Source of the DNA: a virus
Reading direction: 5' to 3' (one strand)
DNA length: 64,000 nt
IMG/VR virus record: IMGVR_UViG_3300045988_107309
The translations under genes were made by a program, and so were the position numbers. This document shows, piece by piece, positions 1 to 64,000 of the stretch (positions are counted from its first letter, which is position 1; each line of letters starts with the position of its first letter). The notes under the pieces were generated by a model. It saw only the letters and a list, made by a program, of their open reading frames with translations, ran no database searches and was not told the origin of the DNA.

Positions 1-1
1 T

Positions 2-313
2 AATCTCACATACCAGATTGATTTCTGGTCGAGATATAAAGAAGATATAAACACTATGACACGAACATGGCTTATGAAACACTTCCGACAATTCAATCTG
101 AAAGTGATTGATGACGGAGGTGTTGAAAGGTCTTCTAATGTGTTACTTAATGAGAGTATGAAGTCTTCGGACTTGATTAAAAATCAAAAAAGATTATTCC
201 ATTCTGTAATTTCTTATGTGATATGGGTAGAATTAGATGACGAAGTAGGTTATAATGTTCACATGGTTGCAGATAGAGTGTTGAAAGCAGACTCTTCCGA
301 AAGTTCGGAGTAA
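2..313 (+). CDS. 3' part of a virion (neck/tail-completion-like) protein, truncated by the window edge
   Basis: The frame is open from nt 2 (NLTYQIDFWSRYKEDINT...) into the 56..313 ORF. It lies directly upstream of the sheath gene. Function is inferred from position only. Confidence 0.4.
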   Translation, partial: NLTYQIDFWSRYKEDINTMTRTWLMKHFRQFNLKVIDDGGVERSSNVLLNESMKSSDLIKNQKRLFHSVISYVIWVELDDEVGYNVHMVADRVLKADSSESSE

Positions 314-361
314 TTGCTTTAAGTTACTATTAACAGGTGATACTTGTAAAGGAGGAAGAAA

Positions 362-604
362 ATGTCCTACATCATTAAAAATATGAGTACTAATAGACCT
401 ATTGTTTGTACTCTCGGTGATGGAAAGACACTGAGATTGTTTCCGGGTAGAGAGAAACAGATTAGTGATAGACAGTACACCGGATATTTAAAAAATCTGT
501 CGGAACAAGAACTTCTGACAGTGAGAGAGGTTGTCGAAAGAAAGACACCTAAAAAGCCTACTGTTGAAAAGACAGTTGACAATAAAGAAAGTAAGGAGGA
601 ATAG
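362..604 (+). CDS. hypothetical small protein upstream of the sheath gene
   Basis: 80-aa ORF with an AAAGGAGG ribosome-binding site. No recognisable motif. Confidence 0.5.
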   Translation: MSYIIKNMSTNRPIVCTLGDGKTLRLFPGREKQISDRQYTGYLKNLSEQELLTVREVVERKTPKKPTVEKTVDNKESKEE

Positions 605-607
605 ACT

Positions 608-2047
608 ATGGATTTCAATAGACCAGACGTTTATATTCAAGACGTATCAACTGGTGCAAGTCCTATTCAGCAAGCAAGTTCCACAATCGGTATTCTGATT
701 GGTGCTATGAAAAGTGGTCCTGTAGGTGAGCCTGTTTTAGTATCATCTTGGACAGAGTTCATTCAGAATTTCGCAAACGGTCTTGAGACACCTTTTATGA
801 AGGACAGTGACCTTCCGTATTCTGTATATGGATTTTTTGCTAACGGTGGAAGTTCTGTGTATATTGTTCGTGTTGCTTCTAACACAGCAAAGAAAGCAAA
901 AGCCACAGGTACTTTAAACACTGGGTTACAGATTGAAGCAAAATATCTGGGAGCGATTGCACCTACCATTCAGATTAAGAAAAATGCTGACTGGGCTGAG
1001 AACACCAATGAGGTGTTTGATGTAATTGTTACTATGAGTTCTTCTGATGAAGGAGTGGCAACAATTACAGAAGTAACAAAAGATACCATTGTGGACGCTA
1101 TCAACAGTAACATTACCACACAGAACTGGATTGTTGCTAAAGCTGAAACAGCACTGACAAAATTGCAGGAGGAAACAATTACTCTTGCTGATGGAGCAGA
1201 TGGTATTGAAGATTTAGCTGACAGTAACTACATTTCTGCACTTGAGGTTTGCAGTACCATTGATGACGCAAGTTTCCTTGCTATTCCGGGGCAGACTTCT
1301 ACAGCAGTTAATGACGGAATTTTAACCTACTGTGACGCACATATGTTATTCCCGATTCTGGATATGCCGATTGGTTCTACTGTTAAAGAGACCAAAGAGT
1401 ACAGAAAGAGTATCAGTGCTTATGGCGGTTGTCTTGCTTATCCGTGGGGTGTTGTGTCTGACCCTCTTACGAATGGTACAAAGACAGTTCCAACAGCAGG
1501 TCATGTGATGGGTGTATATTCCAGAGTAATCGGTCAGCAAGGTATCAAGAAAGCACCTGCCGGAGTTGACGCAGTAGTTAAAGGTTTCCTGTCTATGGAG
1601 AAGAAACTGACTGACGCTGAAATGGGTCAACTTAACCCTGTAGGAGTTATCTGTATTGTTTCCAGAACAAATGCAGGTATTGTTATCTGGGGTGCAAGAG
1701 GTTTGAATCCGAAAGCGGATATGAGATATGTGACTGATGTAATCATCAATTACAATATCAAGAAATCTCTGTACACAGGAACACAGTTTGCGGTGTTTGA
1801 ACCGAATGATGAAACACTGTGGAGTAGAGTGACAGCTACTTGTCAAGACTTCCTTGAGACACTTCGTTTAAATGGAGTTTTGAAGGGTACAGCAGACCAA
1901 GCGTACTACGTTACTTGTGACGCTACAAACAACACGGACGCTACTATCAACAACGGTTTCCTCTATGTTGAGATTGGTTACGCTCCTGTTAAACCTGCTG
2001 AGTTTGTGGTTATCAAACTTGCTCATTCTATGACAAGCAATTCTTAA
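608..2047 (+). CDS. contractile tail sheath protein
   Basis: 479 aa. The N-terminus (VYIQDVSTGASPIQQASSTIGILIGAMKSGPVGEPVLVSSWTEF) and the size are typical of sheath proteins. The tube gene follows directly. Confidence 0.9.
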   Translation: MDFNRPDVYIQDVSTGASPIQQASSTIGILIGAMKSGPVGEPVLVSSWTEFIQNFANGLETPFMKDSDLPYSVYGFFANGGSSVYIVRVASNTAKKAKATGTLNTGLQIEAKYLGAIAPTIQIKKNADWAENTNEVFDVIVTMSSSDEGVATITEVTKDTIVDAINSNITTQNWIVAKAETALTKLQEETITLADGADGIEDLADSNYISALEVCSTIDDASFLAIPGQTSTAVNDGILTYCDAHMLFPILDMPIGSTVKETKEYRKSISAYGGCLAYPWGVVSDPLTNGTKTVPTAGHVMGVYSRVIGQQGIKKAPAGVDAVVKGFLSMEKKLTDAEMGQLNPVGVICIVSRTNAGIVIWGARGLNPKADMRYVTDVIINYNIKKSLYTGTQFAVFEPNDETLWSRVTATCQDFLETLRLNGVLKGTADQAYYVTCDATNNTDATINNGFLYVEIGYAPVKPAEFVVIKLAHSMTSNS

Positions 2048-2063
2048 TAAGGAGGAATAAAGC

Positions 2064-2540
2064 ATGAATAAGTTATACAGTATGTTTAAGGGGATTGCTT
2101 TAAACGCTATGGCTTCAAGGACCATTGAAGCTGACCCCTTGCAGTCTTTCATGTTCAAGGTCTCTATTCCGGGTCTTCCTACTGGTGTAGGCTTTCAGAA
2201 AGTTGGAGGTCTCAGTAGAGAGGTAGAGGTAGTTGAGTACTTTGAGAATATGTACGACCATGCACATAAACTTCCGGGTAGAGAATCTGTAAGTGAAGTA
2301 ACCTTTGAAAGAGGTATGTATGCAGATGACTACCTGCAAGGTATTTACGAGACAGTGTTTAACAATAACACAGTTCGTAATACAGTGGTTATCCAAGTTT
2401 GTGACAGATTTGGAAAAATCCGTAGAGAGTTTAAATGTGCAGAAGCATGGTTCAGTAAGTATGAATGTGCTGATTTGGACGCTACAAGCAGTGATGTAAT
2501 CATTGAAACGCTGACAATGGTATTTGAGTACTTCCTGTAA
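2064..2540 (+). CDS. tail tube protein (T4 gp19 / contractile-injection-system type)
   Basis: 158 aa. FKVSIPGLP..GFQKVGGLSREVEVVEYFEN resembles the gp19-like tube family. It sits directly after the sheath gene. Confidence 0.85.
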   Translation: MNKLYSMFKGIALNAMASRTIEADPLQSFMFKVSIPGLPTGVGFQKVGGLSREVEVVEYFENMYDHAHKLPGRESVSEVTFERGMYADDYLQGIYETVFNNNTVRNTVVIQVCDRFGKIRREFKCAEAWFSKYECADLDATSSDVIIETLTMVFEYFL

Positions 2541-2562
2541 TCACACAATAAAATTGACACAG

Positions 2563-2597
2563 AAACCTTCCTATTGCATTAGGGAGGTTTTTGTTGT
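2563..2597 (+). terminator. rho-independent terminator/attenuator after sheath-tube
   Basis: aaaccttcct / agggaggttt form a 10-bp stem (one G-U pair) with an 8-nt loop, followed by a T-rich run (ttgttgt). Confidence 0.65.
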
Positions 2598-2644
2598 ATT
2601 ATAGAGGTAGCAATTTTCAAATAAAAATAATGGAGGAATTGATT

Positions 2645-3487
2645 ATGGCATTAAAGAAAGCAAAAGACGAAAGTATGGCAAATGTTGTTGAGCAGATTGA
2701 GCAGGAGAATATCCGGCACTTGAATGATAATGTTGTTGATGAAGATGGCATTGTCAGAGACGAACCTCTTTTAGCAGGTATCGAATATGAGGGTGAACAC
2801 CTCAGAACTTTCTCTTACCGTGAAATGAATGGTAAAGATGAAGAAGCAATTAACAAGCCGGAGATTAGAGCGAATGGCGGTAGATTAGTCAATGTACTGT
2901 TAGAGAGAACAGTAATGGACATTGGTGGAAAGACCAGAAAAGAACTCGGTCCTAAAAAGTGGGGAGAGTTGATTAGAAAACTTCTGGGAGCAGACCTTGA
3001 CTACATGGCTATGAAAGTCAGACAGCTTTCAAAGGGTAATGAGATTACCTTTACTCACAAGTGTCCAAACTGTAAGGCAACTTTAAAGACAGTAGTAGGC
3101 ATTGACGAATTTGATGTTACACCTTTCAATGGAATGTACACATATCCTTTTGAATTGCCGGGAAGAGGTTACAGAGACTCTAAGGGAGTGATTCATAAGA
3201 CAGGTACACTCAGACAGATGAATGGTGAAGACAGAGAGATTGTGTTCCCTCAGTTCAAGAAGAATATGGCTTCTGCCACCACATTACTTCTGACTCGGTT
3301 AATGAGTTTTGATGACGGAACACCTGTATTTAATGACAGAGTGGCAGATATGAGTTTAAGAGACAGAGAGTACTTGCAGGAGTTAATCAAAGAAAATGTT
3401 TTCGGCATTGATACCAACCTTGAAATCACCTGTGATGTGTGTGGTGAAGACATTAGTGGACAGGTAGGTAGTTCTGATTTTTTCTAA
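2645..3487 (+). CDS. tail assembly chaperone (gpG-like position), zinc-ribbon containing
   Basis: The ATG at 2645 has a GGAGG site 8 nt upstream, whereas the track start at 2591 lies inside the terminator. The ORF sits between tube and tape measure, carries CPNCK...CDVCG cysteine pairs, and ends in a slippery heptamer. Confidence 0.6.
   Translation: MALKKAKDESMANVVEQIEQENIRHLNDNVVDEDGIVRDEPLLAGIEYEGEHLRTFSYREMNGKDEEAINKPEIRANGGRLVNVLLERTVMDIGGKTRKELGPKKWGELIRKLLGADLDYMAMKVRQLSKGNEITFTHKCPNCKATLKTVVGIDEFDVTPFNGMYTYPFELPGRGYRDSKGVIHKTGTLRQMNGEDREIVFPQFKKNMASATTLLLTRLMSFDDGTPVFNDRVADMSLRDREYLQELIKENVFGIDTNLEITCDVCGEDISGQVGSSDFF
3478..3484 (+). promoter_or_regulatory. candidate -1 programmed frameshift site (T TTT TTC)
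   Basis: An X XXY YYZ heptamer lies in the zero frame immediately before the stop codon. The -1 frame is open across the site and joins the 3487..3726 ORF. Confidence 0.55.
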
Positions 3488-3726
3488 TGGAGTTTGTTGC
3501 ATTTTTGGGGGAAGAGATATTGATTCTCTCCCCCATTGATGTAACAGTCATGGAAATTCATAATCTTGCTTATTTCTATCACTGGGGAAGAGAAGAACTC
3601 TGGAATATGCCATGCACTGAAAGAGGTGTGTGGAATGATAGAATAAAACAGCAGATTAAAGCCGAAAGTAAAAGTGGCAATAATAGTGGTAATACTCCAA
3701 AGTCTTCTTATAAAGAAAGTAGATAA
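3487..3726 (+). CDS. tail assembly chaperone, frameshift-extension part (gpT-like)
   Basis: 79-aa ORF in the -1 frame relative to the upstream gene. Its ATG overlaps the upstream TAA and it has no ribosome-binding site of its own. Confidence 0.5.
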   Translation: MEFVAFLGEEILILSPIDVTVMEIHNLAYFYHWGREELWNMPCTERGVWNDRIKQQIKAESKSGNNSGNTPKSSYKESR

Positions 3727-3746
3727 GAAGAAAGGAGGTTTACCTC

Positions 3747-6700
3747 ATGGATTTTGGTTTAGGTCTTATTTTGTCCTTCACCGATAATGCTTCTGCCGGA
3801 ATAAATAATGCGGCTAATCAGTTAATGAGATTGTCTCAGATGGCAGAGCAGTCAACATCACAGATAAATAGAATGGCAGACTTGACTGCTCTGAGTTCCC
3901 TCTCAGTTATGTCCGGGCAGTTAGGTGACACCTTTCTAAGTATGGGTACTTCCATTATGGGAGTATTTCAAAAGTTAATACAGGGAACGATTGATACAGG
4001 TAGCCAATTTGAGAATCTCCGTATTACAGTGAACGCTTTAACAGGTGACGCAAAGAAAGGTCAAGAAGCTGTAAGTAAGTTAATGAGTTTTGCGGCTAAG
4101 ACACCTTTTGAAATCAATGACCTGTCTGGTATGTTCACTACGATTACAGCTAATGGTCTTGACGCTTTTGGTACTATTAGAAGTGCTAAGAACGGATATG
4201 AGCAAGAGTTGATGGGATTCATTGGAGACCTTATGGCATTTAGACCAGATGTACCTGCTATGCAGTGGGGTACTGCTATCCGAAATGCCTTTTCTGGTGA
4301 AGTACGTTCTCTTAAAAATGCACTTGACGTTGATGTTACTGGAATCTTGGGAAGAGACTGGGGTGACACACCAGAACAGATTGCACAGGACTTTGCTGAC
4401 CTTGCTGACAATCTTGGTGTTGCAGGTCTTATGATGTCAAACATGGGTACATGGTCTCAGACACTCTCTAACGTGTCCGACCAGTTCACCAGACTTTTCC
4501 TTGCAGTAGCAGACGCAGGTGTATTTAATGATTTAAAAGCGGCACTGATGGGTGTAACAGAAGCCATATTTGAAATTGATGACGCAAGTATGGCTACTAT
4601 AGCGAAAGTAATTGCGGATAGTATAAGTTTTATTATAAAGCCTTTAGTGAGTGCAGGTAAAGCCATTGGTAACTTTATTAGATGGATTACGAAACTCACT
4701 ACAACACAACCTAAACTTGCGAAGTTTGTGATTCAGATGGTGGCATTTGCAGGTGTTCTTTTAACCTTAACAGGTATAGCACTTAAAGTAGTTTCCTCAT
4801 TGTCCGGTCTTGCCACTGTGTTTATTGCTATGGGTGGTAGCTTTGCTTCAATGAAGAGTATTCTCGTTGGAGGTTTGAAAGCAATCACCACAAGACTACT
4901 TCCATTAGGTCTTGCCATTGGTGGTATGTATCTTGCATGGAAGACAGACTTTGCAGGTATCAGAACCTTGATTACAGGATTTGTTCAAAACCTCTCAAAT
5001 TCATTTAGTACTGCCAGAAGTGCTATTGATATGAGTGTTGGTGGAATGATGAATGTAGTAACGAACCTACAGAGTAAAGGTGGTTTTTGGAATAACCTTA
5101 CTGTAGGTCTTATGAAATTGATGATAGTGTGTCGAGCCTTATCAGAATTGTGGAATAGTGAAGATGGATTTACGTTAAGTGAGGACACATTCTTAAAAGC
5201 GAAAGAGTTAGGGGTACTTCCTTTGATTGAAGCTATCCTTGACCTTAAATATAGATTCGGTTTATTCAAAGAAGGATTTATTGCAGGATTTAGAGAGGTA
5301 AGTGACAGTATCAAAAACTTCATCAGTGGTTTACAGACCAATCTTGAAGGAACATTTATTGACTCTGCACTTGATAAGCTGACCGACTTCTTTAGTCTTC
5401 TGTCCAGTGGTGACGCAGACGCATGGTATGAGTTCGGTAGAAGTTTTGGAAAATTTGCTACGAAAGCAGTGATTTTCTTTGGTGCTTTTAAAGTGTTAGA
5501 CAGTGTGTTTGGTAAAGTCGCAAAAGTAGTAGGTATTGTAGGAACATTAGCGAAAGCCTTTGGTGGTGTAGGTAAAGCTATCGGTGGTATTGGAAAGTTT
5601 GTTACTAAACTCTTCCCTACCTTTACAAAACTCGGTGGTTTTATCAAATCCGCTTTTTCTGTGTTAATGTCTCCGGGCAGTTTGACAAGTAAGTTGGGAG
5701 CAATCTTTCCTAAACTGGCAGGTATAGCTTCAAAGATTGTGCCTATCTTTACACAGACTATCGGACCTGCATTAGCAAATTTCGGAAGTACAGTTATTAT
5801 GCCAGCTTTGCAGAGTATAGGTAGTGCTATCGTAGGATTCTTTAGTGGTTTATCAGCACCAGTGATTGCGGCTATTGTTGCAGTCCTCGCACCTATTATT
5901 ACTTATGCAGTGACACATTGGGAGGAATTTAAAGCGAAAGTGTCTGGCATTTGGAATACACTGAAAGAAGAGGGAATGAATATCTGGAACTCCTTGAAAG
6001 ACGGACTCAGTTCTATCTGGGAGAATCTCAAGACAGCAGTTCAGCCAGTGATTGACGCTTTCTTAAATCTGAAAGACAAGGTTGTAGAAGTTGCCGGAAT
6101 GATTGGTAGTGCTTTTGGTAAAGTGAAAGACTTCATTGTACAGAAAGCACAGGAGATTGCAAGCAGTCCAGTGTTCCAAGCTATCATTGGTGTACTGTCC
6201 TCTATCGGAGAGTTCCTTGTTGATACTTTAGTACCTCTGATTCAAGGTGTTGTAAGCACAATTTCCACATTCATTCAAGGTGTGTGGAATGTCATTGTCA
6301 CAGTAGTTAATTCTATTGTGAACATTATAAGTTCTGCTTTAAGTGGTATTATGAACATCATCAGCGGTATTCTTGATATTATCGTGGGAATCTTTACTGG
6401 TGACTTAGATAGAATATGGCAAGGTGTTCAGAGTGTGTTTGGTGCTATCTTTAACTTTATTGGCACTATACTACAAAGTATCTGGAATGTGATTTCCTCT
6501 ATTTTCAGTGCTATTGTAAACACTATCGGTACTGCTTTACAAGCAATCTGGAATGTTGTACAGGTGATTTGGAACGCAATCAAATCTGTAGTAACTACTG
6601 TGGTAAGTGCGATTGCAAGTTTCATTAGTTCAGCATGGAATGGTATTAAAAACACCATTTCAAGTGTATTAAACGCTATCTCAAGTGTTGTGAACTCTAT

Positions 6701-7580
6701 CTGGAACGGTATCAAGAACGTAATATCTAATGTGGTAAATGGTATCAAGAATGTAGTGACTACTGGATTCAATGCAGTTAAGAATACAGTGACCTCTATC
6801 GGTTCTGGAATTAAGAGTGCAGTGTCAAGTGTGTTTAATGCAGTTAAGAACACAATCAGTAATGTAATGGACGGAGCAAAGAATATTGTATCTGGTGCAA
6901 TCAATAAGATTTCTGGTTTCTTTACAGGTGCAAATCTTACTCTTCCAAAAATCAAATTACCTCACTTTAGTATTAGTGGTTCTTTTAGTCTGAACCCTCC
7001 GTCAATTCCTCACATTGGAGTTGAGTGGTATGCTAAAGGTGGTGTGTTTGAGAAACCAAGTGTAATCGGTGTAGGTGAAGACGGTCAAGAAGCTGTTATG
7101 CCACTTGAGAGAAATACTGGGTGGATAAGTGTACTTGCTTCTAAAGTAGGAAACCTTATTAACAGTAACAGTTCTTCAAACAATACACTAATCAGCAGTG
7201 TAACAGGTGCGTTTACAAGTGCTTTAAGTGGAATCTCTTCCGCAGTAAGTTCTCTCACACCTTTCCTGCCGGAAGTAAGTGTGGATTCACCAGAACCTTT
7301 TAAACCTACTCCAACACCTCCTACTGATGGTGGAAGTCCTGTTGTTCCGGGTAACTATTACACGAATAACAACACGCAGACAACCACTCAAGGTGGAGAC
7401 ACAGATAATTCAGTAACCTTTAACTCTGGTGCTATTGTAATTCAAGCAAATGGAGCGTCCGAAGCAGAAGCGGAAAGACTTGCAGACCTTATCATGGATA
7501 AGATTGCAAGAAGACAGCAGATTAAGAAGATGGCTCACTACAAGAATATCAATGCACCAGACCCAGAGTTAGCTTATTAG
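3747..7580 (+). CDS. tail tape measure protein
   Basis: 1277 aa, helical and rich in Gly/Ala/Ile, with hydrophobic segments and periodic W-N-x-I repeats. It follows the chaperone pair. Confidence 0.9.
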   Translation: MDFGLGLILSFTDNASAGINNAANQLMRLSQMAEQSTSQINRMADLTALSSLSVMSGQLGDTFLSMGTSIMGVFQKLIQGTIDTGSQFENLRITVNALTGDAKKGQEAVSKLMSFAAKTPFEINDLSGMFTTITANGLDAFGTIRSAKNGYEQELMGFIGDLMAFRPDVPAMQWGTAIRNAFSGEVRSLKNALDVDVTGILGRDWGDTPEQIAQDFADLADNLGVAGLMMSNMGTWSQTLSNVSDQFTRLFLAVADAGVFNDLKAALMGVTEAIFEIDDASMATIAKVIADSISFIIKPLVSAGKAIGNFIRWITKLTTTQPKLAKFVIQMVAFAGVLLTLTGIALKVVSSLSGLATVFIAMGGSFASMKSILVGGLKAITTRLLPLGLAIGGMYLAWKTDFAGIRTLITGFVQNLSNSFSTARSAIDMSVGGMMNVVTNLQSKGGFWNNLTVGLMKLMIVCRALSELWNSEDGFTLSEDTFLKAKELGVLPLIEAILDLKYRFGLFKEGFIAGFREVSDSIKNFISGLQTNLEGTFIDSALDKLTDFFSLLSSGDADAWYEFGRSFGKFATKAVIFFGAFKVLDSVFGKVAKVVGIVGTLAKAFGGVGKAIGGIGKFVTKLFPTFTKLGGFIKSAFSVLMSPGSLTSKLGAIFPKLAGIASKIVPIFTQTIGPALANFGSTVIMPALQSIGSAIVGFFSGLSAPVIAAIVAVLAPIITYAVTHWEEFKAKVSGIWNTLKEEGMNIWNSLKDGLSSIWENLKTAVQPVIDAFLNLKDKVVEVAGMIGSAFGKVKDFIVQKAQEIASSPVFQAIIGVLSSIGEFLVDTLVPLIQGVVSTISTFIQGVWNVIVTVVNSIVNIISSALSGIMNIISGILDIIVGIFTGDLDRIWQGVQSVFGAIFNFIGTILQSIWNVISSIFSAIVNTIGTALQAIWNVVQVIWNAIKSVVTTVVSAIASFISSAWNGIKNTISSVLNAISSVVNSIWNGIKNVISNVVNGIKNVVTTGFNAVKNTVTSIGSGIKSAVSSVFNAVKNTISNVMDGAKNIVSGAINKISGFFTGANLTLPKIKLPHFSISGSFSLNPPSIPHIGVEWYAKGGVFEKPSVIGVGEDGQEAVMPLERNTGWISVLASKVGNLINSNSSSNNTLISSVTGAFTSALSGISSAVSSLTPFLPEVSVDSPEPFKPTPTPPTDGGSPVVPGNYYTNNNTQTTTQGGDTDNSVTFNSGAIVIQANGASEAEAERLADLIMDKIARRQQIKKMAHYKNINAPDPELAY

Positions 7581-7596
7581 GAAGGAGGAATTGACA

Positions 7597-8052
7597 GTGA
7601 GCAGAAAGTTTAATGCTAACAGTCCGGCAAAGACAAAGTGTTACTTTATCAACAACTCAACCAATGCAAAACTGGTATGTCAGTTCAATCCTACCAGTGT
7701 TCCTTATGAGAGGGAGTCAATGTTTAGTGACATTGACTCTCCCGGCATGAGTTATCCTTTAACACAGTATTCTGGTGGTAAAGTCAGAGAGTTTACAGTG
7801 GAAGTGTTTATGTATGATAAACCTTATAGTGGAAAGATTAACACAGCAAGGAAATTCTTTGAAGCACTTATGCCACCAGAATATAATACAAGCACTTTTA
7901 AAAAGCCACCTACGGTTACTTTTGCTTATGGTTACTTTGTTAAGGTATGTGTGCTGAAAAAGTTGAAAGTAAATGACGAGTGGCTTGACAGCTACGGTAG
8001 ACCTATTATGACAAGATTCACATTAACATTAAGGCAGGTGGGGAAAGTATGA
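7597..8052 (+). CDS. baseplate tube-initiator-like protein (contractile-injection-system tube N-domain-like)
   Basis: CQFNPTSVPYERE...YSGGKVREFTVEVFMYD resembles the tube-fold baseplate protein. GTG 7597 is 8 nt from AGGAGG; TTG 7591 is too close to it. Confidence 0.55.
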   Translation: MSRKFNANSPAKTKCYFINNSTNAKLVCQFNPTSVPYERESMFSDIDSPGMSYPLTQYSGGKVREFTVEVFMYDKPYSGKINTARKFFEALMPPEYNTSTFKKPPTVTFAYGYFVKVCVLKKLKVNDEWLDSYGRPIMTRFTLTLRQVGKV

Positions 8053-8345
8053 TGTACGAAAATTCAAGATACCTGCAAACACCATTGTACACAAGGAATG
8101 GTAACTCAAGTCCGATACTGAAAATGCGGAGCAGATTTAGTTTTAATATTGCTAATGCTACAGTGCATGAGTGGGTAGAAGGTGACACCTTAGATGGTGT
8201 TGCCTATAAGTATTATGGAGTATGTGCTTTAAGATGGGCGATTTTAGACGCAAATCCTAAATACAGGACAGAGTTTGATATTGAGTATGGTGACAGAATC
8301 TTTATCCCGGCTTATGATGAAGTCTTAGAAATCGTAAACGTGTAG
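8049..8345 (+). CDS. LysM-like tail protein (P2 gpX-like)
   Basis: 98 aa. GDTLDGVAYKYYG...W..ILDANP is a LysM-like motif, and the position is between tape measure and hub. Confidence 0.55.
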   Translation: MMYENSRYLQTPLYTRNGNSSPILKMRSRFSFNIANATVHEWVEGDTLDGVAYKYYGVCALRWAILDANPKYRTEFDIEYGDRIFIPAYDEVLEIVNV

Positions 8346-8355
8346 GAGGTGTTCT

Positions 8356-9195
8356 ATGTCAAGCTATAAAAATGGAGAACTTCTTGCAATCGAATATGGT
8401 GTATGGATAAGTGGTAAAAAGTTGGGAATGGATAAAAAGCAGTGTATCAATAACATTCAGATAACAGAGACAGTGGACGGTTCTGATATGTGTGTTATTA
8501 AGATTGCTGACCCGGAGTTTCTTTACATTGAGGATAATATCTTCATTGAAGACAACAAGATAAAAGTACAGTTAGGTTGGGTGGGAGTTTCCTACAGAGT
8601 TAAATTTGAGGGATATATCTCTGCTATTGATATTATCTTTCAAGAGAGTGGTCTTCCTCTTTTAACAGTTACCTGTATGGATAACACTCACTTAATGAAC
8701 CGGAAGAAAAAGAGTAACACTTTCAAAGACACCACCAGTGCAAAAGTGGTTCAAAAAATCGTGAAAGAATACGGTTTTAAGTGTGTGATTGAAAGTGGAT
8801 ATGATTTTGAGAAGCAAGAGACTATCACACAATCAGACCAGACGGATATTGACTTTATTACTCAGTTAGCAGGTAATGAAGTTTATCCATTTACAGCAAG
8901 ACTTGTGGGGAACACCTTTTACTATGTGAAGAAAGGTCACTTGGAGAATCCTAAAATGACCTTGACCTATTTAAGTTATCCGCATGACCTTATCAGTTTT
9001 AGTCCGAAGATTAACAAGGAATCTGCTCAAGTCGAAGTTGGTTCTTCTGTGGTTAAATCTTCTAACAAGAAGCTGAGTTCTACGAAGGTTACTTCTACAA
9101 GAACAACAGACAGTAAGACAAAGAACACTCCAAGCGGAGGTTCTTCCAGTGGTAAGACGTACACTTATGACCCTAACAAGAAAACGTGGAGTTAA
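8356..9195 (+). CDS. baseplate hub protein, gpD/late-control-D-like, N-terminal part
   Basis: 279 aa with hub position and length. It ends in a Ser/Thr-rich tail with the motif TYTYDPNKKTWS. Confidence 0.55.
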   Translation: MSSYKNGELLAIEYGVWISGKKLGMDKKQCINNIQITETVDGSDMCVIKIADPEFLYIEDNIFIEDNKIKVQLGWVGVSYRVKFEGYISAIDIIFQESGLPLLTVTCMDNTHLMNRKKKSNTFKDTTSAKVVQKIVKEYGFKCVIESGYDFEKQETITQSDQTDIDFITQLAGNEVYPFTARLVGNTFYYVKKGHLENPKMTLTYLSYPHDLISFSPKINKESAQVEVGSSVVKSSNKKLSSTKVTSTRTTDSKTKNTPSGGSSSGKTYTYDPNKKTWS

Positions 9196-9211
9196 AAGGA
9201 GGTGAGATTTA

Positions 9212-9880
9212 ATGGCTCGAAGTGGTTCAATGACCTATGACCCGACTACAGGTAAATGGTCTTCCAGTGGTGGAGGTACTTCTTCCTCTAACAGTAGCAG
9301 TGGTAACAAACAACCCTCTTCTGGAAGTGGTAATACAAAACCGTCCTCAAGTAGTGGTGGAAATATGACCTCAAGTAATTCTGACCCGAACTCTTCTACA
9401 GGTAGTGCGGAGAAGAAATACAACACGATTGAGTACAATATTCTCACAGGTCAGCTAAAGTTTATTGCTACACCAGAGACCATTAAACTCACAGCCGGAG
9501 ACACTGTAAAGTTGAATGGTTTAGGTAAGTATTTGTCCGGTCTGTATTATGTGCAAGATGTAACCAGACAGATAAGTAAAGAGGGATATTCCCATACAGC
9601 CACAGTTATTAAGACAGACTTTGGAAACTCTTTAAAGAAGACTTCTACAAGTACTGTGGATAAGAAAGTTCCAGAGAAGAAAAAGGAAACACAACCTGCT
9701 AAGAAACCTACACAGACTTCACAGCGTATTCATTACCTTAAAGCCGGAGAATGTTTGTGGAGTGTTGCTCAGAAATATTATGGAAGTGGGGCACAATATC
9801 CTAAGATTGCAAATGCAAATAATATCAGTCCATCACAGTATAGGAGACTTCCTATTGGTTTGAAACTGATTATCCCATAA
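9212..9880 (+). CDS. baseplate hub protein, gpD-like C-terminal part, with C-terminal LysM
   Basis: It starts with MTYDPTTGKWSS plus a Ser/Gly/Asn-rich linker. LTAGDTVKLNGLGKYLSGLYYVQDVT looks like a gpD C-terminus. The C-terminal LysM reads HYLKAGECLWSVAQKYYG...LPIGLKLIIP. Confidence 0.55.
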   Translation: MARSGSMTYDPTTGKWSSSGGGTSSSNSSSGNKQPSSGSGNTKPSSSSGGNMTSSNSDPNSSTGSAEKKYNTIEYNILTGQLKFIATPETIKLTAGDTVKLNGLGKYLSGLYYVQDVTRQISKEGYSHTATVIKTDFGNSLKKTSTSTVDKKVPEKKKETQPAKKPTQTSQRIHYLKAGECLWSVAQKYYGSGAQYPKIANANNISPSQYRRLPIGLKLIIP

Positions 9881-9895
9881 GGAGGTGAAATAGAA

Positions 9896-10444
9896 ATGTC
9901 CACAACGTATGCAGGATTTTATAAGGGTATTGTCAGTAATACCAATGACCCAGAAAAGAGGGGTAGAATAAAATGTTTGATACCAGATGTTCTTGGTGAT
10001 AAAATAGAAAGTGCATGGTGTGAGCCTTGTGTTCCAGTAGCTTATGACACAGGTGGAGATTTCTGTCTCCCTCAACCAAAAGAAACAATTTGGATTGCCT
10101 TTGAAAAAGGAGACCCAAATTTTCCTGTGTATTTAGGTAATTGGTGGCAGAAAGAGACCACTCCTTTAGGAAAGAGTTATGGTTCTTCTAAAGACAAGGT
10201 TAGAATTATCAACTATGCAGACTGCACTATCACTATGAAAGATGGTGAGATTGTAATAAATGTTGGAGCAGGAGTTAGTGATTTAAAGATTGTTCATAAT
10301 CAAGTAACCATTGATGGTGCTTTAGTAGTGAATGGAAATATCTCCTGTTACAATCTTAGTGCAGGAAATGTCGGTGCTTATGTCGGTAAGAATGGTGGAG
10401 GTATTGTTCATGCAGATGTAAGAGTTGACGCACCTAATGTATAA
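9896..10444 (+). CDS. baseplate central spike (gpV / gp5-VgrG OB-fold-like)
   Basis: GIVSNTNDPEKRGRIKCLIPDVLGD..SAWCEPCVP is typical of the gpV/gp5 N-terminal domain. Confidence 0.75.
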   Translation: MSTTYAGFYKGIVSNTNDPEKRGRIKCLIPDVLGDKIESAWCEPCVPVAYDTGGDFCLPQPKETIWIAFEKGDPNFPVYLGNWWQKETTPLGKSYGSSKDKVRIINYADCTITMKDGEIVINVGAGVSDLKIVHNQVTIDGALVVNGNISCYNLSAGNVGAYVGKNGGGIVHADVRVDAPNV

Positions 10445-10458
10445 AGGAGGAATCAGTT

Positions 10459-10869
10459 ATGCCTACAAGTGGTTTTAGAGGTATCAGTTATCCTTTCAGA
10501 ATTGGACCTCAAGGTGGTGTAGTAATGTCAACCACAAGTGCTACAGACCCAACACATATTGTGGAAAGTCTGAGACAGATATTTGGAACTCATTACTTAC
10601 AGAGAGTAATGGAAGCTGAAATCTATTCAGAACTTATCAATGTGGTGTTTGAACCGAATGATGAAACACTGCAAGCAATAGCAAAGACAAGAATCATGGA
10701 CGCTATTGAAAGACTTGAGGATAGAGTAGAGTCTTCTGAGGACAATATTCAATTCACAGTAGAAACAACAGACAGAGGTAGCTTTCTCTTTGCTACCATA
10801 ACTTTTAAAATTATCAAGTATGAGACTTGGTACACAGCAAAATTTGAGGTAGGTGAGGTAAATGAGTAG
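10459..10869 (+). CDS. baseplate wedge protein (gpW/gp25-like)
   Basis: 136 aa. Size, position and the N-terminal GISYPFRIGPQGG motif fit gpW/gp25. Confidence 0.7.
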   Translation: MPTSGFRGISYPFRIGPQGGVVMSTTSATDPTHIVESLRQIFGTHYLQRVMEAEIYSELINVVFEPNDETLQAIAKTRIMDAIERLEDRVESSEDNIQFTVETTDRGSFLFATITFKIIKYETWYTAKFEVGEVNE

Positions 10870-12340
10870 AAAACCAACACAAGGTATTGATTACACAAGT
10901 AGAGACTATGAAGCATACAGAACCCTTTTAATACAGGAGTTACAGAAACGTATGCCGGAGTACACTGATACAAGCCAGACTGACGCAGGTATTGTCATTA
11001 TTGAGTGCCTTGCTAACGGTCTGGATATTTGTAGTTTATACAGTGATGTGATTGCAAATGACTGTTTCTTGCCTACCACACAGGATAGAAGAATTGCGGT
11101 GTTGTTAGCAAGACAGTTAAGGTATATCGCAAAGAATCAAACAGCCAGTGTTATCCAACAGGTATTTGTTTTAGGTAATGTGATGGACAGAGACATTATC
11201 ATTCCTAAAGGTAGTGTTGTTCACACAGCCGAAAGCACTGATATGGTTATTGTTTATTTTGAGACTACAGATGACCTTATCATTCCTGCCGGAGAACTTG
11301 GTGATGAAAAGACAGAAGACGGTGAGTATAAGTATATGATTACTGTACAGCAAGGAACTTCTGTCAATGAAGACCTTTTAGGTACTTCAAACGGTCAACC
11401 TTATCAGTCCTTTAAACTGAATTATCAAGAGGTGCTTACAGACTCTATTCAGTTGATGATTGATGAAGGTAATGGATTTGAGTTGTGGACTCAAGTGAAC
11501 ACCTTTATTGACAGTGATGAAACAAGTAAACACTACACTGTGATAGTGGACGAATTTGATAACTGCTATGTTGAGTTTGGTAGTGGTGCAAGGGGTAAAA
11601 TTCCTGCTATCTTTGACAATGGTATTATTGCTTCATATAGAACTGGTGGAGGAACTATTGGTAACGTGAAAGCAAACACTATCATTGAACTGTCAGAGAG
11701 TGTAGCTTATGTGGAGAAGACTTTTAACCCTTATCCACCTTTAGTACTCGGTCACGAAAAAGAAAGTATTGAGGAGATTAGAGAAAATGCTCCTGCCGCT
11801 TTTAGGACTCAAGACAGAGCAATCACAGCACAGGACTATGCAGACCTTTTAAGAATCAATTTCTATGAGGTGTTGTCTGCTAAAGGTGTTCCAGATGAAA
11901 CCACAAAACTGAAAATGAATGTGTTCTATCTTATGAGACAAGATTATGAAATGACGGAGGAACTTCTGGAAAAGATTGCAGTGTTCTTTGACTCAAGAAT
12001 TATTCCGGGAACTTCTTATCAGTTTAAAGACCATGAGGAGTACAAAGTTAATCTTACTGCTAACCTTATCATTGATGATGACTATGACAAGGCTACTATT
12101 ACAGACTATGTGGAAGACTATGTGAAGAACACTTTCTTTGCTTATGGAAACATGAAGTTTGACACTAAGTTTGCAAAGTCTGAATTGGAGAGTCAAGTGA
12201 GAGAAACTTTTGCCGGAGTTGAGTCCTTTAGAATAATCTCCCCGGACAGTGATATAATCTCCCCGGATAGTGAAAGTAAGATTATCACTTTAGGAACACT
12301 CACATTAAATGTAACAGGTGGTAAAGTGAAGGAGGTGTAG
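10862..12340 (+). CDS. baseplate wedge protein (gpJ/gp6-like)
   Basis: 492 aa. It directly follows, and overlaps, the gp25-like gene. The N-terminus GIDYTSRDYEAYRTLLIQEL is typical of Baseplate_J proteins. Confidence 0.8.
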   Translation: MSRKPTQGIDYTSRDYEAYRTLLIQELQKRMPEYTDTSQTDAGIVIIECLANGLDICSLYSDVIANDCFLPTTQDRRIAVLLARQLRYIAKNQTASVIQQVFVLGNVMDRDIIIPKGSVVHTAESTDMVIVYFETTDDLIIPAGELGDEKTEDGEYKYMITVQQGTSVNEDLLGTSNGQPYQSFKLNYQEVLTDSIQLMIDEGNGFELWTQVNTFIDSDETSKHYTVIVDEFDNCYVEFGSGARGKIPAIFDNGIIASYRTGGGTIGNVKANTIIELSESVAYVEKTFNPYPPLVLGHEKESIEEIRENAPAAFRTQDRAITAQDYADLLRINFYEVLSAKGVPDETTKLKMNVFYLMRQDYEMTEELLEKIAVFFDSRIIPGTSYQFKDHEEYKVNLTANLIIDDDYDKATITDYVEDYVKNTFFAYGNMKFDTKFAKSELESQVRETFAGVESFRIISPDSDIISPDSESKIITLGTLTLNVTGGKVKEV

Positions 12341-12343
12341 TAT

Positions 12344-13969
12344 ATGTCAAAAGTAATGGACAGCAAAACATTCAGTGGAAAATTATATAATACACTTCCT
12401 GTTATGTACCACAATGCTGACAGTATGGTTGACTATGCCCTCAAGAGATATTTACAGGTGTTATCTGACGGAGGATATTCCTTTGTAGTAGATGAACTGA
12501 ATGGTATCTTAAATCTGAATGACCCAGAGAGAACTCCGTCCGAAGTGTTAGGTATTCTCTTTGAGCAGTATGGTTTACCTCTGTTCAATGGTATTCCAGA
12601 AGTATATCTGAGAAAGTTACTTCCTATCCTCGGAGACCTGTATGCCAGAAAAGGTGCTACTACAGTTATTGAATACCTTACTTCTATTATTTCTGATGTA
12701 AAAACGGATATTGTGATTAGTCCAGATTTTTTGAATGACTATCACATTGACCTTAAACTGGAAATGGACTACGACCAGACAGGTGCAAGAGACTTACCAG
12801 ATAGAGAACAACTCCTTAGAATTATTAAGGAGTTTTTGCCGTTCTTTATTGAGGTTACTATTGTCTTTGTGTATATGTTCTATGAGTCAGCAAAACTTCA
12901 AGGGAGAGAGAGTTTTGAGGACTATGTTACAGAAGTGAGAAGTGAGCATAGCAGACTTCTTAGTGGTAATAAAGAAGGACTGTTCCCCACTCTCAATAAC
13001 TTTGATTTAGGACTTAACAAAAGTATTTATCTGAATGAGTCTTATTACTATGATGTAGAGGTAGACTGGTTTAAAGACCACATTCTTACACACATTCTTG
13101 AGACTGGAACTCTTAACAGAAGCAAGTCTTGTGAGTACTACACTGGAACTTTAAACAATCCGGTGAAAGTGTTGAACCAGAGTGTTATTCTGAATGAGTG
13201 TATGGATTCTGATGAACTGGTTTCCACTGACATTGTAATTAAGCCACAGTTGGATAAGGTTAATCTCAAGCCTATAGAGTTTGCAGAGAATACCATGACC
13301 GAAATTTTGGAGGAAGAGACTGGTGTTCCGTCTGTAGGTATTCCAGATGAATATAATGCCCGATTTAAGATAGGTGCTACATTTGGTACAGCAGTATTTG
13401 GTAATGATGACTTCATTGTAGAAGTTGAAGAGTATATGGATAAGGTCACTTTCATTCAAAGTGATTCCGCAACTCTTAAACATGACTCTTCTACAGGACT
13501 CTTTAAGGGTGTTCTTAACAATTACACTATCCGAATGAATGATAACCTGTACACTAATGAGGGTGTTGATACTGATGATGTGGTTGACAGAGTAAGTCTT
13601 AGTGATGTTGCTGAACTTGGTGCTACAGAGAAGAAGACACTGTACATGGTTCTCAATCCATTCAGTTATTATGCTACACTCAACACTGGTTTTCTTCTCA
13701 ATAAAGACCTCATTACAAATGAGAGTCATACTGATATTGGTGAAGTAGTCTGTGCGGAGAATTTTGAAGATGTTCCAATGGACTCCTATTCTGACACAGA
13801 GACTTTCAGTTCCAGTGAGAAAGATGAAGAAATCATGGCATTTACTAATTTAGGTGTCTGTGCTTTAAATCACATGATATTGAATAGTATTCCGGCTTAT
13901 GATAAAATCATTGTGGGTGGAAAAGAAACAGTAGTGTACCCAACACAATACGGTTGTATATCAACATAA
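12344..13969 (+). CDS. baseplate/tail protein (gpI-like N-terminus)
   Basis: 541 aa. LYNTLPVMYH...LRKLLPILGDLYARKGAT resembles the P2 gpI family, and the gene follows the gpJ-like gene. Confidence 0.5.
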   Translation: MSKVMDSKTFSGKLYNTLPVMYHNADSMVDYALKRYLQVLSDGGYSFVVDELNGILNLNDPERTPSEVLGILFEQYGLPLFNGIPEVYLRKLLPILGDLYARKGATTVIEYLTSIISDVKTDIVISPDFLNDYHIDLKLEMDYDQTGARDLPDREQLLRIIKEFLPFFIEVTIVFVYMFYESAKLQGRESFEDYVTEVRSEHSRLLSGNKEGLFPTLNNFDLGLNKSIYLNESYYYDVEVDWFKDHILTHILETGTLNRSKSCEYYTGTLNNPVKVLNQSVILNECMDSDELVSTDIVIKPQLDKVNLKPIEFAENTMTEILEEETGVPSVGIPDEYNARFKIGATFGTAVFGNDDFIVEVEEYMDKVTFIQSDSATLKHDSSTGLFKGVLNNYTIRMNDNLYTNEGVDTDDVVDRVSLSDVAELGATEKKTLYMVLNPFSYYATLNTGFLLNKDLITNESHTDIGEVVCAENFEDVPMDSYSDTETFSSSEKDEEIMAFTNLGVCALNHMILNSIPAYDKIIVGGKETVVYPTQYGCIST

Positions 13970-13984
13970 AGGAGGTAAAAGTAA

Positions 13985-14866
13985 ATGGCTTATAAGAGAA
14001 TAGTAACACAAGACGGTGTTACAGTAATGAATAAAGACCTGTATGACAATCTGCAAGATGGTATTGATGAATCTAAACAGGCAGTGCAAGACCTTGAAGA
14101 CAGTGTAGAGGAAAGTTTTAAAGAAGTAGACACTAAGTTGCAAGATTCTGGTGGTATAAAGTTTGATGGTGAAAGAGATATGATTATGATTAAGAATCCT
14201 TTCACTGGTGAATGGATTGACTGGCAAAGTTCTGGGAAGATTATACTCCCTTCAACTATTACCATTACTACAAATACTCTGGGTGGTAAACAAGTGACTT
14301 GTTTAATAGGAGGTAAAACTTATACCTCAGAGTTCTCTATCATTAGTGGTACTCAAGGTGTTGCAGTGTTTACTGTCTACGAAGATGGTGAAGCAGTGAT
14401 TACCTGTGAAAGCTATACTACTTCTGTCACTATACAGGAAAAAGGTGGAGGAACTTATTCTTTAAATTTAGAAGAAGTAACAGAACTTTTATTGTGGGAT
14501 GGAGAAAATTTTCATAATGGTGCTGAATGGTATAATGGACCAATATGGGGAATAAGATTGGAAACTAATGATTTGCAAAATAAGAAATTTATTATTCAGA
14601 CTGGTTCTTCTACAATATCCAATGTTAATTTTGAGTTATTTTTATATAAAGGACCTAATGGATTTATTACTTATTTTGCAGAAGGAAAATATAGCACCTC
14701 TGAAATAACTAATGTTCAAGTATGGTCTAATACAAGATATGAAATATCCATAGAGAAGTGTGTTGAACTTAAAGGAGTAACATCTGATGGTTTAACCTCA
14801 TTCTTATTGGGAATGACAGATGAAGTTGACCTTAGAAGGTATGTTACATCTGTTTCGTTAGTGTAA
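13985..14866 (+). CDS. putative tail fibre / distal tail protein
   Basis: 293 aa with a coiled-coil N-terminus and a beta-rich C-terminus. Called by position only. Confidence 0.4.
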   Translation: MAYKRIVTQDGVTVMNKDLYDNLQDGIDESKQAVQDLEDSVEESFKEVDTKLQDSGGIKFDGERDMIMIKNPFTGEWIDWQSSGKIILPSTITITTNTLGGKQVTCLIGGKTYTSEFSIISGTQGVAVFTVYEDGEAVITCESYTTSVTIQEKGGGTYSLNLEEVTELLLWDGENFHNGAEWYNGPIWGIRLETNDLQNKKFIIQTGSSTISNVNFELFLYKGPNGFITYFAEGKYSTSEITNVQVWSNTRYEISIEKCVELKGVTSDGLTSFLLGMTDEVDLRRYVTSVSLV

Positions 14867-14960
14867 AGTTTACAGTTGCTAAAAGCAAGAAAAGATGGTA
14901 TTCTTAATGGAAGAGTATCATCTTTTCAAACTCTAAAATATAAACAGGAGGTAATACAAA

Positions 14961-15542
14961 ATGAAAGAAAACGCAAAAGTCTATCAAAAGGACTCTGAGA
15001 ACCTTGTCTTGAATATGGGTAGTGAGTGTCTTTCTGATGTTCACATGACTGGTGAAATCATTGACACAATCCATTACAAAGACGGTAGAGTAGAGAAGAG
15101 AGTTGGACACAACCTTGTAGTCAACAACTTCTTGAAACTGGTAATGAGTCTTTTAAAGGGCGAAACTGGTTACAAAGGTATTCAGTACTGGGCTGTTGGT
15201 AGTGGTGCTTCAAGTTGGGATAACAGTATGCCGAGTCCTACTATTGATTCCACAAAACTGACTGCTGAGTTAGGAAGAGTGGCAATCACAGCAGGTGAGA
15301 TTAAATTCCTCACACCAGAGTATGAGGTGTCCAGTGTTCCGACAAATATCATTCAGATTACACACACTTTCGGTCCGTCTGATTGTAATGGTGTGTGGAG
15401 AGAGTTTGGTATCTTCGGTGGTAATGCTACTGCTACAAAAGATTCCGGTCTGATGATTAACAAACGTCACCATGCAATTATCACTAAGACCGAGGAAATG
15501 ACGATTGAGCGTGTAATGCGTTTCACTCTGAATTTAGTATAA
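14961..15542 (+). CDS. putative fibre-associated structural protein
   Basis: 193-aa ORF with a ribosome-binding site, directly upstream of the DGR target gene. No diagnostic motif. Confidence 0.4.
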   Translation: MKENAKVYQKDSENLVLNMGSECLSDVHMTGEIIDTIHYKDGRVEKRVGHNLVVNNFLKLVMSLLKGETGYKGIQYWAVGSGASSWDNSMPSPTIDSTKLTAELGRVAITAGEIKFLTPEYEVSSVPTNIIQITHTFGPSDCNGVWREFGIFGGNATATKDSGLMINKRHHAIITKTEEMTIERVMRFTLNLV

Positions 15543-15561
15543 TTAAAGGAGGAAATATAGA

Positions 15562-17454
15562 ATGGCAAGTTTTGATAAGTATTCAAACTACAAAGACAAT
15601 GCCGGAGTGTCTGGTGTTGTTTTTGGTGCTGAAAAACCTATCCTTGAAGTAGAAATGAATGAGGTGCAGGAAGTTCAGAAGAGTATGCTCCGCAAAGCCA
15701 TTAAGAATCTTATGGGTGATGGTATCACTGACCTCAGTAAGATTGTGTATGAGGGTGGAGCAGTAAAAGTAAAAGAGGGTTGTGCTTTAGCAGTTGATGG
15801 TTACATGATTGAAAGCACTGGACTCTCTCTTACAGCTTCAAGCGGAACTGTTTATCTTCAAGTGTGGGAAGAGACAGCTACTTACAGTGACACACTGAAA
15901 GAGGAAGGAAATCAGCAGGATAGTGTTACTGTAGCAAACTGGTTTAAAGACAATCGTTCTGACGCAGAGACTTCCAGACGTAAGGTTGTTAAATACAATC
16001 TGGCTTCTTCTACAGACAGTAATAAACATAATCTGGCTATTGCAAGTGTAGCTGATGGTGTTATGACAAGACTGTGTAAGGAGATTAGCTTTAGCAGTCT
16101 TTCCAGTCAAGTGATTGACCTTAGAGTACAGATGGGTACTTACGGTGAGGGTGTTCTGGGTGTTGAAGTAGACCTTGAGAATAACTCTGTTGTAAGAACA
16201 GGTGACAATCAGTACTGGTCTCCGGGAGCAGATTATGACAACTCTCCTATCTATGGTGGTAGAAAAAGATGTGTTGTAAAAGATGACGGAACGATTGTAG
16301 CTTTCTATGGTGAAGAGGGTTACACAGAGACAGGTGCTTTGACTGTAGCAGTAGGAGAAAATGTAGTAGGTACTAAAGTACAGTGTATGGTTATGCAACC
16401 TGCTTTCTACTACAAGAGAATCCCTCTCAAACTTGAGAAACAGGTTGATGACACCTATCAAGTTAAAGGCTATCACATGACTAAGTGGGTTGACCTTATC
16501 AGTCCTGTAAGCAGAGACGGATTTAGTCTTCACCCGGCATTTAAGAAAGGTGACACAGAGATTGCTTACTATCTGATTGGAGAGAATGATGGCTGTCTTG
16601 AGAACTCAAGCGGTTATGATATGAATGACAACACTGTTACTCTTGGTTCTTCTCCTTACAGTGGTATTAAGATGGCTTCTATTGCAGGTGCTAAACCTGC
16701 CAGTGGTGCTTCTGCCGGAAGTACTAAGAACAACAGTCTTACAAGAGACGCAGTAAGAAAAGTGTGTGCAAACAGAGGAACAGGTTGGCAACAGCTTGAC
16801 TTCACTATTGCAAGTGCAGAGCAGATGTTATTCGTGGTAGAGTATTCTACTTTTAACATTCAAGCTATCACTACTTTCGGCAGTGGTGTTACAGATATGC
16901 CTTATGTAACTAATGTAAATGACTCCATTCCTAACCCGACTAACACAGCACTGGGTAATGGAAGTGGTAAGATTGAAGTTACTTACACACACTCCAATGG
17001 AACAGAGTACACAAAGTATGTTCCTGTTTACAGAGGTGTTAAGAATCCTTTCGGTAACATCTGGAAGTTTGTTGATGGTTTCCTTAGAAAACATTCTGCC
17101 GGAACTGATAAGAACGAAGCATTTTGGCAGGACGGAAGTAAAGCCTTTTCTGACGCTATTGCAGACTATATTGCCTGTGGATTTAGCTGTGCTACAGCAG
17201 AGGGTTATGTTAAAGCATTTGGTTATGATGAAAATTGTGACTGGTGCTATATGACCTCTTTAACAGGTGGAGACAGTAGCAAACCTGTAGGTGATTACTA
17301 TTGGGTTAATATGAGTAGTAATAACCTCTATATTGCCCTATTGGGTGCGTATTGGGATAATGGTGCGCAGGCTGGGTTGTTCTATTGGACTCTGCATGAT
17401 GTGGCTTCTTATCGTGATTGTATTATCGGCGGCCGCTTGTGCAGAAAAGCGTAA
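15562..17454 (+). CDS. DGR target protein: tail fibre / receptor-binding protein with C-terminal variable region
   Basis: 630 aa. The last ~35 codons match the downstream TR except at TR adenines. The C-terminus ..YWDNGAQAGLFYWT..GGRLCRKA looks like a C-type-lectin (CLec/FGE) fold. Confidence 0.85.
   Translation: MASFDKYSNYKDNAGVSGVVFGAEKPILEVEMNEVQEVQKSMLRKAIKNLMGDGITDLSKIVYEGGAVKVKEGCALAVDGYMIESTGLSLTASSGTVYLQVWEETATYSDTLKEEGNQQDSVTVANWFKDNRSDAETSRRKVVKYNLASSTDSNKHNLAIASVADGVMTRLCKEISFSSLSSQVIDLRVQMGTYGEGVLGVEVDLENNSVVRTGDNQYWSPGADYDNSPIYGGRKRCVVKDDGTIVAFYGEEGYTETGALTVAVGENVVGTKVQCMVMQPAFYYKRIPLKLEKQVDDTYQVKGYHMTKWVDLISPVSRDGFSLHPAFKKGDTEIAYYLIGENDGCLENSSGYDMNDNTVTLGSSPYSGIKMASIAGAKPASGASAGSTKNNSLTRDAVRKVCANRGTGWQQLDFTIASAEQMLFVVEYSTFNIQAITTFGSGVTDMPYVTNVNDSIPNPTNTALGNGSGKIEVTYTHSNGTEYTKYVPVYRGVKNPFGNIWKFVDGFLRKHSAGTDKNEAFWQDGSKAFSDAIADYIACGFSCATAEGYVKAFGYDENCDWCYMTSLTGGDSSKPVGDYYWVNMSSNNLYIALLGAYWDNGAQAGLFYWTLHDVASYRDCIIGGRLCRKA
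17335..17438 (+). repeat. DGR variable region (VR)
   Basis: 104 nt align without gaps to 17671..17774. There are 18 mismatches, 17 of them at TR adenines. Confidence 0.85.
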
Positions 17455-17630
17455 TCACTAAAAATATTGAAGAAAGGAGAAGCTATTCTTCTTTACAAAA
17501 CACTTCATAAAGGTTATAATGTAGTCGGTGAATGTAACGAAACACTACACCACCAAAACAGGTAAAGATTTGGGTTATAAGCGGTCAAGACATTACACAG
17601 ATATTCTCTTGCCACCAACAGTACACATGG

Positions 17631-17669
17631 AATACTTGGACACTCAGTAATTTGGGTGTTCCAAGTATT
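17631..17669 (+). other. 10-bp perfect inverted repeat abutting the 5' edge of the TR
   Basis: aatacttgga (17631-40) and tccaagtatt (17660-69) are perfect complements with a 19-nt loop. Confidence 0.6.
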
Positions 17670-17670
17670 T

Positions 17671-17774
17671 ACCCTATTGGGTACGAATTGGAATAATGGT
17701 ACGAATACTGAGTTGTTCTATTGGAATCTGAATAATGTGGCTTCTAATCGTAATTGTAATATCAGCGACCACTT
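17671..17774 (+). repeat. DGR template region (TR)
   Basis: Non-coding copy of the VR. It carries 31 adenines and, read in the VR frame, 10 AAT codons. It lies 229 nt upstream of the reverse-transcriptase ATG. Confidence 0.85.
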
Positions 17775-18003
17775 CACGGCACTGTACTCAGTTTCGGAAG
17801 TGTTTACTTTTGAAATAAATTAAAATCCGTGTAACTTCTTTACCTTACCTCTCTAACGTGGGTTAGGTCATTAGTGTTAAATGACACAAGTATGATGGTA
17901 GAACATATAGTGTTTCACGACAGCAATAAGTCTTGTTGGTAGCTGATGAAAGATTGTACACCTTTATAAGCGTTTGAAGATTAGACTTTGGAGTACATGG
18001 AAA

Positions 18004-19155
18004 ATGAAGCGTCACCTGTACCCTTTAGACCCTGTGACTGGGAAAGAAGATAGGACGCTTACAATATGGGAGAGAATTTGTTCCATAGAAAACTTGAGAC
18101 TTGCACACAAAAATGCGAGTAAAGGTAAACATTGGTACAAAGAGGTTCGTGACTTTGATAAAGACCCAGAGAAGTACTTGAAACAGATACAGGATATGTT
18201 AGTGTCAAGGACTTACTCACCACTTCCTTATGAGAGATTCACAAGAAAAGAACGTGGTAAAGAAAGAGTTATCTACAAGTCACGATACTTCCCAGAAAGA
18301 GTTATACAGTGGGCTGTCTTACAGGTTATATCTCCTATCCTCTTGAGACAACTTATCTATGACACATACTCGGCAATTCCAGATAGAGGTATTCATCTGG
18401 CATTTAAAAGAGTTAGGAGTGATATACAGAGTGATGTTGAAGGAACGAAGTACTGTTTAAAGATGGACGTTAAGAAATTCTATCCGTCAATAGACAGAGA
18501 AATTCTTCTGAATGATTATCACAGGATATTTAAAGATGAAGGACTACTGTGGTATCTCGATTTAAACATTACAAAGTCTCCCGATACTGGTATTCCGATT
18601 GGTAACTACTTATCACAATTCAGTGGCAACTTTTATTTATCACCTTTCGACCACTGGATAAAAGAAGTTAAGGGTGTGAAGTACTATTACAGATATATGG
18701 ACGATATTGTTATCCTCCATTCCTCAAAAGAGTACTTGCAAGAACTAAAATGGGAGATTATAAAATACATGAGGGAAGAAAGACACCTTACAATCAAGGA
18801 CAATTATCAAGTATTCCCTGTAGCAAAAAGAGGAGTAGATTTTGTCGGGTACAGAGTGTTCCCGGATTTTGTGTTATTAAGAGCGTCTACTGCTAAGAAC
18901 ATGAAGTCAAAGATGGCTAAGATTCTCAGAAAAGTAGAAAGCGGAACAGAAATGTCTTACTCTGATTATTGTTGTATCAATTCTTATAAAGGTTGGCTGT
19001 CATATTGCAATAGTTACAGATTGTACACTAAGTACTTTAAACCTTTAGAGAAACCTGTGGAGGAGTATTACAATAAACACTTAAAGAATGGAGGAAAGAA
19101 AGCCAATGAAAACAATGGAAAATGTTCAGTCAACAGTAAAACCAAAGGAAGTTGA
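18004..19155 (+). CDS. DGR reverse transcriptase
   Basis: YRYMDDIVIL (YxDD box), IGNYLSQFSGNFYL (a DGR-clade motif) and an adjacent TR/VR pair. The track ORF starts at 17974; the first ATG is at 18004. Confidence 0.9.
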   Translation: MKRHLYPLDPVTGKEDRTLTIWERICSIENLRLAHKNASKGKHWYKEVRDFDKDPEKYLKQIQDMLVSRTYSPLPYERFTRKERGKERVIYKSRYFPERVIQWAVLQVISPILLRQLIYDTYSAIPDRGIHLAFKRVRSDIQSDVEGTKYCLKMDVKKFYPSIDREILLNDYHRIFKDEGLLWYLDLNITKSPDTGIPIGNYLSQFSGNFYLSPFDHWIKEVKGVKYYYRYMDDIVILHSSKEYLQELKWEIIKYMREERHLTIKDNYQVFPVAKRGVDFVGYRVFPDFVLLRASTAKNMKSKMAKILRKVESGTEMSYSDYCCINSYKGWLSYCNSYRLYTKYFKPLEKPVEEYYNKHLKNGGKKANENNGKCSVNSKTKGS

Positions 19156-19399
19156 GTATGATGGCAACCATGTGTATGTGAATACCAACGTCAAAGAAGT
19201 TCCAGAGAGTGAAAGAGTGGCTGAAAAAGAGCAGTTGGAAGACGGTCAAGAATTAGTTCCTCTGTACTCTTACACTGTGCAGGAGTATGAGAAAGACGAG
19301 TTTTTAACCGCACTATCCGCAGGGCAGGTTACTCTTAATGAGAGAGCAACTGCTATGGAGGATATGATTTTGGAAATGAGTGAGGTTGTCTATGCTTAG
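19106..19399 (+). CDS. hypothetical acidic protein overlapping the 3' end of the RT gene
   Basis: ORF 19088..19399. The ATG at 19106 follows a GGAGG site. The protein is acidic and has no recognised motif. Confidence 0.4.
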   Translation: MKTMENVQSTVKPKEVEYDGNHVYVNTNVKEVPESERVAEKEQLEDGQELVPLYSYTVQEYEKDEFLTALSAGQVTLNERATAMEDMILEMSEVVYA

Positions 19400-19451
19400 T
19401 GTATTAGACCGACTTCGCCTTTTCATAACTTTTGGAAAGGAGGGAGACACC

Positions 19452-19595
19452 ATGATTGCAATGCTTTGGGCACAGAGAATTATGAATGGCAAGAAGACTT
19501 ATGATGAAGTTCCAAGACTGTTAAAAGAGCAGGTTAAGGAAATTCTGATTGAGAGTGGTGTAGAGTTTCTGATTACAGAAACACCTGCACAGTAA
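19452..19595 (+). CDS. small XkdX/CD1375-like protein, copy 1
   Basis: 47 aa from ATG 19452 (AAAGGAGGGAG ribosome-binding site): MIAMLWAQRIMNGKKTYDEVPRLLKEQVKE. It is a paralogue of the next small ORF, close to the holin and lysin genes. Confidence 0.5.
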   Translation: MIAMLWAQRIMNGKKTYDEVPRLLKEQVKEILIESGVEFLITETPAQ

Positions 19596-19625
19596 CACCA
19601 CAACAGCATAAGGAGGTAAATACCT

Positions 19626-19763
19626 ATGAAGACTATTTCAATCCTTTGGGCTGATAAGATTATCGCAGGAGACAGGACTTATGCTCAAGTTCCTGCACAG
19701 CTCAAAGATGAAGTAAAACAGGCTTTGACAGAGAAAGGTCATGCCAAACTTGCTAAAGCCTAA
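19626..19763 (+). CDS. small XkdX/CD1375-like protein, copy 2 (not in the ORF track)
   Basis: 45 aa with a TAAGGAGG ribosome-binding site: MKTISILWADKIIAGDRTYAQVPAQLKDEVKQALTEKG. It shares the LWA..I..G..TY..VP..LK..VK pattern with copy 1. Confidence 0.5.
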   Translation: MKTISILWADKIIAGDRTYAQVPAQLKDEVKQALTEKGHAKLAKA

Positions 19764-19769
19764 GTGCAT

Positions 19770-19807
19770 AAAGACCTTTGAATTTTAATAATTCAGAGGT
19801 CTTTTTG
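19770..19807 (+). terminator. rho-independent terminator
   Basis: aaagacctttgaa / ttcagaggtcttt form a 13-bp stem (one G-U pair), followed by TTTTT. Confidence 0.7.
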
Positions 19808-19870
19808 TGTAGACATAGCTTTCTTAATGTGGTATTATTTAATAAGCAACTTAAAGAGAGGAGAACTGTG

Positions 19871-20473
19871 ATGGATAAATCTTTGTTAGATTTACTTTCA
19901 GAAGTAACTGGTGTTCAGTTACTCATGGCTATTCTCTTGATAATTGCTCTTATTGTTCTGGCTCTAACACAAAAGCAGAAAATATCGAAGTATTTAAACA
20001 AGTGGAGAAAGACTAAAAACGAAGAAGAAGACTTTCATGCTCTGGTTTATGAATTGAAAAACTCTATGATAGAGTTGGGGAAGAAGATTGAGGAAAATCG
20101 TACTGAAAGAGAAAATGAGAGAACTCACGACAGAGAGGACTCAAGAAAAATTCGTAAAGAAATGTATGAGGTAATGAACAGACAGTCACAACAGATTGAA
20201 AAACAGTCTGGACAGATTGAGGAATTAAAGAACATTACCCTCGAAATTCAAAAGAAAAATTCAGAAACAAAAAGGGCAGAAATCAAAGAGAAGATTGAGC
20301 GTATTTACAGGGAGTGCCACCCGGCTATGTGTTGTACAGATATGCAGTTTGAGACATTAAAAGACCTCATAGAACAGTATGAGAAACATGATGGGGATAA
20401 CTCTTTTGTACATAGCACTGTACAGAAAGAAATGTACTCATGGCAGATTATCAAAGAAATAAAGAGTCTTTAA
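19871..20473 (+). CDS. membrane-anchored coiled-coil protein (possible lysis accessory)
   Basis: ATG 19871 follows GAGAGGAG and lies downstream of the terminator. It has an N-terminal transmembrane segment (LLMAILLIIALIVLAL) followed by a charged coiled coil. Confidence 0.5.
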   Translation: MDKSLLDLLSEVTGVQLLMAILLIIALIVLALTQKQKISKYLNKWRKTKNEEEDFHALVYELKNSMIELGKKIEENRTERENERTHDREDSRKIRKEMYEVMNRQSQQIEKQSGQIEELKNITLEIQKKNSETKRAEIKEKIERIYRECHPAMCCTDMQFETLKDLIEQYEKHDGDNSFVHSTVQKEMYSWQIIKEIKSL

Positions 20474-20507
20474 GACCTTTATAAATTAAGAAAAGGAGGT
20501 AACTATC

Positions 20508-20867
20508 ATGGCAAATGTAATGGAAATGATTATTCAGTATTCTTCGGTGATTTTAGCAATTATCGCAGGTATCTGTATTCTTGTTTCTGTCATCACCGAA
20601 TTTACTAAGGAGATTGGTTTCTTGAATAAGATTCCGACTACCTTACAGGTACTCTTCCTGTCCTTAGTAATTTGCATTGTGGGATTCTTCGCTTATATCT
20701 CTTATGCGAACATCACTTTTGTCTGGTACTATTTAGTGGCTGTTATTTTTGCAAGTTTCATTGTAGCCATTATCTGTGCTAAAGGGTGGGATTATTTTAT
20801 GGACATTGTGAAGAGATATTATAGAAAAGAACTGCCGGGAGATACAGAAGAGAAACCGACTGAATAA
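20508..20867 (+). CDS. holin
   Basis: 119 aa with 3-4 hydrophobic helices and a charged C-terminus, immediately upstream of the endolysin gene. Confidence 0.7.
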   Translation: MANVMEMIIQYSSVILAIIAGICILVSVITEFTKEIGFLNKIPTTLQVLFLSLVICIVGFFAYISYANITFVWYYLVAVIFASFIVAIICAKGWDYFMDIVKRYYRKELPGDTEEKPTE

Positions 20868-20883
20868 TAAATACAGACACATG

Positions 20884-20910
20884 AGGGCAGACTTAACGGT
20901 TTGCCCTTTT
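20884..20910 (+). terminator. weak hairpin plus T-run between holin and endolysin
   Basis: AGGGCA/TGCCCT form a 6-bp stem with a 12-nt loop, followed by TTTT. Confidence 0.35.
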
Positions 20911-20938
20911 GTAAATACAAATAAAGGAGGATAACACA

Positions 20939-22378
20939 TTGACAAAACAGGAATTTATTCAACAAATTGCAAAGTATGTCAAAAAGTATGCTAACTCTTA
21001 TGGAATCAAGGTACACAGTCCTATTATTGCACAGGCAATCTTAGAAAGTGGTTGGGGTGAGAGTAGACTTGCTTCTCAATACCATAACTACTTTGGTTTA
21101 AAGTGTGGTACTAAGTGGACTGGAAAGAGTGTGAACATGACTACTCAAGAAGAGTATGAACCGGGAACACTTACCACAATCAAAGACAATTTCCGTGTGT
21201 ATGATAACATGGAAGAGGGTGTTAAAGGTTACTTTGAGTTCATTCAGTTAGCGAGATACCAGAATCTTAAAGGTATCACTGACCCGAAAAAGTATCTTGA
21301 GACAATCAAGGCTGATGGGTATGCAACAAGTAGTTCCTATGTAACTAACACTTACAAATTGGTGGAACAGTATAACTTAACTCAGTATGACACAGAAGGA
21401 GGAAGTAGTGTTATGGGTAAGACAGCACAAGACATTTTGAACGTAATGAGAAGTTGGCTTGGATTTAGTGAGTCCAATGGTAAATTCAAACAGATTATTG
21501 ACCTGTACAACAGTGTGAAACCTTTGCCGAGAGGTTATGCTGTAAAGTACACAGACGAGTGGTGTGACACTTGTGTTTCAGCCGCAGGAATTAAAGCAGG
21601 GTGTTCTGATTTAATTAGTAGAGAGTGTGGTTGTGAACAGCACGTTAAAATCTTCAAAGAAAAGGGAATCTGGATTGAAGATGGTACAATTACACCTAAA
21701 CCGGGTGATGTTATTCTTTACAACTGGGATGACGCAACTCAGCCTAATGATGGTTATTCAGACCACATTGGTTATGTAGAAGCTGTTTCTGGCAATACTA
21801 TTACTGTCATTGAGGGTAACAAGAATGAAGCAGTAGCAAGACGTTCCATTCCTGTAGGTTGGGGTTATATCAGAGGTTATGCAAGACCTAAGTATGCGTC
21901 TGGTGGTTCTTCTGTTACTCCTACACCTCCGAAAAAGACTATTGATGAAATCGCTCAAGATGTTATCAAGGGTGTTTATGGTAATGGTGACGCTCGTAGA
22001 AATGCTTTAAAAGCACTTGGTTATGACCCAGACGAGGTACAAATCAGAGTTAATGAGATTCTCAAAGGTAACTCTTCTAAACCGTCAATGAGTATTGTAG
22101 AAGTAGCTAAAAAAGTTATTGCCGGAGAATACGGTAATGGTTCTGAACGCAGAAAGAAACTTGCTTCTGAGGGATATGACCCTGATGAAGTACAGGCAGA
22201 AGTAAACAGACAGTTAGAGAACAAAGGTACTTCTGTTCAGTATTACACTGTACAGCCGGGAGATAATCTCACTGTGATTGCTAAAAAGTATGGCACTACA
22301 GTTAATAAACTTGTTAGCTTGAATGGTATTGCTAATAAGAACCTTATCTATGTAGGTCAGAAACTCAGAGTTAAATAA
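20939..22378 (+). CDS. modular endolysin: glucosaminidase (GH73) + CHAP + 2x CW_7 + LysM
   Basis: TTG start after AAAGGAGG. Motifs: [23 protein letters not shown] (GH73), EWCDTCV...DHIGYVE (CHAP), two [24 protein letters not shown] repeats (CW_7), and [18 protein letters not shown] (LysM). Confidence 0.9.
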
Positions 22379-22486
22379 GGAGCGTGGCTCTGCATTACCT
22401 CTGTAATAATAGTTATTTAATATATTATATAATTAAATAGTTATTTATATTAAAGACGTTATGGACTGTGGAAGTCTGTAGCGTCT

Positions 22487-22515
22487 TTGTCTTTTAGACT
22501 GAATTATGATATAAT
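22487..22515 (+). promoter_or_regulatory. sigma70-like promoter at the late-to-replication module junction
   Basis: TTGTCT, a 17-nt spacer, then TATAAT with an upstream TG (tgaTATAAT). Confidence 0.5.
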
Positions 22516-22549
22516 ATGCACAGTGTTTAAAGAAAGTGAGGTGCAAGTA

Positions 22550-23008
22550 GTGATATGTGATATGGACTGTCTTCACTGTAAATTTAGTGATTGTGTTAAT
22601 GACAGTGATTTCATAACGGATAGTGAAAGAAGAATTTTAAGAGTGGTTGAAAACTCTATTAAAAGAGAAAGACAGCCACACCCAGACATGACAAGGTATA
22701 TTCATAATCGAATTGATAAGGAAGAGTATGAGAAAGCCAGAAATAGAGAATATGAACAGAAGAGGTCATATAAGAACAGTCCTAAAAGACGGAGACAAAA
22801 GAAAGAACAGTATCATAGACATAGAGAGGAGAAATTAGCTTATCAGAAAGGTTACTATGAAAGAAACAGAGAAGAGGTTATTGCCAGACAGAAAGCCTAT
22901 TATGAAGCTAACAAAGAAGAGATAAACAGGAAGAGACGAGAAAAGAGAAAGGAGCGTAAGAGAATTGAAAGTTTACAAGTCATGCAGACAGGTGTTAATG
23001 AATCTTAG
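22550..23008 (+). CDS. Cys-rich N-terminus plus highly basic repeat protein
   Basis: GTG 22550 is 6 nt after GTGAGGTG, and the track start 22487 lies inside the promoter. The protein has CDMDCLHCKFSDC followed by repeated YY(E)xN(R/K)EE motifs. Confidence 0.5.
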   Translation: MICDMDCLHCKFSDCVNDSDFITDSERRILRVVENSIKRERQPHPDMTRYIHNRIDKEEYEKARNREYEQKRSYKNSPKRRRQKKEQYHRHREEKLAYQKGYYERNREEVIARQKAYYEANKEEINRKRREKRKERKRIESLQVMQTGVNES

Positions 23009-24521
23009 TGAAGACCAGATAAGGAAATTAAAAGAAGCACTCACTTTTAACAATCCGGCTTATCAGTCTGCTAAAAGATATTCAAGGAGCAAGTATATTT
23101 CTATTCCACCTTATCTTGAGTACTTTAATGAGGGAGTACATAGAGATAGAGAGGGGAAGAAGAGATACCTTTCTGTTCCTGTAGGAGTCAATTTAGAGAA
23201 GTTACTGGGTGTGTCTATAAAAGACATAGCAGATAATAGAGTGGTACAGAATGTGGAGTACCCACCTTTTGTTTTTACACTTAGGGAAGACCAAGAGAGT
23301 GCTAAGTCAGCATATATTGACAGTCAGAAAAAGGAGCAGTTTTCAAAGAGTCTTATTCAGTTACCTACAGGTAAAGGTAAGACTATTCTTGCTTTAAATA
23401 TTGCTTGCACACTTAAACAGAGGACTCTTGTGTTAGTACATAAAGATGACCTTGTTACTGGGTGGCAGAATGATATTGAAGACTGTTTTGGAGGTAAGTT
23501 AGAGCCGGGTCTTATTAAAGCAAAGAAGAGAAACGTGGGTAAGCAGATAACTATTGCTACAGTACAGACATTAAGTAGAATGAGTGAGGAAGAGTTGAGT
23601 TCCTATTTAGATAAGTTTGGCTTAGTCATTCAAGACGAGTGCCACCATGTAGGACTCAACATTTTTAATGTCATAGATAAATTCCAGAGCAGATATAAAT
23701 TAGGACTCACTGCTACACCAGTCAGAGGTGATGGTCTTGATTTTGTGTTTGACCTGTTCTTTGGAGGTATTGTGTTTAAGAGTGAGTACACAGCAGAGGA
23801 CACAGATATTCTTCCGGTTGAAGTTAAAGTGAAAGAATCAAAGGCAGTGTATGAACCTTTTCTATATGAGAATCAAGTCTTTAATAAGAGAGACTTTACT
23901 GAGGAAGAGTTGCCGGATAAATTAGTCTTATTGAGAGATTTATCTTATGAGGATAGACCCAGAGTTCCCTTTCTGGTGATTGATGATGTTTTAGTGAGCA
24001 ATAAGAAACACATGATAGGTGTGTGCAAGGATATTATTAGTGAGTATCGAAAAGGTCATAGTTGTATTGCTTTTTTCACCCAGAAAGAACACATTGTTTC
24101 TTATTATAGATATTTGAAACTCTTTGTGCCGGAAGATACTATTCTTCTGTATTATGGTGATAATAAAGAAAAGTCAGATGTTATGATAGAGAAAGCGGAG
24201 TCAAGAAAGTGTTTAATCACACTTGCTACTTATGCGAAAGCTACAGAAGGTACTAATGTAAAATCGTGGGAGTGTGGTTTTCTTGTGTCATCAGTAAATA
24301 GTGAGAAGAATGTAGAACAGGCAGTAGGTAGAATCAGAAGACGAAAAGAGGGCAAAATAAATCCTGCATTACTGTATGACTATAGATTTTCAGATAGTTA
24401 TTCTATATCAGCACATGGAAAGACCAGAGATAAAGTGTATAGAAAGTTGAAATTTAATATCACTGGTAAGAGTAAGTCTAATAAGAAAAGCGGAGGTCTA
24501 TTTAGTCGTGGATATAGATAA
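22998..24521 (+). CDS. SF2 DNA helicase (DEAD/DEAH, type III restriction res-subunit-like)
   Basis: Motifs LPTGKGKT, DECHH, GLTATPVR and a C-terminal QAVGRIRR. The first ATG is at 22998; the track ORF starts at 22965. Confidence 0.85.
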   Translation: MNLSEDQIRKLKEALTFNNPAYQSAKRYSRSKYISIPPYLEYFNEGVHRDREGKKRYLSVPVGVNLEKLLGVSIKDIADNRVVQNVEYPPFVFTLREDQESAKSAYIDSQKKEQFSKSLIQLPTGKGKTILALNIACTLKQRTLVLVHKDDLVTGWQNDIEDCFGGKLEPGLIKAKKRNVGKQITIATVQTLSRMSEEELSSYLDKFGLVIQDECHHVGLNIFNVIDKFQSRYKLGLTATPVRGDGLDFVFDLFFGGIVFKSEYTAEDTDILPVEVKVKESKAVYEPFLYENQVFNKRDFTEEELPDKLVLLRDLSYEDRPRVPFLVIDDVLVSNKKHMIGVCKDIISEYRKGHSCIAFFTQKEHIVSYYRYLKLFVPEDTILLYYGDNKEKSDVMIEKAESRKCLITLATYAKATEGTNVKSWECGFLVSSVNSEKNVEQAVGRIRRRKEGKINPALLYDYRFSDSYSISAHGKTRDKVYRKLKFNITGKSKSNKKSGGLFSRGYR

Positions 24522-24528
24522 GTTTCTG

Positions 24529-24557
24529 TTGACAACTTTCTCATAAAATGATAGACT
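24529..24557 (+). promoter_or_regulatory. sigma70-like promoter
   Basis: TTGACA, a 17-nt spacer, then TAGACT with an extended -10 TG. Confidence 0.5.
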
Positions 24558-24588
24558 TTTACCAAGTAAAACTAAAGGAGGAATAATC

Positions 24589-25080
24589 ATGGCACTTAAA
24601 GTAGTCAAGGGTAAAAAGCAGAAATATACTGCTAAAGAAGTGGTTCAAATGTCACAAGAGTATTCAGAGGTGTCTTCCCAGATTAAATTACTGGAAACCA
24701 CAAAAAAGACACTTGCTGACAGACTGAAAGAAGCGTCTGAACTGATTGGAGTAAAAGACTCTAAGGGAAGTTATTATTATGACGCAGGAGACTTCATGGT
24801 AGGAAAAGTCGCTAAGAAGTCTGTATCTTTAAAGCAGGAGGACACTATTAAACTCTTAAAAGAGAAAGGTCTCTATAAGAAGTGTGTTGAAGTGCAGAAA
24901 GTTGAGGTTATCAATGAGAAAGCACTTGAAGACGCAGTTAAAGACGGAACTATCTCACAGGAAGAGTTTGAGTCTCTTTGTAATGTTAAGGTTACTTATT
25001 CTGTTTCTGTACAGAAAGTTGAAGAAATGCCGGAGGTTGATACCTCTCATGCTTTAAAAGCGGCTTCAAGAAAGAAGTAG
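24589..25080 (+). CDS. hypothetical protein
   Basis: 163-aa ORF with a strong ribosome-binding site and an N-terminal MALK motif. Confidence 0.5.
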   Translation: MALKVVKGKKQKYTAKEVVQMSQEYSEVSSQIKLLETTKKTLADRLKEASELIGVKDSKGSYYYDAGDFMVGKVAKKSVSLKQEDTIKLLKEKGLYKKCVEVQKVEVINEKALEDAVKDGTISQEEFESLCNVKVTYSVSVQKVEEMPEVDTSHALKAASRKK

Positions 25081-25092
25081 GAGGTAGTCTGA

Positions 25093-25437
25093 ATGAGTTT
25101 AGAGTTATCTCCGTGGGATAGAACAGTTCCTTATACAAATAAAAAGACTGGCTATTCTACCACACTGTACAATATCAATGTAGTTGCTTCTCATTTAGGG
25201 AGAACTTCACAGACTGTAAGAAAGTGGGAGATAGCCGGAACAATTCCTAAGACACCTTTTTCTATTCAAGGAAGAAGATTGTATTGTACAGAACAGATTG
25301 AGATACTTGTGGAGTGTGCTGAGAAAGCTAAAATCTCTACAGGTAAGAAAATCTCTCAAACCAATTTCACACGCAACGTACAGTTGCGTTGGAATAAACT
25401 TTTTACAGAAATATTTGGTAATGAACAGGAGGAATAA
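25093..25437 (+). CDS. putative helix-turn-helix (MerR/excisionase-like) DNA-binding protein
   Basis: VVASHLGRTSQTVRKWEIAGTIP looks like a helix-turn-helix. Confidence 0.45.
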   Translation: MSLELSPWDRTVPYTNKKTGYSTTLYNINVVASHLGRTSQTVRKWEIAGTIPKTPFSIQGRRLYCTEQIEILVECAEKAKISTGKKISQTNFTRNVQLRWNKLFTEIFGNEQEE

Positions 25438-25439
25438 TC

Positions 25440-25781
25440 ATGGCACTTAGAAAGAAAGTGAAAGACGAGACGAAGATTGAGCAGACAGAACAGGCTGTAG
25501 AAGAGACAAAAGCTGTTGCGGAAGAGAAGAACGTGACAAAAGCAGAGAGTGAAGCTATTATTGCACAGCAGGAGAAAGACAAAGAAGCAGGAGCGTCCAC
25601 TAAGAAGTTGGAGAAAGTCACAGCACTTGTGTCCGGCAAGTTTAATCTTGATGATAACTATGCAGTGACGAACTTTAAAGATGGAGGAAAGACCATTGAC
25701 CTCACTTTAGAGAATAAGGACTTTGTTTTGTCTGTTAAAGTGAAAGATTCTGCCAGACACGGTTTAGTGTTTGAAGAGTAG
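25440..25781 (+). CDS. hypothetical protein
   Basis: 113-aa ORF with a ribosome-binding site. Confidence 0.5.
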   Translation: MALRKKVKDETKIEQTEQAVEETKAVAEEKNVTKAESEAIIAQQEKDKEAGASTKKLEKVTALVSGKFNLDDNYAVTNFKDGGKTIDLTLENKDFVLSVKVKDSARHGLVFEE

Positions 25782-25803
25782 TCTGTAGAAAGGAGCATTT
25801 ATT

Positions 25804-26118
25804 ATGGCATTAAAGAAGAAATCATTGAAACAGCAGGTGGAAGAGAACACTACAGTAACAAAGGGAACAAAGAGTAATCAGCAGACACTTAAACAGGGTA
25901 CGCCAAACGACCATCATAGAAAGCAGGAGTCACCTGCTCAGACTGTGGGAGTCAATCTGGGTATCACTAAGAACATGGATAACTATGAGTCTTTAAGAGT
26001 TGACTGTTGGGGAACAGATACAGTACAGCCGGGAGAAACAATGGAACAGGCTTATGAGCGTCTTATTGGAGTCGTTGACAGTGTACTTCAAGATACTGTA
26101 CAATCTTATATAGAGTAA
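25804..26118 (+). CDS. hypothetical protein
   Basis: 104-aa ORF with a ribosome-binding site. Confidence 0.5.
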   Translation: MALKKKSLKQQVEENTTVTKGTKSNQQTLKQGTPNDHHRKQESPAQTVGVNLGITKNMDNYESLRVDCWGTDTVQPGETMEQAYERLIGVVDSVLQDTVQSYIE

Positions 26119-26123
26119 CAACT

Positions 26124-26153
26124 AAGAAGACCTTGAAACACAGGTCTTCTTTT
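26124..26153 (+). terminator. rho-independent terminator
   Basis: aagaagacct / aggtcttctt form a 10-bp stem with an 8-nt loop, followed by TT. Confidence 0.7.
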
Positions 26154-26173
26154 AAATAGGAGGTTTATCACAC

Positions 26174-26716
26174 ATGAAACGTATTACAACTAAAGTAGGA
26201 GACAATGACCTTGTTTCAATTATGAGACAGAGAAGAGGTCAGTCCACAGTCAGAACAAAGAGGGAGTCTGAGACACCTCCAAAAAAAAAGAGCCAGAATA
26301 GAGGTGGAATGTATGAACAGTTTCTTGAGAAATACGCAAATCTGGATAAATACATTGACACCTTTAAGACAAGAGATTTAGTGTACTATTTTAGAAAGGT
26401 AGCAGAAGACGCAGGATATAAGTATGTCATTAGTAACATTCAGAAAGATATGCACATTTTTAAGGTTCTCTTACAGAGTTATGATGTAAGGGAAATTTGT
26501 GGCATGATTGAATTTCTGTATAACAGTGAACAGGACTATCTTGAGAAAGAGAGAATCAGCCCGAATATTTTAGCAAGCAGATGGGTGAATACTGTGTATG
26601 CAGATTTTAAGCTGTGGGTTGATGATGAATATGTTCCTAAGTCTAAAAGAAAATACCAGAAGAAAGAGTGGACTGGTTCTGTTGAAGAGAGCAGTACAAA
26701 GATTGGAGAGTGGTAA
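26174..26716 (+). CDS. hypothetical protein (possible replication organiser, by position)
   Basis: 180 aa, directly upstream of and overlapping the DnaC-like loader gene. Confidence 0.45.
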   Translation: MKRITTKVGDNDLVSIMRQRRGQSTVRTKRESETPPKKKSQNRGGMYEQFLEKYANLDKYIDTFKTRDLVYYFRKVAEDAGYKYVISNIQKDMHIFKVLLQSYDVREICGMIEFLYNSEQDYLEKERISPNILASRWVNTVYADFKLWVDDEYVPKSKRKYQKKEWTGSVEESSTKIGEW

Positions 26717-26718
26717 GT

Positions 26719-27330
26719 ATGAGAAGACCTATCAGACCTGTAGTTTCAGAGTCAAGCCTTATCCTTATGGGAGTGCCAAAGCACTTCTGTAAGGTTACAC
26801 TTGATGATTTTAAAGTGTATGAGGGTGTAAGAGAAGTGAAAGTGTTTGTGCAGGACTACATAAATAGACTGTATGAGAATATTGAAGAGAATAGAGGTAT
26901 TTTCTTTTGTGGTTCTAATGGTGTGGGTAAGAGTATGTTGTCCTGTATCATTCTGAAAGAAGCCTATAGGAGAAGATATTCCTGCCGGAGAGTAACTTTT
27001 AGTCAGTATATCAATTACTACACAGAAGCGTGGAATGTAAGAGATAAGAATGAAAAGGACGCTTTAGAGACTGACTTCTATGAACAGTACAAAGGTGTTG
27101 AGTTTCTTGTACTTGAAGAGATTGGAAAAGAGATTGACAGTAAGATTGCAAAGCCTATACTGGAAGACCTCTTGAGATATAGAGAAGAACATGGTCTTGT
27201 CACTATTATTTGTAGTAACATACCTATGAAGGTGGTTGAAGAGACTTACGGACCATCTGTAGCCAGTCTTTGTAAAGGACACATGACACCTGTAACGATT
27301 GTGGGGAAAGATATGAGGTATTCCAAATGA
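26719..27330 (+). CDS. DnaC/IstB-like AAA+ helicase loader
   Basis: Walker A GSNGVGKS and Walker B LVLEEIG. Confidence 0.7.
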   Translation: MRRPIRPVVSESSLILMGVPKHFCKVTLDDFKVYEGVREVKVFVQDYINRLYENIEENRGIFFCGSNGVGKSMLSCIILKEAYRRRYSCRRVTFSQYINYYTEAWNVRDKNEKDALETDFYEQYKGVEFLVLEEIGKEIDSKIAKPILEDLLRYREEHGLVTIICSNIPMKVVEETYGPSVASLCKGHMTPVTIVGKDMRYSK

Positions 27331-27581
27331 TGAATGAGTTTCAGAATGATACAGTTATAAAAGTGAGTAAAGCAACTGCCCGGAAGTTATTTAGAGAGGG
27401 TAAGAAAGTGTATGTGTTGCCTTGCAAAGTTCGGTATGATAATCAGTGGATAAAGCCTTTCTTGTTGCAGAAAACAAATACTTTTGATAGAATTGTTTCA
27501 GAATATGAATACCATAATTGCAACGCAGAGTTAGGTTATTACTGTTCTTATTATGTAGAAAAGATGGAGGTAGAAAAATGA
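27327..27581 (+). CDS. hypothetical protein
   Basis: 84-aa ORF with overlapping start and stop codons. Confidence 0.45.
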   Translation: MMNEFQNDTVIKVSKATARKLFREGKKVYVLPCKVRYDNQWIKPFLLQKTNTFDRIVSEYEYHNCNAELGYYCSYYVEKMEVEK

Positions 27582-27961
27582 AAAATGTAACAATCAATGG
27601 AAAGAAGTATGAAAGAGACGGTGAGACTCCTGTTAAGTTGAACAATGGTTCATTAGTAGTTCACTATAACAAAATGGGTGATGTGTTAGGAGCATATATT
27701 GTCACCTCTTTCAGAGATTCAAAGGGCAATTACAGTGGACAGCAGACAACCACTTACTGTTCTTTAATCAATCTTGATAATGGTTATATTGCTTTTGAAG
27801 AGAGGGCAAGTAGAAGTACCACAGTCAAGAGAGTTCTTAGTCATTTGAATAAGGGTGATTACTATGGACAGCAATCAGTAAAAGAAGGTCAGTACATTGA
27901 AGTGTATGCTCCGGGTGATTTTAAGATTGACCTGTCTTTTGACAGAAAGGTGGGTAACTAA
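27578..27961 (+). CDS. hypothetical protein
   Basis: The ATG at 27578 follows a GGAGG site. Confidence 0.45.
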   Translation: MKNVTINGKKYERDGETPVKLNNGSLVVHYNKMGDVLGAYIVTSFRDSKGNYSGQQTTTYCSLINLDNGYIAFEERASRSTTVKRVLSHLNKGDYYGQQSVKEGQYIEVYAPGDFKIDLSFDRKVGN

Positions 27962-27962
27962 T

Positions 27963-28325
27963 ATGGCATTAAAGAGAACTGTAACAAAAAGACCACCTGT
28001 TGAGAAAACAGGCAGAATTGAGGAGATTAAAAATCTTATCTCTTCCATTGACAAGCAGGTTACAAGTCTGTTAGTAGAAAAGGAAGAGTTGCAGAAAGAA
28101 CTTCTTGAGATTAGCATTAAGCCTTTTAAAATTGGTGATTATTGCATGGCAGAGGTTAATGCCGGAAAGACTAAGAAAGTACAGAAGTGCTTGCTTGAGA
28201 ATGAGGGAGGTACTCTTTATCTTAGACCTGTTAAGAATGACGGAGAGTTATCTGGAAGACATTTCAGTTTAGTTCTTGTCAGTGGAAAAACATATAGTGA
28301 TTATCTTAAACCTGTGGAGGAGTAG
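27963..28325 (+). CDS. hypothetical protein
   Basis: Starts at ATG 27963 (MALKRT...). Confidence 0.45.
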   Translation: MALKRTVTKRPPVEKTGRIEEIKNLISSIDKQVTSLLVEKEELQKELLEISIKPFKIGDYCMAEVNAGKTKKVQKCLLENEGGTLYLRPVKNDGELSGRHFSLVLVSGKTYSDYLKPVEE

Positions 28326-28328
28326 AAA

Positions 28329-28787
28329 ATGTTACACGGTGATATATCCAATAAAAGAAGTTTTATAATTGGTGTTCGCTGTGAAGACTGTCTCCTCAAG
28401 TTTAAGAATAAAGGTGTGAAAGACAAGTTCCTAAACTTATGGAAAGGCAAATCCCACAATGCCGAAGTAGATAAGCAGGTCTTGTCTCTCATTCGTTATA
28501 TCTATGAGAACACAGATTACACAGTGAGCCTTATTGTGGACAAAGAGAATTACACGGAGGAAATGAAAGACGCTTTAGAGTCTATGCAAGTTCCTTTTAA
28601 CCAAGTAGGTCTTGTACTCACTAATATCTCAGAGGTAACTATGATGTTAAATACAGGAGAGTTGTCTTTGTATGTTGACTCATGCTATAATAGACGAGCA
28701 TTAGTAAACAGTCAGTATGCGGTAGATGTGGACACCTTCAATACCATGCTGAGAAGAAAGGTGAGACATTATGAAGTTAAAAAATAG
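28329..28787 (+). CDS. hypothetical protein
   Basis: 152-aa ORF with a ribosome-binding site. Confidence 0.45.
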   Translation: MLHGDISNKRSFIIGVRCEDCLLKFKNKGVKDKFLNLWKGKSHNAEVDKQVLSLIRYIYENTDYTVSLIVDKENYTEEMKDALESMQVPFNQVGLVLTNISEVTMMLNTGELSLYVDSCYNRRALVNSQYAVDVDTFNTMLRRKVRHYEVKK

Positions 28788-30120
28788 CAAGAAGAATAAG
28801 AATTACAATGTAGAGAGAGGGTTCATGTCTAAGTTGGTTGAAGACAAGGATATGAAATTACTGAAAGACCAACAGATAAGACCTTCTTTCTTGACTGGTG
28901 AAAATAGGAGAGTGTTTTCTTTTATTCAGTCACAGTTTAAAGACACTGGTGAGATTCCTACACCAAGAGTGTTGGCTCAAAAATTTCCTAACTATGAGTT
29001 AGAAACACATATTGTTGAAGGTATCGAAGTAGTTGGTACTGACGAAACTCTTCTGTACTGGTGTAACCAGTTACATATTAAGTCAATGCACAATAGAACT
29101 GCTGATGTGGTGGAAGAAGTTGCAGAGAAACTTGAAGAGGGTGAGTCAGAAGAAGCCTTTGCCTTATTAAAACAAGGTGTGTGGAAGATTGAAGATGAAG
29201 TAGTTATTTCTTCATCAGTGGATATTACAAAAGATACAGAGTCCAGAAAGCAAGCCTATTTAGAGAGAAAAGAGAAGAAAGGTATGGTGGGTATTCCTAT
29301 GGGTATTCCACACCTTGATTACATTCTGAAAGGTTTGATTAAAGAGACACTTACTACACTGATTGCAACATCTGGTGTAGGTAAAACTTGGTTTCTTGTT
29401 TTAGTAGGTGCTTATGCACAGCTTAACAATTATAAGGTGTGTATCTTCATTACAGAAATGAGTACAGACCTTATGCGTGACCGTTTTGAAGCTATGCTTT
29501 TCGGTATGATGTATGGAGACTTTGACTACAACAACTTTAAGTCTGGTACACTCTCACTCGATACAGAACAACAGTATTTTGAATTTTTGGAAGAGGATTT
29601 ACCAAAACTTGAGCCTTTAGTGATTGAGACAGCTACAGGTGTTTCAAGTGTTGTTTCTGTAGTAGAAAGAGAGAAGCCGGACTTAGTTCTCATTGATGGT
29701 GTTTATCTTATGGAAGATGAACAGGGAGCGAAAGATGACTGGTTAAGAGTAACACATATCACCAGAGATTTAAAGAAAGTTGCAAAGAACTGGCATATCC
29801 CTATTATGGTAAACACACAAGCAGATAAGAATACCAGTAAGAAGACCGGACCAGAGTTGGGAAGTATTATGTACTCTCAAGCTGTAGGTCAAGATAGTGA
29901 CAATGTTTTAGCTTTATTTCGTGATGAAGTTATGATAAATGACAAAGAAATGGGAGTTAAAGTATTGAAACAGCGTGAAGGTGTTCTTGGTAAAGTACTC
30001 ATTCAGTGGGATTTCCATAGAATGAACTTTAACAGTATTTACAGTGAAAATTCTGGTGATGTTGGAACAGAAGGTTATACTGATGAAGAATACGAAGAAA
30101 ATATTATGAATGTGGATTGA
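28771..30120 (+). CDS. DnaB-like replicative helicase
   Basis: GIPHLDYILKG...TSGVGKTWFLV (Walker A). The size and C-terminal RecA-fold pattern also fit. Confidence 0.8.
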   Translation: MKLKNSKKNKNYNVERGFMSKLVEDKDMKLLKDQQIRPSFLTGENRRVFSFIQSQFKDTGEIPTPRVLAQKFPNYELETHIVEGIEVVGTDETLLYWCNQLHIKSMHNRTADVVEEVAEKLEEGESEEAFALLKQGVWKIEDEVVISSSVDITKDTESRKQAYLERKEKKGMVGIPMGIPHLDYILKGLIKETLTTLIATSGVGKTWFLVLVGAYAQLNNYKVCIFITEMSTDLMRDRFEAMLFGMMYGDFDYNNFKSGTLSLDTEQQYFEFLEEDLPKLEPLVIETATGVSSVVSVVEREKPDLVLIDGVYLMEDEQGAKDDWLRVTHITRDLKKVAKNWHIPIMVNTQADKNTSKKTGPELGSIMYSQAVGQDSDNVLALFRDEVMINDKEMGVKVLKQREGVLGKVLIQWDFHRMNFNSIYSENSGDVGTEGYTDEEYEENIMNVD

Positions 30121-30125
30121 GGTGA

Positions 30126-30611
30126 GTGATTTTGTCTAAATTAAAAAGACTTACAGAGGAAGACCATTTTAGAAAATTCCATGATGACCCATATCATTGT
30201 TGTAGATGGTGTCATTGGTCCAAAGTAGAAGACCCTTTTGAAGGTAGAAAGTGTTTTTATCATCACAATCCTACTGTAGAAGCGGAGGGTAATATTCAAG
30301 ACGTTTATAAAGTCGCAGAAGATGGTTTACTTTCACAGGCTTTGGAGGAAGTGTTGAATGAAGAGCCTTTAGTGAATAAACTCATGTTGAGGGTAGAACA
30401 TATTCTTGATAAGTGGAACATATCCCAGAAGAGAAAACAGGAGTTTGAGAAGCACTTTAGAGAAGTGTGGGGAGAATTTGCTGATAATGATTTAAAGGAA
30501 AAACTTGATGACAAAGTAAGTGTTCTGTATCAGACAAAAGTTGAAGAGTTTGGTAATGAGTCAGAGGGTATTTCTGTTAGTGATGATTTCTGCTGTAAGT
30601 ATTTTGAATGA
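30126..30611 (+). CDS. hypothetical Cys/His-rich protein
   Basis: 161-aa ORF containing CCRWCHW. Confidence 0.4.
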   Translation: MILSKLKRLTEEDHFRKFHDDPYHCCRWCHWSKVEDPFEGRKCFYHHNPTVEAEGNIQDVYKVAEDGLLSQALEEVLNEEPLVNKLMLRVEHILDKWNISQKRKQEFEKHFREVWGEFADNDLKEKLDDKVSVLYQTKVEEFGNESEGISVSDDFCCKYFE

Positions 30612-30622
30612 GGTGACTGTTT

Positions 30623-31651
30623 ATGGGAATGTCACTATCTAAAGAACAAATAGAAGACCTTGTACAATACTGTGGTTCTAAACCTACACAGTGGAGAGAC
30701 GAAGATATGTTAATCTGTTGTCCTGTACATGGTGAATCAAACCCCTCATGTGGTGTATCTGCTGAGAAGCAGATATTTCATTGTTTTGCGTGTGGTGCAA
30801 GTGGTAACTTTGCAAAGTTTTTGTACTTGTCATTACCAGATGAATTTGGTTATGACCCCAGTACAGATGACACTATAAAAAAGACTTGGTTTAAAGCTGA
30901 CCGAAAAGCAAGACAGTTTTTAAAAGACAGATATGAACTTGAGTACAGAGAACTCGGTAAAAGAGTTAGGTCTGTAAAGAGATTTGAGGACTTGAGAAAA
31001 AATGTCATTGAATTAGAAGAGTCTGAAAAGACTATTCCTATCTGGAAGATTGCACCTTACCAGTCTGGCAAGAGTACTTATAGGTATTTCTTTGACCGTG
31101 GATTTGATAAGTCTGATATGAAGAAGTTTATGATTGGGTATGATGATGTTAATAAGACAATCACTATCCCAGTTTTTAATCAAGAGAATAAACTTGTCGG
31201 AGTAATCGGCAGGTATATTAGTAAGAATAGAAAGAAGAATCAGAGGTATAAGATTTACGACCACTTTAATAGGAGTAATTTCTTATATCCATTACCTCAT
31301 TTTAAGGTTAAAGATGACACTATCATCTTAGTGGAAGGTCAGTTTGACTCTATATGGTGTCATAAAAATGCCCTTGAAAATACTTTATCCATTATGACTG
31401 ACTTACTTAGTGAGGAACAGGCAGATTTTATTGAGAGTCATTGTTCCAGAGTTATCTATATTGGAGACAATGACGATAGAGGACTTGAAGCCAGAGATAA
31501 GAACAGAGAGATTTTAAAGGGCAGAGTAGAGTTCTTTGTTGTAGACTATCCTAATCATGGTAAAGACCCTTGCGATTGGTCTTATGATGAATTACACACT
31601 ATGATTGATAATGCACACAGCATTGTTAATAGAAAATTAAGGAGGATTTGA
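30623..31651 (+). CDS. DNA primase (DnaG-type: CHC2 zinc finger + TOPRIM)
   Basis: CCPVHGESNPS...FHCFACGASGN (zinc finger). LVEGQFD and IGDNDDRG are TOPRIM motifs. Confidence 0.85.
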   Translation: MGMSLSKEQIEDLVQYCGSKPTQWRDEDMLICCPVHGESNPSCGVSAEKQIFHCFACGASGNFAKFLYLSLPDEFGYDPSTDDTIKKTWFKADRKARQFLKDRYELEYRELGKRVRSVKRFEDLRKNVIELEESEKTIPIWKIAPYQSGKSTYRYFFDRGFDKSDMKKFMIGYDDVNKTITIPVFNQENKLVGVIGRYISKNRKKNQRYKIYDHFNRSNFLYPLPHFKVKDDTIILVEGQFDSIWCHKNALENTLSIMTDLLSEEQADFIESHCSRVIYIGDNDDRGLEARDKNREILKGRVEFFVVDYPNHGKDPCDWSYDELHTMIDNAHSIVNRKLRRI

Positions 31652-31866
31652 GTATGAAGTCTAAAGAGGTAGCAAAGCAGTTATTTATCAATCTGGCTCA
31701 GTGTGAGCCTTGTGTTCAAAGTGATGTTATCCGAAGAGTGACAGACTGGCTTGAAAGCGGAGGTGAATTGAATGACCCTTATGTTGAAGGTCAGTTAAGA
31801 TACACTCAGAGACATTTGGACTTGTTGACAGCCCAGAAGAAGTTTGACAACAAGCATGGTGTGTGA
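31648..31866 (+). CDS. hypothetical protein
   Basis: 72-aa ORF with a ribosome-binding site. Confidence 0.45.
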   Translation: MSMKSKEVAKQLFINLAQCEPCVQSDVIRRVTDWLESGGELNDPYVEGQLRYTQRHLDLLTAQKKFDNKHGV

Positions 31867-31931
31867 TACACTGTTACTGCCATAATTTAGATAGAATTTA
31901 TGAATTTATGTATGAAAGGAGACAGAGAATT

Positions 31932-32789
31932 ATGGGAATGTTTAAAAAAGGATTTGAAGCAAACAGACAAGAGAAAGCAAGACAGGAAAAACTTGCAGAG
32001 AACAGAGGTAAGAAGCTGTTCCGTTTCTTCTTAGGAAAAGACGGAGAAGAAGCTGACCTTATCTTTTTAACAGAAGAGCCAGTAAATTTCCATGAGCATA
32101 CAGTGAAAGGCTCAAGAAATGGAAAAGAGGTGTTTGACACCTTTACCTGTACAGGTGATGATAACTGTGAGTTATGTAATGATGGTGACAGACCTTCCTT
32201 TAAAGGTGCTTTCCTTGTGTACGACCAGAGACCATTTGAGTACACTGATAAGAATGGAAAGAAGCAGAAAGCTGACGGAAGTTTAAAGCTGTTCGTATAT
32301 GGAACTAAAGTAGTTTCTCAGCTTGACCGTATCAGCAGTAAGTATGGTCTCACCGGCAGAGAGATTACAATGGTTCGTCTGGGTTCTGGTACATCAACTA
32401 ACTACACCTTTGAGAGAGGTGACAAGATTTCTCTTACAGAGAAAGAGATTACAAATATGTTGCCGGAGAAACTTCGTGAGGAGTATGACGGAACAGAAGA
32501 CAGTCTCTATTCAATCATTGAGAGACAGCTTGAAATGAGTGTGAAAGGTTACACTGGTGAAGAGTCTGACAGTGATGATGAAGATGATGACAGCTATGAC
32601 GGAAGAGACGCAGTTATGGGTGTTGATGATGACGAAGAAACAGGTGAAAAACCTGCCAGAAAACTTTCTGGTGGAAAGAAGCTGAACTCTTCTAAGAAGA
32701 AAACACTCTTTAAGAAACCTGCGGAGAACAGTGTTAAGAAACCACAGAACAAGGCTAAGTCACTTATTAAAAGAAGTGTTAGCAAATAA
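31932..32789 (+). CDS. putative ssDNA-binding protein
   Basis: ATG 31932 follows AAGGAGA. It has a Cys cluster (CTGDDNCELC) and an acidic tract (ESDSDDEDDDSYDG), and sits in the replication module. Tentative. Confidence 0.4.
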   Translation: MGMFKKGFEANRQEKARQEKLAENRGKKLFRFFLGKDGEEADLIFLTEEPVNFHEHTVKGSRNGKEVFDTFTCTGDDNCELCNDGDRPSFKGAFLVYDQRPFEYTDKNGKKQKADGSLKLFVYGTKVVSQLDRISSKYGLTGREITMVRLGSGTSTNYTFERGDKISLTEKEITNMLPEKLREEYDGTEDSLYSIIERQLEMSVKGYTGEESDSDDEDDDSYDGRDAVMGVDDDEETGEKPARKLSGGKKLNSSKKKTLFKKPAENSVKKPQNKAKSLIKRSVSK

Positions 32790-32809
32790 AAACAAGGAGG
32801 ACAAGTGAA

Positions 32810-33076
32810 ATGTCTGGAATTAAAGATTTTATTGAAGCGTATGCCATGAAACGAGGTATCAGCAAAGTTCAAGCAGAACAGGAAGTGAAAGCATTTCTTG
32901 ATGTTATGAAAGACAAGCTGAAAGCAGGTGGGGTATCATTTAAGGGTATCTTCACAATCAAGAAAGTTGTTAAGAAAGGTCGTTCTGGTAAGTGTAATGG
33001 TCGTGAATACACTACAGAAGATAAGAACAGCTTGAAGCTGACTGTAGGTGCTGACTTAGAGCAGGAACTCAACTAA
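32810..33076 (+). CDS. HU/IHF-family DNA-binding protein
   Basis: 88 aa. FKGIFTIKKVVKKGRSGKCNGRE...LKLTVGADL matches the HU arm pattern. Confidence 0.65.
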   Translation: MSGIKDFIEAYAMKRGISKVQAEQEVKAFLDVMKDKLKAGGVSFKGIFTIKKVVKKGRSGKCNGREYTTEDKNSLKLTVGADLEQELN

Positions 33077-33097
33077 AGGTCATTTGCAGTAATTGAG

Positions 33098-33145
33098 TGA
33101 GTAGTTTATACTTATACCAGAGTATGAACTACTCATTATTTTTAA
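33098..33145 (+). terminator. rho-independent terminator
   Basis: tgagtagtttatact / agtatgaactactca form a 15-bp stem (one G-U pair), followed by TTATTTTT. Confidence 0.7.
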
Positions 33146-33160
33146 GAAAGGAGAGTGCAG

Positions 33161-35530
33161 ATGAAGCTGAAAAGAGTAAAGCCGATTGAAGGGAAGAAAA
33201 AGTTAAAACCTATTCCCAGAAAAAAGCCGAAACTTAAAGCACCTTATTCTAAGGAATATATAGATAAGTCCTTGAAGGACGTTTTAAGTGAAGCATACAC
33301 TGGTAAGTATCATAACAACTTCCCTTTTGAGCCGGAAATGATAGAGTATGAAGTCATTACTGATGAAGAAAGACTTGAGTGGTTGTCAGATGTGATGATG
33401 GATATTCCAGAGTTTGCTTTCGATACAGAGACTAATACGCTTGATGTTTTAGGTCCGAATAAGAATTTCAAGTGTGTTGGTATCAGTATTTCATGGGGCG
33501 AAAGAAATAACTACTACATACCTGTAGGTCACATAAGAGAAGAGGACATTGATAATCAGATTGACCTTGATATTGTGGTAGAGTATTTGAAACCAGTGTT
33601 TGAGCGTTTAGATGTAAGAATCATTGGACATAACCTTAAATTCGATATGCACGTTATGAAACGTATCGGTATTGAGATTAAGACAAAAGACCTGTTCGAC
33701 ACAATGTTAGCGTCATGGTTGTGTAATGAGAATACACCTAACGGTTTGAAAGATAACTCACTTGAGAAGATGGGTCTGAAACAGACTCACTTTGCAGAAG
33801 CAACAGCAACAGTGCCGAATGAGGTGAAGAAGCAGTTTGGATTCAAGGCTAATTCCAGAGTGACCTTTGATTTAGTGCTTATTGAAGATGGTGCTCCTTA
33901 TGCTTTAGCTGACGCATTTTACACCTACTGTCTGTATCTTGGATTCACACAGGAACTTGTTGATGAAAAGATGGATAAGATTTATTACAAGATGTACATT
34001 CCATTCTTGATTGCATTGTATAGAATGGAGGAACAGGGTGTTACCGTTGATGTAGACAAGCTGAGACAGATGGGTGTTGATATGCAAAATGACCTTGATG
34101 AACTCACTTATAAGATTTATGAGATTGCCGGGGTAGAGTTTAATATTGGTTCAAGTCAGCAGAAAGCAGAGATTTTATTCGGGTGGGAGAAGCCAGACGT
34201 ACCAGTTAAGAGAGATAAAGTACCTGCACAGGTGACTAAAATTATCCAGAACTATAAGAGTGGTGAACTTGATTTAAAAGAGACTCAGAAAGCATTGAAT
34301 GAAAAGGGTTATTACTTTGATGAAAAAGGTAACATCTGGAAAGAGTCAAATAAAAACAGAGCCATTCTTGATAAGTCTTTTGGATTCAGAAGTACCAGTG
34401 AAACAAATTCCGGCAATCCAAGTACAGATAGTGATACTATTTGGAGATTGTCACAGTTGACCTTTAAGACTAACAGAAGAAAGCAACAGGGAGTTGAAAT
34501 GTGTAAGCTGATGTTGGAGTATTCCAAGTTAGCGAAACTGAAAACAGCTTTTGTTGATGGTATTCTTGAGAAATTGTATGAAGACGGAAAAGCACACCCG
34601 TCCTTTAACCAGATTGGTACTGATTCTGGAAGACTTTCATGTAGTAACCCGAACTTGCAACAGTTACCTAAAGCAAACGAGGACGATAAGTACCAGATTC
34701 GTTCTGTGTTTATTGGTAGTATTGACCCCAAGACTGGTAAGAGAAAGAAGATTATCGCACTTGACTACCACAACCTTGAAATGGTGTGCTTGACTTACTT
34801 TAGTAAGGATAAGAACTTGACTGAAATGTTTGCGAATGATGATGACGCACATGGTTCTACTGCTGTGAATATGTTTAATCTTGAATGTACCCCGGTAGAA
34901 GCAAAGAAACTTTATCCTCATTTGAGACAAGCGGCTAAGACTATCAACTTCATGTTGATGTATGGTGGAGGAGCAGGTAAACTCTATGAGAGTTTGAAGT
35001 CAGACCACTATTCACCACTTGATTTAGGAGCGAAAGAGTATCTTGACTTGTATCACTGTAAAAATGGTGTGGACGTTGCACAGCAGTTCATTGATAAGTA
35101 CTTTGACTCATACAGTGGAGTAGCAAAATTTATTTCCGGTCAGAAGAAGTATGCACATAGAAATAAGTGTGTTTACACAATTTTGGGTAGAAAGAGAAGA
35201 CTGCCAGATATAAATTCACATGACAGAAAGGTGTCAAGTTATTGTGAGCGTTTAGCTGTCAATAGTGCTATTCAAGGAACTGCCGGAGATATATGTATCA
35301 ATGCTCAGATAAGAGTGGACGCAGATGAAAGACTGAGAGAACTCGGCTGTAATATGATGATTCAAGTACATGATGAATTGGTGTTTGAGTGTCCAGAAGA
35401 ACATTTGGAAGAAGCAATTCCATTGATTAAAGACTACATGGAACACCCATTTGGTGACAGTGAATCAAGACAAGTTCCATTCTTGAGAGCAGACTACGAC
35501 ACTGGTGACAGTTATCAAGACGCAAAATAG
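33161..35530 (+). CDS. family A DNA polymerase with 3'-5' exonuclease domain
   Basis: Motifs FAFDTETN (exonuclease I), DYHNLEM (motif A), RQAAKTINFMLMYGGG (motif B) and QVHDELVFE (motif C). Confidence 0.9.
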   Translation: MKLKRVKPIEGKKKLKPIPRKKPKLKAPYSKEYIDKSLKDVLSEAYTGKYHNNFPFEPEMIEYEVITDEERLEWLSDVMMDIPEFAFDTETNTLDVLGPNKNFKCVGISISWGERNNYYIPVGHIREEDIDNQIDLDIVVEYLKPVFERLDVRIIGHNLKFDMHVMKRIGIEIKTKDLFDTMLASWLCNENTPNGLKDNSLEKMGLKQTHFAEATATVPNEVKKQFGFKANSRVTFDLVLIEDGAPYALADAFYTYCLYLGFTQELVDEKMDKIYYKMYIPFLIALYRMEEQGVTVDVDKLRQMGVDMQNDLDELTYKIYEIAGVEFNIGSSQQKAEILFGWEKPDVPVKRDKVPAQVTKIIQNYKSGELDLKETQKALNEKGYYFDEKGNIWKESNKNRAILDKSFGFRSTSETNSGNPSTDSDTIWRLSQLTFKTNRRKQQGVEMCKLMLEYSKLAKLKTAFVDGILEKLYEDGKAHPSFNQIGTDSGRLSCSNPNLQQLPKANEDDKYQIRSVFIGSIDPKTGKRKKIIALDYHNLEMVCLTYFSKDKNLTEMFANDDDAHGSTAVNMFNLECTPVEAKKLYPHLRQAAKTINFMLMYGGGAGKLYESLKSDHYSPLDLGAKEYLDLYHCKNGVDVAQQFIDKYFDSYSGVAKFISGQKKYAHRNKCVYTILGRKRRLPDINSHDRKVSSYCERLAVNSAIQGTAGDICINAQIRVDADERLRELGCNMMIQVHDELVFECPEEHLEEAIPLIKDYMEHPFGDSESRQVPFLRADYDTGDSYQDAK

Positions 35531-35540
35531 AGGTGATGTA

Positions 35541-35705
35541 ATGAAACAGTACAGTTGTCCTAAATGTGGTAGTAAAGATTTATTCCTCAAAGAGTCCGGT
35601 AATCATACTGGACTCTACTGTGGAGATTGTGGTAGTTGGTTAAAATGGGTGAGCAAGAAAGAGAAGCCACTCATTGAAAGATTCATAGAAAAGGAGAGTA
35701 AGTGA
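35541..35705 (+). CDS. small zinc-ribbon protein
   Basis: CPKCGS...CGDCGS, with a ribosome-binding site. Confidence 0.5.
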   Translation: MKQYSCPKCGSKDLFLKESGNHTGLYCGDCGSWLKWVSKKEKPLIERFIEKESK

Positions 35706-35706
35706 T

Positions 35707-36354
35707 ATGCAGTATCAGATTTTTAAGACAAACGGAGAATTAGTTGCATGGATTGACACAGAGACAGAAGACGCAGTTTTAAAGAGAGGTTATGAAGTGC
35801 AAAAAGGTGAGAATCTTTCAGTACAGGAAGTACTTGAGAAAGGTGTTAAACCTTGTGTTGCAGAGTTTGAGAAAGTTAGTTGGGGTCAGTATTGTTATGA
35901 CAGAAAGTGTGACCCGGCTAATGTGTTTACTGAACCTCACTCTAAGGAGTATGACAGAATCAAACTTCCTAAGAGAGCAACTAAAGGTTCTGCTGGATAT
36001 GATTTCTACGCACTGTTTGATATTACACTGAATCCGGGAGAAACAATTCAGTTCCCAACAGGTATCAGATGTAAGATGAAAGACAATGTAGTTCTTATGC
36101 TTTATCCGAGAAGTGGTCTTGGATTTAAGTATCGTCTGAGACTTGAAAATACTGTGGGAGTAATTGACAGTGATTATTATAACAGTAAGAATGAAGGTCA
36201 CATTCAAGTGAAGATGACAAATGAGGGTAATCGTCCTGTTACAATCAAAGCCGGAGAAGCCTATATGCAAGGTATCTTCACAGAGTATCTTTTAGCTGAT
36301 GAAGAAGAAGTTACAGAAGAGAGAGACGGTGGATTTGGTTCTACCACAAAATAA
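35707..36354 (+). CDS. dut: dUTPase with an ~80-aa N-terminal extension
   Basis: Motifs GSAGYDF, PRSGLG, GVIDSDY and RDGGFGSTT. Confidence 0.85.
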   Translation: MQYQIFKTNGELVAWIDTETEDAVLKRGYEVQKGENLSVQEVLEKGVKPCVAEFEKVSWGQYCYDRKCDPANVFTEPHSKEYDRIKLPKRATKGSAGYDFYALFDITLNPGETIQFPTGIRCKMKDNVVLMLYPRSGLGFKYRLRLENTVGVIDSDYYNSKNEGHIQVKMTNEGNRPVTIKAGEAYMQGIFTEYLLADEEEVTEERDGGFGSTTK

Positions 36355-36363
36355 GAGGTGAAC

Positions 36364-36391
36364 ATAGGCAGTCTGAGATATGACTGCCTAT
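36364..36391 (+). terminator. hairpin terminator
   Basis: ataggcagtc / gactgcctat form a 10-bp stem, followed by a T-rich tail. Confidence 0.55.
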
Positions 36392-36401
36392 TACTATTCT
36401 T

Positions 36402-36430
36402 TTGACAATCTTCTGGATATATATTATAAT
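36402..36430 (+). promoter_or_regulatory. consensus sigma70 promoter
   Basis: TTGACA, a 17-nt spacer, then TATAAT. Confidence 0.65.
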
Positions 36431-36482
36431 AAAGTCATACAATCTAAAAAGTATGAATTTATGTAGAAAGGAGATATTAAGA

Positions 36483-36686
36483 ATGGCAAGAGATACCTTA
36501 GTTCCGAAGAAAGAACGGACTACAGTAGTAGCAAGTAAGACTCTTCTGGATAGAATTAGTGTTCATGTAGCAAAGAATGGTGATAACCAGACTAACTTTG
36601 TTACCAGAGCATTAGTTAATCAGCTTGAGCGTGAGGGTGATATTGGAATAAGAAGCATATTGGAGGAAGAAGAGAATGGCGATTAA
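36483..36686 (+). CDS. ribbon-helix-helix (CopG/Arc-like) DNA-binding protein
   Basis: ATG 36483 follows [39 protein letters not shown] fits the ribbon-helix-helix pattern. Confidence 0.55.
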
Positions 36687-37830
36687 GAAAAAGACAGCAG
36701 TAAAGACTCCTGTAAAATCACAGGCTACAAAGACAGTTTCACAGAAAGGTGATTCTGCCAGAGATTCCAGACTCAACAAACTGGTAGATGACATTAACAA
36801 GAAGTATGGTACTAATGCTGTAATGAGGGGATTCCCTAAAAAGATTACAGATGATGAAGACGATTGGTACACTATTCAGAGATTCGGCACTTCTATTCCG
36901 TCTTTAGATATTGCTGTTGGTGGTGGTATTCCTATTGGACGTTACACTGAAATTCAAGGAGCGTTTTCTTCCTTTAAAACTACTGTTACACTTCATTGTA
37001 TGAGAGAGTTCCAGAAGAGATTTGGTAAGACTGTTCTCCTGTGTGACGCAGAGGGTACTACTACAGACAGTGACAAATACCTCACACAGCTTGAGATTGA
37101 CGGAGACCTTTTCATGTTCAATCCGAGTTCTGGTCTTGAAGAGACTACACAGTTGATTCTTGATACTATGGATAACCCAGAAGTAAAACTGGGAGTGATT
37201 GATTCTATTGAAGCACTTGTACCTACAAAAGAGTATGAGAGTGGAATGGACGATACTGTTCAGATGGGTATTAAACCTAAGTTACTGGCTGAGTTCTTTA
37301 GAAAGTTTCAAGCAAAGAATAACAAACTCAGAAGACAGGGTGAAATGCCTTTCACACTTATCGGTATTAACCAGTTGAAAGATAAGATTTCTCTTTATGG
37401 TGGTGAGTTTGCTCCCGGAGGAAAAGCAAAAGACTTTGCACAGTCTTTGTGTATTAAGTTCCGAAAGGGTGACACAATCACTGAGGGAACAGGTGAGAAT
37501 AAAGTAGCAGTAGGACAGACTGTGAAGTTTAAAGTTGAGAAGAACAAGACGTTTCCATCTGGTAAACAGGGTGAGTTTGATATGTACACAGAAGATAACA
37601 GTGCAGGTGTTAAGAAAGGATTCTGTGATATTTATATGTCCATTATCCTTGAAGCTAAGTCTTTTGGTCTTATTGAACGTGCCGGAAGTTATTTCTATCT
37701 TTCCAGTGACCCGACTAACAAATTTCAAGGACAGGAAAAACTTATTGATTACCTCATGGATAACCCAGATATTATTGAGAGTATGAAAGATGAAATTCTT
37801 TCTATTGCCAATAAGAAAGTGGGAATGTAA
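36676..37830 (+). CDS. RecA-family recombinase (atypical Walker A)
   Basis: [30 protein letters not shown] looks like a RecA N-terminal core. The P-loop reads GAFSSFKT, with F where the second Gly is expected. Confidence 0.7.
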
Positions 37831-38090
37831 TGAAGTTCAGTAAAGGTTATAAAGAAAGTCGGGATAAAGTAAAAAAGAGTGCCAAGTTCACAAGGTCATG
37901 CTTTAATTGTGACTACTTCTTTAAGACTATGAGTGATAAAGAAGAGGTGTGTCAGAATCCGAATGTCACACAGTTTGACCTTGTGACGGACGAGAATAAT
38001 ATTTACTGCTGTTATTGGAGACAGAGTGAAAGAAAGAGTGATAACGATTCTCTGTTTAAAGGTGGCACAGGAAGGAATAGAACAATATGA
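37830..38090 (+). CDS. hypothetical Cys-containing protein
   Basis: 86-aa ORF containing CFNCDYF...C. Confidence 0.4.
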   Translation: MKFSKGYKESRDKVKKSAKFTRSCFNCDYFFKTMSDKEEVCQNPNVTQFDLVTDENNIYCCYWRQSERKSDNDSLFKGGTGRNRTI

Positions 38091-38569
38091 AGACAGTAAA
38101 GAAACGCTCCCAGATACAGGAGAAAAGTGTTGCTAAAGGTATGGGTGCTAAGACAGTAGTTGCCAGTGGTGCTTTATGGAGTGCCAAAGGTGATGTGAGA
38201 AATGACAAGTTCCTTATTGAGTGCAAGACTACTGAAAAGGACTTCTATCCTATCACTACAAAAGTGTGGGAGAAGATTTCTCTTGAAGCAGATAAAGACG
38301 GAATGAGAATACCTCTTCTGTTTGTAGATTTAAGAGATACAGACAGATATGTGGTGTTCAATCCGAATGACTTTTCCATACAGGTTAATACTTATGAGAT
38401 TGTTCCTCATGTTCATGGTGGATTTAAGTCCTATCGTTTTAAGGGATATACAGAAGAGGAACTTCCTTTGCTGTTTAGTTTAGTACCTGTTAAAATGAAT
38501 AAGAAAAATCATATTCTTATGGTGATGAAGTATGAGGACTTTAGAAGTCACTTTGAGGAGGAATTGTAA
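38087..38569 (+). CDS. PD-(D/E)XK nuclease / Holliday-junction-resolvase-like protein
   Basis: ASGALWSAKGDV...FLIECKTTEK contains a D..ExK motif. Confidence 0.45.
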   Translation: MKTVKKRSQIQEKSVAKGMGAKTVVASGALWSAKGDVRNDKFLIECKTTEKDFYPITTKVWEKISLEADKDGMRIPLLFVDLRDTDRYVVFNPNDFSIQVNTYEIVPHVHGGFKSYRFKGYTEEELPLLFSLVPVKMNKKNHILMVMKYEDFRSHFEEEL

Positions 38570-38784
38570 TGAAACTTGTGAAAGTAGATATGGGTAAGAA
38601 TATCTGTGAAAGGTACGAGTGTGGCAAGTGTGGTTATAGATTTCCTATGTACCTTGTTGATAAAGAGGGAAATTATAACCCTTTTAGTAACAGTAGCTTT
38701 TTCAAACCGGGAACTCATTATAACTACTGTCCTATGTGTGGTGAGAAAGTAGATAAGGAGGAACAGAAAGTTGAGTCTAAATAG
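38569..38784 (+). CDS. small zinc-ribbon protein
   Basis: CGKCGY...CPMCGE. Confidence 0.45.
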   Translation: MKLVKVDMGKNICERYECGKCGYRFPMYLVDKEGNYNPFSNSSFFKPGTHYNYCPMCGEKVDKEEQKVESK

Positions 38785-39661
38785 TTTATTCCAGTCAGTG
38801 AAGCAGGAGGGGTATATTATCAAACCCCTCGACTTCTTTTTAGAGAAACAGGCAAATGCAGATAATGACCGGGCAGTAGATGTAAATGCTCCATCACAAG
38901 CAGGTCAGTGTATGCGACACAATTATTACATGAGAAAGAGATATGACTCAGATGGTGATATTGGTGCAAGAACACAGCGTATCTTTGATAATGGTACATA
39001 CACACATGAGAGACTACAGGCTTATCTTCTGGAAATGTTTTTGCTGATATGTGATGAAGTACCTCTGTTAGATGAAGAGTACAATATTCAAGGACACACT
39101 GATGGTTTTCTGGATTTGCCAGATGATGAAATAGCAATACTGGAAATTAAGTCAATCAATGACAATCAGTTTAACCAGTTGAAAGACGCTAAAGAGGAGC
39201 ATAAGCAACAGGGTCTTATCTATCTTTATTGTGCAGAGCAGAGAAGACTTGCTTTAAGGAAGAAGTATAAGACTCTGAAAGATTTCTATGCTTCACAGGA
39301 AGAGAGAGCAGAGTACTACAGGTCTAAGTATCAACACATGAAAGGTGGAAGAAAGTTTACCAGAGAACAGAAGATTCAGCATGAGGTAGACCTTAACTTG
39401 ATTTGTGATGATATTCTGTACCAGACGGATAAACCTATTACAAAGGTTATTTTTCTGTATGAGAATAAAAATAACCAAGAACTGAAAGAGTATGTTGTGG
39501 AGAGAAATAAGGTGACAGAACATATTCTTACAGGTGTTCTTAACAGATATGAAGAGTTGAATGAGTACTGTGAGGAAGAGGAAGTTCCACCAAGAGAGGG
39601 TACAAGCAAGTCTTGTCAGACCTGTAGATGGTGTCAGTATTCTCTTGAATGTTGGAGGTAA
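38771..39661 (+). CDS. Cas4/RecB-like PD-(D/E)XK exonuclease with a 4-Cys cluster
   Basis: GHTDGFLD, ILEIKS, an N-terminal Cys and a C-terminal CQTCRWCQYSLEC. Confidence 0.7.
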   Translation: MSLNSLFQSVKQEGYIIKPLDFFLEKQANADNDRAVDVNAPSQAGQCMRHNYYMRKRYDSDGDIGARTQRIFDNGTYTHERLQAYLLEMFLLICDEVPLLDEEYNIQGHTDGFLDLPDDEIAILEIKSINDNQFNQLKDAKEEHKQQGLIYLYCAEQRRLALRKKYKTLKDFYASQEERAEYYRSKYQHMKGGRKFTREQKIQHEVDLNLICDDILYQTDKPITKVIFLYENKNNQELKEYVVERNKVTEHILTGVLNRYEELNEYCEEEEVPPREGTSKSCQTCRWCQYSLECWR

Positions 39662-39666
39662 TTCCT

Positions 39667-40188
39667 ATGAGTGTGCTTAAAGAATGTCCTTCATTTAAAG
39701 GAGTCATATATGCTTCTAACAAAGGCAACATTTATAAGAAGAACTCTAAAGGAGTGTTGAAACCTTTGAAGCAGAGATATGATAAAGATGGGTATTTGCT
39801 TGTGTCCTTTAGAATAAATGGTGTTCCTTATACCAAAAAATCACATAGACTTGTGGCAGAAGCATTTATTCCTAATCCTAAAAATCTTCCCTATGTAAAT
39901 CATAAGAAAGGTAAGAAGGATAAAAATGTTCCAAGTAATCTTGAATGGTGTACTGCAAAATACAACAGGATTCATGCACATAAAAATGACTTAACTTTTC
40001 ACTATAAAATAACAGTGGTGAATAATTTAACTCTGGAAGTTTCGGTGTTTAACAGTTATTCAGAAGTTAAAAAGTTTATAGGGTGTAAAAATGAGTCAAT
40101 GGTGAAATACCTCTGTGATGTTGTTCGACCAGTTAGGGGTAAATATAAACACTTATCTTTTATAAGAGAGGAGGTTCATCATAAATGA
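39667..40188 (+). CDS. free-standing HNH homing endonuclease (NUMOD4 + HNH_3-like)
   Basis: HRLVAEAFIPNP...VNHKKGKKDKNVPSNLEWCT. ATG 39667 follows a GGAGG site. Confidence 0.8.
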   Translation: MSVLKECPSFKGVIYASNKGNIYKKNSKGVLKPLKQRYDKDGYLLVSFRINGVPYTKKSHRLVAEAFIPNPKNLPYVNHKKGKKDKNVPSNLEWCTAKYNRIHAHKNDLTFHYKITVVNNLTLEVSVFNSYSEVKKFIGCKNESMVKYLCDVVRPVRGKYKHLSFIREEVHHK

Positions 40189-40736
40189 AACTACAGAAAA
40201 AACAAAAGCTGGGGAAAGTTAGTCCTTTAAAGACTCTGAAAGAGAAGAAGAGTTATGTGGACTCTATGCACGAAGAGTTAGAACTTAAAGGTGTTGACTT
40301 TTTCTCACCAGAAGGGTCATTGAATATTGACACTGATTATCTGTCTCTTCCGGCTAATATCACTGATGTTCCTGCTAAAGACTTAGGGGAATATCTCAAC
40401 GCTTTCACACAGCAGAAAATGTATATGAGGACTCTTTTAGGTTATGCTGAGTGTATTCTTGAAGAAGCACAGAGAGAGTACCAGAAGGAAAGCCAGTACT
40501 TGTATAAGAAGTTGTCGGAAACCAAAATGTCTGAGAAAGCAAAAGAAAGAGAGTTAAACTCTGAACCGGAAATCTTCCCATACTATGAGAAGTACATGGA
40601 CTGCAAGAAGAAGTGTATGCTTTTAGAGTTGAACATTTCCAACATTGAGGATGCTATCTTTATGATAAGCCGAGAAGTCAGCCGGAGAACAGGAGACTTC
40701 AATAACGAGAACAGAAACTACAATGTAAACAGGTAG
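40185..40736 (+). CDS. hypothetical protein
   Basis: 183-aa ORF with a ribosome-binding site. Confidence 0.45.
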   Translation: MKLQKKQKLGKVSPLKTLKEKKSYVDSMHEELELKGVDFFSPEGSLNIDTDYLSLPANITDVPAKDLGEYLNAFTQQKMYMRTLLGYAECILEEAQREYQKESQYLYKKLSETKMSEKAKERELNSEPEIFPYYEKYMDCKKKCMLLELNISNIEDAIFMISREVSRRTGDFNNENRNYNVNR

Positions 40737-40740
40737 TGCA

Positions 40741-40775
40741 GAAAGACAGGTGTTTTACAATGCCTGTCTTTTGTT
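40741..40775 (+). terminator. rho-independent terminator
   Basis: aaagacagg / cctgtcttt form a 9-bp stem, followed by TTTTG. Confidence 0.7.
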
Positions 40776-40781
40776 GTATAA
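40753..40781 (+). promoter_or_regulatory. sigma70-like promoter overlapping the terminator
   Basis: TTTACA, a 17-nt spacer, then TATAAT. Confidence 0.55.
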
Positions 40782-40827
40782 TATTCATAAAGTAATAAAA
40801 GTGTGAAAGTAAGAAAGGAGAATAACA

Positions 40828-42207
40828 GTGGCAGTAAAACTTAAAAGAAAATCCATGTTCAAGAGAGGATTTGAAAAGAGGGAGAAAGAGACTCCCATTA
40901 CATTAGACCAACAACAGGATTTAGCTGTTCATGCTAAAGACAGTAATGTTTTAGTCGTTGCCGGAGCAGGTTCGGGAAAGACCAGAGTACTTACAGAGAG
41001 AATCAAGTTTCTTTTAGAAGAGGGTGTTCCACCTTGTAATATAGTTGCAATTACTTTCACCAACATGGCGGCAGAGGAAATGAAAGAAAGACTGTATGAT
41101 GTGGAGGGAATAGGTGACGCTTTCATTGGAACTATTCACTCTTTTGCAAATAGAGTGATGAAGTTGTCGGGAGAGAATTACAGAATTTATGATGACGGAA
41201 TTGACAATGACTTCCACCGGGAACTTATTACAAAGTACTGTAAGTCTTTAACTTTTGACAGATACCTTGAGTACAAGGATATGAAGACACAAGAAATGAT
41301 GGGTAAGATTTCTGAAAAGGAACTCAATGAGTATCTTCTTCCGAGTGAACAGGGTGAGTTAAGACTTATTGAAAGAACTGAGGACGCTATTGAGTATGAA
41401 ATCAGTGTTGCCGGAAGTACCCAGTTTCCAGAAAGTATTGATACCTTATGCAAGGCAAGAAATGTTATCACCTTTGAGGAATTGCTGAAAAGAGCAGAGA
41501 CATACTTTAGGAGTATCAATGCTGAGATTGAACACGTTCTGGTAGACGAGTTCCAAGATGTAGGCTCACTTGAGTTTAACTTCATTGACTCACTGCAAGC
41601 AGACAACTATTTCCTTGTAGGTGATGACTGGCAGAGTATTTACAGCTTTAAAGGTGGTAATGTTAAAATCTTTATGAAGCTGATTGAAGATGGACTGTTT
41701 CATGTGTATTATCTCACTAACAACTATCGAAACAGCAGGTCAGTGTTGGAGATTGCAGACACCATTATTTCACAGGTGTACAGTAAGATTGACAAGACTA
41801 TTGTTCCAATTTCAGAAGAAGAGGGTTCTGTACAACTTCTTTCTAAGAGGACAATGCCAGTAGTCCTTGACTCCATTAAGAAAGACGGAAACTTCCGGGA
41901 TTATTTTATCCTTGTGAGAACTAATAAAGACCTCTTTAAAGTGCAGGAGATTTGTGAGGAGAATGAAGTACCCTTTACCACTTTTAAAAGAGAGGGTATG
42001 TCACTTGCAGACTTAAAGAGACACATGGACTCCAACAGAGTAAAGATACTGACTGTTCATGTATCAAAAGGTCTTGAAGTGAAGAATGTTCTTCTGTATG
42101 GAAATTTCCCTGTGAAGTGTCCTAATTACATGAAAGACGAGGAAGAGAGAAAGGTTATGTATGTGGCAGTAACCAGAGCGAAAGAAAATTTAGTTATTAT
42201 GAACTGA
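40828..42207 (+). CDS. UvrD/PcrA-like SF1 helicase
   Basis: GTG start. Motifs VVAGAGSGKT, VDEFQD, NYRNS and VHVSKGLE. Confidence 0.85.
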   Translation: MAVKLKRKSMFKRGFEKREKETPITLDQQQDLAVHAKDSNVLVVAGAGSGKTRVLTERIKFLLEEGVPPCNIVAITFTNMAAEEMKERLYDVEGIGDAFIGTIHSFANRVMKLSGENYRIYDDGIDNDFHRELITKYCKSLTFDRYLEYKDMKTQEMMGKISEKELNEYLLPSEQGELRLIERTEDAIEYEISVAGSTQFPESIDTLCKARNVITFEELLKRAETYFRSINAEIEHVLVDEFQDVGSLEFNFIDSLQADNYFLVGDDWQSIYSFKGGNVKIFMKLIEDGLFHVYYLTNNYRNSRSVLEIADTIISQVYSKIDKTIVPISEEEGSVQLLSKRTMPVVLDSIKKDGNFRDYFILVRTNKDLFKVQEICEENEVPFTTFKREGMSLADLKRHMDSNRVKILTVHVSKGLEVKNVLLYGNFPVKCPNYMKDEEERKVMYVAVTRAKENLVIMN

Positions 42208-42208
42208 T

Positions 42209-42237
42209 TTTACACAAGGTCAGTTTTATGATAAAGT
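42209..42237 (+). promoter_or_regulatory. sigma70-like promoter
   Basis: TTTACA, a 17-nt spacer, then TAAAGT with an extended -10 TG. Confidence 0.45.
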
Positions 42238-42268
42238 ACTTATTATCAAATTGAAGGAGGATAACAGC

Positions 42269-43314
42269 ATGAAGGTAATTAAACCCTATCATCAACATTT
42301 CCCTAAAGAGGGAATGACACCCTACCAGTTTATTGAGAAGATTGGTAGAACCTGTTACAAGTCAGAGGATAAAATCACTAATGACAGTGCAGTGAAATTT
42401 GTGAAAGGACTGTGCAACAGAAAGCATTTTGCCATGATTGAGCATTATTGGGTACACATGAAATACACAGGTTCACATGAAGACTTAATGAAGGGTCTTG
42501 ATATGTTTGCAAGATGTGATTGTGCTTTAATGGGAGAATCTACAGATATTCTTCGACACGTTTATATTACGGACGTTTATGATATTTATATCTCAGCACC
42601 TTTAAGGGTATTCTTTGATATGGTGACAGCTTTGAGTGCCTATGACTTAAATACTGACCCAATCAACCATGTGGTAGATGAAATGTTGTCTTGTGTTGGT
42701 AATTACTTCCCAGAGATTTTCCCTCAGTGTTTTTCTTATAGGAATACAAGACATTTTCAAATTATGCCGGAGGAAGACTTTTGTGATGACTTATACAGAC
42801 AGCTTGCAGATAGTCCAAAAGGTATTAGAGAGCAGGAGATTATGAAACACTGCACACACACAGTTTTGTTTGTATGTGACAGAGGTGTTACACATGAGTT
42901 GGTAAGACATAGACCTTGTAGTTTTGCACAGGAGAGTACTCGTTACTGTAATTACTCACAGGGCAAGTTCAACAACGAAATCACTGTAATTCTTCCTTTC
43001 TTCTTTGATACCGGAATGGGAACAGCTTCTAACAGTACAGTACAGTATATGAAGCATGGAAATACTCTTGTGAAGTTGCCGAGAGAAAATATCTGGAACT
43101 CATTGGATATGGGGCAACACCGCAAGAAGCAAGAAGTGTTCTGCCTAACTCTTTAAAGACGGAAATCATTATGACTACTAATGAGACAGAGTGGCAACAC
43201 ATTGTCAATCTGAGAGCAAAAGGAACTACTGGTTCTCCACACCCTCAGATGAAAGAGATTATGCAACCGTGGTATGAAGAGTTGACCGAGTTATCAGAGG
43301 GGAGAATTAAGTAA
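42269..43314 (+). pseudogene. thyX: flavin-dependent thymidylate synthase ThyX, reading frame broken near 43046-43050
   Basis: The N-terminal part carries HELVRHRPCSFAQESTRY (RHR and SxRY motifs). The conserved C-terminus YEAWKYSCEVAERKYLELIGYGATPQEARSVLPNSLKTEIIMTTN continues in the -1 frame from 43033 to the stop at 43312-14. Confidence 0.75.
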
Positions 43315-43679
43315 TGGGTAAATTTACTTTTAGACTGAAAGACAGAATGAAGCTGACAGTTGAAAAGGTAAGTCCAAGAGTGTGTTTGTTTATTGTGAGT
43401 GGCAAGCACACTCACACCTTTAGAATCACAAGTAAGAGAGCAAAAGAACTGGTTAAAGTCTTTACTGATGTTAGTACTTTTGGGTATGAGGATATGAGAG
43501 TTGACCTCACTGGTTCTGATGATACTAAGAATGGTGTTCTCCATTTCGGAGATATGCAGAATGGAGATTATCACTTGCTTGTTTTCAGTGATACAAAGAA
43601 GATTTTGGACACCACTTTTAACAAGAAGTTTCTCAAAAAGATGTACCGCACAATGAAGGAGGTGTATGAAATTGAGTAA
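43314..43679 (+). CDS. hypothetical protein
   Basis: 121-aa ORF whose start forms a TAATG overlap with the ThyX stop. Confidence 0.45.
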   Translation: MGKFTFRLKDRMKLTVEKVSPRVCLFIVSGKHTHTFRITSKRAKELVKVFTDVSTFGYEDMRVDLTGSDDTKNGVLHFGDMQNGDYHLLVFSDTKKILDTTFNKKFLKKMYRTMKEVYEIE

Positions 43680-44004
43680 GGTAGACAATGTAAACCACCC
43701 TAAACACTATGAGGGAAGTACCTCTCTTGAATGTATTCAGTGCATGGAAGTGAGCATGGGTAAAAATGCTGTGTCTAACTTCTGCCTGTGTAATGCGTTC
43801 AAGTATCTGTGGAGATACAAACATAAAAATGGCAAAGAAGATGTAGCAAAAGCCAGATGGTATTTAGACCATGTTCTGAAATATATGGAGAGAAATGAGG
43901 ACTTGAATGAAGACATTGTAGTTGCATATCACAGATTGAATGACCTGTGGATTGAAGTACATGACTACATAGCAAACGGAGGATTGGATAATGAAGAGAA
44001 GTAG
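43666..44004 (+). CDS. DUF3310-like phage protein
   Basis: HPKHY...ECIQ...FCLCNAFKYLWRYKHKNG resembles the DUF3310 pattern. Confidence 0.5.
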   Translation: MKLSKVDNVNHPKHYEGSTSLECIQCMEVSMGKNAVSNFCLCNAFKYLWRYKHKNGKEDVAKARWYLDHVLKYMERNEDLNEDIVVAYHRLNDLWIEVHDYIANGGLDNEEK

Positions 44005-44614
44005 AATTGTAGCCTTAGTGTTAGTACTTATGTTGATGGTGAGTAACCTTTCCGGCTGTGCATGGCTTGACTCACAGATTGCGGATATTAAAGGTGAACT
44101 GATTGGTAACGCTTTCGATATTTCTATCTATGATAACTTCGGCACGAATATTTTAAACATCAGCGGAGACAAAGTACAGGTAGATAATAACATTGTGAAA
44201 GTAAAGAGTGTTGACTCCAATGGTGACTGGTCTACCACTTATGAAATGTCTTCTGTTACCTCTAACACTATTGACGGAAGTAATATGAATCAAGTGGGTA
44301 ACACGGTGATTTATGCTGAAAGAGGTCTTAATAAGATTACTGATTTTGAACTTCCTACTGATATTGAAACTTCCGGCGGTACATTTAATTTACTGGATAG
44401 AAATATCAATGACATTAAGAATTTAATTGGTACACCTAAAGTAGTTGTTATCTCTTCTCAGTTAGGAGTTCCTATTGCAGTGTATGGTGGAGATAAAGTG
44501 TATTATGAAATCCCAGATGACCTCCCTAAAATGACAAAGTTGAGTATTGATGGTAAAGCACTTTACATACACCGGGCGAATTATATTATCATTGATACAG
44601 ATATGATTGAATAG
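43991..44614 (+). CDS. lipoprotein
   Basis: Signal peptide plus lipobox: VALVLVLMLMVSNLSGC. Confidence 0.6.
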   Translation: MKRSRIVALVLVLMLMVSNLSGCAWLDSQIADIKGELIGNAFDISIYDNFGTNILNISGDKVQVDNNIVKVKSVDSNGDWSTTYEMSSVTSNTIDGSNMNQVGNTVIYAERGLNKITDFELPTDIETSGGTFNLLDRNINDIKNLIGTPKVVVISSQLGVPIAVYGGDKVYYEIPDDLPKMTKLSIDGKALYIHRANYIIIDTDMIE

Positions 44615-44625
44615 GAGGTTAGGAT

Positions 44626-45558
44626 ATGCCATGTATATGTTATGTTCCAAAGAACTTCCGGGAAGATAAATTGGAACTGATTGAACAGATAAATGATGTA
44701 GTTAATACCTACACCATGCAAGGATATACTCTTACTCTCCGTCAGCTTTATTATCAGCTTGTGGCAAGAGGTATCATTGAAAACACACAGAGAAGCTATA
44801 AAAATGTAGGGAATCTTATCAATGACGCACGTTTAGCTGGATTGATTGACTGGAAAGCTATTGAAGATAGAACCAGAAATCTTAAAGGACTCACTCATTG
44901 GGAGAATCCACAGCAGATTATCAGAAGTGCTTCATACCAGTACAAGAAAGATTTGTGGAAAGACCAGAACTATCATCTTGAGGTGTGGGTTGAGAAAGAA
45001 GCACTTGCAGAAGTTGTTGCAAAAGCAAGTCAGCCTTTTGATGTGGACTATTTCTGTTGCAGAGGTTATGTGTCACAGTCTGAAATGTGGGAGTCTGCTC
45101 AGAGACTTGTGAGACATTGTAACCACGGAAAGAACTGTATCATTATCCATTTAGGAGACCATGACCCCAGTGGTATTGATATGAGCAGAGATATTGAAGA
45201 GCGTTTACAGCTTTTTGGTAGTCAAGACGGAGGAAGAACTTTTGATAATCACTTCTTAGGTCTCAAAAGAATTGCTTTAAATATGGACCAGATTGAAGAG
45301 TTTAACCCACCTCCAAATCCGGCAAAGATTACTGACACCAGAGCCAAAAGTTACATTGAGAAATTTGGCGACGAAAGTTGGGAGTTAGACGCTTTAGAGC
45401 CAAGAGTGATAACGGAACTTATTTCTAAGACTATTACAGAGTATGCCAATGAAGAAATCATGGAAGAAGTAAGAGACAGAGTAGAGAAAGAGAAGCAGGT
45501 AATGAACTTGATTTGTGATGACTGGAATAATCTCTATGGTCTTTACTCCAACAGATAA
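44626..45558 (+). CDS. Spo11/Topo VI subunit A-like protein (5Y-CAP + Toprim; 'mini-A'-like)
   Basis: LRQLYYQLV (catalytic-Tyr-like YY), VWVEKEA (Toprim Glu) and GDHDPSG (DxD). Confidence 0.55.
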   Translation: MPCICYVPKNFREDKLELIEQINDVVNTYTMQGYTLTLRQLYYQLVARGIIENTQRSYKNVGNLINDARLAGLIDWKAIEDRTRNLKGLTHWENPQQIIRSASYQYKKDLWKDQNYHLEVWVEKEALAEVVAKASQPFDVDYFCCRGYVSQSEMWESAQRLVRHCNHGKNCIIIHLGDHDPSGIDMSRDIEERLQLFGSQDGGRTFDNHFLGLKRIALNMDQIEEFNPPPNPAKITDTRAKSYIEKFGDESWELDALEPRVITELISKTITEYANEEIMEEVRDRVEKEKQVMNLICDDWNNLYGLYSNR

Positions 45559-45572
45559 GTGAGTATTCTGTG

Positions 45573-45608
45573 TAGGGGAGTGGTAAAATCTGCTCCCCTA
45601 TTTTTATT
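45573..45608 (+). terminator. rho-independent terminator
   Basis: taggggag / ctccccta form an 8-bp stem, followed by TTTTTATT. Confidence 0.8.
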
Positions 45609-45687
45609 GTTGACGAAAAGAAGTCTCTGGACTATAATGGGGTTACAGCATTTTGTTGAATATATCGTAACAGTAAAGGAGAATTTA

Positions 45688-46161
45688 ATGATGAAGTTAA
45701 AGAAGCGAACAACAGAAACAGGTCAAGAAACAAAGCAACAACTGGAAACAAAACACGAAACTCTTTCAAGACAGGGTAGAAATGCTAAGAGAAAAGGCGG
45801 TCAGTTTGAGCGTGATGTAGCAAAGAAATTCCAGAAGAGATATGGTGTTGAATTAAAAAGAACACCTCAGTCTGGTGGATTTGCTAAGAAGTCAGAGAAA
45901 GCTGATGACTTTAGAGGAGACATTACTATTGTAGACACTAAGCAGGTGTTACTGTTACATATCGAATGTAAGAATCAGCAGAAGTGGTCTCTCCCTAAAT
46001 GGGTAAAGCAAGCAGAAAGTGACTGTCCAGAAGGTCGTGTACCAATCGTGGTGTTCCATGAACACAATACCTCAAATGATTATGTCACTTTGAAATTAGA
46101 GGATTTCTTAGACCTCGTTCCGAAAGAGAAAGTTATTGGAAGGAGGACATTTAAGAAATGA
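45688..46161 (+). CDS. PD-(D/E)XK nuclease / resolvase-like protein (second copy of this type)
   Basis: ATG 45688 follows AAGGAGA. GQFERDV...SGGF..DFRGDI...HIECKNQQK. Confidence 0.45.
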   Translation: MMKLKKRTTETGQETKQQLETKHETLSRQGRNAKRKGGQFERDVAKKFQKRYGVELKRTPQSGGFAKKSEKADDFRGDITIVDTKQVLLLHIECKNQQKWSLPKWVKQAESDCPEGRVPIVVFHEHNTSNDYVTLKLEDFLDLVPKEKVIGRRTFKK

Positions 46162-46541
46162 TAGTTTTGAAGTGGCTGTTTTTTATTGTAGTAGGGGTTG
46201 TTATTGAACATTATGTTTTCCCACTTGTTAATGTGTGTGGTAACAGTATGCTCCCCACCTACCAAGATGGGGAGATTGTTTTTTCTACAAGGATTTTCAG
46301 AAAGAACAAAATCAAGCCGGGAGACGTTATGGTGTTTAGACACCCTACAGTAAGAAACAGACTGTTAATTAAAAGAGTAGATAAGGTGTTCAAGAATAAT
46401 CATGGTGAAATACAGTCCATATACTTCTTAGGAGACAATGCCCCAGACAGTTATGACAGCAGAAATTTCGGTTATGTTTTAATGAAAGACCTTGTTTCAA
46501 AAGTCATTAAACCAAGAAAGAAGGAGGACATTTCATTATGA
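46158..46541 (+). CDS. S26-family signal peptidase I-like serine protease
   Basis: N-terminal transmembrane segment, GNSMLPT (catalytic Ser), LIKRV (Lys) and GDNAPDSYDSRNFG. Confidence 0.65.
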   Translation: MIVLKWLFFIVVGVVIEHYVFPLVNVCGNSMLPTYQDGEIVFSTRIFRKNKIKPGDVMVFRHPTVRNRLLIKRVDKVFKNNHGEIQSIYFLGDNAPDSYDSRNFGYVLMKDLVSKVIKPRKKEDISL

Positions 46542-48679
46542 ATTTGAGTGATTACACTATCATTAAGAAAGATGGAACTCTTGAACCTTTTAAGCCGGAG
46601 AAGATTGTCAATGCTGTTACAAAATCTTCTAATAGGGTTATGATTACCCTCAGTGAACAGAAGAAGCAGGAGATTGTAAGAGAAGTTGAAGAAGCTGTTT
46701 TGAAAAAGGAAAACACACAGATTCCAGTGCCGGAAATGCACAATCTTGTAGAACTTGCACTGGATAAGATTGACCCAGTGATTGCAAAAAGCTACAGAGA
46801 CTACAGGAACTATAAACATGACTTTGTACACATGATGGACCAAGTGTATGTGAAGTCACAGAGTATCAGACATATTGGTGATAAGGAGAACAGTAACACA
46901 GACAGCACACTTGTTGCCACTAAGAGGTGTCTGATATTTAATGAGTTAAACAAAAGACTTTACCGCAGGTTCTTTATGACAAAAGATGAACTCCAAGCGT
47001 GTAAGGAAGGGTATATATATATCCACGACCAGTCGGCTCGTTTAGACACAATGAACTGTTGCCTGTTTGATATTGCCAGTGTAATGAGTGGTGGTTTTGA
47101 AATGGGTAATCAGTGGTACAATGAACCGAAAACTCTTGACACTGCCTTTGATGTACTGGGAGACATTATTCTGTCTTGTGCTTCACAGCAGTATGGTGGA
47201 TTTACAGTGCCGGAGGTAGATAAGATTTTAGCACCTTACGCAGAAAAGAGTTACAAGAAATACATGGAGGAATACCTTGAGATTAGAGGTCAACAGACAG
47301 TGACTAAAGATTGTGCTGACTGGGCTTTCCGCAAAGTAGAAAGAGACTATGAACAGGGATTTCAAGGTATTGAAATGAAGCTCAACACTGTGGGGAGTTC
47401 CAGAGGTGACTATCCATTCATCACTATGACTTTAGGGTTAGGAACACAGCGTTTTGAAAAACTTGCTTCTATCACTTTCCTCAGAGTACACAAAGAGGGT
47501 CAAGGTAAGCCGGGATTTAAGAAACCTGTACTCTTCCCGAAAATCGTATTTCTGTATGATGAAGAACTTCATGGTGAAGGGTGTGTCAATGAAGATGTAT
47601 TTGAAGCAGGTATTGACTGTTCCAGTAAGACCATGTACCCAGACTGGTTATCATTAACTGGTGAGGGATATGTAGCTGAAATGTACAAAAAGTATAAGAG
47701 AGTTGTCAGTCCTATGGGTTGTAGAGCGTTCCTTTCTCCGTGGTATGAACGTGGAGGAATGACACCTGCTGATGAAGATGATAAGCCAGTGTTTGTAGGA
47801 AGATTTAACATTGGTGCTGTCAGTCTTCATCTTCCAATGATACTTGCCAAAGCCAGAAGAGAGAATAAGGATTTCTTTGAAGTGCTTGACTATTACCTTG
47901 AAATGATTAGAGGTATTCACAAGAGAACTTATGATTATCTGGGTGAAATGAGAGCAAGTGTCAATCCAGTAGCTTACTGTGAAGGTGGTTTCTATGGTGG
48001 ACACTTACAGCCACATGAAAAGATTAAACCACTTTTGAAATACACAACAGCGTCTTTTGGGTTCACAGCTTTAAATGAACTCCAAGAGTTATACAACGGA
48101 AAGTCACTTGTTGAAGATGGTGAGTTTGCTTTAAAGGCTATTCAACACATCAACACCAGAATACAGCAGTACAAAGCAGAGGATAATATTCTGTATGCTA
48201 TCTATGGAACTCCGGCAGAAAGTCTTTGTGGACTCCAAGTAGAACAGTTCCGTAAAGAGTTTGGTATTGTTGAAAAGGTGAGTGACAGACCTTATGTGTC
48301 AAACTCTTTCCATTGTCACGTTACAGAGGATATTACTCCTATTCAGAAACAAGACCTTGAAAAGAGATTCTGGGATTTATCCAATGGTGGTAAAATCCAG
48401 TATGTAAGATACCCATTAGGGTACAATGTTGAAGCAATCCGCACACTTGTAAGGAGAGCCATGAAAATGGGATTCTATGAGGGTGTGAACCTGTCTTTAG
48501 CATATTGTGATGATTGTGGACACCAAGAACTTGAAATGGACGTATGCCCTGTATGCGGTTCTAAGAATCTGACAAAAATTGACCGTATGAATGGATACTT
48601 GTCTTATTCCAGAGTGAAAGGTGATACAAGACTCAATTCAGCTAAAATGGCTGAGATTGCAGAAAGAAAATCAATGTAA
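46538..48679 (+). CDS. nrdD: anaerobic ribonucleoside-triphosphate reductase (class III)
   Basis: 713 aa with an N-terminal ATP-cone-like region, C-terminal CDDCGH...CPVCGS and a glycyl-radical RMNGYL motif. Confidence 0.9.
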   Translation: MNLSDYTIIKKDGTLEPFKPEKIVNAVTKSSNRVMITLSEQKKQEIVREVEEAVLKKENTQIPVPEMHNLVELALDKIDPVIAKSYRDYRNYKHDFVHMMDQVYVKSQSIRHIGDKENSNTDSTLVATKRCLIFNELNKRLYRRFFMTKDELQACKEGYIYIHDQSARLDTMNCCLFDIASVMSGGFEMGNQWYNEPKTLDTAFDVLGDIILSCASQQYGGFTVPEVDKILAPYAEKSYKKYMEEYLEIRGQQTVTKDCADWAFRKVERDYEQGFQGIEMKLNTVGSSRGDYPFITMTLGLGTQRFEKLASITFLRVHKEGQGKPGFKKPVLFPKIVFLYDEELHGEGCVNEDVFEAGIDCSSKTMYPDWLSLTGEGYVAEMYKKYKRVVSPMGCRAFLSPWYERGGMTPADEDDKPVFVGRFNIGAVSLHLPMILAKARRENKDFFEVLDYYLEMIRGIHKRTYDYLGEMRASVNPVAYCEGGFYGGHLQPHEKIKPLLKYTTASFGFTALNELQELYNGKSLVEDGEFALKAIQHINTRIQQYKAEDNILYAIYGTPAESLCGLQVEQFRKEFGIVEKVSDRPYVSNSFHCHVTEDITPIQKQDLEKRFWDLSNGGKIQYVRYPLGYNVEAIRTLVRRAMKMGFYEGVNLSLAYCDDCGHQELEMDVCPVCGSKNLTKIDRMNGYLSYSRVKGDTRLNSAKMAEIAERKSM

Positions 48680-48706
48680 TTATTGAAGAAAGGAAGGTAG
48701 CACTTA

Positions 48707-48982
48707 ATGAGTAATGAAAGTATTAAAGTACTGAGAATTTCCGGCTCGTCTCCTACAAAGGAGACTGCCGGGAGCATTGTTAAGACCTACGAAGCAGGTC
48801 ATACAAAGATTGAGTTAAGAGCCATTGGAGCGTCAAGTGTAAACCAGATGTTCAAAGCTATGGCTACTGCCAGTAGTATCTTTGCTCAAAAAGGAAAAGT
48901 CTTATCTTTTAGACCGGGATATGATGTAGCAGACATTGACGGTGATAAGACTGTGTTAATCGCAAGACTGATTGTGGAATAA
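48707..48982 (+). CDS. spoVS: SpoVS-like protein
   Basis: 91 aa. IKVLRISGSS..TAGSIV......IELRAIGASSVNQMFKAMA parallels stage V sporulation protein S. Confidence 0.65.
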   Translation: MSNESIKVLRISGSSPTKETAGSIVKTYEAGHTKIELRAIGASSVNQMFKAMATASSIFAQKGKVLSFRPGYDVADIDGDKTVLIARLIVE

Positions 48983-48998
48983 GAAAGGAGAATTTATT

Positions 48999-49520
48999 AT
49001 GTATTTTAAAGAAGCATTAGAAGCTATGAAACAGGGTCACAAAGTTAAACTCCCGTCATGGGGTGGTTACTGGTGTTGGGATAATGACAAACAGACCATT
49101 ATGATGTACTGTAAACAGGAAGACGTTGACAAGGGGCAGAAGTCACCTTTAGATATTCGTGAGACACAGAGGGTTGAATACACTCTCACAAATGTTCTCA
49201 GTGATGAATGGGTGATTGCAGATGAACACAACACTCCTTTAATGGGTGGTGTTGCAACATTCTCTTTCGGTGAAGCAATTAAGTACATGAAACGTGGATT
49301 GAAAGTGAAGCGTAAAGGGTGGAATGGTAAGAACCAGTACATTGAACTTGCTTCATGTATCAGCTACAAGAATCCAGAGGGTGACATTGTGAATGTTGAG
49401 CATGAGAACATTGGTAACAATGCTATTGCCTTTGTAGGCACATCTGGTGTACAGATGGGGTGGCTTGCCAGTCAAGCAGATATGCTTGCTGATGACTGGT
49501 GTTTTGCAAAGGAGGTATAA
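48999..49520 (+). CDS. tandem DUF2829 (Tad2-like) protein
   Basis: Two repeats: FKEALEAMKQGHKVKLPSW...LSDEWVIA and FGEAIKYMKRGLKVKRKGWNGKNQYI...WLASQADMLADDWCF. Confidence 0.7.
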   Translation: MYFKEALEAMKQGHKVKLPSWGGYWCWDNDKQTIMMYCKQEDVDKGQKSPLDIRETQRVEYTLTNVLSDEWVIADEHNTPLMGGVATFSFGEAIKYMKRGLKVKRKGWNGKNQYIELASCISYKNPEGDIVNVEHENIGNNAIAFVGTSGVQMGWLASQADMLADDWCFAKEV

Positions 49521-49521
49521 T

Positions 49522-49938
49522 ATGCTGACAGTTACAAAACACTTTGGATTTGAAGCGTGTCATCACCTCCCTTACTATGAAGGTGCTTGTCACAACATTC
49601 ATGGACACTCTTACAAACTTGATGTAACAGTTGGAGGTAATATCATTAAAGATACAAACAATCCGAAGTGCGGAATGATTGTAGACTTTAAAGACTTGAA
49701 GAAGATAGTCAAGGAGAATGTAGTGGACAAATACGACCACAGTAACCTCAATGACTTTTTTGAAAATCCCACTGCTGAAATTATGGTAGTGGATATTGCC
49801 TACTCAATCATGCAGAAGTTACCGAAGGAAGTGTACCTTGTGAGTGTGAAACTGTGGGAGACTGAGGACAGTTACGCAGAATATATTCCAAGCTATGACT
49901 ACATTCAGCCGGGAAGTATTTTAAAATCAGCAACTTAA
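49522..49938 (+). CDS. queD: 6-carboxy-5,6,7,8-tetrahydropterin synthase
   Basis: FEACHHLP....CHNIHGHSYKLDV. ATG 49522 follows a GGAGG site. Confidence 0.85.
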   Translation: MLTVTKHFGFEACHHLPYYEGACHNIHGHSYKLDVTVGGNIIKDTNNPKCGMIVDFKDLKKIVKENVVDKYDHSNLNDFFENPTAEIMVVDIAYSIMQKLPKEVYLVSVKLWETEDSYAEYIPSYDYIQPGSILKSAT

Positions 49939-49951
49939 AGGAGGTAAGACT

Positions 49952-50593
49952 ATGTTATACTATGATGAAATTTTCTGTAGCATACAGGGTGAGTCTACTG
50001 ATACTGGTCTTCCTTGTGTATTTATTCGTTTGTTTGGGTGTCCTATTGGTTGTTCTTATTGCGACCAACCTCAGAAGAAAGAGGACAGAAAGAGAATTTC
50101 TGTGGGTAACATAGTCCAAACAGTACTCAAAGAGTACAAGTGGTGTAAGAACATCTGCTTGACTGGTGGAGAACCTTTAATCTATGATGAAGCACTTCCA
50201 TTGGTATATGAATTACAATCACTGGGATTTAAAGTCTCCATTGAGACGAGTGGTTGTGTTCCTTTGGAAGAACCTTGTTACAGACGAAGCTACAAATATG
50301 TGATGGACATTAAAGGTCCTTCCAGTGGAGTGAAACACAAGAACATTTATGAGAATCTTTTAAAACTCCAAAACACTGACGAGGTTAAGTATGTCATCAA
50401 GGACAGAGAAGACTATGAGTTTATGAAGGGAGTAATGAAGAAATATCCTACTTCCGCAAAAATTCTTGTCAGTCCTATGTTTGACCCAGATGGAAAAGCA
50501 TACATTGGACATGAGTTAGTTGATTGGATTCTGGAAGACCATTTAGATGTTCGTGTGCAGATACAGCTTCATAAGATTTTGGAGGTAAAGTAA
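49952..50593 (+). CDS. queE: 7-carboxy-7-deazaguanine synthase (radical SAM)
   Basis: SIQGEST..GLPCVFIRLFGCPIGCSYCD. Confidence 0.85.
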   Translation: MLYYDEIFCSIQGESTDTGLPCVFIRLFGCPIGCSYCDQPQKKEDRKRISVGNIVQTVLKEYKWCKNICLTGGEPLIYDEALPLVYELQSLGFKVSIETSGCVPLEEPCYRRSYKYVMDIKGPSSGVKHKNIYENLLKLQNTDEVKYVIKDREDYEFMKGVMKKYPTSAKILVSPMFDPDGKAYIGHELVDWILEDHLDVRVQIQLHKILEVK

Positions 50594-50594
50594 T

Positions 50595-50864
50595 ATGGCA
50601 AAGCAATATAGAAAGAAACCAGTAGTGATTGAAGCAGTGCAATTTCTGGATAACCCAGAAAGACTTTGTGAGCTTTCGGAGTTTATCACTACTCAAGATT
50701 TAAGGGTTAATTATGAAGACCCAGAAAATCCTGTACTCAAGATTGAGACACTTGAAGGTGTTATGAACGCAAGTGTGGGAGATTATATCATCAAGGGTGT
50801 CAACGGAGAATATTATCCATGCAAACCAGACATTTTTGAAAAGACTTATGAGGAGGTGAAGTAA
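50595..50864 (+). CDS. hypothetical protein inside the deazaguanine cluster
   Basis: 89-aa ORF with a ribosome-binding site. Confidence 0.5.
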   Translation: MAKQYRKKPVVIEAVQFLDNPERLCELSEFITTQDLRVNYEDPENPVLKIETLEGVMNASVGDYIIKGVNGEYYPCKPDIFEKTYEEVK

Positions 50865-50865
50865 G

Positions 50866-50943
50866 ATGGCTTGCGGAACAAAAAGTAAAGGTGGAAGTAA
50901 GAAGGGTACTAAAAAAGGAAGTAAGAAAGGTGGTAGAAAATAA
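50866..50943 (+). CDS. 25-aa Lys/Gly-rich peptide (not in the ORF track)
   Basis: MACGTKSKGGSKKGTKKGSKKGGRK. GAGGAGGTG lies upstream, and its stop forms a TAATG overlap with the next gene. Confidence 0.3.
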   Translation: MACGTKSKGGSKKGTKKGSKKGGRK

Positions 50944-51269
50944 TGTATTCAAGACCAGTTGACCCAGAAGAATTGAAATGGCAGAGAAGGGATGACGCAA
51001 GAACCTTAGCCAGAGCAGAAGAAATCAAAGCAGACAAAGAAAGATATGATGGAGCTAAGATTGGAGCTAAAGAGATTTTAGCAGAAGAGACAGCAAGACT
51101 CAATGGACTGAATAAAGTAGCAGGAAGAAAACCTGTTAGAACATCACAGCCAGAAGAGAATAAACAGCAGAGAAACGTAGGTCAACCTCTTTATCATAAT
51201 CCGGTGAATAAAGCTAAACCTTCAAGAAGTTCTCTTCCGGCTGATATTCCAGATGTGTTTCGGAGGTAG
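50943..51269 (+). CDS. hypothetical protein inside the deazaguanine cluster
   Basis: 108-aa ORF. Confidence 0.45.
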   Translation: MYSRPVDPEELKWQRRDDARTLARAEEIKADKERYDGAKIGAKEILAEETARLNGLNKVAGRKPVRTSQPEENKQQRNVGQPLYHNPVNKAKPSRSSLPADIPDVFRR

Positions 51270-51272
51270 TTT

Positions 51273-51890
51273 ATGAAAGAAAAGATTGTTGTACTTAACA
51301 GTGGTGGCTTTGATAGTGTGTGTCTGTGCCACTATGTAAGAGACCAACACCCAGACGCAGAAATTCACTCCCTTCATTTTGAATATGGAAACAGAAATCG
51401 ACTCATGGAAACTTATTGTGCTAAGAAGGTGTGTAAGAAACTGAACATGATTTATCATAATGTGAGACTTGACCCTATTAGATGGACAGCAAGTACTCTC
51501 TATGGTAGAAAACACTCAGACCCAGATGGTGACGCTCAGTATTTAGAGTACCGCAATCTTATCTTCATGGCTTATGCTTCTTCTTTAGCACAAGGAATTG
51601 GTAGTAAGAAAATCTATGTAGCTGTGATTAAATCAATTCCGGGGCATGAATACATTGACTGTACTGGTGAGTTCTTTAATAATCTTGAGCAGGTGTTGAA
51701 AGACTCTGATATAAAGATTGAAACACCATTCATAGATATGGATAAATGGGATTTTAAAGATATAGCCAGACAGCACAATATTACTCCGGCAGATTTCTTT
51801 TCATGTAACGAGCCAACACTGAAAATTTTCCCTTGTGGGAAGTGTCCAGATTGTCTTGCACTTGAAGAAATTTATGGCGAAACGTATTGA
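51273..51890 (+). CDS. queC: 7-cyano-7-deazaguanine (preQ0) synthase
   Basis: PP-loop VVLNSGGFDS and a C-terminal zinc site C..CGKCPDC. Confidence 0.85.
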   Translation: MKEKIVVLNSGGFDSVCLCHYVRDQHPDAEIHSLHFEYGNRNRLMETYCAKKVCKKLNMIYHNVRLDPIRWTASTLYGRKHSDPDGDAQYLEYRNLIFMAYASSLAQGIGSKKIYVAVIKSIPGHEYIDCTGEFFNNLEQVLKDSDIKIETPFIDMDKWDFKDIARQHNITPADFFSCNEPTLKIFPCGKCPDCLALEEIYGETY

Positions 51891-52013
51891 CTTTGATAAG
51901 CTCCTCTGATATAGTAAGAGAAGGTTAAGAAAACGTACTTTAACAGGTGTTTATGTATATTCCCCTGTTATAAGAACACCCTTAATCAAATATACAAAAA
52001 GGAGGACGAAACT

Positions 52014-52160
52014 ATGATGAAAGCATACGCAGGTCCTAGCAATGGACGTAGTGGTGGTAATTCTACTCGTAGCGGTAGAGGTGGTAATGTTATTCAGAGA
52101 GCTGGAAGAGCTATCCGTAATGGTATTTCCAACGTAGTAAACCGTGTTCGTGGTCGATAA
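52014..52160 (+). CDS. 48-aa Arg/Gly-rich basic protein (not in the ORF track)
   Basis: MMKAYAGPSNGRSGGNSTRSGRGGNVIQRAGRAIRNGISNVVNRVRGR. It has an AAAGGAGG ribosome-binding site and its own terminator. Confidence 0.45.
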   Translation: MMKAYAGPSNGRSGGNSTRSGRGGNVIQRAGRAIRNGISNVVNRVRGR

Positions 52161-52185
52161 TCGTCACACAGCCAAAAGTAAGAGA

Positions 52186-52222
52186 GCATTGGGTTGACAA
52201 TAGGTTGACCCAGTGCTTTTTT
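52186..52222 (+). terminator. rho-independent terminator
   Basis: gcattgggttgac / gttgacccagtgc form a 13-bp stem (three G-U pairs), followed by TTTTTT. Confidence 0.65.
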
Positions 52223-52305
52223 ATGTTATATGAGAGTGTTACACACTTTTTTATTGACAAATATGTGGGTTAGTGATACGCTTTCTTTTATAAGGAGGTG
52301 TTATT

Positions 52306-52989
52306 TTGTCAGTAAAGATAAACTTGATTGGAAGACACTTTGATAGATTAAAAGTTATAAAAGAACTTCCATCAACAAGTGGAAACTCTTACTGGTTATG
52401 TAAGTGTAAATGTGGAAACACCTGTAGAGTTAGAGGTCAAAATCTCATAAAAGGTATAACTAAGAGTTGTGGGTGTTTAAGAACCGAAAAAACTATTGAA
52501 AGGAGTACTTCAAAAAACACCTATAAAAAATGTGGTGAATACACTTATGTTTATGACAACCTTGGCAATAAATGTATTATTGATACAGAAGACCTTGAAA
52601 AGATTAAGCCCTACTATTGGTCTAAAAGTGATGAATACTGGATAAGTCAACGAAGAGAACTACAGAATAGCAGACTTCATAGGTTTATCCTTGATTTCCC
52701 TAATTCAGAGGATGTAGACCACATTGACGGAGACACAGATAATAATAGGAAGTGTAATTTAAGACCGTGTTCTCATAGAAACAATTCTTTAAATCATAGA
52801 GTAGCTTCAAACAATACTACTGGTGTTACAGGTGTTGTTTATGTTAAAAGAACAGGAAAATATATGGCAAGAATAAAAGTTAAAGGTAAAGATATATTTC
52901 TCGGTTATTATCAAACTTTAGAAGAAGCCAGTAAGGTCAGAAAAGAAGCAGAAATAAAATATTTTAAAGAGTATAGGAGGATAAAATGA
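52306..52989 (+). CDS. HNH endonuclease with a C-terminal AP2 DNA-binding domain (homing endonuclease)
   Basis: TTG start after AAGGAGG. VDHIDGDTDNNRKCNLRPCSHRNN (HNH) and TGVTGVVYVKRTGKYMARIKVKGKDIFLGYY (AP2). Confidence 0.8.
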   Translation: MSVKINLIGRHFDRLKVIKELPSTSGNSYWLCKCKCGNTCRVRGQNLIKGITKSCGCLRTEKTIERSTSKNTYKKCGEYTYVYDNLGNKCIIDTEDLEKIKPYYWSKSDEYWISQRRELQNSRLHRFILDFPNSEDVDHIDGDTDNNRKCNLRPCSHRNNSLNHRVASNNTTGVTGVVYVKRTGKYMARIKVKGKDIFLGYYQTLEEASKVRKEAEIKYFKEYRRIK

Positions 52990-53558
52990 ATAGCTTAGAA
53001 AAGATTGAAAAAATTAAAAATCTTCTTGATGAAGTTATGGAAGTTCTTGAAATTAAACCCACGGTAAGTAATGAGGGAACAAGCAGAAGAGTGGCTAAGA
53101 TGTGGGTGAATGAGTTATTTGCAAATGTGAATGACGCTCACATGAAGGAGTTAAAGGAGACCATGACTACCTTTCCGAATGAGTATGAGAGTGAAATGGT
53201 GATTGTAAGGGATATTGAATTTAACTCTACTTGTGAACACCACTTTTTACCTTTTTCCGGCAAAGTTACGATTGGATATGTTCCGAGTGATACTATCATT
53301 GGACTGTCAAAACTTCCAAGAGTGGTGAAGTATTTCAGTAAAAGACCACAGTTACAGGAGAAGCTGACTACAGAGATTGGAGAGTTCCTGTTTAATATGC
53401 TTGAACCTCATGCACTCTTTGTGGAAGTTGAAGCTACACATCAATGTGTGAAGTGTAGAGGTGCAGAAAGTGATTGCAGTACAGTTACTTATTTCAGAAG
53501 AACTCAGCCGGGATTTGAAGATAGTTATGGTGAGTTTAAAGAGAGAAGAAAGGGGTAA
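52986..53558 (+). CDS. folE: GTP cyclohydrolase I
   Basis: STCEHHFLPFSGKVTIGYVP..IIGLSKLPRVV..SKRPQLQEKLT. Confidence 0.85.
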   Translation: MNSLEKIEKIKNLLDEVMEVLEIKPTVSNEGTSRRVAKMWVNELFANVNDAHMKELKETMTTFPNEYESEMVIVRDIEFNSTCEHHFLPFSGKVTIGYVPSDTIIGLSKLPRVVKYFSKRPQLQEKLTTEIGEFLFNMLEPHALFVEVEATHQCVKCRGAESDCSTVTYFRRTQPGFEDSYGEFKERRKG

Positions 53559-53564
53559 CAGAAT

Positions 53565-55631
53565 ATGCCTAAATTAAAGCTGAAAAAGGCAAAGCCTACA
53601 AATACTCAAGAGACCTCTGGAAAGTCCAAATTTAATGAAATTACGAATAAAGAAGACCATTCCCAGAGTAAGCCACAATCTTTGTGGGATATTGTAGACC
53701 ATGAACAGGACTTTCATATGTTGTATTCTGGTGTTGAAGATGAAAGAAACTTTGACATTCTTTATGGAATGGGTATCAGAAACTTTCTGGTGTCTTATCA
53801 GTATGTGCAGAACAAACACATGAATGTAGATAAGTTTAGTGGTTTGGGTATTAAGTTCTTTGTTGACTCTGGTGCTTATACTTACCGGAATGATTTAAAG
53901 TATGCAGAGTTTACTATTGAAGACTGGGAGAAACAGATTGAGAGATACTTAAAGTGGGCGAAGAAGCATAAGGATATTATCTTTGCTATTGCCAATCTTG
54001 ATATTGAAGGTCATGTTGAGCCGGAAATTGTTCAACAGTGGAATGAAAAGTACTTTGAGCCTTTCATGTTAGAGACAGGTATCCCAGTGTGCTTCATTTA
54101 CCATGAGGGTGAAACCTCAAGAACATGGGAACAGTATGCACAGCGTTATCCTTATATTGGTATGCCTTGGGAGTTTGACTCAAGTGACGGAGAGAAAATC
54201 TGCCGGGATAGACTGAGAATAGCAGAGAAGTACAACACAGTAGTACATGGAATGGCTATGACAAAGACCTCTCTTTTAACCTCCCTCCCTTTCTACACAG
54301 TGGACTCAACCACATGGCTTGTTGGTTTACAGTATGGTGAAGTCAATTACTGGACTGGTAAAAAGATGACTCGTTTAAAGAAAGACAAGTGGAAAGGTAA
54401 TATGCTTCCGAAACTTGTCTCTCTGGGATTTGATGAACAGAAGCTACTTGAAGAGGACAACACTGAAATGATTAAGGTGAATGTCCATGCGTTTATTGAA
54501 GCAGAAGAGTACATTCAAAAACAGTGTAGGGCAAGAATGTATTGGTTAAGACCTAAAGGAGCAAAGAGAACAGAAGCAGACCTTGACTCTATCGAATATC
54601 CCACACCGGAATGGCTTGATGACCCAGACACTCAAGATATTGAGTGGGAGAAGTATGCAGAGTTATTTAATATCTCTAAGGAAGACAGAGTACAGGCTTT
54701 AAACTGTGTGATTGATATGACCTGTTTTATGAATTGGGATAACCCAGATTATGCAGACTTCATAAACAGAGTTTATACACCGGAGACTGTTAAAGAAATC
54801 CATGACCTCTTCATTAACAGGATAGTTCAGAGTGATGAAGAGAGGGTGACTGACCTTATCAAGTTCTACAAAGAGAACCTTTTAGGTGAGAGTGATAAGC
54901 TGTTACTTCTCGGCACTAATTTTGACAGAGTAGTAAAGGAACGTGAGACTTATATTACTGATGATGAATATGAGACTGAGGACGTTACTGAAATGGAAGT
55001 TCTCAATGTTCTTTCAAAATATCTGCCGGAGAATACTGACAGTGAAGCACCAGAGATTGACTCTTTAGATGATGAAATATTTGCGGAAGAGGGAATCATA
55101 CCTATTCGTGATGAACATGGACACTTCCTTAAAGGTCAGAGACAAGTGTTGAAGCCTAAAAAGATGTATTCAAAGAAGTTCCCTAAACTGGCTTGTGACA
55201 CCTGTTATGCGGCTCAGAAATGTCCAGAATATAAAGCCGGATTTGCTTGTGCCTACAATAAGATTTTTGATAAGTTTGACACAAGGGATATGGGTGATAT
55301 TATTCAAGCTATGCAGGGTATTGTGGACTTCTCACTGGGAAGATTACAAAGAACCATGATGTTTGAAATGCTTGAAGGTGGACTGCCAGACCCGAATGTG
55401 TCTGCTATGATGGACCAGTCTATGAGATATTTAGGACAGCTTAAAGCTATGTATGAGAATGGAAGTACAGAAGTTCTCAGACAAACCAAAATTCTCAGAA
55501 GTGATGGTACACAGGAAATGACTACTCAAGTCACGAACCCACAACGTGGAGGAATTTTAGAGAAAATTTTCGGTGACTTAGGTAAGAGTGATGAAGATAA
55601 AAAAGAAGATATAGTGGACGCTGATATTTAG
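53565..55631 (+). CDS. dpdA: DpdA-like DNA transglycosylase fused to a long C-terminal region
   Basis: The N-terminal ~330 aa has LYSGV...GIRNFLVSYQY...FFVDSGAYTY, resembling TGT/DpdA. The C-terminal ~350 aa is acidic and contains CDTCYAAQKCPEYKAGFAC. Confidence 0.6.
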   Translation: MPKLKLKKAKPTNTQETSGKSKFNEITNKEDHSQSKPQSLWDIVDHEQDFHMLYSGVEDERNFDILYGMGIRNFLVSYQYVQNKHMNVDKFSGLGIKFFVDSGAYTYRNDLKYAEFTIEDWEKQIERYLKWAKKHKDIIFAIANLDIEGHVEPEIVQQWNEKYFEPFMLETGIPVCFIYHEGETSRTWEQYAQRYPYIGMPWEFDSSDGEKICRDRLRIAEKYNTVVHGMAMTKTSLLTSLPFYTVDSTTWLVGLQYGEVNYWTGKKMTRLKKDKWKGNMLPKLVSLGFDEQKLLEEDNTEMIKVNVHAFIEAEEYIQKQCRARMYWLRPKGAKRTEADLDSIEYPTPEWLDDPDTQDIEWEKYAELFNISKEDRVQALNCVIDMTCFMNWDNPDYADFINRVYTPETVKEIHDLFINRIVQSDEERVTDLIKFYKENLLGESDKLLLLGTNFDRVVKERETYITDDEYETEDVTEMEVLNVLSKYLPENTDSEAPEIDSLDDEIFAEEGIIPIRDEHGHFLKGQRQVLKPKKMYSKKFPKLACDTCYAAQKCPEYKAGFACAYNKIFDKFDTRDMGDIIQAMQGIVDFSLGRLQRTMMFEMLEGGLPDPNVSAMMDQSMRYLGQLKAMYENGSTEVLRQTKILRSDGTQEMTTQVTNPQRGGILEKIFGDLGKSDEDKKEDIVDADI

Positions 55632-55642
55632 GTCGATTTGAT

Positions 55643-55684
55643 AAATCTATGCTATGTGTTATAATCATGTAGCATAGATTTTTG
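55643..55684 (+). terminator. rho-independent terminator
   Basis: aaatctatgcta / tagcatagattt form a 12-bp stem, followed by TTTTG. Confidence 0.75.
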
Positions 55685-55706
55685 ATTGAAAGAAAGGAGT
55701 GTTTCT

Positions 55707-55916
55707 ATGAAGTTAGAACCAGTTAAAAAGGAAGACCTGCTCACTGAGTTAGGTAAAAACAGTCGGCTTATTAAACTGACAGTAGACGCAAAGAAATCTA
55801 TTACAAAAGAAGTTGGAAGTATTCCAGTAAAAGAGGTTATTGAGAGCATAGTAAGTCCTAAACCGGAAGAGTTCTTCTTTAAAGTGATTGAGGAGGAATA
55901 TAATGAGCAAAGCTAA
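55707..55916 (+). CDS. hypothetical protein
   Basis: ATG 55707 follows AAAGGAG. Confidence 0.45.
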   Translation: MKLEPVKKEDLLTELGKNSRLIKLTVDAKKSITKEVGSIPVKEVIESIVSPKPEEFFFKVIEEEYNEQS

Positions 55917-56583
55917 ATTTTACTCCATGACAAAACCTATTCCATTTAGAAAGACCCGACTTTTTCTGAGAAGGGTGAAGGACTCCATTACCTCTTTAAT
56001 ATATAATATATTATATAGATTTAATATAATAGAAAAATATAGTTTTAATGACGTAATGCGGAATGGAGTGCCAGTCACAATTCCACCTTCAAAATTTGAG
56101 TCGGGCTGTATAAGTGCCACTTTAGAGTTTAATGTAGAACACACTGATATAGTAAATGAGTGTTACTATCACAAGAAAGGTGACAGACTCAATAAGCTGT
56201 ATGTAGTTATGGACAGTCATCTGCATGAGTTACATATCACTGCACACATGACTAACATTGGTATTAAAATGCCAGACGGAAAGTTCCAGTATGTGAATGA
56301 AGGACTTCCAGTGTTTAGAGTCCATGTGAATGATGAACCATTGAAACCTTTTAATGAGAGTGAGGAACTTCAACCTATTAAGTATCACACTAAAAAGGTT
56401 AATATGAGAAAATTGCAGTCTTTGAGGTTCTGTCATTCAAAGATAGTATCTGAGTACTATTTAGATGAATTAAAAGAAGGTATCTTTGAAGGACTATTTG
56501 CTACAGCAAGAGACCAGTTTACATTTGCTTTTGTCAACTACTTCCGGGAAGTTAAATTGCATGATTTATTTGAGGAGGAATAA
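55903..56583 (+). CDS. hypothetical protein
   Basis: ATG 55903 follows GAGGAGG. Confidence 0.45.
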   Translation: MSKAKFYSMTKPIPFRKTRLFLRRVKDSITSLIYNILYRFNIIEKYSFNDVMRNGVPVTIPPSKFESGCISATLEFNVEHTDIVNECYYHKKGDRLNKLYVVMDSHLHELHITAHMTNIGIKMPDGKFQYVNEGLPVFRVHVNDEPLKPFNESEELQPIKYHTKKVNMRKLQSLRFCHSKIVSEYYLDELKEGIFEGLFATARDQFTFAFVNYFREVKLHDLFEEE

Positions 56584-56585
56584 GT

Positions 56586-57134
56586 ATGAATTATCACAAC
56601 ATTACCCACGAAGATATGTTAAATGGTGATGGAATCAGAGTAGTACTTTGGGTGTCTGGGTGTCCACATCATTGTGAAGAGTGTCAGAATCCCGAAACTT
56701 GGTCTCCTAACAGTGGGATTGAGTTTGATGAAGAAGCAAAGAGGGAGATTTTTAATGAGCTGTCTAAAGACTATGTTTCTGGAATAACCTTTAGTGGTGG
56801 AGACCCACTTGCTGTATTTAATGTTCATTTTGTTTTTGACCTCATGGAACAGATTAAAAAACACTTTCCCAACAAGACAATTTGGGTGTATACAGGTTAT
56901 ACTTTTGAAGAGTTAGAAGAGTGTGTATCTTGGACACACGCAGGAATTGGAAGATATAGTACTTATGATGAAGGGGTTGCAAAGATTCTCCCTTTGATTG
57001 ATGTACTTGTAGACGGTGAATATAAGAAAGACCTCAGAGACGTTAATCTCAAGTGGAGAGGAAGTAGTAACCAGAGAGTGATTGATGTACAGAAGTCTTT
57101 AAAAGAAGGAAAGGTGGTGCTTCATTGTGAGTAA
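56586..57134 (+). CDS. nrdG: anaerobic ribonucleotide reductase activating protein (radical SAM)
   Basis: NGDGIRVVLWVSGCPHHCEECQN and GITFSGGDPL. Confidence 0.85.
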   Translation: MNYHNITHEDMLNGDGIRVVLWVSGCPHHCEECQNPETWSPNSGIEFDEEAKREIFNELSKDYVSGITFSGGDPLAVFNVHFVFDLMEQIKKHFPNKTIWVYTGYTFEELEECVSWTHAGIGRYSTYDEGVAKILPLIDVLVDGEYKKDLRDVNLKWRGSSNQRVIDVQKSLKEGKVVLHCE

Positions 57135-57333
57135 TATTGAGTGTAATATTGTTAGCTGTGACAATAATACTGGTTTTACTAATGAATGTATGTATGGAAT
57201 TACAGATGACCTTATCAAGTGTGCTGAAAGTGGTGAACCAATGTGTGATGTACTGAGAGCAAAAGTTCTGAAAGAAGTAAGGAATGAAAAGTAGATAAAC
57301 CTGCTGACAGCGAGGTTTGAGAAGAAAGGACGT

Positions 57334-57362
57334 TTGACGAAAGTTGAACGTCCTATTATAAT
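57334..57362 (+). promoter_or_regulatory. near-consensus sigma70 promoter
   Basis: TTGACG, a 17-nt spacer, then TATAAT. It is embedded in the AGGACGTT/AACGTCCT hairpin. Confidence 0.6.
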
Positions 57363-57397
57363 GTAAGAGTAATAAATACATGAAAGGGGTGTAATAA

Positions 57398-57664
57398 ATG
57401 ACTCTCATTGAAGAATTTGCTGACAAGATAGTATCTAGTGGATTCATTAAAGATGAAAAGGACATTGATAAATTTCGTGAAATTACTTGTTGCATGAAAG
57501 ACAAGGAGTTTCACAAAATGAAAGAGGTTGATGACAGACTTGTTAATGGTGTTGTTAAACTCACAGCCGAAAATAAAAGATTGCGGTGTGAGATAAGAGT
57601 TTTAACTGAACATATTATGAAGAAAGAAGGTGAAGACAATGTTCAAAGTGAGATACAAAGGTAA
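57398..57664 (+). CDS. hypothetical protein
   Basis: 88-aa ORF with a ribosome-binding site. Confidence 0.45.
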   Translation: MTLIEEFADKIVSSGFIKDEKDIDKFREITCCMKDKEFHKMKEVDDRLVNGVVKLTAENKRLRCEIRVLTEHIMKKEGEDNVQSEIQR

Positions 57665-57800
57665 GATATACACTGTGTACCATGTAGAGCCAAGACCAAT
57701 ATTACAGTTTTTGATTTATGCGGAGAAGCAGAGTGTGTTTAAATCCGGCAAGAAAGAGTTCCAGTATGTAAAAGCGTCTGAATGTGAGGAAGTAGGTTAA
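57639..57800 (+). CDS. 53-aa hypothetical protein (not in the ORF track)
   Basis: MFKVRYKGKIYTVYHVEP.... A GAAGGTGAAG site lies upstream, and the ORF fills the 57665-57800 gap. Confidence 0.35.
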   Translation: MFKVRYKGKIYTVYHVEPRPILQFLIYAEKQSVFKSGKKEFQYVKASECEEVG

Positions 57801-57802
57801 GT

Positions 57803-58054
57803 ATGTACAGAGATACAAATGATGGGTTTATTATACTGAAAAGAGACGCACTAAAAGGCGGTGACAGAGAAGTATTTAACAGAATAACCACTAAGAGACA
57901 GTTGACAGAAGCACTGGTAAAGGGTGAGATATATTATACTCATGTTAGTAATGAAACATACACTCGGTTTATAAGTGACGTGACGGACAACCCTTTTATC
58001 CGAGGTCATGTCAAACACATAAACATATACAATTTATATTCAAATCGGAGGTAG
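57803..58054 (+). CDS. hypothetical protein
   Basis: 83-aa ORF. Confidence 0.45.
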   Translation: MYRDTNDGFIILKRDALKGGDREVFNRITTKRQLTEALVKGEIYYTHVSNETYTRFISDVTDNPFIRGHVKHINIYNLYSNRR

Positions 58055-58058
58055 AGAA

Positions 58059-58385
58059 ATGCAGATTGATGTAGATAACAGAGGTAAAGGTAAGACAACT
58101 TCTTTAATTATGGACGCTTATTTCACAGGAACACCTATCATTACCACAACAGCTAGTCGGAGAAATAGTATTCTTGCTCAAGCACATAATATGGGTATGG
58201 GTGAAGACATTCGTGTTTATACTGTGAATGAAGTTATGGGTAAGAAAGCTGTGGGTCTTGATTTTGGAGAAGAAGTGTATGTAGATGAAAAGTTGCGGAG
58301 AGTAGTAAAGATAATAATAGGAGTACCTATAGGAGTAATAGTAGTAAGTGTTTTAATGAGAGTGGTAATGCTATTGCTCATGTAG
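58059..58385 (+). CDS. small P-loop-like protein with an odd hydrophobic, ATA-codon-rich tail
   Basis: NRGKGKTTS (Walker-A-like) and EEVYVDE (Walker-B-like). The last ~30 codons look like low-complexity or non-coding sequence. Confidence 0.4.
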   Translation: MQIDVDNRGKGKTTSLIMDAYFTGTPIITTTASRRNSILAQAHNMGMGEDIRVYTVNEVMGKKAVGLDFGEEVYVDEKLRRVVKIIIGVPIGVIVVSVLMRVVMLLLM

Positions 58386-58739
58386 AAGAAATTCCGCAGT
58401 AAAGGAAAACCTTTACCAAATAATCCGGGTAAGAAATAACTATAGAGAAAAAGCCGGACGCTAAAGTGAACTAATTGAAAGACTATACAGACCATATAGA
58501 TATAAGTAATAGAATAGTAAAGAGACTGTCTTTAAAGTCACAACATAGTGGAACAGTGTTCCAAAACACTCTGCACCTCGGCAGGTTTCCTCCGCAAAGG
58601 CGGTAAAATCAGTGTTTAGGTGTGGTCGAAGGTGATATGATGACTGGTAAAAGACAGTGTTTTAAAGGTGTTATAGTTGTTGTCTTTAGTGTTATATGTT
58701 ACAATATTCTTATAGAAAATCACTTCCGGCTTTCCTCTT

Positions 58740-58956
58740 CCTCTATATAGAGGGAATGGTAACAACACTTAGGTTTGAGGACTACCTAAGAATCACTTAA
58801 ACACCTGATTTTTCAAGTGTTACAGGTGATTTAGAGTATGTGATTGGACAGGTGGTTGATACCAAAATCCCCTATATAGACAAGAGGAAGTATTACTCCC
58901 TTCTCTATATAGAGAGGGAGGGAAGGATTATTCTATTACTATTACTCTATATAGAG
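58740..58956. repeat. array of CTATATAG-centred palindromes
   Basis: CCTCTATATAGAGG (58740-53), CTATATAG (58872-79), TCTCTATATAGAGA (58902-15) and CTCTATATAGAG (58945-56). Further copies lie at 59234-41 and 59923-30. Confidence 0.7.
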
Positions 58957-58972
58957 AGAAGGAGAGACAAAC

Positions 58973-59101
58973 ATGAATAAAACAAGAACTTGCAGTAAGT
59001 GTGGTAAGGTGACTAAAATCACTATGAAAGGTGTCACTGAATGTCCTAAGTGTGGAACACCTTTTAAACCACAAACACCTACTGCCCGGAAATCTAAGTG
59101 A
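58973..59101 (+). CDS. 42-aa zinc-ribbon protein (not in the ORF track)
   Basis: MNKTRTCSKCGKV...CPKCGTPF, with a GAAGGAGAG site upstream. Confidence 0.45.
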   Translation: MNKTRTCSKCGKVTKITMKGVTECPKCGTPFKPQTPTARKSK

Positions 59102-59192
59102 TGTGTGACAGTGTTGTGGTGTTAGTGAAAGTGTGCTATACTGTGTTTAGTGAGTGACACATAACACATGAATATAGAGAGGAGAATACAGT

Positions 59193-59843
59193 ATGGCGCA
59201 TATAACACCAGAAGAAAGTCTTAGAGGTCTATTCTATATAGTCAAGGGAGACTATAAGAAGAAAGGAATTTCCTTTGTGAACAAAGTCACTGGTGATGTG
59301 AACTACATTGGAGGTTATGACCCAGAAGACAGTGAGACAACAGAGTGGTACAGAGTACAGGACAATATCACACATCACTGTGTATGTTGTGGTAGAGACT
59401 TTGATAAGTGTGTGGACGCTATCACAAGAATGATAAAACACTTTAAGACAAGGAAACAGTACTTCAAGTATGTGTGTAGAATCACCAGTGAGGACTACTA
59501 TGAAACACACTATTTAGGAAAGCCACCACTCACACCAGAACAGAGAAGCAAGAAGTCCGAGGGAAGGTGTCCAAGAGTATCACCTATAATGAAAGCACTT
59601 GAGGACGAAGTGTATAAAGTGTATGGTGATTACTTTAGAGACATAGTAGAAGAAGCAGAAGATTCTGCGTACCGGGCAATTAAAGCGGATAAGCCATTTA
59701 ACAAAGGAATGAAGAGACACAAGAAACTTCCGAAACCATTAAGTGTGCAGGAAGAGGAAACAGTAGTGGAAACACCACAAACACAGAAGCCAGTGAGTAG
59801 TGGTGTGAAGCTGAAACGAGTGAAGAAACTCGGAAAGAAATAA
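59193..59843 (+). CDS. hypothetical protein
   Basis: 216-aa ORF with a ribosome-binding site. Confidence 0.5.
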   Translation: MAHITPEESLRGLFYIVKGDYKKKGISFVNKVTGDVNYIGGYDPEDSETTEWYRVQDNITHHCVCCGRDFDKCVDAITRMIKHFKTRKQYFKYVCRITSEDYYETHYLGKPPLTPEQRSKKSEGRCPRVSPIMKALEDEVYKVYGDYFRDIVEEAEDSAYRAIKADKPFNKGMKRHKKLPKPLSVQEEETVVETPQTQKPVSSGVKLKRVKKLGKK

Positions 59844-59881
59844 CACTCATGTAATGTGTGTAGGATAAGCCAGAACGTGAT

Positions 59882-59917
59882 AAAGAACACTCTTAGTAAT
59901 GTGGGAGTGTTCTTTTT
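59882..59917 (+). terminator. rho-independent terminator
   Basis: aaagaacactc / gagtgttcttt form an 11-bp stem, followed by TT. Confidence 0.75.
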
Positions 59918-59949
59918 ATTGTCTATATAGGAAAGTGTATATAACACTG

Positions 59950-60775
59950 GAAAGTCCTTTTAAATACCACACTTTTAATTATTTGTCAAGTGTTTTGTGA
60001 TAGAAAATAGTCATAAAATCATAAAATAGCACTTTGCACAAGAAAACAGCGTTTCTTTTGTGCATTTTATGAATAGTCATAAAATCATTGTGAAAAGTGC
60101 TGAAAGATTTTCTGATTCTCTTTTGAGCAAAGAAAAAACACGCAAGAAAAGACATTGTAGAACGTGTTATAATGCCTCGAAAAGCCTTTAAAATCAAGTG
60201 CTTTGTGCAATATGCCAGTGTGTATATAAAACTCTCTGAAAAGCCATATAAAAGCGTTATAGCGTGTTTTGACAGCTTGCCAGACAGTACACGTTTGTAT
60301 AAATGCCCTTGTAACGCTCTGTAATGCCCTTTAAAGCGTTTTAATGCCTTTAGTCGATACTTTCCCCATGTGACTATAAAAACGCCTTAAAATCGCAAAT
60401 TTGAGCGTCAAAAAAGAATTTATGAAAAGTCATAAAAAAGTGTTGACAAGCTGAAAACAGTGTGCTAAGATATAGACAAGCTCAAGAGCGAGTGACAGAA
60501 ACGCTTGAGTGAGAAACCCGAAAACGTGACAAGCTGACTGAGTGACAGAAACGGAGCAAGTCATAGCATTGTACCTTGATAACTGAATAAGTGCTTTATT
60601 AAGTAGCAAGTCTTGAATTGGAGAAGTCGTGCATTTTAGCAGACCAAAAAGAGAGACAAGCTAAACTGGTAGAGAAAGTGAAAACACAAACTCACACTCT
60701 TATTGTAGGTGTGAGTGCCAGCTTAAAACACTGGCACTTGCATAAGCCTATGCACTCACTATATTTTAAGGAGGA
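59950..60775. repeat. ~0.8-kb ORF-poor, repeat-dense region (iteron-like; candidate origin or regulatory region)
   Basis: TAGTCATAAAATCAT x2 (60008, 60074). (T)AATGCC x4 (60170, 60301, 60322, 60342). GACAAGCT x4. GAGTGACAGAAACG x2. Confidence 0.5.
60443..60471 (+). promoter_or_regulatory. sigma70-like promoter with extended -10
   Basis: TTGACA, a 17-nt spacer, then TGcTAAGAT. Confidence 0.55.
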
Positions 60776-60781
60776 GTGTAT

Positions 60782-60994
60782 ATGAGAGAAATGACAGTAG
60801 TGGTTATGAACAAAAAGACCATGACACAAGAAAGTGTATTCAAAGGTGATATGAGAGTTACTAAAAACCTTAAAGGTGACAAGTTCTATGTGATAAAAGA
60901 CTTCACTGACGAGGAGATTGAACTCTTAAAGCCGGAAAAAGACTATGTTTGTCACGAATATCCAGTGGCAGATTACTTTCTCATTCTCAATTAG
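60782..60994 (+). CDS. hypothetical protein
   Basis: ATG 60782 follows AAGGAGG. Confidence 0.45.
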   Translation: MREMTVVVMNKKTMTQESVFKGDMRVTKNLKGDKFYVIKDFTDEEIELLKPEKDYVCHEYPVADYFLILN

Positions 60995-61079
60995 AGGACT
61001 CTCTACACTGAAAAGTGTAGTGAGTGGATAGGCTTATCCAAAACACATTACAAAACAATAAGAAAAGGAGAGTGTTATT

Positions 61080-61850
61080 ATGACAACAGCAAAAATGAAC
61101 AAGGAACAGATGGTGAAATTCTTAGACGAGCATTTCAAAGAGGTTACTGACAAGAATTTGCAGGAAAGAATCACTTATACCGCAAACGCTTGGAAGAAAG
61201 ACCCGGACAGTGTGAAAATCACTGACCTCAGACCTTTAGTGAAAGAGGTTGAAGCACTGTTACCAAAGGAAGAGTCCAAACCTGCTCCGGCAAATTCAGC
61301 TAAAAAGACCCTCAAAAAGTCTGCAAAGCAGGAAGAGCCTAAGACAGAAGAGACTGCTCCAAAGGAAGAGAAAAAAGCCCCGGCTAAGAAGCCTGTAACC
61401 AAAAAGTCCGAGAAGAAGTCTGCGGTGCAGAAGTCAGAACAGTCTGGAACTGCCATTGATTTAGCAGGTATGTTCAGTGACACAATCACAACAGAGATTG
61501 GAACACTGACAAAAGCACAGGACATTAAGACCTTTGCAGACCTCAGAAAAGCATTAGAGAACGAAGAGGAAGTTTACTTCGCAATCTACTGGACTGAGAG
61601 ACTTCTGAGACAGTTCGACTATGTGGGAACTATTGAAACGGTGAAGAAGCCTAAAAACTTCCCGAATGACTTGGATTTAGTGTCTTGTATCTACCTGTCA
61701 GACGAGGACAAACTCGCTGTAGGTATCTCAAGCTACACTGATATGCCTTATATCATTCAGCCGAAGGATATGACTATCACAGAAGACGGATTCCGCTACA
61801 CAAGCAACATGGAATTTGAACTGTATCGACTGACTGACGCTGTGGAATAA
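61080..61850 (+). CDS. hypothetical protein with a Lys/Glu/Pro-rich central linker
   Basis: 256-aa ORF with a ribosome-binding site. Confidence 0.5.
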   Translation: MTTAKMNKEQMVKFLDEHFKEVTDKNLQERITYTANAWKKDPDSVKITDLRPLVKEVEALLPKEESKPAPANSAKKTLKKSAKQEEPKTEETAPKEEKKAPAKKPVTKKSEKKSAVQKSEQSGTAIDLAGMFSDTITTEIGTLTKAQDIKTFADLRKALENEEEVYFAIYWTERLLRQFDYVGTIETVKKPKNFPNDLDLVSCIYLSDEDKLAVGISSYTDMPYIIQPKDMTITEDGFRYTSNMEFELYRLTDAVE

Positions 61851-61960
61851 CATTCAGTGTTTCAACACTGACTCTGCACACCACACCAGATGTGGTGTGT
61901 GGGAATGAGTGCTGAAAAGTTCTCTAATAAGTGTGTGAAGTTGTAAAGGAGAGTGTTACT

Positions 61961-62401
61961 ATGAGAGGAAACTACATGATTTATCGTTTAGTGAATGACA
62001 AAGGACAAGAAGAGACACTATTTTTCTTGCCGGAGAAAGACACTGATGAAGTTCTGAGAAGAAAGGCTTACAGACTGTTAGAACTCTTAGATTACAAGTC
62101 CAATGGTTATTTAGTGTATGCTGTTGCATACGTTGATAAGGAGACTTATCTCAATGCCAGACTTGACTACAGAGTAAAGGAGTACTGTCAGCTTGACAGA
62201 GACGAGCAGGACACAAGACGTAGAAGACTCGAAATGTCACCAGAGGTTTATGTCCAGACATTAGAAATGATACAGGACATGAAATGGACTACACTGAAAA
62301 CAATATCAATGTGTATAAGAAGACTCATGCGTGAGGACTTTGACATTCATAACGAGATTGGTATTCAGTTGTACGACCAGTACCTACAGGCAATACTTTA
62401 G
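61961..62401 (+). CDS. hypothetical protein
   Basis: ATG 61961 follows AAAGGAGAG. Confidence 0.45.
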   Translation: MRGNYMIYRLVNDKGQEETLFFLPEKDTDEVLRRKAYRLLELLDYKSNGYLVYAVAYVDKETYLNARLDYRVKEYCQLDRDEQDTRRRRLEMSPEVYVQTLEMIQDMKWTTLKTISMCIRRLMREDFDIHNEIGIQLYDQYLQAIL

Positions 62402-62443
62402 TATTGATACACTGCATATCACTAAACAGAGTGGTGTGCAGTA

Positions 62444-62908
62444 ATGAGTACTAAAGAAGTACTCTTCACAGGTGAGTTAGTGTTTAGTGAAAGGAGAATA
62501 CCTATGTCAAGTATAAAAATTAGTCCGAAACATGGAGTGAATCCAACAATTCCAGTGTGTTTCTTCTGTGGTAAACCGAAGAACGAAATTGCACTGATGG
62601 GAAGAATGGGCGGTAAAGAAGACATTGAAGCCCCACGAAATTTAGTGCTTGATTATGAACCTTGTGACGAGTGTAAGGAACATATGTCTAAAGGTGTTGC
62701 TTTAATTGTAGTAAGTGACAGACAGCCAGAGGACAAAAGACCTCCTATAACAGCACAGGGTAATCAGAAAGTATATCCACTTGGAGGAATGTTAGTCATT
62801 AAGTCAGAAGCATTTAGCAATATGACTGGACAGCATTTTGAAGATGGAGACAAGTGCTTTATTGACGAAGAACTTTTTCATAAGTTACAGGAAGGTGCAG
62901 AACAATGA
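62444..62908 (+). CDS. hypothetical Cys-containing protein
   Basis: 154-aa ORF with CFFCG...CDEC. Confidence 0.45.
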   Translation: MSTKEVLFTGELVFSERRIPMSSIKISPKHGVNPTIPVCFFCGKPKNEIALMGRMGGKEDIEAPRNLVLDYEPCDECKEHMSKGVALIVVSDRQPEDKRPPITAQGNQKVYPLGGMLVIKSEAFSNMTGQHFEDGDKCFIDEELFHKLQEGAEQ

Positions 62909-63129
62909 GACCATTCTACTTGAAAGCAGACGTTGACGGAAGAAAGACACCACTTGCAGGAGGACCTGCGAGAAATGATGGCGAAATGGAAATAGAACTC
63001 CGTCAAAAGAATGATGGGGTAAGTGATTTAGCATTTAAAATCACTTGCAGAGCCTATGAAAATGAATTGGTTACAACAGTGTATGACAGTAAAGGTAGAT
63101 TTGTAGCTGACTATTGTACACCGAGGTAA
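62905..63129 (+). CDS. hypothetical protein
   Basis: 74-aa ORF with overlapping start and stop codons. Confidence 0.45.
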   Translation: MRPFYLKADVDGRKTPLAGGPARNDGEMEIELRQKNDGVSDLAFKITCRAYENELVTTVYDSKGRFVADYCTPR

Positions 63130-63262
63130 TATAACACTCCCCAAACCACACACTTTGGTAGTGAACTGACCTTGCCTACAAGAGACCTTGTAGGTGAGAA
63201 TGAGTCCATTACAAAGGCTCAGTAACTAAACACATAAGAGTGAAGAAAAGGAGAGTGTTATT

Positions 63263-63730
63263 ATGTCAAGAATGTTTGATGAAATGCCGGAGGAACTGAA
63301 AAGAATGTTAGGTATCTCCCCCACCGATTTAACCAGTGAGGATAAGGAGTTCGATTATGACAATCCACCTCTGACTTGTGAGGAGATTCCCGACAGTGTT
63401 ATCCCGGCAGAAGCATTGAAGAAATTGGTTGAAGCAAGAAAGCTGATTATTGAAGCGAAGAATATGCTTGGAGACAGAAGCAGTGCAGAGTCCTTTGCAT
63501 TTAAACTGGCAAGCAGTAGTCCTTATGCACAGATTCAGTGGTTGTATATGACTGATGAAGTGCAGGACGCTTTAAAGAGTGTCAACACCTTGTTACATAT
63601 CAATGATACAGGCGAGTGTGGTATCAAGTCTGTTCTTGATGAAGAAGCACATAAGGAAGGTATTCTTGTGAAAGACTATGCAAGGAAACTTCTTCATATG
63701 CACACATTGAATATGCTTCTGGGTCTGTAA
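63263..63730 (+). CDS. hypothetical protein
   Basis: 155-aa ORF with a ribosome-binding site. Confidence 0.45.
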   Translation: MSRMFDEMPEELKRMLGISPTDLTSEDKEFDYDNPPLTCEEIPDSVIPAEALKKLVEARKLIIEAKNMLGDRSSAESFAFKLASSSPYAQIQWLYMTDEVQDALKSVNTLLHINDTGECGIKSVLDEEAHKEGILVKDYARKLLHMHTLNMLLGL

Positions 63731-63832
63731 GACATTGTTTGAGCATTGGACACCACAAGTGTCCAGTGTTCTATAGAGTGGCTTACGCTCTACTACAAAA
63801 GTGTGATAAAGTGATGAAAGGAGTGTTTTAGT

Positions 63833-64000
63833 ATGAAACTGAAACCAGTAAAGAGGAAGGAACTCAAGAAGTCTGTAGAAGTACAGGAGACACCAAAAGA
63901 GCCGAAAGGGAAGAAACCTAATAAACTTCCACCAGACGGTTACACACCTATGTTTCCACCAGTGAGATTTTTGGTGCGTGAGTATGCTTCTTTTAAGAAT
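63833..64000 (+). CDS. hypothetical protein, 3'-truncated by the window edge
   Basis: ATG 63833 follows AAAGGAG (MKLKPVKRKELKK...). The frame is open to the end of the window. Confidence 0.4.
   Translation, partial: MKLKPVKRKELKKSVEVQETPKEPKGKKPNKLPPDGYTPMFPPVRFLVREYASFKN

Follow-up and report, generated by a model that had tools for sequence, protein, structure and literature searches.

Does the tail-fibre gene of a gut phage lie within a working diversity-generating retroelement (DGR) when no gene for the accessory protein Avd can be recognized beside it, and what might then take the place of Avd? This question is raised by a locus in a 64-kb stretch of viral DNA (IMG/VR record IMGVR_UViG_3300045988_107309; the whole stretch is hereafter the window), for which an earlier note, made from the letters alone, had proposed a complete DGR directed at the C-terminus of a tail fibre. 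Each of its parts was recovered by computation, namely a target gene with a C-terminal variable repeat (VR), then a template repeat (TR) and then a DGR-type reverse transcriptase (RT), all on the plus strand.

The repeats carry the most direct evidence. The TR (17669–17774) and the VR (17333–17438) form the top family in a repeat search of the window (106 nt, 83% identity) and align without gaps at an offset of 336. The earlier note had staked its claim on a hand alignment of 104 nt in which the mismatches concentrate at TR adenines; the computed alignment gives identical figures, with 17 of the 18 mismatches at such adenines, i.e., 17 of the 31 TR adenines are mismatched versus 1 of the 73 other bases (Fisher p = 2.9e-10). 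When the adenines of the TR were masked, the resulting pattern matched the TR and VR as the sole sites in the 64-kb window, and 100 shuffles yielded 0 matches. The VR is in frame from codon 592 of the 630-aa ORF at 15562–17454, as had been stated, and spans codons 592–626; read in this frame, the TR has exactly the 10 AAT codons previously counted and no AAC codons. The diversified part of the VR extends from about 17335 to 17427, followed by a 3′ end (17428–17438, GGCGGCCGCTT) that is the presumed IMH, with the TR 3′ end AGCGACCACTT being the presumed IMH*. These ends differ by three A-to-G changes (VR GGCGGCCGC vs TR AGCGACCAC), which were found again in the related VRs examined with one exception (L006, with A at the third site); this recurrence suggests fixed differences between IMH and IMH* and not the products of diversification. 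As for the GC-rich hairpin or cruciform that BPP-1 requires 3′ of its VR, the search at the corresponding place uncovered only a 5-bp stem with an 8-nt loop in a weakly folding region (-7.9 kcal/mol, z = -0.9), and the 3′ arm of this hairpin is not kept in the related loci L004–L009. Such a structure downstream of the VR is not universal across DGRs.

The ORF that houses the VR encodes a tail-fibre/receptor-binding type protein, in keeping with the earlier identification: its residues 150–629 match phrog_5302, annotated as "tail protein" (E = 4.1e-74), the gene directly follows baseplate genes (a gp25-like gene at 10459–10869 and large ORFs at 10862–12340 and 12344–13969), and its tblastn relatives are annotated tail or tail-fibre proteins adjoining RTs in fEV-1 and crAss-like phages. 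AlphaFold2, Foldseek and alignment delineate a C-type-lectin (CLec) domain at residues 381–630 (16702–17451), which in the alignment bears the conserved motif YRG(I/V)xNxxGNIWxFVDG and a variable tip. The AlphaFold2 model of the C-terminus (mean pLDDT 89, pTM 0.87) finds as its best Foldseek match in the PDB the DGR variable protein TaqVP of Thermus aquaticus (5vf4, E = 3e-6, probability 1.0), followed by BPP-1 Mtd (1yu0–1yu4, probability 0.66–0.91) and then C-type lectins; the TM-scores against the solved TaqVP and Mtd structures are just 0.35–0.55, and phmmer against the PDB detected no sequence-level similarity to either. The target C-terminus thus models as the CLec fold of DGR variable proteins, the scaffold that the earlier note had suspected, and shares with TaqVP and Mtd the placement of variable residues at the C-terminal end, differing from them in its long (~380-aa) N-terminal fibre part.

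The RT (18004–19155; 383 aa, pI 9.4) starts at the ATG at 18004, 229 nt past the TR as previously reported, and is preceded by GGAG at 17990; in relatives, gene calls made independently predict the same 383-aa product. Its translation contains IGNYLSQFSGNFYL and YMDD, in agreement with the earlier reading, with IGNYLSQ as motif 4 and YMDD as motif 5. It matches Pfam RVT_1 (E = 4.6e-17) and phrog_1423 (E = 2e-117), and its best PDB sequence match is bRT of the Bordetella phage BPP-1 DGR (8ub7, E = 7e-34; 32% identity over the full length), the next being a group II intron RT (2.5e-13). The C-terminus bears a 41-aa basic tail. Of the 80 IMG/VR relatives closest to it, about 60 have an adenine-specific TR/VR pair, in which the TR immediately precedes the RT and the adenine-mutated VR lies 170–600 nt before the TR. 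Judged by its motifs, its best matches and these TR/VR pairs of its relatives, the RT is of the DGR-clade type.

The absence of a recognizable Avd also withstood scrutiny. The Pfam bAvd model (PF22296) hit none of the 107 window ORFs of 75–260 aa on both strands at E <= 0.1, with BPP-1 Avd scoring E = 7e-36 as the positive control, and no Avd turned up around 24 related RTs either, where 146 ORFs were scanned, again with a positive control. Pfam likewise returned no Avd, HRDC or MutS-like domain for the 10 ORFs neighbouring the RT; for the four-helix-bundle family PF05635, a weak match would be listed only below an E of about 2e-4 to 2e-3, and a very divergent Avd could escape. In 42 related loci with the same target-TR-RT order, neither the space between target and TR nor that between TR and RT could accommodate an avd gene; in the window, these intervals contain a 40-aa ORF and a 55-aa ORF in the TR frame and no others. 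The former (17528–17650, basic) is not conserved. By these homology searches, there is no detectable Avd homologue in the window or around the 24 related RTs. The earlier note had regarded this as the unusual point of the locus, a judgment that does not stand: accessory genes are absent from 29% of DGRs and avd from lineage 3 (Wu et al. 2018, PMC5758913), and crAssphage LMMB displays an identical target-TR-RT order with no avd (PMC7290462). Therefore, the missing Avd is not unusual; it is normal for the lineage and already published.

The region between the target stop and the RT contains signals of another kind. A predicted sigma-70-type promoter (TTTACA-17-TATAAT, 17492–17520) lies between the target stop and the TR, scores 11 of 12 positions as the best site in 17300–19500, and has both hexamers kept in relatives of 77–97% identity; it is the presumed start of a transcript comprising TR, spacer (Sp) and RT. 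The Sp RNA (17775–18003), delineated by alignments, covariation and a covariance model, is predicted to comprise a hairpin directly after the TR (17769–17801), a stem P1 (17846–17849 paired with 17897–17900) whose loop holds a 47-nt lineage-specific insertion, an A-rich linker, and a stem P2 (17930–17936 paired with 17980–17986) enclosing UGGUAG (17937–17942), a variable hairpin of 33 nt in the window, and UGAAG (17975–17979). In relatives, 83.6% of the alignment cells are paired versus 64% in shuffled controls, double-change cells number 51 versus 17, and slid-register controls reach only 31–44% paired. R1, a covariance model of the clade's spacer motif built in this analysis, matches 73 sites, every one just upstream of an RT, and scores 53.9 bits on crAssphage LMMB of lineage 3; it gives no match in BPP-1. 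Its best match in the window falls at the expected place with a weak score (6.4 bits, E = 0.11) because of the two insertions, namely that in the P1 loop and the variable hairpin, and the placement of the motif therefore rests on alignment with L004–L009 and manual pairing. Covariation thus supports a spacer RNA motif between TR and RT that is conserved across the clade, LMMB included.

These features allow the element to be placed among known systems. With the BPP-1 DGR (mtd-avd-TR-brt) it shares a target that is a phage tail fibre and ends in a variable CLec region, a TR preceding an RT with the motifs (I/V/L)GxxxSQ and YMDD, adenine-specific TR-to-VR differences, a GC-rich IMH versus IMH* at the 3′ ends and a structured spacer RNA from TR to RT. 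It differs in that BPP-1 carries avd between mtd and TR and requires it for cDNA synthesis, in a VR-TR distance of 336 nt rather than 556 nt, in having no conserved hairpin after the VR, in a spacer RNA whose model does not recognize that of BPP-1, and in having a basic tail on the RT, with a small acidic ORF coupled to the RT gene downstream. A closer parallel is seen in lineage 3/architecture A1 (crAssphage LMMB, placed in lineage 3 by its authors (PMC7290462), crAss-like cr55_1, Yersinia phage fEV-1, Lactobacillus phage LBR48 and Psychrobacillus phage Perkons), which has the order target(VR)-TR-RT with short gaps and no avd, a CLec-type VR ending in GGRL-like residues, RTs 36–52% identical to that of the window (36–44% for the crAss-like RTs), an apparently shared spacer core before the RT (P1 hairpin, AAAACA, GURY-UGGUAG ... 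CGAA ... RYUC) and a short ORF where the RT gene ends. The differences from these are the host phage, which is a Clostridia-type myovirus rather than crAss-like or enterobacterial, and the spacer insertions that lower the model score. The element has architecture A1 of Wu et al. 2018 and appears most like their lineage 3, judging by that architecture, the resemblance of its RT to those of crAss-like phages and the apparently shared spacer RNA; it is a further example of a known DGR type.

The absence of Avd does not, however, mean the absence of any candidate accessory gene. The earlier note's statement that such a gene is missing holds for Avd, but the note did not register a small, conserved acidic ORF at the end of the RT gene; hence, "no accessory gene" may be too strong a statement. 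This ORF (19106–19399; 97 aa, pI 4.3, phrog_18126) overlaps the RT by 50 nt and has a GGAGG ribosome-binding site at 19090–19094. It shows no similarity to Avd, with an hhalign probability of 0.2% to that family and no four-helix-bundle fold; its AlphaFold2 model (pLDDT 78) combines a beta-sheet with helices and has no match in the PDB. In about 30 RT-anchored loci, a homologue is the next gene after the RT.

As to what the protein does, a reading with perhaps slightly better than an even chance of being correct is that the post-RT ORF is an ordinary gene of the tail/lysis module, e.g., XkdW-like, and that the RT, host factors and RNA carry out mutagenic retrohoming by themselves. This accords with the usual order of fibre, small proteins, holin and lysin in such modules and with the two CD1375/XkdX-like genes that follow the 97-aa gene in the same order, with the 29% of DGRs classed as having no accessory gene (PMC5758913), and with the protein having no evident nucleic-acid-binding features at its pI of 4.3. 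Against it, contexts retrieved via the 97-aa protein itself have the RT directly upstream in 18 of 18 independent cases although these contexts vary in their holins, lysins and tail genes farther upstream, so that a homologue away from the RT was seen in none of those sampled; tblastn detected no homologue in 50,697 phage records; a fold search recovered neither XkdW nor any known tail protein; and the protein is missing from a related phage backbone whose RT is of another lineage.

The constancy of the RT neighbour in the 18 contexts and its absence from the backbone with another RT lineage may equally be taken as signs of a dedicated non-Avd accessory protein, a lineage-specific cofactor working with the spacer RNA and perhaps related to CH1, though this appears a doubtful prospect at present. 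In its favour, the overlap with the RT 3′ end, 50 nt here, recurs as a 4-nt ATGA in Lachnospiraceae prophages, and an ORF begins -125 to +90 nt from the RT stop in 75 of 80 RT-anchored loci, most of these ORFs encoding 74–143 aa with a pI of 4.1–5.3. Further, hhalign links the 97-aa family to the crAss-like post-RT family (76% probability, E = 2e-5), and a BFVD fold search returned cr55_1 gp060, which is that very crAss-like post-RT gene. The CH1 genes (architecture E, lineage 3a, Bacteroides) are likewise acidic (pI ~4.7), without known motifs and described only in DGRs without avd, HRDC and MSL (PMC5758913); CH1 proteins are longer (160–169 aa vs 97 aa). On the other side, the linkage could be plain synteny of related tail-lysis modules, as the succeeding XkdX/CD1375-like genes would suggest; hhalign detected no similarity of the 97-aa protein to the post-RT ORFs of LBR48, fEV-1 and LMMB; the fold matches are weak overall (E = 0.04–0.1; probability 0.25 for cr55_1 gp060); the second-largest post-RT family (F2) is neither acidic nor linked to the 97-aa family; and an acidic protein is unlikely to bind RNA in the fashion of Avd. 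The 97-aa protein is a candidate DGR accessory factor of the Avd-less clade.

Whether the element operates today can be gauged from five ~97%-identical metagenomic phages (the window, L044, L116, L119 and L120), whose contigs come from different samples rather than one population. Their TR is identical at 106 of 106 positions, with flanks that differ by about 3%, and their VRs differ at 14–16 sites (13–15% variation). The adenine-specific VR polymorphism that the earlier note had advised looking for is apparent across these contigs, with 25 of the 31 columns at TR adenines varying versus 3 of the 75 elsewhere (p = 1.5e-15); one non-adenine (T-to-G) mismatch occurs in each of three VRs. An identical TR alongside adenine-confined VR variation in near-identical phages argues, on this between-sample comparison, that the DGR is currently active. 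The contrary reading of a decayed remnant, with VR differences arising from ordinary mutation or from recombination between phages, could draw on the between-sample origin of the contigs and on the T-to-G mismatches, but it looks untenable and is highly improbable in the face of an intact RT ORF with every catalytic motif, a TR preserved amid divergent flanks, VR variation confined to TR-adenine columns, and a conserved promoter and spacer RNA.

These observations suggest a course of events in which the promoter would give rise to one RNA comprising the TR, the structured spacer and the RT message. The RT would copy the TR into cDNA, misincorporating opposite template adenines, as expected from the behaviour of its family and consistent with the outcome seen in the VR patterns. 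The cDNA would then take the place of the VR at the 3′ terminus of the tail-fibre gene, with the direction of transfer probably set by the IMH versus the IMH*. The 10 AAT and other adenine-containing codons would thereby yield randomized surface residues on the C-type-lectin tip, which may in turn alter receptor specificity and, with it, host range. The RNA-positioning roles of Avd would presumably fall to the lineage-specific spacer RNA fold and, more speculatively, might be shared by the RT-coupled small acidic protein.

In light of this, the locus is very probably an active Avd-less target-TR-RT DGR in a phage that has a contractile tail and infects gut bacteria of Clostridia type, by which the tip of the tail fibre is rewritten. 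For the family at large, it is conceivable, if at present less likely, that lineage-3-type Avd-less DGRs are not accessory-free: small acidic proteins of a fast-evolving family not described before, encompassing the 97-aa ORF and the crAss-like post-RT ORFs, might be translationally coupled to the end of the RT gene and act with the spacer junction (P1, UGGUAG/CGAA, P2) in place of the Avd-binding RNA elements of BPP-1.

The diversity-generating retroelement (DGR) that the earlier note had described, with 18 mismatches over 104 nt and 17 of these at adenines of the template repeat (TR), was reproduced by gap-free comparison at an offset of 336, which places differences at 17/31 TR adenines as against 1/73 other bases (Fisher p = 2.9e-10). 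Independent repeat finding returned as the top direct repeat the variable repeat (VR) 17333-17438 and the TR 17669-17774, which are 83% identical over 106 nt. The ORF list confirms that the VR is in frame from codon 592 of the 630-aa target ORF 15562..17454, and the count of 10 AAT codons in the TR, read in the VR frame, is exact. The reverse transcriptase (RT) ORF with the IGNYLSQFSGNFYL and YMDD motifs, likewise confirmed, starts 229 nt 3' of the TR at ATG 18004 behind GGAG, and the same 383-aa product is called by independent gene callers on related contigs. The element has a single target because an adenine-masked TR pattern matches nothing in the 64-kb window except the TR and VR (zero matches in 100 shuffles). 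At their 3' ends, the VR (GGCGGCCGC) and TR (AGCGACCAC) show three A-to-G differences that recur in nearly every VR examined, with one A of the three sites kept in the VR of the related locus L006; from this comparison they appear to behave as an IMH/IMH* pair rather than as diversified positions. A hairpin 3' of the VR, in the style of the prototype Bordetella phage BPP-1, is weak in the window and is not conserved in its relatives.

The RT matches Pfam RVT_1 and the 'reverse transcriptase' PHROG 1423 (E = 2e-117), and its best sequence match in the PDB is the RT of the BPP-1 DGR, bRT (8ub7; E = 7e-34), to which it is 32% identical across the full bRT length; the next match, a group II intron RT, has an E-value higher by twenty orders of magnitude. 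The target gene comes after the baseplate genes within a contractile-tail module, and residues 150-629 of its product match the 'tail protein' PHROG 5302 (E = 4e-74). Its C-terminus went unrecognized by sequence methods, with no C-type lectin (CLec) domain from Pfam and no match from phmmer against the PDB, and structure prediction was therefore needed. Residues 381-630 were modeled confidently with AlphaFold2 from 114 homologues (pLDDT 89, pTM 0.87). Among PDB folds, the model comes closest to two DGR variable proteins, TaqVP (E = 3e-6, probability 1.0) and Mtd, and after these to classical C-type lectins; this modeled fold supports the CLec scaffold that the note had proposed for the VR-bearing protein.

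Related RTs (34-99% identity) are encoded in 80 IMG/VR loci, and self-comparison finds in about 60 of the 80 a TR just 5' of the RT and at least one adenine-mutated VR 170-600 nt further upstream. Four contigs from different samples (L044, L116, L119 and L120), at about 97% identity to the window, share its TR at 106/106 positions, while their VRs differ from that of the window at 14-16 sites. In the five VRs taken together, the variable columns comprise 25/31 TR-adenine positions versus 3/75 others (p = 1.5e-15). Thus, as judged by this between-sample comparison of contigs, the DGR is active, and the identification of a complete element on the tail-fibre C-terminus was correct. The non-adenine TR/VR mismatches in these five phages with identical TRs number three in all, at window position 17370 and at VR indices 6 in L044 and 45 in L120, and every one is T-to-G; the number is too small to interpret, though a secondary bias in misincorporation by the RT may lie behind it. 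Several members of the same clade (L042, L046-L048, L051-L058 and L070) carry two or three VRs per TR, which reside in small tandem target genes of about 130 aa just 5' of the TR (in L055, at 3771, 4186 and 4614).

The reading that no Avd gene, the accessory gene of BPP-1, is recognizable also stands. All 107 window ORFs of 75-260 aa on both strands were scanned against Pfam together with two copies of BPP-1 Avd as positive controls. Only these controls matched bAvd (PF22296; E = 7e-36), the four-helix-bundle family PF05635 had no strong match among the 107 ORFs, and none of the ten ORFs nearest the DGR matched Avd. The same test on 24 diverse members of the clade, covering 146 ORFs in the vicinity of their RTs, found no Avd either, and in 42 loci neither the target-TR gap nor the TR-RT gap has room for a gene. 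A basic ORF of 40 aa that lies 3' of the promoter and 5' of the TR (17528-17650) was rejected as a mini-Avd: its frame holds in near-identical phages only, and relatives at 77-83% identity have it disrupted, by frameshifts or stops in L004, L007 and L009; the nucleotide conservation there is therefore probably at the RNA level. The verdict on Avd thus follows from the negative ORF scans, the short gaps and this unconserved frame. The same absence had been considered unusual, which it is not, as avd-less DGRs have been published (PMC5758913; PMC7290462). In the survey of Wu et al. (2018, PMC5758913), avd was present in 74% of 372 DGRs, 29% had architecture A with no accessory gene, and lineage 3 lacked avd and had the order target-TR-RT; the same cassette occurs in crAssphage LMMB, which its paper places in lineage 3 (PMC7290462). 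The window RT is 36-52% identical to those of crAss-like phages, Perkons, LBR48 and fEV-1, in which the annotation has target, gap and RT with no avd. The element is hence one of the known, published kind of Avd-less target-TR-RT DGRs. The phage itself is without a close sequenced relative among 50,697 phage records, against which a megablast of 14000-20000 returned zero matches.

Between the target stop and the TR lies a near-consensus sigma-70 promoter (TTTACA-17-TATAAT, 17492-17520), conserved in relatives at 77-97% identity, which implies a putative dedicated transcript of TR, spacer and RT apart from late tail-gene transcription. The 229-nt TR-RT spacer (17775-18003) contains blocks that are conserved across RTs merely 35-50% identical: in order, a P1 hairpin (YRCC-loop-GGYR), an AAAACA linker and a P2 helix that encloses UGGUAG, a variable hairpin and YCGAAS, and whose third pair is typically a U-U mismatch. 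RNAalifold recovers P1 with compensatory changes, and in a 20-sequence alignment P1 and P2 pair at 83.6% versus 64% in shuffles, with 51 versus 17 double-sided changes, while a slid register pairs at just 31-44%. When 93 sources were searched with a covariance model from this alignment, it matched 73 sites (e.g., L022 2323-2397), all on the RT strand just 5' of an RT and many in loci outside the training set; it matches crAssphage LMMB (L121 2387-2469) at 53.9 bits and BPP-1 not at all. The window spacer, with P1 placed at 17846-49/17897-900, P2 at 17930-36/17980-86 and UGGUAG at 17937-42 by alignment and manual pairing, scores just 6.4 bits, at the right place, because its subgroup has a 47-nt insertion in P1 and a 33-nt hairpin at the junction. 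Rfam, searched with 15000-20000 at E <= 1, returned no known RNA family and has none for the spacer motif. The BPP-1 RNA has template:primer and cPRT-stop duplexes (bioRxiv 10.1101/2023.10.23.563531). The analogous pairings of the UGGUAG region, with the TR 3' end and with sequence 5' of the TR, respectively, were not above shuffled controls across loci and were just marginal in the window's own subgroup, so that a correspondence to the BPP-1 priming site A56 (GGUGGUCA) is speculation.

A 97-aa acidic ORF (19106-19399, + strand; pI 4.3), preceded by a GGAGG ribosome-binding site of its own, shares 50 nt with the 3' end of the RT gene. Such a small acidic ORF shows translational coupling to the RT 3' end in the window and in relatives (e.g., L085 5001-5267; L115 3744-4079). 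A family HMM finds homologues directly 3' of the RT in about 30 RT-anchored loci, and a profile search of a 5.8-billion-protein collection returned 297 clusters; tblastn against the phage collection found no match. Nine of those proteins led to 18 genomic contexts, and in 18/18 the gene comes directly after an RT, which it overlaps by 4 nt in the 15 Lachnospiraceae prophage contexts and by about 50 nt in near-identical relatives of the window. More generally, 75/80 RT-anchored loci have an ORF whose start lies between -125 and +90 nt relative to the RT stop; these ORFs are mostly of 74-143 aa and pI 4.1-5.3, and fall into seven sequence families. The small post-RT ORF may be an unrecognized accessory gene of Avd-less DGRs, for which the acidic 'CH1' genes of avd-less lineage-3a DGRs (Wu et al., PMC5758913), likened by description, offer a precedent. 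The linkage could alternatively be synteny within tail-lysis modules with no DGR-specific role. The neighboring tail, holin and lysin genes differ among the 18 contexts, and the 97-aa protein is absent from a related phage backbone with a different RT lineage. Profile-profile comparison joins its family to the crAss-like post-RT family (76% probability, E = 2e-5), and a fold search of viral models with the AlphaFold2 model of the protein (pLDDT 78) lists among its weak top matches cr55_1 gp060, verified to be the ORF overlapping the cr55_1 RT 3' end. Speaking against a DGR-specific role, these fold and profile links are weak, the post-RT ORFs of LBR48, fEV-1 and LMMB show no similarity to the 97-aa family, and the protein is unlike Avd and unlike any solved fold. 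That the protein is a divergent Avd or XkdW was rejected, with an hhalign probability of 0.2% against BPP-1 Avd and no PDB fold match. Between the DGR and the holin/lysin region lie two tandem CD1375/XkdX-like small genes (19380-19595 and 19626-19763); many related prophages have the same pair 3' of their post-RT ORF.

Elsewhere, L108 (7597-11539; identical in L109) has the same tail-module backbone, with an upstream protein 67% identical, but its cassette differs: the target is split and has DUF6273, an ORF of 137 aa separates target from RT, and the RT is just 23% identical. This suggests possible whole-cassette replacement between DGR lineages. The window also has a nucleotide-metabolism block (46538-53558) coding for the anaerobic ribonucleotide reductase NrdD (46538-48679), a Tad2-like Thoeris anti-defence domain protein (48972-49520), a radical-SAM QueE-like protein (49952-50593), QueC (51273-51890) and GTP cyclohydrolase I (52986-53558); together with a PTPS/QueD match outside this block, these genes suggest a potential 7-deazaguanine modification of the phage DNA.

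To our knowledge, the biochemistry and structures of DGR reverse transcription all come from the Avd-dependent BPP-1 system. An RT and an RNA, with or without the 97-aa protein, could make a more compact targeted-mutagenesis tool. The element is one more well-documented DGR, by which a Clostridia-type myophage of the gut varies the receptor-binding tip of its tail fibre; the evidence of activity is direct and between-sample. What it adds is this evidence along with a clade-wide spacer RNA motif and an RT-coupled small protein as a candidate for an Avd-independent mechanism; the conserved spacer RNA core and the small protein are concrete candidates, open to test, for what lets roughly a quarter of all DGRs work without Avd.

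Follow-up and report, generated by a model that had tools for sequence, protein, structure and literature searches.

A predicted preQ0-type DNA modification module in an uncultured gut phage, a distant relative of Bacillus phage BCD7, with a conserved small basic gene behind a structured RNA leader

Escherichia phage CAjan (Seuratvirus, Queuovirinae) encodes FolE, QueD, QueE and QueC together with a DpdA that has been shown to insert preQ0 into DNA, and the phage carries dPreQ0 (PMC6884629). Bacillus phage BCD7 (Becedseptimavirus) is on the list of Hutinet et al. 2019 as "DpdA + preQ0 pathway", with DpdA, FolE, QueD, QueE and QueC (Supplementary Data); no chemical analysis of its DNA was found in the literature. 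The crystal structure of DpdA from Salmonella Montevideo displays a TIM barrel with Asp95, Asp130, His181-Gly182 and Asp256 (PMC10164549). Bacterial DpdA needs the DpdB ATPase and then DpdC, which gives dADG; both DpdB and DpdC are absent from the locus described here.

The window, a 64,000-nt stretch of IMG/VR record IMGVR_UViG_3300045988_107309, belongs to an uncultured gut phage that is a distant relative of BCD7. Between positions 49,522 and 55,631 it carries QueD, QueE, QueC, FolE and a 688-aa DpdA-type transglycosylase, all intact and all on the + strand, as are the smaller ORFs that a preliminary description had placed among them. The clustering of these genes is far beyond chance. The order QueD-QueE-x-QueC-x-FolE-DpdA recurs in BCD7 and in every related metagenomic locus (cited by L number below) that reaches far enough upstream; about 60 related metagenomic contigs of ~80-90 kb each match the BCD7-like arrangement. 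In BCD7 itself, gp21-gp28 read QueD-QueE-small ORF-QueC-small basic ORF(s)-FolE-long DpdA. BCD7 is also the best phage match for DpdA (41.6% identity) and DNA polymerase (38%), and genes for SpoVS and a signal peptidase lie upstream in both phages. The two differ in that protein identity is ~35-47% with no match at the nucleotide level, the BCD7 DpdA has 757 aa, and BCD7 lacks a 108-aa ORF, an HNH insert and a Tad2-like gene. In CAjan the genes are ordered differently and a YhhQ-like transporter is encoded; small unassigned ORFs are scattered through its cluster too, although these are acidic and unrelated to those found here.

The four biosynthetic identities proposed in the preliminary description hold. 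QueD (6-carboxy-tetrahydropterin synthase, 138 aa, 49522..49938) matches PF01242 (PTPS) at 6e-32 and reaches 89.5 bits against TIGR03367, whose cut-off is 89.25; its ATG at 49522 is consistent with the starts of orthologues. QueE (7-carboxy-7-deazaguanine synthase, radical SAM, 213 aa, 49952..50593) matches Radical_SAM (2e-12), phrog_2076 (9e-36) and TIGR04349 (4e-56, under the equivalog cut-off), and shows the CxxxCxxC motif as CPIGCSYC. QueC (7-cyano-7-deazaguanine synthase, 205 aa, 51273..51890) covers positions 1-202 of the 210 in PF06508 (1e-31) and retains its PP-loop, SGGFDS, as well as four clustered cysteines near the C-terminus (Cys4), CNEPTLKIFPCGKCPDC. FolE (GTP cyclohydrolase I, 190 aa, 52986..53558) matches PF01227 at 5e-48 and the NCBIfam FolE models at 1e-45 to 4e-47, slightly under their cut-offs.

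The gene that follows FolE (53565..55631, + strand) had been described as TGT/DpdA-like, and Asp and His-Gly motifs of the catalytic type are kept in it. The protein matches phrog_887, annotated as 'queuine tRNA-ribosyltransferase', at 1.9e-75, and has its syntenic counterpart in BCD7. Aligned with hhalign, its family profile matches the validated CAjan DpdA at a probability of 99.1% (E 8e-19), pairing DSGA with DSGAF, VHGMA with LHAFG and YTVDSTTW with YSCDSSSW. A basic, disordered N-terminus (residues 1-45) precedes a TIM barrel (residues 45-330, nt 53697-54554) that AF2 models at pLDDT 80-95 over most of its length, followed by a helical region (residues 340-450). Within the barrel, conservation among 79 homologues of 21-61% identity is 90% or more for D101-S102-G103, D146, H228-G229 and D247-S248. 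The order of these motifs along the chain corresponds to that of Asp95, Asp130, His181-Gly182 and Asp256 in the Salmonella enzyme, which shares with the window protein a TGT-like TIM barrel and a large insertion behind the strand that bears the nucleophile (PMC10164549). In four homologue clusters the VDS|TTW motif is split by inteins, as expected if it is a functionally critical site. At 688 aa, the protein is an unusually long form. Its C-terminal 350 residues are poorly modelled by AF2; they include a conserved domain with an invariant Cys4 cluster (C544/C547/C553/C562, nt 55194-55250), and neither extension nor cluster is present in the 306-aa CAjan DpdA. The cysteine spacing, CxxC-x5-C-x8-C some ~300 residues past the nucleophile, is also unlike the zinc site of Salmonella DpdA. 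The protein is assigned to the DpdA/DpdA1 lineage as a long form.

FolE, QueD, QueE and QueC are also the ordinary precursor pathway for tRNA queuosine, and the transglycosylase is a member of the TGT superfamily, so the genes might instead boost or hijack queuosine-type tRNA modification during infection. This is highly improbable. The transglycosylase resembles the CAjan DpdA and not tRNA TGT, as evidenced by an alignment with E. coli TGT alone that is restricted to the DSGG motif (E 0.07) and by the lack of any Pfam TGT match for the protein or any of its 79 homologues. No PDB chain is matched by its sequence. Foldseek relates the model to phage 'queuine tRNA-ribosyltransferase' models, and to the TGT structure 3bll weakly (E 1e-3 for the whole model) among generic TIM barrels. 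Moreover, QueF, QueA, QueG and QueH were not found, and the window has no tRNA genes. The absence of QueF, ArcS and a glutamine amidotransferase, as stated in the preliminary description, is borne out by Pfam searches of 81 ORFs of the window, which spans all but ~20 kb (about a quarter) of a genome of ~85 kb: amidotransferase, ArcS-type and methyltransferase domains are missing, and the QueF matches from Pfam and TIGR scans are all sub-threshold and fall on FolE itself (PF14489, E 2.9e-4, 21.4 bits, cut-off 27.3; TIGR03139, 31.1 bits, cut-off 86.9), as expected because both families have the same fold.

Modification of DNA is the preferred reading: in the phage's own DNA, the module probably exchanges part of the guanines for a 7-deazaguanine, the simplest candidate being 2'-deoxy-preQ0. 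By analogy with the named enzyme families and with experiments on the DpdA systems of CAjan, 9g and Salmonella, FolE would convert GTP to dihydroneopterin triphosphate, from which QueD would form 6-carboxy-tetrahydropterin and the radical-SAM enzyme QueE 7-carboxy-7-deazaguanine, and QueC would convert the latter, via the amide, into the nitrile preQ0. Once the phage DNA has been replicated, DpdA would put preQ0 in the place of guanine in the double strand, presumably by a TGT-type double displacement in which Asp247 would be the nucleophile and Asp101 the general acid/base.

That dPreQ0 remains the simplest prediction for the final base, as first proposed, is supported by the family matches, the synteny with BCD7 and the profile match to CAjan DpdA, and it is the default because no downstream tailoring enzyme is present. 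The DNA might instead be modified with another end product: dADG (the amide) or dCDG (the acid), should QueC stop early or DpdA prefer another substrate, or a base processed further by some unrecognised protein, for instance the 108-aa ORF or a 231-aa ORFan beyond DpdA. DpdA2 enzymes are promiscuous, accepting preQ0, preQ1 and CDG, while for DpdA3 no substrate is known (PMC10516641). The QueC step is also variable among siblings. QueC is fused with a radical-SAM domain in the close relatives L009-L011, of which L009 and L010 additionally carry a flavodoxin-like gene, and what sibling phages have is this fusion, a gene resembling FMN reductase, or another QueC of 250 aa; the step is thus evolutionarily labile, and the clade does tinker with the final base. 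Conserved ORFans also flank DpdA: one of 76 aa directly 3' of it (55686-55916) and the one of 231 aa (55888-56583), both on the + strand and syntenic in relatives. Even so, a base other than dPreQ0 is unlikely. QueC is full length here and keeps its PP-loop and Cys4 site, known tailoring domains are absent from the ORFs scanned, and CAjan, a tested phage with the same gene set, carries dPreQ0 (PMC6884629). For the ORFans, neither an enzyme fold nor a match in Pfam, PHROG or PDB was detected, and the AF2 model of the 231-aa protein is of low confidence (pLDDT 54.6) and without a fold match. Only 7 clusters are homologous, and the two ORFans are no more than possible members of the module.

Any of four small ORFs in the cluster, of 89, 25, 108 and 48 aa, had been put forward as a possible further modifier of the base. 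All four are real genes, with dN/dS below 1, but none has any enzyme feature, and no support for such a role was found. The 89-aa ORF (50595..50864; dN/dS 0.14) is a widespread small phage domain (phrog_419, 9e-37, and the N-terminal part of phrog_4159) without a match in Pfam or PDB, and it occupies a variable slot in which several relatives have another gene instead, such as a 63-68 aa Cys4 ORF in L005-L008. The other three are confined to the clade. The 25-aa Lys/Gly/Ser-rich peptide gene (50866..50943; dN/dS 0.10-0.12) is kept as a 22-29 aa ORF ending in KKGGKK in L003, L007, L010 and L012 and is missing from L002, L004 and L013. The 108-aa ORF (50943..51269; dN/dS 0.19-0.54), with a conserved N-terminal and a variable C-terminal half, lies between QueE and QueC in 12 of 12 close metagenomic relatives, with identities of 44-100%; it has no match in Pfam, PHROG or PDB, and just 115 protein clusters match it, of which those on long contigs come from contigs of ~80-90 kb like those of the relatives. 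The 25- and 48-aa products are low-complexity basic peptides and most likely bind nucleic acid.

The 'HNH-AP2' endonuclease of the preliminary description (52306-52989) is an HNH protein (HNH_3, 1.6e-5; phrog_374, 8e-39), whereas its AP2 part has no Pfam match and had only the look of the C-terminal sequence in its favour. The gene sits in a mobile insertion (52231..53087, + strand) that includes the co-converted 5' end of folE and measures 857 bp, compared with 131 bp at the same place in L002. L003, L009 and L010 share its product at 97-99% identity, against 45-94% for the genes on either side, whereas BCD7 and the remaining nine close metagenomic relatives lack it. Sporadic, and near-identical where present, the gene is a mobile element and no part of the pathway; it encodes a selfish homing endonuclease and has inserted between a terminator and folE.

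That terminator closes a unit built around the 48-aa Arg/Gly-rich basic protein (52014..52160; dN/dS 0.14-0.49), which begins M-M-K-A-Y-A-G, ends NVVNRVRGR and is preceded by a strong RBS, AAAGGAGG. A small basic orthologue sits between QueC and FolE clade-wide, in two copies in BCD7, L008, L025/L028, L032 and L063. Upstream lies a promoter-like site (51887..51915; TTGACT-17-TATAGT with an upstream TG), a consensus match only and one of a kind not enriched across the region (31 found against 27 expected); the orthologues in relatives are preceded by the same arrangement. The predicted intrinsic terminator (52179..52223) consists of a stem of 20 pairs and a run of Ts behind it. Most relatives have a stem there too, with differing sequences whose arms are mutually complementary; in the window, the TTGACC of the 3' arm doubles as the -35 of a promoter-like site for HNH, FolE and DpdA. 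The 48-aa ORF thus appears to be a separately transcribed unit, all of it on the + strand, with a structured leader of ~85 nt (51916..52013). The leader comprises P1 (51923-51929/51981-51987), P2 (51941-51947/51964-51970), a pseudoknot (51955-51961/51989-51995) and a Shine-Dalgarno sequence (52000-52005), which the pseudoknot adjoins and, in one subclass, includes. A covariance model places it at the same position in 14 loci (E 4e-21 to 0.02). In P1 and P2, 96.9% of cells are paired, with compensatory changes in 11 of 12 pairs (0 of 500 shuffles as high); in the pseudoknot, whose register was made by hand, 56 of 56 cells are paired (0 of 5000).

Protein and leader together are a small unexplained regulatory feature. 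In preQ1-II and preQ1-III riboswitches, the loop of a hairpin base-pairs with a stretch that lies 3' of the enclosing helix, at or in the ribosome-binding site. We take the leader to share this topology (HLout-type pseudoknots, Firmicutes), as a lead only; like those riboswitches, it sits in a context of 7-deazaguanine metabolism, but it controls a small basic protein gene rather than a transporter or que gene, and any ligand sensing is putative. The basic protein and its leader might be a functional part of the modification system and not a bystander, in which case the leader could sense preQ0 or a pathway intermediate and the peptide could assist DpdA by binding DNA, or be packaged and condense the DNA. 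We regard this as an unlikely but live possibility. The ORF holds the same position between QueC and FolE across 40 distinct leader/ORF variants, drawn from the window, BCD7 and related loci whose DpdA is as little as 34% identical, and covarying helices with a pseudoknot at or in the Shine-Dalgarno sequence are an architecture typical of translational riboswitches. On the other hand, the leader is unlike preQ1-I, -II and -III and every other Rfam family, with no match even at E up to 10, and autoregulation by the basic protein, as in ribosomal-protein leaders, accounts equally well for its structure. The CAjan cluster has no such basic ORF, and the leader was not found outside the clade, so its linkage to the modification genes may be simple inherited synteny.

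The combination of preQ0 genes and DpdA is of a kind already catalogued, with BCD7 on the earlier list; all that was not expected is the conserved gene for a small basic protein, with a structured RNA leader that is absent from databases. For the phage, DNA modified in this manner would be shielded from host restriction.

The genes required for preQ0 synthesis form a complete, full-length set, with intact reading frames for QueD (49522-49938), QueE (49952-50593), QueC (51273-51890) and FolE (52986-53558), as the preliminary description had read them, and strong family matches in Pfam, PHROG and NCBIfam. QueD matches PTPS at 6e-32, QueC its own family at 1e-31, FolE GTP cyclohydrolase I at 5e-48 and QueE TIGR04349 at 4e-56. 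All four reach the Pfam gathering score. Against the NCBIfam equivalog cut-offs, QueD scores above and QueE, QueC and FolE below; divergent phage versions commonly score under such cut-offs. The translations retain the CxxxCxxC motif of QueE and the CEHH motif of FolE. QueC is a plain 205-aa enzyme with an SGGFDS PP-loop and a Cys4 cluster, and without a Gat domain.

Amidotransferase, ArcS-type, methyltransferase and formyltransferase Pfam domains are absent from the 81 ORFs of the 64-kb window, and the QueF family yields only sub-threshold matches in these ORFs, all of them to FolE itself. The earlier reading that QueF, ArcS and a glutamine amidotransferase are missing thus holds for the window, with approximately 20 kb of the genome lying outside it. 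The tailored derivatives dG+, dPreQ1, mdPreQ1, fdPreQ1 and dDG have QueF or QueF-L, ArcS, Gat-QueC, DpdL, DpdM or DpdN as their markers, and by Pfam domains the window ORFs show no QueF above threshold, no ArcS and no Gat-QueC. On present knowledge, a gene set of this kind predicts dPreQ0 (PMC6884629, PMC10516641). Because QueC is plain and no tailoring domain is seen in the window, dPreQ0 is the predicted base for this phage, as judged from the window genes. MED16 (dADG) was considered as a counter-example to the rule that the gene set means dPreQ0, and was set aside, as it encodes only dpdA.

The gene starting at 53565, previously called TGT/DpdA-like from its sequence, encodes a 688-aa protein (53565-55631, + strand), residues 48-678 of which match phrog_887, 'queuine tRNA-ribosyltransferase', at 1.9e-75. 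A family profile built from 79 homologues, 21-61% identical to the query, was compared by hhalign with the DpdA of Escherichia phage CAjan and matched at 99.1% probability (E 8e-19, 189 columns), with the motif pairs DSGA/DSGAF, VHGMA/LHAFG and YTVDSTTW/YSCDSSSW in register; these two matches bear out the original call. Insertion of preQ0 into DNA by the CAjan enzyme has been shown by experiment. Matches by tblastn include annotated DpdA genes of Mycobacterium, Klebsiella, Pseudomonas and Rhizobium phages. The call was also said to depend on the catalytic residues of a TGT fold, and candidates for the catalytic Asp pair, the base-recognising Asp and the His-Gly motif are present: D101-S-G, D146, H228-G229 and D247-S each reach 90% conservation or more among the 79 homologues and align with the corresponding CAjan motifs. 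In the structure of a Salmonella DpdA, Asp95 and Asp256 serve as general acid/base and nucleophile (PMC10164549). Judged by motif order rather than by superposition, D101, D146, H228-G229 and D247 would correspond to Asp95, Asp130, His181-Gly182 and Asp256 of that enzyme.

The AF2 model shows residues 45-330 as a barrel of alternating strands and helices, with pLDDT of 80-95 over most of its length. Foldseek searches of BFVD return phage 'queuine tRNA-ribosyltransferase' models (E 1e-9 to 5e-5, TM 0.55-0.76 on the target), and a search of the PDB places the TGT 3bll at rank 2, with a weak E of 1e-3, among generic TIM barrels. As modelled, the protein has a TGT-like TIM-barrel fold. A direct link to tRNA-guanine transglycosylases was sought and not found: the curated Pfam model for TGT (PF01702) matches neither the 688-aa protein nor any of the 79 homologues at E up to 1e-3, and the profile aligns with E. 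coli TGT at the DSGG motif alone, with a non-significant E of 0.07. Sequence and profile searches of the PDB with the 688-aa protein likewise gave no match. Direct tests against TGT having failed, the protein is assigned to DpdA because of the CAjan profile match and the BFVD fold matches. The link to phage DpdA is solid, and by its family the protein would be expected to exchange guanine for preQ0 in DNA.

Several features bear indirectly on the type of DpdA. The reference phages are nt-1 and VH7D for DpdA2, CP220 and phiST for DpdA3, and HVTV-1 for DpdA4, with 9g and CAjan representing the DpdA type. Among the named organisms in the tblastn list, none is a Vibrio, Campylobacter or Cellulophaga phage or a halovirus. 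The His-Gly motif is kept in the 688-aa protein, whereas DpdA2 is without that His. The homologue in Bacillus phage BCD7 is placed in the DpdA column, and not the DpdA2 column, of a published survey (Hutinet et al. 2019). Four homologue clusters (P0238, P0239, P0241 and P0256; 891-1152 aa) are interrupted by inteins exactly within the nucleophile motif, at VDS|TTW, a position that fits a critical site. The inserts are approximately 170-450 residues long, and that of P0238 starts with Ser and ends with HN before Thr.

The 688-aa protein is an unusually long form of DpdA. Beyond the barrel lie, in turn, a helical region that AF2 models well, an acidic stretch that varies, and a conserved C-terminal domain in which four Cys residues (C544, C547, C553 and C562) are invariant across all 40 close homologues and BCD7. 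These cysteines are spaced and placed differently from the CxCxxC...H site of TGT, and AF2 models the region at pLDDT <50. This domain is common to the BCD7 and Streptomyces phage homologues and is absent from the CAjan enzyme, which has 306 aa. Candidate roles are a zinc site, DNA binding or specificity. The C-terminal half has no match in the PDB, and its similarities elsewhere are weak: phrog_6902, 'terminase small subunit' (6e-4), and Pam3_gp59 (4e-4), below cut-off.

Five unassigned ORFs had been noted within the cluster, and all five are found: those of 89 aa (50595-50864), 25 aa (50866-50943), 108 aa (50943-51269) and 48 aa (52014-52160), and an HNH gene (52306-52989). The HNH product matches HNH_3 at 1.6e-5 and phrog_374 at 8e-39. 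It occurs in three of the 12 close metagenomic relatives, in which it is 97-99% identical while the flanking genes are 45-94% identical, and is absent from BCD7. Compared with one relative (L002), 857 bp (52231-53087), including the 5' end of folE, replace 131 bp. Because the gene is sporadic at one site and highly identical whatever the divergence of its flanks, it is best read as a mobile homing endonuclease. A second HNH_3-like ORF (E 7e-4) lies at 39649-40188.

The 89-aa ORF belongs to phrog_419, a small, widespread phage domain, and other relatives have a Cys4 mini-protein in its place. The 108-aa ORF is present in 12 of 12 close metagenomic relatives and has 115 homologous clusters, apparently all from the clade; it shows no family, structure or motif in Pfam, PHROG or the PDB, and the 89-aa ORF is likewise without a PDB match. 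The Lys-rich 25-aa and Arg/Gly-rich 48-aa frames are kept open, with length changes in multiples of three. Since dN/dS is 0.1-0.5 for all four, these small ORFs are real genes; in size and features, none resembles an enzyme. The suggestion that any of them could modify the base further is not supported. The 231-aa ORFan just downstream of DpdA is a possible candidate for a hidden tailoring enzyme, with no Pfam, PHROG or PDB match. It has only seven homologue clusters, and its AF2 model is poor (pLDDT 54.6), Foldseek finding nothing with it.

The 48-aa ORF is a self-contained unit, comprising, in order, a promoter-like site (TTGACT-17-TATAGT with an upstream TG; 51887-51915, + strand), a structured leader (51916-52013), a consensus RBS, the ORF and a terminator of 20 pairs (52179-52223, + strand), the 3' arm of which supplies the -35 element of the next promoter-like site. 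A single hairpin may in this way terminate one transcript and contribute the -35 to the unit that follows. TTGACC in the 3' arm lies 17 nt from TATATG in the window (52179-52240) and from TATAAT in L002. All across the clade, and in BCD7 too, the interval from QueC to FolE contains a small basic ORF, in some cases duplicated, whose N-terminus reads (M)-hydrophobic-K/N-A/V-Y/F/H-A ahead of Gly-rich sequence.

In its folded form the leader has an outer helix, P1, and an inner hairpin, P2, the loop of which forms a pseudoknot with the bases immediately 5' of the Shine-Dalgarno sequence. The element recurs at an equivalent position in 14 loci, as detected (E 4e-21 to 0.02) by a covariance model made from four closely related sequences. 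For P1 and P2, 96.9% of cells pair and 11 of 12 pairs have changed on both sides, with 0/500 shuffles reaching this level and 19-55% for slid controls, in an alignment that was fitted to the covariance model and so favours the structure. In a register set by hand, 56 of 56 pseudoknot cells pair in eight sequences, five of the seven positions having changed on both sides, and 0/5000 shuffles do as well; shuffling the loop of each sequence separately gives p values of 0.005-0.09. In a second subclass, as judged by eye, the loop carries CCTTTGTT, a motif complementary to AACAAAGG, which is part of the Shine-Dalgarno sequence itself. The leader of BCD7 gp24, its small basic ORF (L001, leader at approximately 7770-7853), also looks pseudoknot-like by eye (GTAGT...GCGTTA...ACTAC...TAACGC); its sequence is unlike those of the gut-phage leaders, and the covariance model misses it.

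A known riboswitch was considered for the leader and rejected on negative Rfam results. The preQ1 riboswitches RF00522, RF01054 and RF02680 have no match at gathering score in the whole window, and Rfam has none for the leader itself, at E up to 10, or for eight relatives. The element was not found outside the clade in a scan of genome_contigs and viral_contigs with the pattern AATTGGATT..GTTT..TTCC, which is too loose to be specific. The scan returned 120 stretches per collection; the covariance model recognised none of the 160 that were fetched as loci (80 + 80), and these pattern matches are therefore taken as chance. The leader may sense a ligand, serve the basic protein as a site of autoregulation, or do no more than form a stabilising fold. 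We regard a riboswitch or accessory-factor role for the unit as rather unlikely. The more specific proposal is likewise unlikely: a new cis-regulatory RNA class, possibly a riboswitch for preQ0 or some other 7-deazaguanine intermediate, gating translation of a putative DNA-binding protein, small and Arg/Gly-rich, that would work with the long-form DpdA or be packaged with the modified DNA. If true, BCD7-like deazaguanine modules would have a regulatory and accessory layer undescribed for any DpdA system. The small basic gene and its leader could be tested cheaply as a possible regulatory or accessory part of these systems.

The window is phage DNA, with nearly all genes on the + strand and a G+C content of approximately 38%, and genes for sheath, tube and baseplate mark a myovirus type. 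A megablast search of the cluster against 50,697 phage records gave no nucleotide match. The closest isolate is BCD7, with 41.6% identity in the transglycosylase and 38% in the DNA polymerase; homologues of the 688-aa transglycosylase number in the hundreds in metagenomic data, on contigs of approximately 80-90 kb, of which at least one carries a human gut label. An endolysin with glucosaminidase, CHAP, CW_7 and LysM domains (20939-22378), together with a SpoVS gene (48707-48982) and a signal-peptidase-like gene (46158-46541), both of which BCD7 also has, hints at a Gram-positive (Bacillota) host.

A diversity-generating retroelement occupies 15562-19155. Its reverse transcriptase (17974-19155) matches RVT_1 at 5e-17, its template repeat lies at 17669-17774, and its variable repeat (17333-17438) falls at the 3' end of a 630-aa tail-fibre-like ORF (15562-17454). 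The two repeats share 83% identity, and wherever they differ the template carries A. Adjoining QueD upstream is a gene for a 182-aa protein with two Tad2-like (PF11195, Thoeris anti-defence 2) domains (48972-49520), found in only some relatives (L002-L006 and L013). A 301-aa ThyX-like ORF (42251-43156) matches the Thy1 profile only at residues 191-245, compared with Thy1 proteins of 326-351 aa in the relatives; the gene may be divergent or disrupted. NrdD of the relative L011 (2389-5637) holds an intein with a LAGLIDADG endonuclease.

By the criteria tested, the cluster belongs with, and would work like, CAjan-type DpdA plus preQ0 systems, and its nearest described relative is that of BCD7, which is listed among phages with DpdA and the four preQ0 genes (Hutinet et al. 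2019). Gene order in BCD7 is alike: QueD, QueE, a small ORF, QueC, two small ORFs, FolE and a 757-aa transglycosylase. The present cluster is set apart by its long-form Cys4 DpdA, by the homing endonuclease gene embedded in it and by a conserved gene for a small basic protein, the structured leader of which is previously undescribed. The DpdA plus preQ0 type of hypermodification thereby extends to a large uncultured clade of myovirus-like phages of approximately 85 kb, and DNA modified in this way would be refractory to many restriction enzymes and could skew analyses that depend on sequencing or on enzymes.

The clade visibly varies the step that sets the final base. In three sibling phages QueC is fused to a MoaA/SPASM-like radical-SAM domain (546-548 aa; L009 761-2407, L010 6157-7803, L011 7321-8961), with DpdA 72-77% identical, and in L009 and L010 an FMN-reductase/flavodoxin-like gene (L010 9484-9999) lies between FolE and DpdA. 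Two others, L012 and L013, have a different QueC of 250 aa. The fusion may mark a pathway to a yet undescribed 7-deazaguanine derivative. Three forms of QueC at one position (plain, radical-SAM fusion and the different 250-aa protein) constitute a natural experiment in pathway variation, and because QueC varies there, the clade is a good place to seek more 7-deazaguanine derivatives.
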